Part shown: piece after piece, positions 1 to 35,862 of the stretch
Numbering within the stretch: position 1 is the stretch's first letter
Layout: each line of letters opens with the position of its first letter
Origin: Methanomassiliicoccaceae archaeon
GTDB lineage: Archaea; Thermoplasmatota; Thermoplasmata; Methanomassiliicoccales; Methanomethylophilaceae
Assembly: GCA_009784745.1 (NCBI GenBank)
Contig: WQXR01000001.1
Location: 1-35,862 of the forward strand
DNA length: 35,862 nucleotides
Direction of reading: 5' to 3'
Made by a program: the position numbers and the translations under genes
Notes under the pieces: model-generated
The model's input: only the letters and a program-made list of their open reading frames with translations
Told to the model about the DNA's origin: nothing
Database searches by the model: none

Positions 1-266
1 AGCGCCGCTGCCGCTTCCATATGGAATTTGCTGACGTTCAGGAAATAACTTCCGGAAACATCTTCAACTCTTGCTCTCCACATCGGTTCCTCGTCGCTTC
101 CGGTGTTCTGTTTCTCAAGAAGCACCCCCGCGATCAGAACACGGTTCAGTTTCGTTCCCAGAGGGCTCACCAGATATGCGGGCGATTTTTCTTCCTCCCC
201 TTTCTTCTCAAGGGACGATGAATTCAATTCTCCCGCGAAAACTCTCCATGCTGTCTCACGGAACAT
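1..266 (-). CDS. Partial CDS (first 88 codons, runs off left edge): RPA-associated OB-fold protein (RPA32-like / COG3390-type)
   Basis: Absent from the ORF track because it has no stop in the window. My translation of the minus strand from ATG 266..264 is MFRETAWRVFAGELNSSSLEKKGEEEKSPAYLVSPLGTKLNRVLIAGVLLEKQNTGSDEEPMWRARVEDVSGSYFLNVSKFHMEAAAA, open to position 1. The start overlaps the rpa stop (TGATG). The N-terminal pattern resembles RPA partner proteins encoded downstream of archaeal rpa genes; this is recalled, not searched. Confidence 0.6.
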   Translation of the reverse strand, partial: MFRETAWRVFAGELNSSSLEKKGEEEKSPAYLVSPLGTKLNRVLIAGVLLEKQNTGSDEEPMWRARVEDVSGSYFLNVSKFHMEAAAA

Positions 267-1582
267 CAAAGCGATCCCTCCACTTTCTCCATGAGTTCCT
301 CAGCCTCTTTCTTTACGTCCGTGAACGTTCTTTCGATGCTGTTTGCGATCATCATAGGTCCGTAATCATCACTTAATACGTTACCTGAGGCGGCAACGTT
401 CATGAGCAGTACCTTCTCTTCCATTGCTTTCCTGACCGCTTCCTGATCGCCGTTCTCTTTTGCTATCGCGATCGCCTGTTCCAATGAGACGGATGTCAAT
501 GATTCTGTGGCCTCTTTGCTGACGACCGTCGTCAAAGCACCGGAGCCGTCGTCAATGATAACTTTCATCCTGAGATCCGGTATCGCATCCACCTTGCCGT
601 GTGATGTGCATTCATCACCAACTATCGAACGGTTGCATTCCGGACATCTTTTTATCAATCCGCTTCCGGTCCTTACGTCGACGATCGTTCCGGCGATCAT
701 CACATCCAGTCCTCCTCCCGTTCTGAATATGTCGGCAACGCTCCTTTTGCTTATGCCGCTTTGAATGTTCGAGAATACTTCGTCAACGCGGCTTATCTCG
801 CACATGTCGCCGAAGTTCAGCGACGGAACTCCTCTCCATGATCTGATGTAAGCGTTCTTGGCGCATATTGTCTCATCTTCTTTGAAATCAAATTCATTCC
901 ACGCGGTGAATTGGATCTTTCCCGTATCATCGGCAATATGTCCGGAAAATACCGTTCTCGGTTCGCCTTTCGCCGCTATCGTCTTCGGTTCGACGGAAAG
1001 CAATTTTCCCGTTACCGTGACATTTCCGAGGCCGTCACGCAGTTCTGATATCTTCACATCCGAGGAATACGATATTTTGCGTTCAGGCATTGCTAGTACA
1101 ATATCAGAAAGTTCGGCGACGCTTCGCTCGCCGAAGTTCAGTTGCGCTTTATCATTCCATTTCTTTCCGTACGCGTTCTTGAAGTTGTATGTCTCTCCCT
1201 TGACCAACTCAAAATTACCGATGTTCCAGACGGTAAAGGGTATAGTACCCGTGTCGTCTCCGAGGATACCGGAGAATATGGTCCTCGGGGTACCTCTTGC
1301 GGTGATCTGTTTCTCTTCTATGTAAACAACTCTGGCGACAAGATCAACGCTCTTTTCGTCACCGGTCATCTCATTTATCTTTTTCACGATCGATGCGGCG
1401 GATACGAACATCGATGTTTCGTCGCCGTACTTCCTTTTGATGCTTTTGACCGCAGCATCAGGCGAAACCTTGTACACATTAAGGTATGTGTTCAGTTCCT
1501 CGATCAATTCCTCTTCGCTCACTTTTTCTCCGACCGCCTTTTTCAGTTCTTCAATATGAGGCGTTAGTTCTTCCTTTATCAT
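266..1582 (-). CDS. rpa: Replication protein A (ssDNA-binding protein, multiple OB folds plus zinc finger)
   Basis: 438-aa ORF. Repeated OB-fold-like segments (ARG.PRTIFSGILGDDTG.I.FT.WN and AKGEPRTVFSGHIADDTGKIQFTAWN). CCCH zinc motif CPECNRSIVGDECTSH. GGAGGT lies 8-13 nt upstream of the ATG. Confidence 0.85.
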   Translation of the reverse strand: MIKEELTPHIEELKKAVGEKVSEEELIEELNTYLNVYKVSPDAAVKSIKRKYGDETSMFVSAASIVKKINEMTGDEKSVDLVARVVYIEEKQITARGTPRTIFSGILGDDTGTIPFTVWNIGNFELVKGETYNFKNAYGKKWNDKAQLNFGERSVAELSDIVLAMPERKISYSSDVKISELRDGLGNVTVTGKLLSVEPKTIAAKGEPRTVFSGHIADDTGKIQFTAWNEFDFKEDETICAKNAYIRSWRGVPSLNFGDMCEISRVDEVFSNIQSGISKRSVADIFRTGGGLDVMIAGTIVDVRTGSGLIKRCPECNRSIVGDECTSHGKVDAIPDLRMKVIIDDGSGALTTVVSKEATESLTSVSLEQAIAIAKENGDQEAVRKAMEEKVLLMNVAASGNVLSDDYGPMMIANSIERTFTDVKKEAEELMEKVEGSL

Positions 1583-1641
1583 TTTTCATCGACCTCCGCG
1601 GCCTGAGCCGCCGTTGTCTGTTTTACAAATGTTGCCTATAG

Positions 1642-1649
1642 TTAATAAA
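1642..1649 (-). promoter_or_regulatory. TATA-like box (TTTATTAA on minus strand) for rpa
   Basis: A/T octamer about 60 nt upstream of the rpa ATG, 7 nt downstream of the 35-nt element. Implies a ~37-nt 5' UTR containing the GGAGGT Shine-Dalgarno sequence. Confidence 0.45.
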
Positions 1650-1656
1650 CAATTCC

Positions 1657-1691
1657 GAGGGGTGACCGAAAGTACCTCCGTTTCCGGTGGA
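1657..1691 (-). repeat. 35-nt conserved upstream element, copy A (minus-strand reading TCCACCGGAAACGGAGGTACTTTCGGTCACCCCTC)
   Basis: 34/35 identical to 10203..10237 read on the plus strand. Flanking sequence is unrelated. Same orientation relative to the downstream gene in both copies. Confidence 0.9.
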
Positions 1692-1750
1692 AAAATAATA
1701 TACGAGATCGTCAAAAATTACGTTATGACGGTCATTTCAATGAAAGAACA

Positions 1751-2137
1751 TCAACGATTCCGTTTCCAGATGTCTTCGTCAAGATCATCGTAAACGGAAT
1801 CGGATACCTCTTCCGCTTTCTTCGGGTCTGCGGAGTTCATCAACTCCGCTATCCTTTCCCTTCTGAACAGCCAATAGTGTATCCTCCATTCGCGGCCGTC
1901 GTAAAGTGTTGTTTCTTCTCTTTCCGTTGTTAGAATTCCGGTATCTTCGAGCATATAGAACGCGTCCCTGTCCTCCGGTTCCAAGATATTATCTATTATC
2001 CGATCGGAATAACCGAAGAAATTAAGGATATGCTGCGCCAAAGAGTATGCTTGTTCCTCATCCATACCTTTGTTCTCTATGCTGTTCTGTATCGCCGATG
2101 TAAGATCCTCAACGGTCAGTGTTACTTTTGCAGTCAT
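1751..2137 (-). CDS. Hypothetical small acidic protein (128 aa)
   Basis: Clean ORF filling the gap between serA and the rpa promoter. Acidic C-terminus. No motif I can assign. Confidence 0.55.
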   Translation of the reverse strand: MTAKVTLTVEDLTSAIQNSIENKGMDEEQAYSLAQHILNFFGYSDRIIDNILEPEDRDAFYMLEDTGILTTEREETTLYDGREWRIHYWLFRRERIAELMNSADPKKAEEVSDSVYDDLDEDIWKRNR

Positions 2138-2204
2138 ATCGGAACGTTCCTTCGGTGTACCCGTATAGTTCGGGATTTATTAACCTTTCACGTGCGCGCA
2201 CAAC

Positions 2205-3785
2205 TCATTTCACTATCTTTATGTATCTCGTATCGTCGAATCCCGTTGCGGCGCTTATCTTTTTTATTATATTCTCAGGAATGTCGTGGTCAACGCCCAT
2301 CAGCATTATCGCCATTCCTTTTTCTGTTTCTCGGCCAACGGTCATCTGACCTATGTTTATACCATTCTCTCCCAGTATCTTACCCACGGAACCTATTATT
2401 CCCGGCAGGTCCTTGTATCTCGCCACCAGTATGTTGGTGTTCATCGGTATCTCGAAACAATAGTTGTCCATTCCTATCATGCGCGGGGTGTGTGCGAACA
2501 CCGTTCCGCGCACAGTTCTCGTATCTTTTCCGGATGTTATTGTTACCGTTACCATGTTCGAATATACAGGAGAATCCTCGTTCTTTGATTCCGTTACCTT
2601 GATGTTCTTGCTTTTTGTTATCGATTCGGCGTTTATCATGTTGACACCGTCGCCGACGATGTTCTTCATCACGCCTATCAGAACGGACAATGTTATCGTT
2701 TTTGTGTTCTTTAACGCAATTTCGCCGCTGCATGTAACGTCTATTTTGTCTATGGGTCTCATGCCGTTCATCTGGTGTATACATATTCCCAAACGCTCAG
2801 CGAGCGGTATGTACTCGGCCAGCGACGGGTCCAGTTGGCCGCGGGGCGCGTTTATTGCGTTCGCGATGATGTTCTCGCGCAGATACATTATCACATTCTC
2901 CGCAATATCCACTGATACTTTCTCCTGTGCTTCCACAGTGCTCGCGCCGAGGTGCGGCGTTGTTATCAGGTTGTCCAGATCAAGCAGTTTTGACCCTTCC
3001 TTCAAAGGTTCGTCAACGAACACATCGAAGGCTGCGCCTGCTATCACTTTGTTCTTGAGTGCTTCGTAAAGATCATCCTCGTTCACGATGCCTCCGCGTG
3101 CAACGTTGATGAGCAAAGCATTCTTCTTCATCATCTTGAACTGCGGCATCGATATCATGTTCTTCGTTTCCGGAAGAAGCGGTGTGTGTATCGTCATGAT
3201 ATCAGAATTTTTCAGAACATCGTCCAATGTTGTCAATCTTACGGAAAGGTCGTCCGCGACATCCTTCGGAAGGTACGGATCGTAACCTATCATTGTCATA
3301 CCGAATGATCTGGCACGTTTCGCTATCTCGCCGCCCACTCTTCCTACGCCGATTATTCCAAGCGTCTTTCCGTATAATTCGATACCCGTGAACTTGCTTC
3401 TTTTCCATTCTCCCTTGTGCACGGATGCATGCGCCCAAGGTATCATCCTCGCAAGGGACATGATCATCGCCAGCGAATGTTCCGCCGCGGAGATGATATT
3501 CGCCGCCGGAGTATTCATCACCAGTATCCCTTTCTGCGTTGCATACGGTACATCGACGTTATCGACGCCTACTCCCGCCCTTCCGATAACTCGTAATTTT
3601 TTACCGGAATCGATGACCTTTTTTGTTACTGTTGTACCGGATCTGATGATCAGGCCGTCGTATTCTCCTATTATGTTGCACAATTCATCCTCATTCAGTC
3701 CGGGCCTTACATCAACGGGTATCCCCGACACCGTCAATATCTTAAGGCCCTCTTCCGACAGAGGGTCGGAAACAAGCAGCTTCAT
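2205..3785 (-). CDS. serA: D-3-phosphoglycerate dehydrogenase (long form with C-terminal regulatory ACT-like region)
   Basis: NAD-binding motif GIIGVGRVGGEIA, 2-hydroxyacid dehydrogenase core, ~526 aa. The ORF opens at 3791, but the ATG at 3785 gives an ATGA overlap with the serC stop and lies 6 nt after GGAGGA, so 3785 is preferred. Confidence 0.9.
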   Translation of the reverse strand: MKLLVSDPLSEEGLKILTVSGIPVDVRPGLNEDELCNIIGEYDGLIIRSGTTVTKKVIDSGKKLRVIGRAGVGVDNVDVPYATQKGILVMNTPAANIISAAEHSLAMIMSLARMIPWAHASVHKGEWKRSKFTGIELYGKTLGIIGVGRVGGEIAKRARSFGMTMIGYDPYLPKDVADDLSVRLTTLDDVLKNSDIMTIHTPLLPETKNMISMPQFKMMKKNALLINVARGGIVNEDDLYEALKNKVIAGAAFDVFVDEPLKEGSKLLDLDNLITTPHLGASTVEAQEKVSVDIAENVIMYLRENIIANAINAPRGQLDPSLAEYIPLAERLGICIHQMNGMRPIDKIDVTCSGEIALKNTKTITLSVLIGVMKNIVGDGVNMINAESITKSKNIKVTESKNEDSPVYSNMVTVTITSGKDTRTVRGTVFAHTPRMIGMDNYCFEIPMNTNILVARYKDLPGIIGSVGKILGENGINIGQMTVGRETEKGMAIMLMGVDHDIPENIIKKISAATGFDDTRYIKIVK

Positions 3786-4855
3786 TTGCATTCCTCCAGT
3801 GTTTCGTCCATAACTTTCAGCAGTTCTTTTATCCTTTTCGGTGTGAGATCCCCCATATGACCGATCCTGAACGTCTGTTGCTTCACTTCCCCGTAACCGT
3901 TGGATATCTCATAACCTTTTGTCTTCAGTATAGAGTGGAACTTATCAAAATCCAAACCTCCGCGGTTGATCACTCCGATGGTATCGGACATGTATCCTTC
4001 CTCCGGAAGCATTCCGTTAAGACCTTTTGACCATTTTCTCACAAGTTCGGCCATTTCTTTATGTCTGCGATATCTTGCGTCCATTCCTTCCGATACCATT
4101 CTTTCTAATTGGAATTCGAGAGCATACATCATCGATACGGGAGGGGTGGTGAGAGCATAATTCTCATCGTTGTTCTTTTTCAGTTTTATGAGGTCGGTGT
4201 AGAAACCTCTGTTCTCAACTTCTTTTGCTTTTTTCATAAGTTTTTCGGAGACAGCAATGAACGCTAACCCCGGCGGTAACGCCAACGCTTTCTGAGAACC
4301 GAATATCAACGCATCCGGTTCATTCTTCTTTATATGCAAGTTCGTACCGGCAACGGATGTTACGCCGTCCACGAATATCAGCGGATCGTTCCGTTCTCTT
4401 ATCTTTTCCGTAAGGTCCGGAAGAGAACTTAACACACCGGTGGATGATTCGTTGCTTACGAAGTGCACCGCTTCGATCTTTTCGTCAATGGCATTCTCAA
4501 TATGTTCCGGTCTTATTGCTTTACCCCACGGCACGCGTACTTCCTTCACATTCTTTCCGTTGAGTTTAGATATCTCTATCCAGCGGTCGCCGAACGAACC
4601 GTTCGTCAATCCAAGCACATTACTTTTCACTCCGTTCCTTATTGCTCCTTCCAGGAACACGGATGCGGAACCTCCTACCATGAAGATGTCCATGTCCGTA
4701 TCCAGCAACTTCCTGAATTTCTCAAGGATGGATCCGTGGAGCACCTTGTATTCCTTGGATCGGTGCGTTATCATGGGTTTGGTCATTGCGTTAAGGACCT
4801 CGGGCTCAACATTTACCGGGCCGACTGTGAAAAGTTTCCTGCTCAATATGTTCAC
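3782..4855 (-). CDS. serC: Class V PLP aminotransferase, probable archaeal-type phosphoserine aminotransferase
   Basis: Class V fold pattern with PLP-lysine context FGSQKALALPPG. Translationally coupled to serA. The specific substrate is inferred from context only. Confidence 0.7.
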   Translation of the reverse strand: MNILSRKLFTVGPVNVEPEVLNAMTKPMITHRSKEYKVLHGSILEKFRKLLDTDMDIFMVGGSASVFLEGAIRNGVKSNVLGLTNGSFGDRWIEISKLNGKNVKEVRVPWGKAIRPEHIENAIDEKIEAVHFVSNESSTGVLSSLPDLTEKIRERNDPLIFVDGVTSVAGTNLHIKKNEPDALIFGSQKALALPPGLAFIAVSEKLMKKAKEVENRGFYTDLIKLKKNNDENYALTTPPVSMMYALEFQLERMVSEGMDARYRRHKEMAELVRKWSKGLNGMLPEEGYMSDTIGVINRGGLDFDKFHSILKTKGYEISNGYGEVKQQTFRIGHMGDLTPKRIKELLKVMDETLEECK

Positions 4856-4973
4856 TCTCAGTTCGCGTCCGTACGCGCAAGCGCACGGTAGGATGTTCCC
4901 TTGAATGCTATGTCCAATATAAAACTTAGACTGACCGCTGATGTTACATTATCGTCGGATGCGTGACGGGAGA

Positions 4974-6152
4974 TCATAATTTTGAGAGCGCTTTCTTTAT
5001 GCTTTCGATCCCTCTGATTATGTTATCCTCAGATGTTGCGTACGACAATCTGAAGAAACCCTCGCCTGCCGGACCGAATGACCGTCCCGGCGTTATTGCG
5101 ACGTGCGCCTCTTTCATAAGATAAGTAGCCAGATCTTCAGATGTTATCTTGTGTTCGTACTTCGGGAACAGATAGAATGCACCTTCTGGGCGGTTGCATT
5201 CCACTCCTTTTATGTCGTTCAGGAGATCCAACGCAAGGTCCCTGCGCTTCCTGAATTCCTTTATCATTTTCATTCTCTCCGTCTGCGGTCCCTTCAATGC
5301 TTCGACCGCGGCCGGCTGTGTGAATGATGTACAGCACGTTATCGAATGAGTTTGAAGTTTATTCACCGCCGCAATATCCTTTTCCGGGGCGACCATCCAT
5401 CCGAGTCTCCATCCGGTCATTGCATATGTTTTTGATAATCCCGATATCGTAAAGGTGCGGTCGAACATACCGTCAAATGACGCTATGGAGACGTGTTCTC
5501 CTTCATAGATTATATGTTCATATATCTCATCGGACAAAACAAGTATGTCCTTTTCGATGCAAAGATCGGCAATGCCCTTCAGTGTTTCGCGCGGCATTAC
5601 CGATCCTGTGGGATTTGACGGTGAGTTAAGGATAAGCATTTTTGTTCTCTTCGTTATAGCGGCGGCCATCATATCCGCGCTCATCCTGAAATTATCTTCA
5701 AACCTCGTAGGAACGTGAACAGCCTTCGCTCCGGCCGCTCTGATGCACGCTTCGTACGATACCCACGCCGGATCAGGAAGTATAACTTCATCTCCGGGAT
5801 CAAGATACGCTAAAGCGATCATGAACAACGCCTGTTTCGTAGGCGTAACGAGTACATTCTTCGCTGTGCAGTTTATTTTATTATCCTGAACTGTCCTTTC
5901 GGCTATCGCCTTTCTTAATTCGGGTATCCCCGTTGACGGAGTGTAATGCGTGAATCCTGAGCTCAGCGATCTTATGCACGCCTGTTTTATGTTGTCCGGT
6001 GTATCGAAATCCGGTTCTCCCATTGAAAAGGAGATTATCTCAATGCCTTCCTGTTTCAACTGACTGACAAGGTTCGCTATCGCCACCGTACCGGATTCCG
6101 GAACGTCCATCAGTCTTTCGGAGAACCTCTTCTTGGAAAACATTGCTACCAC
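4974..6152 (-). CDS. aspC: Class I/II PLP aminotransferase (aspartate aminotransferase-like)
   Basis: Motifs NSPSNPTG and SGLSKTYAMTGWRLGW (PLP lysine). 392 aa. Confidence 0.85.
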   Translation of the reverse strand: MVAMFSKKRFSERLMDVPESGTVAIANLVSQLKQEGIEIISFSMGEPDFDTPDNIKQACIRSLSSGFTHYTPSTGIPELRKAIAERTVQDNKINCTAKNVLVTPTKQALFMIALAYLDPGDEVILPDPAWVSYEACIRAAGAKAVHVPTRFEDNFRMSADMMAAAITKRTKMLILNSPSNPTGSVMPRETLKGIADLCIEKDILVLSDEIYEHIIYEGEHVSIASFDGMFDRTFTISGLSKTYAMTGWRLGWMVAPEKDIAAVNKLQTHSITCCTSFTQPAAVEALKGPQTERMKMIKEFRKRRDLALDLLNDIKGVECNRPEGAFYLFPKYEHKITSEDLATYLMKEAHVAITPGRSFGPAGEGFFRLSYATSEDNIIRGIESIKKALSKL

Positions 6153-6185
6153 CTTAACACTCTCGTATAGATATGATTTGCGTCA

Positions 6186-7259
6186 TCACGTCATAAGATC
6201 CGTGAAATTACCTGTTCTCAGGCTGTCCCTGAATTCTTTCGCTATACGTCCTCCGGTGCTCATTCCCGGATATATCAGATCGGCGTACGGCGAACCCGAT
6301 ATGAACGGATTCGTTCCGGCAACGATCCTCGTTGATATCTCGAACAATTTGAATTCCAGTTTGTCCGTTACTATCGTTTCCAGACAGAACGGCCCCCACA
6401 TGCCTCCGAACAGTTCATAGGATCGGTTGACGATACGTTCGGCCATGTCGAACGCCTTCGGAAGTAATGATTCTCTGATGACAACAGGAATATTGCCGGT
6501 AACGACGAACGACGGATACAATCCGTGCTTCTTCAGGTCGTCGTACGATCCCATTTTGTATAACTCATCAATATTGCTCTCATCCCTTCTGTCTATTGAC
6601 AGAAGTTCTATCGTTCCGCCTCTTGCTACCTTGTATCCGTCCTCCTTGAACGGTGAATAGAAGAAATGCAAGTAATATCTCGTTCCGAGCGCATATTCCT
6701 GTATTGTATAGGGTTGTGTGTTATCAATGTACATCTTGAAATCAGGGTAATCCTTTGCGATGAAGAATCCTCTTCCTCCTTTGGCGCCGTGATATTTCAC
6801 CAGAACAGGTTCGTTTATCTCTCTTGCGTCGGTGTATATGCGCGGCATCGTTACACCTGCGGATGTTATCCACTGTCTTTCCAGATCGCGGTCGGATTCC
6901 CATTGCAGAACTGCGCGGTTGCAGTAAGCGGGCACTTCAAGATCCTCGAATTTCTTCGGTCCCATGTATTCGACGAACGATCCGTGCGGAATGATTATTG
7001 CATTCTTGTCGTGAAGTTCTCCCGTTCTTTCCTCTATTTCATCAAGATCCTTGTACTCGATTATCTCATCGGGCTTCGCCAACGGAAAGGCATCATAATA
7101 TTTCGTGTTATGAGTGACCGTCATTCCCAACGTCTTAAAACCCGCTTTGCGTGCTCCGTGAAATATTTGCAATGAAGAATGAGAACAAAGCGTCGCTATT
7201 GTGATATTGTCTTTGTCATAACCGCCGAGAATGGAATCGATCTTCCTTTTAGGGACCAT
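6186..7259 (-). CDS. purP: 5-formaminoimidazole-4-carboxamide ribonucleotide (FAICAR) synthetase, ATP-grasp, formate-dependent
   Basis: N-terminus IATLCSHSSLQIFHGARKAGFKT and ATP-grasp core typical of archaeal PurP. 357 aa. A TATA-like TTTAAATGCATAAAAA lies ~25-30 nt upstream. Confidence 0.88.
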   Translation of the reverse strand: MVPKRKIDSILGGYDKDNITIATLCSHSSLQIFHGARKAGFKTLGMTVTHNTKYYDAFPLAKPDEIIEYKDLDEIEERTGELHDKNAIIIPHGSFVEYMGPKKFEDLEVPAYCNRAVLQWESDRDLERQWITSAGVTMPRIYTDAREINEPVLVKYHGAKGGRGFFIAKDYPDFKMYIDNTQPYTIQEYALGTRYYLHFFYSPFKEDGYKVARGGTIELLSIDRRDESNIDELYKMGSYDDLKKHGLYPSFVVTGNIPVVIRESLLPKAFDMAERIVNRSYELFGGMWGPFCLETIVTDKLEFKLFEISTRIVAGTNPFISGSPYADLIYPGMSTGGRIAKEFRDSLRTGNFTDLMT

Positions 7260-7352
7260 ACGCTATGATTGTTTTTATGCATTTAAACCTTGGGTCGATT
7301 TTTGTTTGAAAACTCTGTTTTGTGATGAAAGAGATGCGTTCGAAATGACGTA

Positions 7353-10118
7353 TCACTTCTGTGACCGCAGATATCTCATCCTGCGGTTCGGGCTCACAGC
7401 CTTCCTGTTCAGACGGAGTGATGTGTAATCATATTCTGCGTGATATATCGCCGCGACGCTCTTTGCCATGCGTTCACGCTTCGCTTTCTCATCGATCTCG
7501 CCCGTAAGATTCGCTTTTGCGTGTTTGCCCCATATCACAAGCAGCGACGGTAATACCAATACAGAACCCATGTAACCGAATGCTATCGCTAACGCCGTGA
7601 TTATACCGAACTGGTACATTGGTAATATCTTTGAAAAGCCCATGACGCTGAAACCGGCCACCGTTGTCAATGCGGCAGCGAAAACTCCCTTTCCCGTTTC
7701 GCGTGTAGCCTTTATTATGGCCTCTTTTTCATTGAGACCGTTCTTCACAAGTTCCGTCACAAAACGATGCGATATGTGAATTCCGTACGTAACGCCCATG
7801 CCTACGGCAAGCGACGCTATCGTTAACGTCATAACGTTAAGAGGCATGTTCATCAGCGCCATCGTACCCCAGACCATTATCACTGAGATCAACGTCGGAA
7901 TCGTTGCCATTATTCCGAGAAGCGGACTTCTGTCAACATAATACATAAATATCGTCAGTACAAGAACGACGAACAATATCGTAACGAACAGCGATGTCAT
8001 CTGACTGCTGTTCATCGCCTTCGCGTTGGACGCCATTATTATGAATTGACCCGTTGTCACATACTCCGAACCGTTCTCGCCTATCGGTGCGCATGCATCA
8101 TTGATACGATCTTTCATTTCCACAATGGCATCGTTATCGCCTTCGAGTTCCGTTGTCATGTGAAGAACTATCCTTGTCACGGGATCTCCTTCGTTGAACC
8201 CTACGTATGACGATACTGCTGCCTTGAGTGCGGGTGCCGACATCACTGCCTTCAGTATGTCCAGATATCCTTGTGTCACCACCGGTATGATCGGCTTTAG
8301 GGTGCCGTCCGCTTTGAACACCTGGTCGTATACCTCGCTGAACGACATAAGGCCAATGAACGGAATATCAATATCCGGCACCGCCGCTCCGTATCTTGTG
8401 TTGAATTCAGCCATCGCCGTTCCGATGTGGTCCGCGACCACGTCACCAGGCGGTCCGACGCCTTTGTACGCCAATCCCCTGATCTTATTGGCCTCGGTGG
8501 CGGCGCTCATATTCGCCAAAGAATCCTGAATTGCTTTTATTACGTCTATATTCCATCCGTCATCGTATACCAGCACGCTTGTTGTGCTTGTCGTGACGGA
8601 ATGATTATCGTCCATGTACGTCAGTATATCATGCGCTTCCGTCCCTTCCGGAATGAAATCGTACATGTTGAAATTGTAAGCGAGGTTCGTTGCGCTGACA
8701 CCGAACAATGCAATAATAACTGCAACAACGCCAAGAACGGCCCACGGACTTCTGGCGGCCATCTTGCCGCCCGCACCCGCTATCACGCTGATGACGTCCT
8801 CTTTTTCCGTTCTCTTGTAGCGTTTCGCTTCATCGCTCCCTTCTTTACGGTCACGGAGTATCTGTACCGCCGGAATAAGGAGGAGCATCACACCGAACGC
8901 ACATACTATTCCGATGGCGCACATGACACCGAAGTCGGCCAATGCGGACATTGATGATGTTAAGTATGACAGGAACGCAATTGCTGTTGTCACTGTCGCT
9001 AATATCAACGCCTGACCGACGGAACCCATCATCTTTTCGGTTGCTTCCGATGACGAATTACCGTTCTTCCTTTCCTCTCTGTATCTGAACACCAGATGCA
9101 GACTGTAATCTATCCCCAATGTAAGTACCAATATCGGTACCGCTATCGCTATAGTTGTTATCTCTATACCAACGAGAGTAGCAAGACCGAATGTCCAAAT
9201 AACTGCAACGAACAGTCCCGCGAGGCCGATGAGTGTGTCAACGGCGTCGCGATATATCAACAGCAAAAGCAGTATCATCACGACAACGGTTATCGGCAAC
9301 AACATGGCGATATCGTTCTGCGCCATTTCCCCGATGCCGCTCATCATCGTCATCATTCCGGCCACCCGTATCTTGGTGCCGTCCGGATGCGAAGCGTTGA
9401 AATCGTTAGCAACGTCTATAACATCATATTCGAACCCCTTCTGACCGCGGTCTATCTTTTCCAGACTTGAGTCCATTACCATAACGGAAACGATGCATCC
9501 TTTCGCCGATACCGCTGCATCATCAAAGTCGTTGGTCAGCAGTGATCTCAGCATCGCCGCTTCCGGATCTGCAAGGAATGCAGAGGCAACACCCTTGATC
9601 GCAGCGTCATTCGACAGTCCGATCGTGAATATCAATCTCTCATAGTACACCACCAGATCCGCTGACGGATCAGGGAGAGGGGGGAGCAGACCTCCGCTCG
9701 CTGCTATGATCATTTCTGCGAGCGGTTTTGATATCACGGAAACGGGACTGAGAACGTTGAATCCAGGTATGTTTCCGTCATAACGTTCTTTGTTATCCGG
9801 ATCATTGGCATCGGTGTATTCCATCCCGGCCAATCCTTTTTCATAGTTGAGGACGTCAATGAACGCCTCTTTTGTGAAGATATCTCCTCCGGAGTCCACC
9901 ATGCTCATCACCGATGCGGTGGAAGTGAACGCCTCCGTGACAACGGATGACGCTCTGGTCATCTCGTTATCGGGCATGAATCTTGACTGGTCCATGTCAA
10001 AGGACGGAGGGCTCGCCGCTATGATGCCCAACGATGCTGCCGTTATGATAAGCAGTACCGCAAGAGGAACGACAGGCTTTTTGACCATGCTCGCTCCCAG
10101 TCTCTTCATGAACTCCAT
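7353..10118 (-). CDS. MMPL / RND-superfamily membrane exporter
   Basis: 921 aa with two blocks of ~6 TM helices, each preceded by a large soluble loop. Internal duplication of the SSD-like TM bundle is typical of MMPL/RND exporters. Substrate unknown. Confidence 0.8.
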   Translation of the reverse strand: MEFMKRLGASMVKKPVVPLAVLLIITAASLGIIAASPPSFDMDQSRFMPDNEMTRASSVVTEAFTSTASVMSMVDSGGDIFTKEAFIDVLNYEKGLAGMEYTDANDPDNKERYDGNIPGFNVLSPVSVISKPLAEMIIAASGGLLPPLPDPSADLVVYYERLIFTIGLSNDAAIKGVASAFLADPEAAMLRSLLTNDFDDAAVSAKGCIVSVMVMDSSLEKIDRGQKGFEYDVIDVANDFNASHPDGTKIRVAGMMTMMSGIGEMAQNDIAMLLPITVVVMILLLLLIYRDAVDTLIGLAGLFVAVIWTFGLATLVGIEITTIAIAVPILVLTLGIDYSLHLVFRYREERKNGNSSSEATEKMMGSVGQALILATVTTAIAFLSYLTSSMSALADFGVMCAIGIVCAFGVMLLLIPAVQILRDRKEGSDEAKRYKRTEKEDVISVIAGAGGKMAARSPWAVLGVVAVIIALFGVSATNLAYNFNMYDFIPEGTEAHDILTYMDDNHSVTTSTTSVLVYDDGWNIDVIKAIQDSLANMSAATEANKIRGLAYKGVGPPGDVVADHIGTAMAEFNTRYGAAVPDIDIPFIGLMSFSEVYDQVFKADGTLKPIIPVVTQGYLDILKAVMSAPALKAAVSSYVGFNEGDPVTRIVLHMTTELEGDNDAIVEMKDRINDACAPIGENGSEYVTTGQFIIMASNAKAMNSSQMTSLFVTILFVVLVLTIFMYYVDRSPLLGIMATIPTLISVIMVWGTMALMNMPLNVMTLTIASLAVGMGVTYGIHISHRFVTELVKNGLNEKEAIIKATRETGKGVFAAALTTVAGFSVMGFSKILPMYQFGIITALAIAFGYMGSVLVLPSLLVIWGKHAKANLTGEIDEKAKRERMAKSVAAIYHAEYDYTSLRLNRKAVSPNRRMRYLRSQK

Positions 10119-10202
10119 TCTTTCATCCCCGTAAGGTAAACAGTGATTTCCACTTTAGTATATACGGTTACCGTTCGGTGGTCAGGAAATGACCGGACAA
10201 CC

Positions 10203-10237
10203 TCCACCGGAAACGGAGGTACTTTCGGTCATCCCTC
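10203..10237 (+). repeat. 35-nt conserved upstream element, copy B (TCCACCGGAAACGGAGGTACTTTCGGTCATCCCTC)
   Basis: 34/35 identical to the reverse complement of 1657..1691. Lies in the divergent MMPL/xpd intergenic region, oriented toward xpd. Confidence 0.9.
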
Positions 10238-10244
10238 CACACCG

Positions 10245-10252
10245 TTATTATA
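10245..10252 (+). promoter_or_regulatory. TATA-like box (TTATTATA) for xpd
   Basis: Starts 7 nt after the 35-nt element. Its centre is ~26 nt upstream of the GTG start at 10275, consistent with a leaderless transcript. Confidence 0.45.
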
Positions 10253-10274
10253 CTGAGAACAACGGTAACATGAC

Positions 10275-12149
10275 GTGAACCTGTTCCCGTACACGCCAAG
10301 AAGTTCGCAGAATGAATTCACGGAATTCGTTAACAGCTGCGTTAACAAAGGGATACCATGCATCATCGAATCCGGGACCGGAACGGGAAAGACGATCTGT
10401 TCGCTGGCCGGAGCATTGCCGTATGTGCTGGAAAAAGGAAAAAAACTGGTATACCTGACAAGAACGGCGTCACAGCAGAAACAAGCAATTCTTGAATTGA
10501 GAAAGATCTCCGAGATAAGGAAGATATTTGCCATGGGGATCCAAGGACGAAGCGCATCAACGTGTCCGATGATAAGAACGGACCCGGAACTGATGTCCGG
10601 TTCTCCTGAGGAACTATCCAAATTCTGTTCGGAATTCAAAAAACGGACGGGTACGGACAGAGGATGCAGATTCTACGACAACATATTGAGAACGGATGTG
10701 AACGAGCACACGGAATTCTGCAGATCGGCCATGCCGACCGCGGATGAATTCACGGATCGTATGACGTCTTTGGAATTGTGTCCGTATGAGATGATGAAAC
10801 GTCTCATACACAACGCGGACGTTGTCATTGCGCCGTATCATTTCCTGTTCGTTCCGGGAACAAGAGAACGTTTTCTGGGATGGATGAACGTTCCGTTAAG
10901 GAATATAGTTATGATCGTGGACGAAGCGCACAATTTACCCGATCACCTGAGAGAGGTGATGACCTCCCGATATACGATGCGCGCTCTGGACCTCGCTGAA
11001 AAAGAGGCGATCGACAGGAACGATCCGGAAGTAAGCAACGGGATATCGGCAACGGATGTCATGAACGCGTTGAGAAAACTGATATACCAAGCGAAGGAAG
11101 AGTATCTGGTGGACGAGGACGGTCTTTTACCGCCGTACTTCATCGAGGACGGGCTGATGGAAGAACTTAATGTTACGTCGGTAAAGATAAGGACAATTTG
11201 TAAAACAATGATAGAGCATGGTGAGGTGATCGCCGAGCAGAAGAAAATGAACGGAAAACTTCCCAGATCATATCTCAGATCACTGGGTATGTTCATCCTG
11301 TTCTGGTTGGACTCTGAGGATGAGGTTTACGTGAAACTCATCATCGGCGAGGATACCTCATTAGAAGCATTCTGCATGGACCCGTATGAGGCCGCTGAAC
11401 CGTTACGGATATGTCATTCGTCAATTCACATGTCGGGAACGCTCGAACCGTTATCGGAATATCAGAACGTATTGGGATTGGAGGACGCGGAACTGAGATG
11501 TTTCCCATCTCCTTTCGATCCCTGTAACCTTATGACAATTCACGCGACCGACGTTACAACGAAGTACGAAGAAATGAAACAGGATGCATCGATGATACCG
11601 AGAATGGAGGATCATTTGATAAGAACGATCAACTCGGTGAAAAAGAACACGGCGGTGTTCTTTCCCTCATATTCGTTAATGGATGTAATGGTAAAGGACG
11701 GCATAATATCAAGAACGGAAAGAAAGGTGTTCACAGAAAGGAAAGGAATGTCGAACACGGAACACCAGAACATGCTGGATTCGTTCAGATCATCCGGTGA
11801 CGGTATTCTTTTTGCGGTTTCCGGCGGAAGGATAAGCGAAGGCATAGATTTTCCCGGGAAGGATATGGAATTGGCGATATTGGTGGGAATGCCGTTCTCA
11901 AGGCCCGGAGCGAAGCAGAACGCATTGATACGTTACTACGACATACGTTCAGGGAACGGATGGGACCATGCGGTCATCTCACCGGCAACAAGGAAGATGA
12001 GGCAATCCATCGGCCGTCTGATAAGATCGGAGAACGATATCGGCGCAGCCGTGATACTTGATAAAAGAGCGGCTGCGTATCAGTTACTTTCATCAAGACC
12101 TTCTGATAACATTCCCAATGCGGTCCGTATGTTCTTCGATAGGCATTGA
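10275..12149 (+). CDS. xpd: XPD/Rad3-family (DinG-like) Fe-S DNA helicase
   Basis: N-terminus FPYTPRSSQ, Walker A ESGTGTGKT, DEAH box (IVDEAHNL), four Cys in the Fe-S insertion (STCP, CSEF, CRFY, CPYE). GTG start. Confidence 0.85.
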   Translation: MNLFPYTPRSSQNEFTEFVNSCVNKGIPCIIESGTGTGKTICSLAGALPYVLEKGKKLVYLTRTASQQKQAILELRKISEIRKIFAMGIQGRSASTCPMIRTDPELMSGSPEELSKFCSEFKKRTGTDRGCRFYDNILRTDVNEHTEFCRSAMPTADEFTDRMTSLELCPYEMMKRLIHNADVVIAPYHFLFVPGTRERFLGWMNVPLRNIVMIVDEAHNLPDHLREVMTSRYTMRALDLAEKEAIDRNDPEVSNGISATDVMNALRKLIYQAKEEYLVDEDGLLPPYFIEDGLMEELNVTSVKIRTICKTMIEHGEVIAEQKKMNGKLPRSYLRSLGMFILFWLDSEDEVYVKLIIGEDTSLEAFCMDPYEAAEPLRICHSSIHMSGTLEPLSEYQNVLGLEDAELRCFPSPFDPCNLMTIHATDVTTKYEEMKQDASMIPRMEDHLIRTINSVKKNTAVFFPSYSLMDVMVKDGIISRTERKVFTERKGMSNTEHQNMLDSFRSSGDGILFAVSGGRISEGIDFPGKDMELAILVGMPFSRPGAKQNALIRYYDIRSGNGWDHAVISPATRKMRQSIGRLIRSENDIGAAVILDKRAAAYQLLSSRPSDNIPNAVRMFFDRH

Positions 12150-12194
12150 AAGATTTTTACGTTCACTCAGCATTGCTGCGTCCGAGGTCTGAGA

Positions 12195-12767
12195 ATGGAG
12201 ATAACGGAAGCGGTGATCATAATGCTTGCAGGTCTGTGGTTATTCCTGCCGGCGATGCTTCCGAATTCCGCTGCGGTAGTGTTCGGCGGCGGGAAGCCGA
12301 TGGACATGGGAAAAGAGTGGAACGGCAAACGGATATTGGGTGACGGTAAGACGTGGAGAGGATTCTTCGGCGGCGGCTTTTCAGGAATGATCCTCGGTCT
12401 GATGCTGATGGGAATATCATTTCTGTTCGGAAGTGAGGATCTGTTCGGATACATAAATTTACAAACAGGTATCGGGGTCGCGGCCTGTCTGGCATTCGGT
12501 TCGCTCCTGGGTGATCTGATGGGATCATTCATAAAGAGAAGATTAGGGATAGAGAGAGGAAAGAAGGCGCCGATACTCGATCAGTATGATTTCCTGATAG
12601 GCGCGTTCCTTCTGACGTCGCTTTTCTATCCGCAATGGATATACAGCACGTACATAGAAGGATACAACATCCTTGCGCTTGTTTTTCTATTAATAGTGAC
12701 ATTACTTCTTCACCGCGTTATGAACATAATAGGGTACAAAGCGGGATTGAAGGATGTGCCGTGGTGA
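12195..12767 (+). CDS. carS: CDP-archaeol synthase (CDP-2,3-bis-O-geranylgeranyl-sn-glycerol synthase)
   Basis: 190-aa polytopic membrane protein with GDGKTWRGFFGG and GDL.GSFIKRR motifs characteristic of the DUF46/CarS family. Confidence 0.8.
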   Translation: MEITEAVIIMLAGLWLFLPAMLPNSAAVVFGGGKPMDMGKEWNGKRILGDGKTWRGFFGGGFSGMILGLMLMGISFLFGSEDLFGYINLQTGIGVAACLAFGSLLGDLMGSFIKRRLGIERGKKAPILDQYDFLIGAFLLTSLFYPQWIYSTYIEGYNILALVFLLIVTLLLHRVMNIIGYKAGLKDVPW

Positions 12768-12771
12768 TATC

Positions 12772-13305
12772 ATGAACGAAATGAAAAAAGCATTAGAGAG
12801 ATGCGGCGCCCTGCAGTACGGCGATTTCACATTGGCGTCGGGCGCAAAAAGTGATTATTACATTGATGTAAAGAAAGCAAGCACAGATCCTAAAACTTTG
12901 TACCTGATATCACAATTGATGGCTGAGAAGGTACAGACATCGGGAAAGAAGTATGACCGCATAGCCGGTATCGTTCTCGGTTCCGTACCGTTGGCCGCGG
13001 CGCTGTCGCTTGCGACGGGAATACCGTACGTAATGGTACGCAAAGAGAAAAAAGATCACGGAACATCGAAACTCATAGAAGGGAACATGAACTCAGGCGA
13101 CGAGGTACTTGTGGTCGAGGACGTGATAACATCCGCCGGTTCTTGTATCTCCGCGGTAAGAACGTTAAGAGAGAACGGAGCATCCGTGAACGATGTTCTT
13201 TCGGTAATAGACAGAGGATCCGGCGGAAGCGAGGCGCTTGCCAGCGTAAATATAAAATTATCATCGCTTCTGAAAGCGTCGGAACTTCTGAGCACTGAAA
13301 AATAA
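12772..13305 (+). CDS. pyrE: Orotate phosphoribosyltransferase
   Basis: PRPP-binding motif VLVVEDVITSAGS. ~177 aa. The ORF opens at 12754 (overlapping carS), but the ATG at 12772 lies 4 nt after the carS stop and gives a typical N-terminus. Confidence 0.85.
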   Translation: MNEMKKALERCGALQYGDFTLASGAKSDYYIDVKKASTDPKTLYLISQLMAEKVQTSGKKYDRIAGIVLGSVPLAAALSLATGIPYVMVRKEKKDHGTSKLIEGNMNSGDEVLVVEDVITSAGSCISAVRTLRENGASVNDVLSVIDRGSGGSEALASVNIKLSSLLKASELLSTEK

Positions 13306-13323
13306 GGGACAGGAAGGAGAACA

Positions 13324-14307
13324 ATGTCTGCAAAGATAAGAGCAGGGATATACGGCTACGGGAATATCGGGAAAAGCGTAGAAAAGGCGATAATGAGAAG
13401 TAATGATATAACAGCGGAAGCAGTGTTCACCAGACGCGATCCCGGTAAAATAAGAACGTTGTCAGGAACGAAAGTGATCGGTGCTGATAAAGTATCCGAA
13501 TTCAAGGATAAGATAGATGTCATGCTCCTGTGCGGCGGATCCGCGACAGACCTTCCGGTACAGGGTCCGGAATTAGTAAAAGAGTTCAACATCGTCGATT
13601 CGTATGATACTCATGCAAAGATACCAGATTACATGAAAAAGATCGACAGCGAAGCAAGACAGAACAAAAAAGCAGCGATCATATCAGCAGGATGGGATCC
13701 CGGATTGTTCTCGATAATGAGGTCACTGTTCATGTCCGTCCTTCCGGAAGGCGAGAACAACACATTCTGGGGCCCGGGCGTGAGCCAAGGACATTCCGAT
13801 GCGTTAAGAAGGGTGGAAGGTGTATCGGACGCGATACAGTACACAGTACCGTCGGAGAAGATATTCAACGATGTGAAGAACAGATCTCAAGCAACGTTCA
13901 CAATGAAACAAAAATTGAAAAGGATATGTTACGTAGTTGCCGAGAAGAACGCCGACAAGGAAAAGATAAAAAAGACCGTAAAACAAATGCCCAATTACTT
14001 CGCCGATTACGAAACGGATGTGATATTCATCTCATCGGAGGAAATGAAAAAGGAGCACAGTATGATGAATCACGCCGGCAATATGTTCAGGAACGGTTCT
14101 ACGGACAAGAACGAAGAACATCAGATGGAATTTAGGATAAAAATTGACAGCAACCCCGGATTCACGGCATCGATAATGGTCGCGTATGCGAGGGCAGCGT
14201 TCAGATTGTTCAACGAGAAGAATTACGGCGCAAAGACGGTATTGGATGTTCCCGTATCATATCTTTCAGCAATGGAAAGGGAACAGCAGATAAAGGAGTT
14301 GCTGTAA
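13324..14307 (+). CDS. ddh: meso-diaminopimelate D-dehydrogenase
   Basis: Collinear with my memory of the Corynebacterium Ddh sequence: GYGNIGKSVEK, GGSATD, GWDPGLFS, FWGPGVSQGHSDALRR, NPGFTAS. GGAAGGAG Shine-Dalgarno upstream. Confidence 0.9.
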   Translation: MSAKIRAGIYGYGNIGKSVEKAIMRSNDITAEAVFTRRDPGKIRTLSGTKVIGADKVSEFKDKIDVMLLCGGSATDLPVQGPELVKEFNIVDSYDTHAKIPDYMKKIDSEARQNKKAAIISAGWDPGLFSIMRSLFMSVLPEGENNTFWGPGVSQGHSDALRRVEGVSDAIQYTVPSEKIFNDVKNRSQATFTMKQKLKRICYVVAEKNADKEKIKKTVKQMPNYFADYETDVIFISSEEMKKEHSMMNHAGNMFRNGSTDKNEEHQMEFRIKIDSNPGFTASIMVAYARAAFRLFNEKNYGAKTVLDVPVSYLSAMEREQQIKELL

Positions 14308-14311
14308 AAAA

Positions 14312-15709
14312 ATGATACCGGAGAACAAATGTTCCAGATGTCCGCTTTCCGAGTTCAGGACGAAGATAGTGATGCCTGACGGGAACGAAAATTCCAACAT
14401 TGTTCTGGTAGGCGAGGCACCAGGAGAAACGGAAGATCTTACCGGAAGACCGTTCGTCGGAAGATCGGGAAAATTGCTGGAAAAGATAATGAAAGAAGAA
14501 GGCATCGAAAGATCGGACGTTCTTATCACGAATACAGTAAAATGTCGTCCTCCGGGCAATCGTGATCCTACGAAAGAAGAGATGGACGCATGCAGGCCGT
14601 TCCTTGAGCATGAGTTATCAGGCAAAAGGGTGGTGGTCGGTCTCGGAAGATCAGCGTGCCGCATTTTGATCGGATACGAAGGAAAGATGTCCGACATCGT
14701 CAACAAGGAAACAACGATAACGATCAGCGGAAAAGAGATAACTTTTCTGCCGTCGTATCACCCGGCAGCATGCATTTACAACAGCGCATCAAAAGAGGAA
14801 TTGAAAAGGACGATGAGGATCCTCAGAGAAAGGTACATGGGCGGTGCAGAGCACCGCCCGAAACAGCGGAAGATATGCGATGATCCGATCGCAAAAGATG
14901 TTACGGACGCGAAGAACGTTTTTACGGCGGACGCTGCAGCAATAGACTGGAATGACGTCTCCGGCATGATGATAGACATGGACGGAACGGTGTACAAAGG
15001 TGACAACGTCATACACGGAGCACCGGAATTCATTGAAAGAGTGAAGAAAAGGAAAATTCCCTTTGTTTTTCTGACGAACAATTCTTCTTCGGACAGAGAA
15101 CATTATCTCAGTAAATTAACGAAGATGGGTTTCAATGTGAGCATCGATAATATATTAACGTCAACAACAGCAACGATATCGTACCTTTTGAAACATCATC
15201 CCGGAAGAACAGTGTATCCGATCGGAACACAAAGATTCGTTAACGAGATAAGAGCAAAAGGTGTAAGGATAGTTGAGAAGGATCCGGACATCGTCCTTCT
15301 GGCGTTCGACACTTCGATAACTTATGAAAAAATTAACAACGCATATCATTTCATAAAGAACGGTTCAATGTTCGTAGCAACACATCCTGATGATCTCTGT
15401 CCAACGGAACACGGATATGATGTTGATATCGGAGCATTCATAAGATTCCTTGAATCAATGACCGGAGTGAGAACAACGGTCATAGGAAAACCGAACACGC
15501 TGATGACGGAAATGGCATCTGAGATAATGAACGTACCGATGAAAAAGATGGTGATGATCGGTGATCGTCTTTACACGGACATGAGAATGGCGTCGGATGC
15601 CGGTATCAGGTCAGTAATGGTGCTGACCGGCGAAGCAAGAAGGGAAGATATCAGCGGCGATATACATCCGACGATGGTCGTGAACTCTGTGAACGACCTT
15701 ATCCTTTGA
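14312..15709 (+). CDS. Fusion protein: family-4 uracil-DNA glycosylase (N-terminal) + HAD-IIA NagD/UmpH-like phosphatase (C-terminal)
   Basis: N-terminal ~185 aa: CSRC, GEAPG, FVGRSG, VKCRPPGNRDP, DACRPF, SYHPAA (4Fe-4S UDG family 4). C-terminal ~250 aa: DMDGTVY (motif I), FLTNNS (motif II), GKP, IGDRLYTDM (motif IV). Single uninterrupted 465-aa frame. Confidence 0.8.
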   Translation: MIPENKCSRCPLSEFRTKIVMPDGNENSNIVLVGEAPGETEDLTGRPFVGRSGKLLEKIMKEEGIERSDVLITNTVKCRPPGNRDPTKEEMDACRPFLEHELSGKRVVVGLGRSACRILIGYEGKMSDIVNKETTITISGKEITFLPSYHPAACIYNSASKEELKRTMRILRERYMGGAEHRPKQRKICDDPIAKDVTDAKNVFTADAAAIDWNDVSGMMIDMDGTVYKGDNVIHGAPEFIERVKKRKIPFVFLTNNSSSDREHYLSKLTKMGFNVSIDNILTSTTATISYLLKHHPGRTVYPIGTQRFVNEIRAKGVRIVEKDPDIVLLAFDTSITYEKINNAYHFIKNGSMFVATHPDDLCPTEHGYDVDIGAFIRFLESMTGVRTTVIGKPNTLMTEMASEIMNVPMKKMVMIGDRLYTDMRMASDAGIRSVMVLTGEARREDISGDIHPTMVVNSVNDLIL

Positions 15710-15761
15710 TGCATCCGAGGTCTCGCGCGCGCTCGCGCGTGCTAAAGGCTGGGTCTGACAA

Positions 15762-15774
15762 CTTATATATATAG
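15762..15774 (+). promoter_or_regulatory. TATA-like tract (CTTATATATATAG) upstream of smc
   Basis: The only strong A/T box in the 144-nt gap before smc. Implies a ~55-60 nt 5' UTR containing a GGCGT-N7-ACGCC hairpin (15781..15797). Confidence 0.4.
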
Positions 15775-15853
15775 TAAACGGCGTTGTACGTACGCCTTAC
15801 AAGGCAGGGATGCATACGGGATCGGATCAAAGGATCTGCTCTCACGGGAAGGG

Positions 15854-18800
15854 ATGGGTTTGTATCTAAAGCAGATAGAATTGGAGAATTTCAAATCATT
15901 CGGCGGAAAATTAACTATACCGCTGATGGAAGGATATTTAGCTGTAACGGGACCGAACGGTTCCGGAAAGTCGAATATCTCGGATGCGATATTATTTGTG
16001 CTGGGACCGAAAAGTTCCAAGGCGATACGCGCCGGAAAGTTAACCGACCTGATATTTGACGGCGGCCAATCGAAAGCGAAAGCGGATTTCACAAAGGTCT
16101 CACTGGTATTTGATAACAAAGATCGAATGATCCCGTGGGACGACGATACGGTGAAATTAACGCGTCTTGTGAGATTGGCGCAGGACGGAGACAATTACAG
16201 TTCATATTTCTATGTCAACGAAAGAAAATCGTCAATGACTGAATTTGATAACCTGTTGGCAAGAGCGAGAATAAGCGCAGAAGGTTATAACCTCGTACAG
16301 CAGGGTGACGTAACAAGAATAGTTGCAATGGGCAACCTCGAAAGAAGAAGGATACTTGACTCGATATCGGGGATAGCAAGCTTTGACGCCGATCTGGAAA
16401 GTGCAGGAAAAGAGAAGGCGGAAACGGAACAGAACATCGAACGCATAAATATAATCATAAAAGAACTGGACGCAACCCTCGAACAGCTGGAAAAAGATAT
16501 GGTCGAAGCGAGAAAGTATCTCGAAGCACAATCAAGACTGGAAGAAGCGAAAGCACAGATGGTGCACCGTCAGTTAGAGAACGCGGTCGCAGAGGCGGAC
16601 GGGATCAGAGCACAGCTGTTAAGTTCACAGAATGAGATGGAATCCCTGAAACAAAAGAAGTCAAAACTCATCGACAAGGTGGAAGAACTTGCTGTACGTT
16701 TGAGAGACAAAGAAAAAGAGATCGAGGACAAGGCCGGACCGGAATACAAGGAAATAAAGAATAAGATACAGCTCGCATTAATGGAAAAAGCGAAGGCGGA
16801 AGCACGCATTGAGAATATCATCGACGACATATCGGAACAGAACGACAGCATAGAACTCAACAAAGAAAGACTGGCGGAAACGGAAAAGGAGTTACAGACG
16901 TGCGTAAATTCATCATTATCCGTTAAAAATGATATGGACTCGAAGAAAGAGATGCTTGATAATGCCAATAAAGCGCTGAATGAATTGAGAAAGAACATCT
17001 CAAGCGCCGGCGGCGAACTGAAAGCGATACAGGACAGACTTCAGGACACAGAATCAAAGATAGAGATCAAAGCGGAAGAGCAGCAACAGTGTGAGATAAG
17101 AGTTGCAAAAGCGGAATCCGCAAAAGGAACGGCGGAAACGAACGTTGCGTCATACGAAGAACAGCTGCAGAACGCAGATTTCGAGATAAAGGACGCAGAA
17201 TGGAATCTAAAGGAGTTCAGAGAACAGAGCGGTTCCGCCGATCTGCAGCAATTCACATCCAAGATAATGAACGCCAGAAAGAAGGAAGCGGAACTGGAGA
17301 AACAGGAATCCGAACTTAACATGATAATATCAAAATTATCGGCGGATTACGAATCCCTGAAGGCGGAAAAGAGAGTTACGGAAAGGGTACAGCAAAGCGA
17401 AGGCGTATCCGCAATGCTTGAACTCAGAGATAAAGGACAAATGAAAGGCATCCACGGAACGGTCATGGAACTGGCCACCGTTGATAAAGAATTCGAAACA
17501 GCGTTATCCGTCGCAGCGGGCGGAAAGATGCAGGCGGTCATCGTAGATGATGACCAAGTTGCGGAAGAGGCGATAAACTTCCTCAAGAAGAACGGGTACG
17601 GAAGGGTCACGTTCTTACCGCTGTCAAAGATGAGAGAAGGCAAGCCACGCGCAAAGGCAATAATGATAGAAAAGGAAACATCAGGATATGCGATAGATCT
17701 CATAAAATTCAATCCCAAATACAGAGTAGCGTTCTGGTACGCGCTCGGTGATACGTTAGTTGTTAACACAATGAGTGAAGCAAGACGCCTGATGGGTGAT
17801 GTCCGTATCGTAACAAAAGCAGGCGAACTGATAGAAGCATCGGGCGCAATGGTCGGCGGTACCGTGAATACAGCGGCAACATTCAAATTCGGTCCCGCTT
17901 CGGAATCGAAGATGAACTCAGCCGGCACGGAACTGAGGAACGCGACCGCTTCGCTGGACGCACTGAAGCAGATGTTAAGGGATATCAGACAGGAGATACG
18001 CAACTACGACGATGAGATGCGTTCAGTGTCAACCGGCGCAGCCGGCGTTCAGGGAAAGATAGCGGGATACGAGACACAGCTGAACATCCTGAGGCAGAAC
18101 AGGAAGAAGGCAAGTGATGATCTCAACGCAGAGAAACAGAAGCTTGCTGAACTTCAAAAAGAAATGAACAATGCGTCGGACGAATTGAAAAAGTTAACGG
18201 ATCAGTTAACATCGCTCAAAGACGAGAGGACTAGATTACGAAAGTCATTGGTGGACATAGCGCCGGAAGGACTGCAGGAAAAGATACAGACGACGCAGGA
18301 TGATGTGATACGGTTACAAAGCGAGGCGAATGATCTGGCAATGGAATATGCCTCACTGCTCGCGGAACAGGATGCGATAGAAAGCGTAAAGAGCGGACTT
18401 CTTAACGATATAAACGCAGCCAATAGTAAAATTTCATCAAAAATGAACGAAAAGAAAGCGGAAGATGAAAAGATAGAACGTTCGACCACGGACATGAACG
18501 GTCTGAAACGCATAGAGAACGATTTCGAAAGTAAATTAGGCAATTTACGTGAACAAAGAGATAACATACTTCAGGACAAGAGCAGAACGGAAGCGGACAG
18601 TTCGAACCTGACATCAGCGATAACGGCAAAACTGGCGGTACTCACAGGTTACGAAGCGAAGATAGAGATAAGCGACGAGATCGTGAAACAACTCAAGGAA
18701 GAGGTATCGTCGCTTACGATACATGTGAACGACGTACCGTCGGAAGAAGAGATAAAGAGAACGATAAAGTCGTGCGAAACGGTAATGGCAAAGATAGGTT

Positions 18801-19441
18801 CCGTGAATCTGAGAGCGATAGACGATTACGACGAGAAGAAGGAAAGACATACTCGTCTTTCAGCTGACGTCGACAAAATGAACGTACGTATCGACGAATT
18901 GACAACACTGATGGATTCCATAAACAAAGAGAAGAAAGGACTGTTCATGGAAGTGTACGACGGTGTTAACGCTAATTTCAGAGAAATATACGCAGAACTG
19001 TCGGACGGCGGCGAAGCGTACATGAAATTAGAGAATGAAGAACTGCCGTTTGACGGGGGATTACTGATAAACGCGAAACCGAAGAACGGTAAGATGTTAA
19101 GGCTGGACGCACTGAGCGGCGGTGAAAAGAGTTTAACAGCATTGGCGTTCATATTCGCGATACAGGAACTGCAGCCTTCGCCGTTGTATGTTTTGGACGA
19201 GGTGGACATGTTCTTGGATTCCGTGAATGCCGAGATGGTAGCAAAACGCGTAAAGAAGAGCTCACTGAAGGCACAGTTCGTTCAGGTCTCTTTAAGGAAA
19301 GTTACATTGGCGTTAGCGGAACACCTGATAGGTGTGACGCGTGAACGTACGGGAATAAGCAAAATAATTATACAGCCGGACCTTGCCGAAGTATCTAAGT
19401 ACGAGGATGAGGCGGCAAAGAACAAGAAGGATGGGAATTGA
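15854..19441 (+). CDS. smc: SMC chromosome segregation ATPase
   Basis: 1195 aa. N-terminal Walker A GPNGSGKSN, long coiled coils, hinge, C-terminal signature LSGGEKSLTALAFIFAIQ and Walker B LYVLDEVD. Confidence 0.95.
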   Translation: MGLYLKQIELENFKSFGGKLTIPLMEGYLAVTGPNGSGKSNISDAILFVLGPKSSKAIRAGKLTDLIFDGGQSKAKADFTKVSLVFDNKDRMIPWDDDTVKLTRLVRLAQDGDNYSSYFYVNERKSSMTEFDNLLARARISAEGYNLVQQGDVTRIVAMGNLERRRILDSISGIASFDADLESAGKEKAETEQNIERINIIIKELDATLEQLEKDMVEARKYLEAQSRLEEAKAQMVHRQLENAVAEADGIRAQLLSSQNEMESLKQKKSKLIDKVEELAVRLRDKEKEIEDKAGPEYKEIKNKIQLALMEKAKAEARIENIIDDISEQNDSIELNKERLAETEKELQTCVNSSLSVKNDMDSKKEMLDNANKALNELRKNISSAGGELKAIQDRLQDTESKIEIKAEEQQQCEIRVAKAESAKGTAETNVASYEEQLQNADFEIKDAEWNLKEFREQSGSADLQQFTSKIMNARKKEAELEKQESELNMIISKLSADYESLKAEKRVTERVQQSEGVSAMLELRDKGQMKGIHGTVMELATVDKEFETALSVAAGGKMQAVIVDDDQVAEEAINFLKKNGYGRVTFLPLSKMREGKPRAKAIMIEKETSGYAIDLIKFNPKYRVAFWYALGDTLVVNTMSEARRLMGDVRIVTKAGELIEASGAMVGGTVNTAATFKFGPASESKMNSAGTELRNATASLDALKQMLRDIRQEIRNYDDEMRSVSTGAAGVQGKIAGYETQLNILRQNRKKASDDLNAEKQKLAELQKEMNNASDELKKLTDQLTSLKDERTRLRKSLVDIAPEGLQEKIQTTQDDVIRLQSEANDLAMEYASLLAEQDAIESVKSGLLNDINAANSKISSKMNEKKAEDEKIERSTTDMNGLKRIENDFESKLGNLREQRDNILQDKSRTEADSSNLTSAITAKLAVLTGYEAKIEISDEIVKQLKEEVSSLTIHVNDVPSEEEIKRTIKSCETVMAKIGSVNLRAIDDYDEKKERHTRLSADVDKMNVRIDELTTLMDSINKEKKGLFMEVYDGVNANFREIYAELSDGGEAYMKLENEELPFDGGLLINAKPKNGKMLRLDALSGGEKSLTALAFIFAIQELQPSPLYVLDEVDMFLDSVNAEMVAKRVKKSSLKAQFVQVSLRKVTLALAEHLIGVTRERTGISKIIIQPDLAEVSKYEDEAAKNKKDGN

Positions 19442-20320
19442 ATGGGAACGGATGCGATGGATGGGATGGAGCAGCATCTGCTGTTCCATAAGGCGCTGAT
19501 AGACGACAGCGTCGGAACGGAAAAGATAGATCGATACATAGGTATGCTCAAAGAGCGAGGACAATGCGAAACCATGAACGATCCGATAGACGAGTCGATA
19601 AGATCGGTTTTCAGTCTGGTACTGGAACATGATCTCGATCCGTGGTCTATCGATATCGTAGAATTCGCTAAGATGTATTCTGTCAGGAAAGTAAAGAGTT
19701 CGGTGGACATGATAGTCGCCGGAAAACTGATACATATGGCGTGGAAGATACTTCGCATGCAATCGGACGTGACATTACAGGAAGGGGAACGTCAGGACCT
19801 CTTCGCAGATGAATGGGATATTAACGTTGACTTTGATGCGATGTATGAACCCGATAAACTGTACGTACCGGACGTGGAGTTCAGGGAAGCGGTAAGACGC
19901 AATTCAACGAGAACGGCAACAATGTTCGAACTCTTGGACGCGTTCGAAGATGCCAGAGAGGAAATAGAGCTGCACCTGATACGCGAACAGGCGAGACAGG
20001 AACAGAAGGAAAGGGAACCGAGAAGGTTCAGCAACAAGGCGCACGAAGAAGATGATAAAAAAGACGTGCAGAACGTTCTCGAAAAGATAGAACATCTGGG
20101 AACGGGACCGATAATGATGCATGATCTTTTCGTTAACGATATAAAAGCAAATATCACAACATTCGTTTCAATACTCCATCTGGTAAAGGAAGGGGTATTG
20201 TCGATATGGCAAGACAATATGCCATACGGCGAGATATTCGTGGAAAAGAAGATAGAATGGAGCGACGGAAAGATAGAGGACGCCGCAGTACAGGGAATAG
20301 AGATGAAGAAGGTGGTCTGA
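19442..20320 (+). CDS. scpA: Segregation and condensation protein A (kleisin)
   Basis: The ATG immediately follows the smc stop (TGAATG). Size and acidic middle region fit ScpA. Operon position smc-scpA-scpB. Confidence 0.8.
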   Translation: MGTDAMDGMEQHLLFHKALIDDSVGTEKIDRYIGMLKERGQCETMNDPIDESIRSVFSLVLEHDLDPWSIDIVEFAKMYSVRKVKSSVDMIVAGKLIHMAWKILRMQSDVTLQEGERQDLFADEWDINVDFDAMYEPDKLYVPDVEFREAVRRNSTRTATMFELLDAFEDAREEIELHLIREQARQEQKEREPRRFSNKAHEEDDKKDVQNVLEKIEHLGTGPIMMHDLFVNDIKANITTFVSILHLVKEGVLSIWQDNMPYGEIFVEKKIEWSDGKIEDAAVQGIEMKKVV

Positions 20321-20321
20321 G

Positions 20322-20822
20322 TTGGATCCGCGGGGTGCCGTTGAGGCGGCGCTCTTCGCAAGCGCAAAAGGTCTGCGGGTCGTAGATATCGCAGACCGTA
20401 CGGGCTTGACGGAAGAGACCGTCCGAGTATCGCTTAAATCATTGACCATAGAATATGAAAGAATGGGATCGGCGATAAAGATAGCGAAGATAGATTCTGA
20501 ATATGCATTTCAGTTAAAGGATGAATACGCACATTACGCGGAAAAATTCTCAGAATCGGAAATATCAAGATTCGTTCTCAGAACCGCCGCGGCGATCGCT
20601 TACAACCAGCCGGTGCTTCAGTCCGAATTGTTCAGGACGCTTGGCGCAAGGGTTTACGACGATGTACGCAAATTAACGGAACTTGATCTTATAAACGGAA
20701 GACAGAAAGGCCAGACGCTTGAACTTACAACAACGAGAAGATTTGCAGAATATTTCGGAATAGAAGGAACAAGCAAAGCGGACATAAAGAAGTGGATAGA
20801 GAAGATGGATAAAAGGAACTGA
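20322..20822 (+). CDS. scpB: Segregation and condensation protein B
   Basis: TTG start 1 nt after the scpA stop. N-terminus AVEAALFAS..GL typical of ScpB winged-helix proteins. 166 aa. Confidence 0.8.
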   Translation: MDPRGAVEAALFASAKGLRVVDIADRTGLTEETVRVSLKSLTIEYERMGSAIKIAKIDSEYAFQLKDEYAHYAEKFSESEISRFVLRTAAAIAYNQPVLQSELFRTLGARVYDDVRKLTELDLINGRQKGQTLELTTTRRFAEYFGIEGTSKADIKKWIEKMDKRN

Positions 20823-20836
20823 TCCGTACAGCGGAA

Positions 20837-20872
20837 GAACATACGGCCGCACCGTTCCGCGGCCGTATGTTC
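20837..20872 (+). terminator. Perfect 14-bp inverted repeat with 8-nt loop (GAACATACGGCCGC-ACCGTTCC-GCGGCCGTATGTTC)
   Basis: Verified base by base. Begins 15 nt after the scpB stop and lies ~55 nt upstream of the thermosome TATA box. No T-run follows, so it could be a terminator or an operator. Confidence 0.4.
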
Positions 20873-20927
20873 CGCATCCACCTATGCACGTACGCACAGG
20901 GACAAGAATATTTGATAATAGTAAACA

Positions 20928-20935
20928 TTTATATA
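20928..20935 (+). promoter_or_regulatory. TATA box TTTATATA (with purine/A-rich BRE-like AGTAAACA upstream) for the thermosome gene
   Basis: Consensus archaeal TATA 54-61 nt upstream of the ATG at 20989. GGAGG Shine-Dalgarno at 20974..20978. Confidence 0.65.
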
Positions 20936-20988
20936 GAAGAACTAACTTTAGCCAAACAAGGTTCCAATCTAATGGAGGTTTGAAGACT

Positions 20989-22629
20989 ATGGGTATGGGT
21001 AACGCACCTATATTGATCCTTAAAGAAGGTACTAAGAGAGACAAAGGAAAGGACGCTCAGTTCAACAACATCGCAGCGGCAAGAACAATATCCGACGCGG
21101 TAAGAAGCAGCCTCGGTCCGAGGGGAATGGACAAGATGCTCGTCGACTCGATGGGCGACGTGATAATAACGAACGACGGCGTAACGATATTGAAAGAAAT
21201 TGATGTACAACACCCGGCAGCAAAGATGCTGGTCGAAGTTGCAAAGACACAGGACGCAGAGGTCGGCGACGGTACGACAACGTCGGTGATAATCGCAGGC
21301 GAACTTCTGAAGAAGGCCATAGACATGGTCGACTCAAGTGTCCACCCGACGATAATCGCAAGCGGTTACAGACTTGCGAACTCGAAAGCACAGGAGATCC
21401 TGATAGACGTTTCCACAAAAGTTTCCGTCAAAGATGACAAACTTTTGAGGAAGATAGCAGAAACAGCGATGATAAGCAAGCAGGTCAACAACTCCAAGGA
21501 GTTCTTCGGGGACCTCGTTGTGAATGCAGTGAAGACAATAGTCGAAAAAGGCGACAAGGGAAAACTTACCGCAGATCTCAGGAATATCCAAGTGGTCAAG
21601 GTAACGGGCGGCTCAATGGACGACACGTTCCTTACGAAAGGACTGATAATTGACAAAGAACCGGTACATCCGTCGATGCCCAGACTCATCAAGAACGCAA
21701 AAGTTGCATTGATGGATGCTCCGTTCGAAGTTAAGAAGACGGAAATAGACGCAAAGATAGAGATAACCGATCCGAGCCAGTTGGGCGCGTTCCTCGCAGA
21801 GGAAGAGAACATGCTCAGAAGGATGGTCGAAAAGATCAAGGCCGTTGGCGCGAACGCGGTGTTCTGCCAGAAGGGAATAGACGATCTGGCGCAGCACTTC
21901 CTTGCGAAAGAGGGAATATATGCGGCAAGACGTGTCAAGAAGGACGACATGGAAAAACTTTCGAGATCCACAGGCGCAAGCATCGTCAACAAATTCGATG
22001 AACTTGAGAAAGCGGACCTCGGTATCGCAGGTTTGATAGAAGTCAGGAAGATGCAGGAAGAGGAGATGACATTCGTCACCGAACTGAAGGACACAAAAGC
22101 AGTATCGATACTCATAAGAGGTGGTACGAAGCACGTGATCGATGAGATAGAAAGATCGCTCATCGACGCATGGAGTGTCGTGAAAGTCGCGATAGAGGAC
22201 GGAATGATGGTCACCGGCGGCGGTTCAACAGCTGTTGAATTGGCAATGAGACTGCGCGAATATGCGGCATCCATCGGCGGAAGGGAGCAGATCGCAATAG
22301 ATGCGTTCGCATCGGCGATGGAGATAATCCCGACAACGCTGGCAGAGAATGCCGGTCTTGATCCGATAGACATACTCATCGAGATGAGAAAACAGCACAA
22401 AGCAGGCAAGAAGCATGCAGGTCTCAACCCCTTTACAGGTAAGGTAGAGGATATGCTGAAACTCGATGTCATCGAACCGTACAGGATAGGCAAACAGGCG
22501 ATCAACTCGGCAACGGATGCGGCGGTCATGATACTCAGGATCGACGATGTCATCGCGGCCCGCGGTATGCCTATGCCGTCAGGTCCCCCGGGAGGAATGC
22601 CGCCCGGCGGAATGGACATGGACGATTAG
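20989..22629 (+). CDS. ths: Thermosome subunit (group II chaperonin)
   Basis: [24 protein letters not shown], and a C-terminal [12 protein letters not shown] tail. The ORF opens at 20884, but the conserved N-terminus ([14 protein letters not shown]) and Shine-Dalgarno spacing support 20989. Confidence 0.95.
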
Positions 22630-22637
22630 AACGAAAC

Positions 22638-22657
22638 GGGGGTCAAACCCCATTTTT
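22638..22657 (+). terminator. Hairpin GGGG-TCAAA-CCCC followed by T5
   Basis: Begins 9 nt after the thermosome stop. Stem-loop plus oligo-T. Confidence 0.55.
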
Positions 22658-22659
22658 AA

Positions 22660-22667
22660 TTTATATA
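22660..22667 (+). promoter_or_regulatory. TATA box TTTATATA for grpE-dnaK-dnaJ
   Basis: Same octamer as the thermosome promoter. Its centre is ~27 nt upstream of the ATG at 22691. Confidence 0.6.
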
Positions 22668-22690
22668 TCAACTAACGGAGGATGAACTGT

Positions 22691-23176
22691 ATGACCGTAA
22701 AGGTTGCCGCTGAAAAGATAAGACAGGAAGCCGACGAAAAGATAGCGGCAGCGGAAAAAAAAGTATCCGAGAATCTGGAGATGGCAATGAGGATACAGGC
22801 AGACTTCGATAATTATAAGAAAAGGATACAGCGGGAGAACGAAGAGTTCAGGAAATATGCGTATGAGCCGCTGATGTCCGATCTGCTGGTGATACTGGAC
22901 GATCTCGAACGTGCATTGTCGCACGCATCGGAGGACATAACAGCGGGAGTGAACGGCATTCACCAGAATCTGATAAAGATCCTTTCATCAAAAGGATTGA
23001 CGGAAATAAACGCAAATGGAAAATTCGATCCGAACATTCACGAGGCGCTGTGCGCCGAGCCGGGCGACGAGGACGGAAATATAACCGAAGTTTTCCAAAA
23101 AGGATACAGGATCGGCGACCGTATACTGAGATACGCAAAAGTAAAGGTAACAAGAAAAGAAGGTGAGCAGAAATGA
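22691..23176 (+). CDS. grpE: Nucleotide exchange factor GrpE
   Basis: Coiled-coil N-terminus, FDNYKKR motif, C-terminal beta domain [13 protein letters not shown]. The ATG at 22682 abuts GGAGG with no spacer, so the ATG at 22691 is preferred. Confidence 0.85.
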
Positions 23177-25008
23177 CTAGGATAATCGGAATTGATCTGG
23201 GAACAAGCAACTCGGCCGCCTCTGTCATGGAGGGCGGAAGGCCTGCGATGGTCCCGAGTGCAGAGGGGACGAGCGCAGGAGGCAAAGCCTTCCCGTCGTA
23301 CGTAGCATTCACGACCGACGGCCAACTGCTGGTCGGAGAACCGGCAAGGAGGCAAGCGGTCACCAACCCGAACGGGACGATAAAGAACATAAAGAGAAAG
23401 ATGGGCACCAGCGAAACGACAAAGGTCTACGGAAAAGAGTACACACCGCAGCAGATATCGGCGTTCATACTGCAGAAAGTGAAACGCGACGCAGAATCCT
23501 ATCTCGGCGAGACAATATCAAAAGCGGTGATAACCGTTCCCGCATATTTCAATGATAACCAGCGTCAGGCAACAAAGGATGCCGGCGCGATAGCGGGTCT
23601 TGAAGTTGTTCGGATAATAAACGAACCGACGGCCGCCGCATTGGCGTACGGCCTTGACAAGAGCGGCGTCGAACAGAAGATATTGGTATTCGATCTGGGC
23701 GGCGGAACGCTGGACGTAACGATAATGGAGTTCAGCGACGGTGTGTTCGAAGTGATATCCACCAACGGCGACACGAAGCTGGGCGGCTCGGATATGGATG
23801 AACTGCTCACGTCGTATGTGTTAAAAGAATTCACAAAGCGCGAAGGCATAGATCTTACGAACGACAGCATGGCATTCTGGAGGGTGCGTGAGGCGTGCGA
23901 GAAGGCAAAGATAGAATTGTCAACGACAATGCAAACAGAAATCAATCTGCCGTTCATAAGTTCCGACGCGTCCGGCCCGAAACATCTGATACAGACGCTC
24001 ACACGTGCGAAACTGGAAGAATTGGTATCGCCTATAGTGAACAGGTGCAGAGGCCCGATAGAAACGGCAATGAAGGATGCGAAGTTAACAAAGGACGGAA
24101 TAAACAAGATAATAATGGTCGGCGGCCCGACAAGGATGCCGATAGTTCAGAATTTTGTTGAAGATATCGTAGGATCGAAGATACAGCGCGGGATAGATCC
24201 GATGGAGTGCGTGTCGATGGGCGCAGCCGTACAGGGTGCGGTGCTCTCAGGTGAAGTAAAAGATGTGTTACTGCTTGATGTGACGCCTCTTTCCTTAGGC
24301 ATAGAGACGTTAGGAGGAATAGCGACAAAACTCATCGACCGCAACACAACAATACCGACGAAGAGGTCGCAGGTCTTCTCAACAGCAGCGGACAATCAGC
24401 CGTCCGTTGAGATCCATGTTGTTCAGGGTGAACGTGACATGGCATCAGACAACACATCACTGGGTCGTTTCAATTTAGACGGCATTCCGCCGGCGCCGAG
24501 AGGCATACCTCAGATCGAAGTTACATTCGACATTGATGCGAACGGGATAATCAACGTATCCGCAAAAGATAAGGGAACAGGCAAGGAACAGAAGATCACG
24601 ATAATGTCGTCGAACAAGCTGAACAAGGACGAGATAGACAGAATGGTCAACGAAGCCGCCCAATTCGCAGATGCGGACAAAGCGAAGCGTGAGAACATCG
24701 AACTTATGAATCAATCGGAAACGGCGATATACACAGTTCGCAAGTCACTTGACGAGTTGGGCGAAAAAGTGAACAACGAAGAGAGAGCGAACGTCGAGGC
24801 CGCGATATCTGATCTGGAAAATGCAAGAAAAGCAGGTGACAGCGCCCAGATAAAGGCAAAGATGGATGCCCTGTTCAAAGCGATGGAACCCATATCCAAG
24901 AAGATATATCAGGACGGATGCGGACCGAACTGCGGACCGAACGCAGACAGCGGTAACGGAAAAGATGATTACGTGGATGCTGATTACAAGATAGTGGACG
25001 AAGAGTGA
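23173..25008 (+). CDS. dnaK: Hsp70 chaperone DnaK
   Basis: [31 protein letters not shown] overlap with the grpE stop. Confidence 0.97.
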
Positions 25009-26132
25009 TGCCTGAGGATTACTACAAAACATTGGGCGTAAGCAAGACCGCATCAGCGGACGAGATCAAGAAGGCATACAGGAAGTTAGCGAGAGAGAAT
25101 CATCCGGACGTGTCCAAGGATCCGAAGGAAGTTGCGGAAGAAAAATTCAAAGAGATATCCGAAGCGTATGAAGTATTGTCGGACGAATCGAAAAGAAGAA
25201 CGTACGATCAGTATGGACATGCGGGTGTGAATCAGCAGTTCAGCGGCGGAGGGTTCTCGTGGAGCGATTTCACGCACTTCGACGATATACGCGATATCTT
25301 CGGTTCATCCGGAAGTATATTCGATATGTTCTTCAACGGCGGCGGCCGCGGAAGGCAAAGGAACGCGCCGGTACAAGGCGAATCGTTACGGTATGATGTT
25401 AAAATAACATTGAACGAAGTTCTGAACGGAAGGACGGAAGAGATACAGGTGCCGCACACGTTATCATGCACGGATTGCAACGGAACGGGAGGAAAGGACG
25501 GCAGAACGGAAACGTGTGTCCAATGCAACGGCGCCGGTCAGATGCAAACTGTCCGCAACAGCCCGTTCGGGCGGATCGCGTCAGTTACGGATTGTCAGAA
25601 ATGCGGCGGAACGGGAAGGACGTACAAAGAACGCTGTGCAAAATGCCGCGGTTCCGGACGGATATCAAGAACAAATACAGTAAGCGTTCCCATACCGAAG
25701 GGAATAGAGGACGGCACGAGATTAAGGATACAGGGCGAAGGCGATGCCGGATACAACGGAGGTCCGTCAGGTGATCTCTTTGTTGTTGTTCACGTTCAAG
25801 ACGATAAAAGATTTGAAAGGGAAGGCATCAACCTGTGGACAGAGGTCACAACGACATATCCGAGATTGGTATTGGGGGGAACGGAGGACGTGATCACGCT
25901 GGAAGGTGAGACCGCCAAAGTTACGATACCGCCGGGTACGCAAGTTGATTCCGTATTGAGGATACAAGGCAAAGGGCTGCCGAAGTTCAGGAGCAACTCC
26001 AGAGGGGATCTTTTCCTGCGTGTGAGGATAGACGTCCCTTCAAGGGTATCAGAGGAAGAGAAGGAATATCTCAGAAAACTTGACGAAAAGGCAGGCTCAC
26101 CGAAAAGATCAAAAGGATTCTTTAAAAAGTGA
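25008..26132 (+). CDS. dnaJ: Hsp40 co-chaperone DnaJ (type I)
   Basis: J-domain DYYKTLGV...HPD, G/F region, four CxxCxGxG zinc repeats. The ATG at 25008 overlaps the dnaK stop (TGATG); the ORF track opens at a GTG at 25005. Confidence 0.95.
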
Positions 26133-26150
26133 ATCGAAATTCATTTTTTT
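26131..26150 (+). terminator. Short hairpin GAAT-CGAA-ATTC followed by T7
   Basis: Overlaps the dnaJ stop. The T7 run at 26144..26150 is a typical archaeal oligo-T terminator. Confidence 0.5.
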
Positions 26151-26241
26151 GGCTGTGCAGGAACGACATCTCTCAGTATCTCGCAATAACAATAAAATAC
26201 GCGGAATATTTATACAGCCAATCAGACGGCTGGGGAAATAA

Positions 26242-26646
26242 ATGGGTAAAGTAAACATTCTCGGAGTGATCGGCGGTGCGTTAGCAGCAGTTTCGGTATT
26301 TTTGACATGGATCGTGATAGGTCCGATAGAGATAACCGGATGGGAGATATTCGACAACTCCACCGGTTATGAGGTCTATTATCTTCTGATACCGATGATC
26401 GTATTGGTGCTTGGCGGCGTTGCCATTTTATTGTCATTGTTGGGAGTACGCGGAATAACGGGCATGATAGGAAGTTCTCTTCTCACTTTGCCGATAATAT
26501 TCATATTATTATTCCTGGAAGATGTGGGCGCATTAGAATTCATGGAGATAATGGATATAATAGACCTGATGGGAATAGGTGCATTCATGTGTATCGCTTC
26601 CGGTGTCGTTCTGATGATATCAAGATATGTAGGCGGCAAGAAATAG
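26242..26646 (+). CDS. Hypothetical 4-TM membrane protein (134 aa)
   Basis: Four hydrophobic helices. ATATTTATA lies ~30 nt upstream of the ATG. No recognisable family. Confidence 0.55.
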   Translation: MGKVNILGVIGGALAAVSVFLTWIVIGPIEITGWEIFDNSTGYEVYYLLIPMIVLVLGGVAILLSLLGVRGITGMIGSSLLTLPIIFILLFLEDVGALEFMEIMDIIDLMGIGAFMCIASGVVLMISRYVGGKK

Positions 26647-26684
26647 AACGCATTCGTCCCGTTAAATTCTAAAGAAAGGAAGGT

Positions 26685-26705
26685 AGGGGCAACACCCCTG
26701 TTTTT
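26685..26705. terminator. Hairpin AGGGG-CAACA-CCCCT with flanking T-rich tracts on both strands
   Basis: Lies between convergent genes. Followed by GTTTTT on plus and CCTTCCTTTCTTT on minus. Confidence 0.5.
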
Positions 26706-26713
26706 CTGCATTA

Positions 26714-27079
26714 TCAGGTGCCGAAGAAGGCTCTGACGTTCGGTCTGAGGAAATACCACGCAAGGAATGCCGCAACGAACAGTCCGAACACTCCTGAGAA
26801 ATCTCCCGTTACAATTGAGTATATGCCGAATACTATGTCAAGAGCCAGCAATACTATCACAAGATACCAGCCGAGCGTGCTGCCTTTCCAGAGGAAGTAT
26901 GCTACGATCAGCATCAGCAGGCCGATCACAAGGAAGAACCCGCCGAATATAATGCCAAACTCTAATATCTCGAGTGCGGAGCCGAGGGCGACTATCGAGA
27001 GTCCGCCGAGCAGCAAAAGCACTCCGCCGAGAGCCATCAGTATGCAGATTATGGACAGAAACGTAGGTCTTTGTGCCAT
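26714..27079 (-). CDS. Hypothetical 4-TM membrane protein, paralog of 27156..27587
   Basis: The ORF opens at 27100, but the TATA at 27102..27110 places the predicted TSS at the internal ATG 27079 (leaderless). Shares the pattern G.F...G...LI.A..L..GS..G....I.L ... Y.P...A.F with the upstream gene. Confidence 0.6.
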   Translation of the reverse strand: MAQRPTFLSIICILMALGGVLLLLGGLSIVALGSALEILEFGIIFGGFFLVIGLLMLIVAYFLWKGSTLGWYLVIVLLALDIVFGIYSIVTGDFSGVFGLFVAAFLAWYFLRPNVRAFFGT

Positions 27080-27101
27080 GCTCTGCGGAACGTTGTCCAA
27101 C

Positions 27102-27110
27102 TATATAAAA
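27102..27110 (-). promoter_or_regulatory. TATA box (TTTTATATA on minus strand)
   Basis: Its centre is ~27 nt upstream of the ATG at 27079. Confidence 0.5.
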
Positions 27111-27138
27111 AGGAAGCGGGCGCGTCAACGGACGCGCC
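27107..27138 (-). terminator. 8-bp GC-rich hairpin (GGCGCGTC-AACG-GACGCGCC) followed by T5 on minus strand
   Basis: Lies 18 nt downstream of the stop of 27156..27587. The T-run merges into the next TATA box. Confidence 0.5.
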
Positions 27139-27155
27139 GTGTTTCTGAGTACCGT

Positions 27156-27587
27156 TCAGTACGTGCGCTCCGGTTTGAAATAAGCGATCATCTGCGGCTG
27201 ATACAATATCACGAGAACAGCGATCGCAAGTATCAGTTCGATAAGGCTCAAATATCCGCCGCTGACGACGTCGAACACAGAGAAGAATATCGCGATCGCC
27301 AACACAATAATGAGCACAGTCCTTCCGCCGTTCGAACCGCTGTACAGCAGGAACGCAAGGATGAGCGAAAATATCCCCAGAAAGATGAATAAACCCGCAA
27401 CGATGATCAGGATGGCATCTATCAGATCCTCAAAAAGTTCCTCATATCCTTCCATGCCGGTGATGTCGATATCCGTACCAAGCGCAAGAAAACCTTGTAA
27501 AATGTAATACAATCCGACCGCGGCGACGATCGCCACGGCTATCCAAAGCATCACAGGTTTTCCATTATACGTTGAATTAAGGTCCAT
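27156..27587 (-). CDS. Hypothetical 4-TM membrane protein, paralog of 26714..27079
   Basis: The ORF track opens at a TTG at 27602. The ATG at 27587 lies ~26 nt downstream of TTTTTATC (27609..27618), implying a leaderless transcript. Confidence 0.6.
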   Translation of the reverse strand: MDLNSTYNGKPVMLWIAVAIVAAVGLYYILQGFLALGTDIDITGMEGYEELFEDLIDAILIIVAGLFIFLGIFSLILAFLLYSGSNGGRTVLIIVLAIAIFFSVFDVVSGGYLSLIELILAIAVLVILYQPQMIAYFKPERTY

Positions 27588-27675
27588 GTACACGCAGCAC
27601 AATGCACAGATAAAAACCTAACCTGCGGCGTTTTGCACATATGAGCCAGTTATAATCGGCGATAAGAACAACGTA

Positions 27676-28710
27676 TCATGACAGCAAGAGGTCAATAACA
27701 TTCCTGTACGCGTTCCGTACGGAGTTTATGTCGTTGACGCTTATCGTGTACATAGGTCCCTGTTCCGAATAATCACCGATAGCGGATGCGTTCGTAAGAT
27801 CATCACCGATCTTCAAAATTCCGTTAACATCCTTCTCAACCGCCTTTTTAGCGATATCATCAAAACAAAGGTATTTTCCGGATCCGTTACGTATCTCGTT
27901 CTCAATACCGTTCGTTTGGAAAGAAATTATCAAAGCAGCTTCCAACAAGCGTCTCATGACGAGAGCGCAGGAATCGAATGATCCGTTCCTGTATGATGTA
28001 TTAATCTGCATGACAAGACGATCAAGACCTTCCTTTCTTTTCTTACATCTCGTTATGTCAACGACCTCAAAGATCTCGGGTGCCGCTGTTTCCGTGTTCT
28101 TTATCCACAAATGTCCGTATTTTGAATCCAGCGCTCTGAGCGCTTCGCTTTTGAATGAGAGACTTCCGTCAAGTTTCTTATCGAATGACGGATGTTTTTT
28201 CATATCATTTTTCAAAGCATCCGCATCTTTCACGGTGACATCAACATCCTCGAACAGTTCTAACACTTTTTTCACGGAGAACATTGTGAACTTCTTTTCC
28301 TTTACCAAGTAATAACAAAAGAGTTCAAAATTCTCAATATCGGAATTTGAACCCATTTCGCATGCGCAGGCAAAATCAGGTATGCGCAGAACGGAAACGG
28401 ACGTTCCGTGAACGCCGCTTCCCCAGAGATGTCCGTACTTCTTTTCCAATGCTCTCAGCACATCATTCTTGAATTTCAATGTGCCTTCAATGCCGTGCGG
28501 TCTGAAAGAATCATATTTTTTCGTTCTTTTCTTCAATTCATTAGCATCCGGAACGGGAAGTCCCGCTTCCTCGTACATCGGGATTATCTTTTTCGGGGAG
28601 AACGAGAACGCATCCTCTTCCTTCGAAAGATAGTAACAGAACAGTTCGAAATTCTCCATCTCGTCCTTGGAGACCATGTTGCACGCGTCAGCGAAATCTG
28701 CCAATTGCAT
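27676..28710 (-). CDS. Hypothetical protein with tandem ~105-aa N-terminal duplication and a helical C-terminal domain
   Basis: Residues ~1-100 and ~108-205 align at roughly 40-45 percent identity: DFA.AC.M.S...ENFELFCYYL.KE...FS.KK...V.DA..LK...KK..SF....G.L.FK...LRAL..KYGHLW. No family recognised. Confidence 0.7.
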   Translation of the reverse strand: MQLADFADACNMVSKDEMENFELFCYYLSKEEDAFSFSPKKIIPMYEEAGLPVPDANELKKRTKKYDSFRPHGIEGTLKFKNDVLRALEKKYGHLWGSGVHGTSVSVLRIPDFACACEMGSNSDIENFELFCYYLVKEKKFTMFSVKKVLELFEDVDVTVKDADALKNDMKKHPSFDKKLDGSLSFKSEALRALDSKYGHLWIKNTETAAPEIFEVVDITRCKKRKEGLDRLVMQINTSYRNGSFDSCALVMRRLLEAALIISFQTNGIENEIRNGSGKYLCFDDIAKKAVEKDVNGILKIGDDLTNASAIGDYSEQGPMYTISVNDINSVRNAYRNVIDLLLS

Positions 28711-28802
28711 ATTCTTACCCTAAGGGTGTTCATCACATACAGGGATAAACCGTTTGCGCTGATATATGTGCGAAAATGAAGGATATACACAAAATGGTGA
28801 TA

Positions 28803-28889
28803 TGGCGCCGAGGAGGAGATTTGAACTCCCGAGGCGTTGTCGCCAGTGGTTTTCGAGACCACCACCTTACCGGACTAGATTACCTCGGC
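28803..28889 (-). tRNA. tRNA-Ser (anticodon CGA), 87 nt including encoded CCA
   Basis: Hand-folded. 7-bp acceptor stem GCCGAGG/CCTCGGC, D-arm, anticodon stem GTGGT/ACCAC with loop CTCGAAA, long variable arm GGCG-ACAA-CGCC, T-arm GGGAG-TTCAAAT-CTCCT, discriminator G, CCA. Confidence 0.92.
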
Positions 28890-28913
28890 ACTGTTCTGCG
28901 GGAGAACGTTCAT

Positions 28914-28922
28914 CTATATTTA
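28914..28922 (-). promoter_or_regulatory. TATA box (TAAATATAG on minus strand) for tRNA-Ser
   Basis: Its centre is ~29 nt upstream of the tRNA 5' end. Confidence 0.55.
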
Positions 28923-29006
28923 CGCTTTGTTCGAGATTAGGTTTATTATCTTCGTTAGTATAAGGGAAGTGCACGTTCTCGTGCGCATGTCCAAGGGGGA
29001 GAACAT

Positions 29007-30554
29007 TTGGCAACGGTCAGGAGAGCACTTATCAGCGTGTCCGATAAAAAAGGGATAGTTGAGTTCGCAAAGGAATTGGCTGCGTTGAACATTGAGATCA
29101 TTTCAACGGGCGGAACGTACAACCTTCTGAAAGAGAACGGATTAAAAGTTATCGAAGCGGCCGAGGTAACAGGATCGCCGGAAATGCTGGACGGGCGCGT
29201 CAAGACGTTGCATCCGAACATCCACGCGGGCATATTGGCAAGACGCGATAAGAAGGAACACATGGACGCGATCAGGAAAATGAACATCGGAACAATAGAC
29301 ATGGTCGTTGTTAACTTATATCCGTTCAAACAGACGGTATTGAAGAAAGCGTCATTGGACGATATCGTTGAGAACATAGATATCGGCGGCCCGAGCATGA
29401 TACGGGCCGCAGCCAAGAATTACGATTCCGTAGCAGTTATAACGAATTCCGATCAGTATGATGAAGTCATAGAACAACTGAAGGAGAACGGTTCTCTGAA
29501 CAAAGAGATATTATCAAAACTGATGGCAGAGGCATTCATTGCGACCGCCAACTACGATGCAATGATAGCGAAAACAATGTTCAAGGAGTTCTGTGAAGGT
29601 TTCCCGCGGTCGCTCCCTATACCTTCGGAAAAGGTAATGGACCTGAGATACGGCGAAAATCCAAATCAGAAAGCGGCGTTCTATTCCGATCCGTTCACAC
29701 CCGGGACCACTGTTGCAAGATCTGAGCAACTTCACGGAAAGGAATTATCATTCAATAACATACTAGACCTCGATAAATCGCTGGATATAGGAATGGATTT
29801 CGAAAGGCCTACGGCCGTCGTGATGAAACATACGAATCCCTGCGGTCTCGCTTCTGCAGATGACATTTACGAAGCGTTTGTTACCGCTTATGCCGTTGAT
29901 CCGTTATCGGCATTCGGTTGTGTGATATGTCTGAACAGAGAATGTGACGTCCGCACAGCGGAGGAGATATCAAAATATTTCGTTGAAGCGGTGATCGCGC
30001 CGAATTTCGAGAACGAAGCATTAGAGATACTGACGAAAAAGAAGAACATACGATTATTGAGAACGAACTCCCCCATATCCCCTGCACAAAGATTCCGCGA
30101 AGATAAGATGAAGAAGGTCCAAGGCGGTTATCTCGTTCAAACGGACGAGGATGTTCTCATCGATCTCAAAACACTGAAAGTGGTAACGAAACGTTCACCC
30201 ACAGATGAGGAATTAAAAGCATTAGGATTTGCATGGAAACTTGCTAAGCATGTCACTTCCAACGCGGTCGTCTACGTAAAAGGGGAAAGAGCAGTAGGAA
30301 TAGGAGCGGGACAGATGAGCCGTGTCGATTCGGCGATGATAGCGCGCGTAAAAGGCGGCGAGGGAACAAAAGGAAGTGTAATGGCATCGGACGCGTTCTT
30401 CCCGTTCCGCGACGGTGTTGATGAAGCGGCCAAAGCCGGTGTAACAGCGATAATCCAGCCAGGAGGATCGATAAGGGATCAGGAAGCAATAGACGCCGCC
30501 GATGAGCACGGAATGGCGATGATATTCACCGGCTGCCGCGTGTTCCGTCATTAG
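29007..30554 (+). CDS. purH: Bifunctional AICAR transformylase / IMP cyclohydrolase
   Basis: N-terminus RALISVSDKKG (MGS-like IMPCH domain), C-terminal AICARFT domain ending GCRVFRH. TTG start 6 nt after GGGGGAG. Confidence 0.95.
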   Translation: MATVRRALISVSDKKGIVEFAKELAALNIEIISTGGTYNLLKENGLKVIEAAEVTGSPEMLDGRVKTLHPNIHAGILARRDKKEHMDAIRKMNIGTIDMVVVNLYPFKQTVLKKASLDDIVENIDIGGPSMIRAAAKNYDSVAVITNSDQYDEVIEQLKENGSLNKEILSKLMAEAFIATANYDAMIAKTMFKEFCEGFPRSLPIPSEKVMDLRYGENPNQKAAFYSDPFTPGTTVARSEQLHGKELSFNNILDLDKSLDIGMDFERPTAVVMKHTNPCGLASADDIYEAFVTAYAVDPLSAFGCVICLNRECDVRTAEEISKYFVEAVIAPNFENEALEILTKKKNIRLLRTNSPISPAQRFREDKMKKVQGGYLVQTDEDVLIDLKTLKVVTKRSPTDEELKALGFAWKLAKHVTSNAVVYVKGERAVGIGAGQMSRVDSAMIARVKGGEGTKGSVMASDAFFPFRDGVDEAAKAGVTAIIQPGGSIRDQEAIDAADEHGMAMIFTGCRVFRH

Positions 30555-30732
30555 CATCGTCATCAATGACAATAGGAAGGCCTTGAGCCTTCCTTTTCAT
30601 ATGTCCGCCGGGGCCGCCTCGTTCTATCCTTGCCTTTTCTATACATTCATCGGAACTGCATACGAATGCGGCAAAAACGAAGTTTGTTGCGGTCTTTCCG
30701 CAAAATTGACACTCATGGTCTTCAATTCTCAT
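30526..30732 (-). CDS. Possible small zinc-ribbon protein (68 aa)
   Basis: CQFCG...CSSDEC (CxxC-N13-CxxxxC) in the first 30 residues. Divergent from hdrC. The last 29 nt overlap the purH 3' end convergently. No other support. Confidence 0.35.
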   Translation of the reverse strand: MRIEDHECQFCGKTATNFVFAAFVCSSDECIEKARIERGGPGGHMKRKAQGLPIVIDDDANDGTRGSR

Positions 30733-30803
30733 AACTTCCGCAACGGTACGTAATGATTAATCTTTTCCCATAAATTGATAAACGAAGTTTGTCTATTGAT
30801 GTC

Positions 30804-31247
30804 ATGGTCACCGCCGGCGATGTCGTATCATTATTTTCGCTTACCTCATGCACAGGATGCGGAAGGTGCGGCAAAGTATGTCCGAGCGGCCGCAACGGAG
30901 GGCCGTGTCCGAATGACATAATAGAAATTATGGTCAACTCACAGCCGACCTCCGAAATTCATGCGGATGCGTGGAAATGTTTGATGTGCCATCGCTGTTC
31001 GATGGAATGCCCGAAAGGTATTGACGTAACGAGAATGATGAGGATGCTGAGATACATCTCACCGGAGATACCGAAAAGATTTGTCAAAGCAAGCGAAACA
31101 CTGGCAGAGCAGGCCTGCGCATTTCCAGTGAACGAAGCGGTCAACAAAAAAAGAACGGATCTCAAGTTAAAAAGGATCGATATTTCCGAGAAAGCGGTCA
31201 GCGAATTAAAAGAGATAATAAGAACAACGGGGTTCCGTAATGAATGA
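30804..31247 (+). CDS. hdrC: Heterodisulfide reductase subunit C-like 2x[4Fe-4S] protein
   Basis: Two ferredoxin motifs, CTGCGRCGKVCP and CLMCHRCSMECP. The ORF opens at a TTG at 30789. The ATG at 30804 lies ~27 nt downstream of ATAAATTGA, implying a leaderless transcript. Confidence 0.7.
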   Translation: MVTAGDVVSLFSLTSCTGCGRCGKVCPSGRNGGPCPNDIIEIMVNSQPTSEIHADAWKCLMCHRCSMECPKGIDVTRMMRMLRYISPEIPKRFVKASETLAEQACAFPVNEAVNKKRTDLKLKRIDISEKAVSELKEIIRTTGFRNE

Positions 31248-32019
31248 TATTGTCCTTTATCCGGGGTGTTTGATAAGATCGCGATTGCCGTTCCTGGAAG
31301 CGGCTGTAAGATTCATCCTGAAGAAACTGAACATCGCCGCTGACGATATGGAAGATGCAACATGCTGTATCGAACCCGTCGGCCTCAGATCAATGGGTCC
31401 GCGAACATGGTTGGCAGCAACCGCAAGGATACACTCTGTCGCTTCCGGAAGAAAGATATTGACACTTTGCGACGGCTGTGATCTGTCGTTAGCGGAGGCC
31501 GGAAAGGAATTATCAACGCAGGACGGAAAAGAAAGTGTTAAAGAAATAATAAAGGACATCGGGCGCACCGTCAGCGTTACGGAGACAATAGGTCTTCTGG
31601 AATTCCTGCATTCGAATCTTGACAAAATAAAAGATAATATTGTTACCGAGATAGATTTCAACATTGCTGTATTCCCCGGATGCCATTGTGAAGCGGCATG
31701 CAAAATGAAGGGAATGTCGGCTGCGGATATGTTATCAGATATCGTGAACGCATTGGGAGGCAACGCCGTCCGCCTTCCCGCGGACCTGTGCTGCGGCGGA
31801 GGATTGGCCGGAGTGGACGATGAATTGGAAAAGAAGGTGATGCATGAATCGATATCATCAATGCGTAACGCAGATACAATAGCAGTGGTGACATCATGCC
31901 CTTTCTGCTTCCTGCAGTTCGACCTCATCGGAAGACAAACAACGTTACATGTGGCGGAATTGGTAGCATCGGGAATGGGGTGGCAGGAGGATGCGCACCG
32001 CCATCACAGAACGAAATGA
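31240..32019 (+). CDS. hdrB: Heterodisulfide reductase subunit B-like protein (two CCG domains)
   Basis: YPGC...CC(IEP)...CDGC and FPGC...CCGGG...CPFC cysteine patterns. 8-nt overlap with hdrC. At 259 aa it is somewhat short for HdrB. Confidence 0.7.
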   Translation: MNDIVLYPGCLIRSRLPFLEAAVRFILKKLNIAADDMEDATCCIEPVGLRSMGPRTWLAATARIHSVASGRKILTLCDGCDLSLAEAGKELSTQDGKESVKEIIKDIGRTVSVTETIGLLEFLHSNLDKIKDNIVTEIDFNIAVFPGCHCEAACKMKGMSAADMLSDIVNALGGNAVRLPADLCCGGGLAGVDDELEKKVMHESISSMRNADTIAVVTSCPFCFLQFDLIGRQTTLHVAELVASGMGWQEDAHRHHRTK

Positions 32020-32023
32020 TCGT

Positions 32024-32833
32024 TCATCTGACATTCAAAGAAAAATGAATTGCCTTCACAGAGTGAGTAAGCGAACCCATTGATATGATGTCGGCGAACT
32101 TTGCGTATCCGGCAGCATTCTCGGCGGTTATATTTCCGGACACTTCGATCATCGCTTTGCCTGCTTTTCTGACGGCGGCGGCGATACGTTCCGCTTCCGC
32201 CGGACAGGCGTTGTCGATCATGACGATGTCCGCAACGTTCGCAGCCATGACCGCATCATCGATATTCTCAATCTCTATCTCTATTCTTTTATCGATCTGG
32301 GTATGTTTGATGATGTTCACGATGTTCATCATACCGCCGGCCGCTTTTATGTGATTATCCTTTACCAATATCATATCATAAAGGCCGTACCTGTGCGGCA
32401 TACCACCACCCAATATTATAGCTTTCTTCTCGTACGCTCTGAACCCGGGCGTTGTTTTTCTGGTGCCGGCTATCTTGATGTTATTGTTAACGGACATGCA
32501 TTCGGTAACGATATCATTCACTGCCGTCGCAATTCCGCTCATTCTCATCATCATGTTCAGCGCCGTACGTTCGGCGGTCATTATCCTCTTTAGCGGGCCG
32601 GTGACGGTCATCACCGCAGTACCTTTCTTCACACGGGCACCGTCCTTTACACGCTTTTCGCATTTTGCGTTAAGCATCTTAAAGATCTTTCCCGCTTCCT
32701 CTAGTCCCGCGATCACGGCGTCATTCTCGCAGACGATATCAGCTGAACCGTCAACATCGGGAACGAACATCTCCGTTGTTATGTCGCCGGTACCGATATC
32801 CTCGTTCAGAAATTTTCTGAGATCATCAGACAT
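32024..32833 (-). CDS. nadC: Nicotinate-nucleotide pyrophosphorylase (quinolinate phosphoribosyltransferase)
   Basis: ERTALN, GTRKTTPG, VKDNHI motifs. 269 aa. Confidence 0.9.
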   Translation of the reverse strand: MSDDLRKFLNEDIGTGDITTEMFVPDVDGSADIVCENDAVIAGLEEAGKIFKMLNAKCEKRVKDGARVKKGTAVMTVTGPLKRIMTAERTALNMMMRMSGIATAVNDIVTECMSVNNNIKIAGTRKTTPGFRAYEKKAIILGGGMPHRYGLYDMILVKDNHIKAAGGMMNIVNIIKHTQIDKRIEIEIENIDDAVMAANVADIVMIDNACPAEAERIAAAVRKAGKAMIEVSGNITAENAAGYAKFADIISMGSLTHSVKAIHFSLNVR

Positions 32834-34064
32834 CTAACCTGAACTCCTCTCCGAGTTTCGGAAGAATGACGTTGTAATCATCTTTCAGATCATTCAGGAA
32901 CAGTTCACGGGTATCAGAGTGCATCAGAACAACGTTCTTCGGATCACATTTCCGTACGAATTCAACGATCTGGTCATGGTCGGCGTGCGCTGAGAAATCG
33001 TATTTGTGAACTTCGCATTCCACCTTCATTATCTCGCCGTCCATCATGACGCATCCGTTATCCATCAGCATACGGCCGTTGGTATCTTCTGCTTGATAAC
33101 CAACCAAGAGGATGGCGTTCTTCGGGTTCTTCCCCATTTCGCGCAGATATCCCAGTACGGGGCCGCCGTCGAGCATCCCGCCGGTCGTTACGATGATCTC
33201 TCCTTTACTCGATTGTGACCTCATGTTCGGATTCCTTACTTCTTGGAACACTCTCTTTGCGCTCTTGAGTTTTTTGTGATCCAGAAGATATTCCGGGTAA
33301 TTCATGTAAAGGCGTGTTATACTCCTGCCCATCCCGTCCACCCACATGTCATAGCCGCTGTTCCTGAGCAAAAGCATTATCTCCTGCGTTCGTCCCGTTG
33401 CAAAGCAAGGTATCAGGACGCGTCCTCCTCTGTCGGTAACTTCTGCTATTTTGTTAAGGAACATCGCTTCCGATTCCTTTCTCGGTATGTGGATACGTCC
33501 GCCGTACGTTCCTTCGATGAACAGATTTTCACAATCGACCGAACGTGCCGGTCCGACAAGCCTTGTGCTTATTGTATGAATATCACCGGAATATACTGTG
33601 GACGTGTCACCGACGATCTCGAACATCGCCGCACCCGGCACATGGCCGGCAGAATGCATCGTAATATCAAAATCATCAAGATCCGCGGTGTCACCGAACG
33701 TCAGCGGAATGACGTTCCTCATCGTTCTGTCTATATCTCCTTTCGTATAAGGGAGAGGATAATTCTCCGATTTTGCAATTTTTAGGCTGTCGTTCATCAT
33801 TATCTCGCTTACTTCCGCGGTGAGCGGAGTTGTGAAAAGTTCACAATTATCGCGGCCGCAGACACTCGGCACCATTCCGCAGTGGTCCAGATGGCAATGC
33901 GTTAAGAAAACGCGATCTATCCGGCCGCTCTCAAGCGGATATTCCGGCGGTTTCGTGGGACTCATGCCGTATTCGAATAATGACGTTATTCCGTTATACT
34001 GCATCGTCATTCCCATGCGGCCTATGGCATCCGCTCCGCCCAAGAATCTGAATTTCATTTCCAT
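32826..34064 (-). CDS. Metallo-beta-lactamase / beta-CASP ribonuclease (aCPSF2-like)
   Basis: HxHxDH motif (THCHLDHCG), a beta-CASP insertion, C-terminal H motifs (SAHADH, VLMHSD). The ~410-aa length fits the short archaeal CPSF group. Confidence 0.8.
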   Translation of the reverse strand: MEMKFRFLGGADAIGRMGMTMQYNGITSLFEYGMSPTKPPEYPLESGRIDRVFLTHCHLDHCGMVPSVCGRDNCELFTTPLTAEVSEIMMNDSLKIAKSENYPLPYTKGDIDRTMRNVIPLTFGDTADLDDFDITMHSAGHVPGAAMFEIVGDTSTVYSGDIHTISTRLVGPARSVDCENLFIEGTYGGRIHIPRKESEAMFLNKIAEVTDRGGRVLIPCFATGRTQEIMLLLRNSGYDMWVDGMGRSITRLYMNYPEYLLDHKKLKSAKRVFQEVRNPNMRSQSSKGEIIVTTGGMLDGGPVLGYLREMGKNPKNAILLVGYQAEDTNGRMLMDNGCVMMDGEIMKVECEVHKYDFSAHADHDQIVEFVRKCDPKNVVLMHSDTRELFLNDLKDDYNVILPKLGEEFRLDV

Positions 34065-34112
34065 TGGTATCTCTCCCGTTTGTATGTTCGCCTTTTGTAA
34101 AGGACTTTGTGA

Positions 34113-34134
34113 AAAGAGGTCGGACGACCTCTTT
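34113..34134 (-). terminator. 9-bp hairpin AAAGAGGTC-GGAC-GACCTCTTT (T4 follows on minus strand)
   Basis: Perfect stem checked by eye. Lies ~190 nt downstream of the ATPase gene stop and ~12 nt upstream of the TATA-like TTTACAAAA of the beta-CASP gene. Confidence 0.4.
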
Positions 34135-34320
34135 GGACCTGCATTCTATAGGAAGCGCACGCATCAGCGGGCGCATACATTTAAAGGCCGATTGTCAACA
34201 GTGGTATTTAACTCTGTTTGAAAAGAAGACGGAATGTTTTGACAAGTAGTTATTCTTACTGTAAGGATAACCTCTTTTCAAAACGGAAAAGAAGACGGAA
34301 AGATATACGTTCCGGCGTTA

Positions 34321-35628
34321 TCAAACGTCATTGATCGATAATCCTGTGAAACTTATATCGTAACACTTCAGCTCGTGTCTGAGCATCTCCGCTTTGTTCT
34401 TCAGAGAACCGATGTCTAATTTTTTCGGATTGCGTTTAACGTCTATGAGCTCAACTCTCTTTTCAACGTCATTGAGAACGACAATATCTATTTCCACATC
34501 ACCTTTTCTGTTCCAGTAGGTGCCAACTTCCGTGTATGTTCCTTCTTCGATGATCCTTTGTCTGAAATAATTTTCCAGCACCTTTCCGAGGTATTCATCA
34601 AGACCGTTCCTTATGACCTTGTTAAGGAGATCCATCCTTCCGGACTCGATGTGATCGATATAAGGCAGAATGAACCTGAAATAGAAACTAAGGTACATAT
34701 CGGCAACATACCATCTGGCGTTGCGGCTCCCGGGTTCCGAGAACACAGGATTTATCTGTTTTATGAACGAATACTCGCTCTCAAGTCTTTGGAGGTACGC
34801 ACCCGTGTCCATGCCCAAGATGTTATCGATCTCCGGTCTGCGGTTCTTGCCTCCGGCGATCAGTTGCATTATTGAAAAATGTGTCTTATGGTCTTTCCCG
34901 AACTCAGATACCGTCATATCCTTTCCGTCTCTGACGAATACGGAATCAATTGATGTCACTCCGTCGATCATCTTCTCCGCGGTATCCTTTCCGGAATCCA
35001 TGAGTATCTCCAGATAACCCGGGACACCGCCGGTGAGCATGTACAGCGTGAGGATGTCGTTCTGAGTATAATTTTGATCGTGCTCTTTCAGGATGGTCTT
35101 CATAACGGCGATCGAAAAAGGGCGGAGAACGATCTTTGACGTTGCCCTTCCGAACAGCGGCTCATTTGAATCTTCGAACAGTTTGATCATCATAGAATGT
35201 ACCGAACCGCTGACGATGAGGTTCACTCTGGAGGAGTTCTTGTAAAGATCCCATATCTCCTGTATCTCGCCGTATACGACATCATTCACGTACTTGAGAT
35301 TCTGGAACTCATCTATCATGATGGTAAGGGGTTCCTCTCGGGAAGATATCATCAATGCCTTGAGGATGTCCCTGAACTTCGTTGCGCTGCCCGGTATCTC
35401 GATACCTGCTTCCGCTGCTGTTCTCTGCAGTTTCTCGCAGAGCAACGGTTCCGCAACCTTGGACACGAATAGATATACGGAACGGCTCCCTTCCGCAGAT
35501 CTGAGCATAAGCGTTGTCTTTCCTATCCGGCGCCTTCCTATCAGCACGGTGAACGTGCTTGAACGTTCAGATTGTTCTTTTATGCGTTTCAGTGACTCAA
35601 GTTCCCTCTCTCTGCCGTAGAATCTCAT
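34321..35628 (-). CDS. Archaeal-type ATPase (Walker A/B) with DUF234-like C-terminal PD-(D/E)xK-like domain
   Basis: N-terminus F.GRE.EL..L then GRRRIGKTTL (Walker A), IMIDEFQNL (Walker B), C-terminal GDVEIDIVV...VELIDVKRN (D...D-x-K nuclease-like signature). Confidence 0.8.
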   Translation of the reverse strand: MRFYGRERELESLKRIKEQSERSSTFTVLIGRRRIGKTTLMLRSAEGSRSVYLFVSKVAEPLLCEKLQRTAAEAGIEIPGSATKFRDILKALMISSREEPLTIMIDEFQNLKYVNDVVYGEIQEIWDLYKNSSRVNLIVSGSVHSMMIKLFEDSNEPLFGRATSKIVLRPFSIAVMKTILKEHDQNYTQNDILTLYMLTGGVPGYLEILMDSGKDTAEKMIDGVTSIDSVFVRDGKDMTVSEFGKDHKTHFSIMQLIAGGKNRRPEIDNILGMDTGAYLQRLESEYSFIKQINPVFSEPGSRNARWYVADMYLSFYFRFILPYIDHIESGRMDLLNKVIRNGLDEYLGKVLENYFRQRIIEEGTYTEVGTYWNRKGDVEIDIVVLNDVEKRVELIDVKRNPKKLDIGSLKNKAEMLRHELKCYDISFTGLSINDV

Positions 35629-35639
35629 GCTATCGAAAC

Positions 35640-35684
35640 AAGGTAATACAAATTACGGTAATATAGATTACGGTATTTCAGAAT
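35640..35684. repeat. Three degenerate 15-nt tandem repeats (AAGGTAATACAAATT / ACGGTAATATAGATT / ACGGTATTTCAGAAT)
   Basis: GGTAAT/GGTAAT/GGTATT cores at 35642, 35657 and 35672, with exact 15-nt phasing. Begins 12 nt upstream of the ATPase start codon and spans its probable TATA (CTATAT on minus). Confidence 0.7.
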
Positions 35685-35862
35685 ACCTTAATTGTGGGAA
35701 CGAGGTCTGCCAAAGTAATTCGGGAGACCGTTCCGCATACTCACATTCTCAGCTCCGTTCTTTAAATACTCCGGTTGCACGCGCATGCAAAACGGCGCGA
35801 TCTCAAAGAAAGCGTTATATATGCGCTATTCTGATGCAAATCGGTCAGCCGTTTGTCTGACA

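Follow-up and report, generated by a model that had tools for sequence, protein, structure and literature searches.

A candidate repair-regulon promoter motif in Methanomethylophilaceae and an 8.5 kb inversion bounded by its rpa and xpd copies

The window analysed here, a 35.9-kb stretch (35,862 nucleotides) of contig WQXR01000001.1 from a Methanomassiliicoccaceae archaeon, a Methanomethylophilaceae-type methanogen, carries two nearly identical 35-nt elements, one in the promoter of rpa and one in the promoter of xpd. As a whole, the locus is probably best explained by paralogous promoter elements of a repair regulon that underwent gene conversion and a crossover, which inverted the block between them. 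The proximal approximately 19 nt of the element are a putative binding site of a sequence-specific transcription factor for a DNA repair and recombination regulon in the Methanomethylophilaceae. To our knowledge, among archaeal transcription circuits for DNA repair only the Orc1-2 system of the Sulfolobales has been worked out so far. Whether repair genes are under a transcriptional response of their own in Euryarchaeota-type archaea is, as far as we know, a long-standing question. Here one defined motif links rpa, radA, hjc, xpd, rmuC and a helicase gene across a family of host-associated (gut) methanogens that includes cultivated strains. A literature search found no paper on a repair regulon in Methanomassiliicoccales. 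The comparisons support an archaeal repair-regulon motif in this family, from which we infer protein binding and activation.

The rpa gene (266..1582, minus strand) encodes a replication protein A/ssDNA-binding protein of 438 aa with OB folds and NCBIfam ssDNA-binding protein/RPA matches. The xpd gene (10275..12149, plus strand, GTG start) encodes a Rad3/XPD-family helicase of 624 aa with DEAD_2, HBB, Helicase_C_2 and rad3 domains. An earlier note on this DNA took both products for replication/repair proteins. An exact-protein look-up gave no match for this XPD; the RPA was recovered as P0001. The rpa copy of the element, TCCACCGGAAACGGAGGTACTTTCGGTCACCCCTC, lies at 1691..1657 on the minus strand and the xpd copy, TCCACCGGAAACGGAGGTACTTTCGGTCATCCCTC, at 10203..10237 on the plus strand. 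The 34/35 identity that the earlier note reported is confirmed; the sole difference is C to T at element position 30, and a repeat search allowing up to three mismatches found these two copies only in the window (0.00 expected by chance). The pair is by far the top inverted repeat of the window (97%), the runners-up being 71-86% complementary. Both copies point toward their downstream gene and, as had been claimed, the coordinates place an A/T octamer 7 nt past the end of each: TTTATTAA at 1649..1642 (minus strand) and TTATTATA at 10245..10252 (plus strand). These are the predicted TATA boxes. The region of the rpa octamer is orthologous to the rpa promoters of relatives, and the 7-nt spacer between element and octamer (1650-1656, minus strand) occupies the BRE position. 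The GTG of xpd starts 22 nt downstream of its predicted TATA box, and a leaderless transcript is therefore predicted; the TATA, BRE and leaderless assignments are all predictions from spacing. An Rfam scan at gathering thresholds returned a tRNA-Ser only and thus no known RNA family at the element. The CCG-GAAA-CGG mini-hairpin once proposed for it folds no more stably than shuffled sequences (z = +0.3, 0.0, +0.4).

The 3' approximately 19 nt of the element (GGTACTTTCGGTCAYCCCT) correspond to a motif found throughout the Methanomethylophilaceae, GGYAC-TTTCGG-NN-ACCCC. The window form, GGTAC-TTTCGG-TC-AYCCC, abuts the BRE position. Scored with a position weight matrix (PWM) built from relatives' rpa promoters, the core motif reaches 26.6 bits in the rpa promoter (GGTACTTTCGGTCACCCCT, 1658..1676, minus strand) and 23.5 bits in the xpd promoter (GGTACTTTCGGTCATCCCT, 10218..10236, plus strand). 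At 17 bits or more it stands 9-10 nt upstream of the TATA box in 41/82 rpa and 8/47 xpd promoters; given the source of the matrix the rpa count is partly circular, and the sites at xpd, hjc and radA are independent of it. The same threshold applied to both strands of 1.36 Mb of relatives' DNA gave only two sites outside rpa and xpd promoters. A further 0.89 Mb yielded new sites at hjc, radA, rpa and xpd only, plus one stray match. When the upstream regions of 80 rpa genes were searched de novo for enriched 6-mers, TTTCGG came out in 37 of them against 2.5 expected and ATTCGG in 24, concentrated between -95 and -76 from the ATG.

The position matrix of these sites shows that flanks unused in selection are also conserved (G-G-Y-A-C on the 5' side; A-C and C on the 3' side) and that a TATA box follows 9-10 nt 3' of the motif. 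TTC is invariant, A is found at -2 in 33/46 sites, and a minority have ATTC instead of TTTC. Extra (A/T)TTCGG repeats are frequent upstream of the core, with a spacing of 9-10 bp in 22 of 24 cases. Orthologous promoters keep the position and orientation of the motif over deep divergence (RPA identity 41-74%), and the distance from motif to start is 51-53 nt in every relative with a motif at xpd. The earlier note had asked whether relatives lack the element; the motif is present there in the numbers given, which speaks for that note's reading, though it is absent at rpa in about a third of family members and at xpd in most. Position 30 is also patterned, since relatives' rpa copies mostly read AC-CCC and the majority of xpd copies, though not every one, show T or A; the window, with C at rpa and T at xpd, follows this tendency. 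It is the fixed place and orientation relative to TATA/BRE in orthologous promoters, the recurrence at related genes and the rarity elsewhere that mark a regulatory motif. On this comparison the conserved functional unit appears to be the approximately 19 nt with lineage-variable upstream repeats, rather than a universal 35-mer.

The motif is not confined to rpa and xpd. The Hjc resolvase gene, hjc, has the same motif and TATA architecture in at least five genomes (L122, L126/L162, Methanoplasma L211 and BRNA1, L213), and its promoter in the complete genome BRNA1 contains three tandem ATTCGG repeats. At radA the motif scores 20.3 bits in contig L142, which has two motif sites nearly identical to each other. 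Among the matches listed, it also precedes rmuC, a TPR-DEAD helicase, TnpB, RhuM, a zinc-ribbon protein and a small ORF. The TnpB (IS605 OrfB) genes have the motif and TATA box in at least four metagenome contigs, and radA, rmuC and the helicase are represented by one or two contigs each. In most of the motif-bearing genes listed the start codon is 20-25 nt after the TATA box. The metagenome pattern scan was scored on positions outside the pattern. It required exact matches, which makes this gene set a lower bound and a biased one.

The regulon would comprise rpa, hjc and radA, with xpd in some lineages and also rmuC, the helicase and some others. The factor may bind the proximal core cooperatively on one face of the helix and may activate by helping to recruit TFB/TBP, because the site is just upstream of BRE/TATA and (A/T)TTCGG repeats recur in tandem every 9-10 bp. 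The inducing signal would presumably be DNA damage or replication stress. The earlier note had read the element as a shared factor site of a repair regulon. That idea is supported for the core, which is conserved at rpa and xpd and recurs at hjc, radA, rmuC and the helicase; the 35-nt extent is not.

A functional analogy can be drawn with the LexA regulon, in which one short motif likewise precedes genes for an ssDNA-binding protein, a recombinase, a resolvase and helicases, and in which small ORFs and mobile-element genes are recruited too. The SOS box is a palindromic repressor operator that overlaps the promoter, whereas the sites described here belong to an archaeal transcription system and form direct repeats that lie upstream of the core promoter. 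Among archaeal activator sites, those of Ptr2 (Methanocaldococcus), the ARA box and the ArnR box, as far as they are summarised in PMC5817253, are similar in lying directly upstream of BRE/TATA, in having two or more in-phase sites and in a presumed role in TFB/TBP recruitment. Their sequences, as given in that summary, are unrelated to the motif. The search of the literature for TTTCGG motifs found only the palindrome of the Lrp/FFRP protein FL11, whose optimal site is CCGAAA[AAT/ATT]TTTCGG; FFRP sites are palindromes of 13-15 bp with a 3-nt centre (PMC2715240). The half-site word TTTCGG is common to both. An FL11-type site was rejected, as the family motif consists of direct repeats and ACCCC and has no CCGAAA partner at that spacing.

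The closest known counterpart of the core is the damage-response element of the Sulfolobales, 5'-A(N)TTTC-3' within the 20-bp consensus AATAGTTTCRGWDTACTCWS, which is bound by Orc1-2 and located at -44 to -39 from the TSS, abutting the BRE (PMC5817253, PMC6061795, PMC12490963). The earlier note knew of no described archaeal motif that matches. This has to be revised, as the Sulfolobales hexamer resembles the core and the origin recognition box (ORB) resembles the 5' half of the element (PMC6061795, PMC5817253, PMC4153887). Both the Sulfolobales element and ours are non-palindromic, lie just 5' of BRE/TATA and share the word TA-N-TTTC-R-G (here TA[C/G]TTTCGG). In both, repair or DNA-transaction genes are downstream, and in Sulfolobales too the target transcripts are often leaderless. 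The differences are several. The Sulfolobales belong to the Thermoproteota and the present organisms to the Thermoplasmatota. The gene sets are ups, ced and tfb3 on one side and rpa, hjc, radA and xpd on the other. The obligatory ACCCC block and the frequent 9-10 bp tandem repeats are not described for the Sulfolobales element. The window does contain the hexamer, as ACTTTC, and it ends 19-20 nt before the TATA box, which puts it at a predicted -55 to -50 and roughly a helical turn more distant from the TATA box than in Sulfolobus; the ACCCC block occupies -45 to -41 from the predicted TSS.

The likeness to ORBs concerns the distal part of the element. In the lineage of the window a distal ORB-like box, TTCCACCGGAAACGR, takes the place of the distal repeat. 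It lies at 1675..1691 (minus strand; TCCACCGGAAACGGAGG) in the rpa copy, and the same box is found at 10203..10219 (plus strand) in the xpd copy. The box is kept in the xpd promoter of L088, the closest relative found, as TTCCACCGGAAACGAA, to be compared with the archaeal ORB TTCCAGTGGAAACGAA. The Methanomassiliicoccales consensus for ORB and mini-ORB sequences is GTTCCAGTGGAAATGG-AGGGGTA, with a dyad TTCCA-N-TGGAA followed by the G-string GGGGT (PMC4153887, PMC1904270). The 5' half of the 35-mer (TTCCACCGGAAACGGAGG) together with the T's upstream of it agrees with 14 of the first 16 ORB positions and keeps the invariant words TTCC...GAA, and the rpa promoters of L065 and L068 have a better box than the window. 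When a PWM of the first 16 positions of published Methanomassiliicoccales ORBs was run over both strands of the 1.36 Mb, four of the six best matches, those in the window, L088, L065 and L068, fell just 5' of rpa or xpd. The best match outside promoters is at position 6522 of L058.

A reading that builds on these likenesses takes the factor to be a member of the Orc1/Cdc6 family, namely the fast-evolving Orc1/Cdc6.2 paralogue of Methanomassiliicoccales, acting like Orc1-2 of Sulfolobales. Besides the shared promoter architecture and the ORB matches, it draws on the fact that Methanomassiliicoccales have a second Orc1/Cdc6 that is placed near those of Crenarchaeota. Against it, the full ORB consensus has no match within three mismatches; TTCC and GGAAAC are present, but the arm is CGGAA instead of TGGAA, and GGTAC replaces the G-string of a true ORB. 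The boxes are two, 8.5 kb apart, in promoters instead of an origin and in some lineages only, and they form no cluster round an AT-rich unwinding element. No orc1/cdc6 gene was found in the window or in relatives' loci by signature and tblastn searches, the latter with an approximate S. solfataricus Orc1-1 query. In addition, the hexamer is displaced by about 10 nt relative to Sulfolobus, the ORB-like box is lineage-specific and outside the family-wide motif, the likeness was spotted post hoc, and the box admits a second reading, as an imperfect half-site copy in inverted orientation (CCGGAAAC). We regard this identity of the factor as possible but doubtful. The broader proposition, that the motif is an Orc1/Cdc6.2-type operator and that an Orc1-2-centred damage response is an ancient archaeal circuit extending to Thermoplasmatota methanogens, is likewise unlikely. 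Should it be true, rpa, radA, hjc and xpd, the core recombination genes, would be under a regulator of this type, and the ORB-like boxes at rpa and xpd would connect replication-initiator paralogues with the control of repair genes, either as a fossil or as a link that still works.

Less probable still is that the factor is the product of the DUF6015 gene (1751..2137, minus strand), a small winged-helix protein acting on a motif beside its own gene. The gene lies upstream of rpa in the window and directly upstream of xpd in every relative with both genes, and its stop codon overlaps the motif in L002, L014, L015 and L089. Some JGI records label it an ArsR-family regulator. Its AlphaFold model shows a winged-helix topology, with TFIIE-alpha/Tfa1/TFE-alpha and archaeal winged-helix regulators as the best Foldseek matches, but model confidence is low (pLDDT 65), the matches are weak (E = 4e-3, TM 0.48), and sequence and profile searches against the PDB gave no match. 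DUF6015 is equally present where the rpa promoter has no motif, for example in L063-L075 and L083-L086. Its identity of 70-95% across the order, with an invariant block of 50 residues, is more what one expects of a protein that partners conserved machinery than of a site-specific regulator. An exact-protein look-up of the window's DUF6015 matched the same contig only.

We return to a resident repair-regulon element as the preferred reading, and to the rearrangement between its two copies. The order xpd(-), DUF6015(-) ... rpa(+) is found in 46/46 relatives with both genes and is opposite to that of the window. The flipped order occurs only in the window and in L005, a contig of the same organism (ENA k141 assembly) that may come from the same source assembly. 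By synteny, the two 35-nt copies bound a lineage-specific inversion of the DUF6015-to-MMPL block. The inverted segment, 1692..10202, contains DUF6015, a serA-type dehydrogenase, two aminotransferases, purP and an MMPL transporter with its own promoter. It is known that homologous recombination between short inverted repeats can invert the DNA between them and that such repeats evolve in concert. As in known cases, the copies lie exactly at both breakpoints, the interior flanks are exchanged, the repeats are homogenised within genomes, and the exterior flanks (carS, prt) remain syntenic with relatives; the difference is that the repeats here are regulatory elements of 35-47 nt in place of IS elements or rRNA operons. 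In L088, whose DUF6015 is 95% identical, the order is ancestral and xpd is preceded by an element that resembles the 35-mer. The xpd flank of L088 matches the upstream flank on the rpa side of the window at 26/32 positions, as predicted for a crossover inside the element. Such a crossover in this lineage would have flipped the whole block of about 8.5 kb and, from the gene orders, appears to have uncoupled DUF6015 from xpd and placed it before rpa. The earlier note had concluded from unrelated flanks that the element is a discrete module; the flanks are indeed unrelated, but the role of the copies as end points of the 8.5 kb inversion had been missed.

Similarity between the rpa and xpd copies of one genome is not peculiar to the window. 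It reaches 41/47 in L009 and 31/34 in L011, where it continues through BRE and TATA. The two L142 sites are likewise almost the same. Over the 32 nt upstream of the core, the two copies of one genome agree at 21 positions in the window and at 27 in L009, against a mean of 8.8 and a maximum of 14 across genomes. Copies in inverted orientation about 8.5 kb apart probably exchange sequence by gene conversion, and the 34/35 identity despite unrelated flanks would be due to this and to the crossover, not to 35 nt of shared function. L009 and L088 suggest that the extended repeat came first and the crossover after. Co-evolution with a factor of long footprint, instead of gene conversion, could account in part for the similarity of sites within genomes. 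The locus would provide a natural example of promoter elements as recombination substrates, with concerted evolution, an 8.5 kb inversion and rewired gene neighbourhoods.

It is very improbable that the 35-mer represents a mobile or MITE-like repeat or that transposons have spread it as a promoter cassette. The motif-bearing TnpB genes would fit such an origin, and so would L011, which apparently gained a second, rpa-promoter-like copy before xpd. The scatter that the earlier note proposed to look for is not seen, however: both copies in the window are promoter-oriented, orthologous promoters of relatives agree in where the motif lies and which way it points, with PWM matches almost all at rpa and xpd, and neither terminal repeats nor target duplications accompany it. 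No exact match to a 22-mer that bridges the two halves of the element was found in the JGI metagenome collection, and a near-identical strain is therefore absent from it. Hardly more credible is a programmed, reversible inversion switch, or an inversion that arose in assembly: inverted repeats surround a segment whose flip exchanges the sequence upstream of two promoters, as in invertible switches, and a 35-nt repeat may mislead short-k assemblers, but no recombinase gene is in or beside the segment, the core promoters stay with their own genes so that a flip gives no on/off switching, k = 141 exceeds the repeat length, L005 shares the orientation of the window (though possibly from the same assembly) and is the one public contig that bears on it, the short Logan contig L006 being uninformative, and the ancestral order is fixed in relatives. 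On copy number, orthologous conservation, the lack of a recombinase and k = 141, the MITE, invertase-switch and misassembly readings were rejected.

The 10-mer GAAATGACCG that the earlier note placed upstream of both elements does occur exactly twice in the window, at 1729-1738 (minus strand) and 10186-10195 (plus strand), 37 and 7 nt from the elements. It was not found in relatives' promoters, L088 included, and the proposed phasing by three helical turns has no comparative support. The occurrence on the rpa side is part of a local palindrome, ATGACCGTCAT at 1725-1735, and the one on the xpd side is part of GGTCA-GGAAA-TGACC at 10180-10194.

The promoters of rpa and xpd share a 35-nt element in two inverted copies, read from the sequence at 1691..1657 on the minus strand (rpa copy) and 10203..10237 on the plus strand (xpd copy). 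The 34/35 identity claimed in the earlier note was confirmed. The pair is the best inverted repeat of the window, which holds no other copy with up to 3 mismatches (chance expectation 0.00). An A/T octamer starts 7 nt past the end of each copy (TTTATTAA, 1649-1642, on the rpa side and TTATTATA, 10245-10252, on the xpd side). Two genes lie downstream: rpa (266-1582, minus strand), for an RPA-type ssDNA-binding protein, and xpd (10275-12149, plus strand, GTG start), for an XPD/Rad3 helicase. The 10-mer GAAATGACCG indeed has two exact occurrences, one beside each copy. The proposed CCG-GAAA-CGG mini-hairpin gained no support, being no more stable than shuffled sequence. The 10-mers sit in unlike local palindromes, ATGACCGTCAT (rpa side, 1725-1738, minus) and GGTCA-GGAAA-TGACC (xpd side, 10180-10195, plus), and TGACCG is the reverse complement of CGGTCA in the core, the promoter-side ~19 nt of the element. 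Relatives do not conserve the 10-mers, which could be an auxiliary site, what is left of an earlier conversion tract, or coincidence.

By its RPA homologues the window belongs to Methanomassiliicoccales, the nearest homologues being from termite-gut 'Methanomassiliicoccaceae' MAGs, Methanoplasma and Methanomethylophilaceae (best identity 74%). A 6-mer enrichment in rpa upstream regions (n=80), with no pattern given beforehand, returned TTTCGG (37/80; 2.5 expected), ATTCGG, ACTTTC and ACCCCC as the top words besides the TATA box and ribosome-binding site. These words concentrate 76-95 nt upstream of the rpa ATG. Alignment on TTTCGG gives the consensus G-G-Y-A-C-TTTCGG-N-S-A-C-CCC-C, followed 9-10 nt on by TTTTATA/TTTATTA; further upstream, positions -30 to -6 have no family-wide conservation. 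A 19-nt PWM built from the rpa promoters of relatives scores 26.6 bits at the rpa site and 23.5 bits at the xpd site of the window. On both strands of 1.36 Mb, matches of at least 17 bits occur in 41/82 rpa promoters and 8/47 xpd promoters, with just 2 sites elsewhere. Extra (A/T)TTCGG repeats lie 9-10 bp upstream, about one helical turn, in 22/24 cases. The distance from motif to start is constant in xpd (51-53 nt) and the start codon falls ~22 nt past the TATA box, a predicted spacing that suggests a leaderless mRNA. The motif includes the stop codon of DUF6015 in several lineages (GTAA|TTTCGG, GTAG|TTTCGG), and xpd genes that lack the motif adjoin or overlap DUF6015.

The rpa 5' UTR has features of its own. 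A short GC hairpin (GCGGC-loop-GCCGC) is conserved at 1592-1611 (minus) and at the same place in relatives, directly before the Shine-Dalgarno GGAGGT; from there a CGAT(A) run, also conserved, reaches to the ATG. The most enriched 6-mers of the rpa upstream regions are GGAGGTCGAT words. This region may be a translational control element.

JGI metagenomes were scanned for the pattern TTCGGNNACCCCN{8,12}TTTTATA, exact matches being required, which returned at least 120 stretches; these were re-scored with the PWM, which covers positions outside the pattern. High-scoring sites among the matches listed precede rpa, xpd and new genes. The latter encode the Holliday-junction resolvase Hjc (L122, L126/L162), RmuC (L128/L149), a TPR-DEAD/Helicase_C protein (L154), TnpB of IS605-type elements (L185, L196, L208, L127), RhuM (L101), a double zinc-ribbon protein (L159), a ~26-aa ORF behind a long leader (L112, L206, L092) and a 194-aa membrane-like protein (L142). 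Some members are supported by single contigs. The Hjc family is that of Methanomethylophilaceae, and the motif is also present in two independently fetched hjc promoters, from Methanoplasma sp. (L211, AGTTTCGGGTATTTTCGGGGACCTCCCCC...CTTAATATA) and the complete genome BRNA1 (L213, ATTCGGAG-ATTCGGGCAG-ATTCGGTTATCCCCC-ggaattcgt-CTTATATA). The radA gene of L142, an archaeal contig, has ACTTTCGGTCAATTCGGTGACCCCCC-aatttgc-CTTATATA (20.3 bits) before it. A PWM scan of an additional 0.89 Mb returned, beyond the hjc and radA sites, only an rpa site, the xpd site of L088 (the closest relative found) and one stray match. The replication/repair regulon proposed earlier is thus supported, since the motif recurs before hjc, radA, RmuC and helicase genes with few other matches.

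Several genes of the window are without the motif. These encode a UDG-HAD fusion protein (14312-15709, plus), SMC, a 292-aa ORF without annotation (possibly ScpA) and ScpB (15854-20822, plus), and thermosome, GrpE, DnaK and DnaJ (20884-26132, plus). As these are genome-maintenance and stress genes, the regulon is selective and the motif no general label of DNA metabolism.

The place of the motif just upstream of the BRE, its in-phase direct repeats and the coherent gene set fit what an archaeal activator-type site should show (general principle summarised in PMC5817253). Judged by sequence, the motif would work like an archaeal upstream activating site that defines a regulon, a functional analogue of the bacterial SOS box. 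No description of the motif or of a Methanomassiliicoccales repair regulon was found in the literature.

Two groups of loci deserve separate mention. On three termite-gut contigs (L112, minus strand, ~7.7-7.9 kb; L206, 1227-1440; L092, 1698-1862) a double-repeat motif and TATA box precede a long structured leader and then the tiny ORF, of pattern R-V/I-R-I-T-V-x-x-G-x-I-x-x-V-I-D-L-x-I-P, reminiscent of the small peptides that bacterial SOS regulons induce upon damage. The TnpB/OrfB_IS605 genes (Cas12f-like TNB domain; 392-394 aa in L185, L196 and L208; also L127) have motif, TATA box and a leaderless start. This arrangement suggests that mobile-element nucleases were placed under, or captured, host repair-gene control.

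Gene order is the same in 46/46 loci of relatives with both genes: xpd(-), DUF6015(-), serA, two aminotransferases, purP, [MMPL](-), rpa(+). DUF6015 is directly upstream of xpd, and the block and rpa are divergent. The window differs, as does the ENA contig L005 from the same organism: precisely the DUF6015-to-MMPL block is flipped, which places DUF6015 before rpa and MMPL divergent from xpd. Outer synteny is kept, with carS and a phosphoribosyltransferase gene beyond xpd and the rpa-associated gene beyond rpa. Both breakpoints coincide exactly with the two 35-mers, and no recombinase gene was found near the inverted segment. L088 (DUF6015 95% identical) has the ancestral order of DUF6015 then xpd together with the long element at xpd (TTCCACCGGAAACGAAGGTACTTTCGGTCAACCCCCC-gcattg-TTATTATA), so the long element is probably older than the inversion. 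The L088 xpd-side flank matches the rpa side of the window at 26/32 positions and the xpd side at 22/32, exactly as a crossover inside the element predicts. The DUF6015-xpd junction appears rearrangement-prone. In L090 (1012-2460) DUF6015 is followed by a degenerate motif and then by a gene for an AAA_14/DUF4143 ATPase; L089 (4420-4454) has a different upstream context, and its contig terminates in Illumina adapter sequence (AGATCGGAAGAGC...).

The identity of the two copies extends beyond the core in some genomes. The rpa and xpd elements are identical at 41/47 positions in L009 and at 31/34 in L011, there extending through BRE and TATA box; in L001, L002, L014, L015 and L042 they have just a 14-20 nt core in common. 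In the 32 nt that precede the core, the two copies of one genome agree at 21 positions in the window and at 27 in L009, against a cross-genome mean of 8.8 (maximum 14; orthologous comparisons average 9-11). The extended identity is lineage-specific, with independent occurrences of the pattern in other genomes, and the two inverted paralogous elements appear to undergo concerted evolution. The lone mismatch (position 30) fits the trend in relatives, in which rpa mostly has AC-CCC and most, but not all, xpd copies have T or A. The evidence points to an extended inverted repeat that first arose through gene conversion or the copying of a promoter, and to a later crossover inside it that flipped the 8.5 kb. 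A factor with a long footprint that constrains every site within a genome would also give extended identity and keeps some plausibility, but it fails to account for the genomes with the core alone in common.

Further copies illustrate such homogenisation. L011 (196-1098) has two motif copies between DUF6015 and xpd. The older, at position 705 (19.1 bits), adjoins the stop codon of DUF6015, and the second, ~450 nt further, is 31/34 identical to the rpa promoter of that genome, BRE and TATA box included; it appears to be an rpa promoter copied recently to a site before xpd. The promoters of the 194-aa protein and radA in L142 (5786-5830 and 6812-6860) are 1 kb apart and ~40/45 identical, apparently a further within-genome homogenisation in direct orientation.

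The DUF6015 protein (1751-2137, minus, 128 aa) is an unlikely candidate for the binding factor. Its AlphaFold model is a low-confidence winged-helix (pLDDT 65), with best Foldseek matches to TFIIE-alpha/Tfa1/TFE-alpha (E = 4e-3, TM 0.48), and its C-terminal tail is acidic and aromatic (SVYDDLPDDIW). However, this structural evidence is weak, and DUF6015 occurs both with and without the motif. Among L001-L086 the gene is directly upstream of xpd in each relative with both genes, and across the order the protein keeps 70-95% identity and an invariant block of ~50 residues (LNFFGYSDRIIDNILEPEDRDAFYMLED...LYDGREWRIHYW). In eukaryotes, XPD-containing TFIIH is recruited by TFIIE. DUF6015 may, on its model, be an XPD partner.

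The distal half of the element is probably functional in the sublineage of the window and L088, as the 35-mer is kept at 31/35 positions while the adjoining spacers barely align. With its preceding T's (TTCCACCGGAAACGG in the window, TTCCACCGGAAACGAA in L088) this box agrees with the consensus of the archaeal origin recognition box (ORB), CTTCCAGTGGAAACGAAAGGGGT (PMC4153887), at 14 of its first 16 positions. When the first 16 positions of ten published Methanomassiliicoccales ORBs were made into a PWM, 4/6 of the best matches on both strands of 1.36 Mb, those in the window, L088, L065 and L068, lay a short way upstream of rpa or xpd. The promoters of L065 and L068 have TTTCCACTGGAAGGGGTCAC and lack the TTTCGG core.

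An Orc1/Cdc6-type protein is a candidate binder of the element, though an unlikely one. In its favour, the core is similar to the damage-response element of Sulfolobales (A(N)TTTC; AATAGTTTCRGWDTACTCWS), a site just upstream of the BRE that Orc1-2 binds (PMC5817253, PMC6061795), a divergent second Orc1/Cdc6 is present in Methanomassiliicoccales, and the distal box resembles the ORB. Against this, the hexamer is ~10 nt further from the TATA box than in the Sulfolobales element, both the ORB G-string and an origin context are absent, and no orc1/cdc6 gene turned up in the loci covered. Membership in the Orc1-2 element family or among ORBs is not demonstrated, as a defining feature tested for each did not hold for the element. 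In the sublineage without the TTTCGG core, the ORB-like boxes (L065, 366-384; L068, 7084-7102) are ~75-95 nt upstream of rpa, near-canonical and flanked on both sides by G-rich runs (CCCCACCTCCGTTTCCACTGGAAGGGGTCAC). Arrays of AACTTAAGTT palindromes lie just further upstream in L066 and L068. These boxes and arrays may be sites for Orc1/Cdc6 or another regulator, or mark an origin-proximal region.
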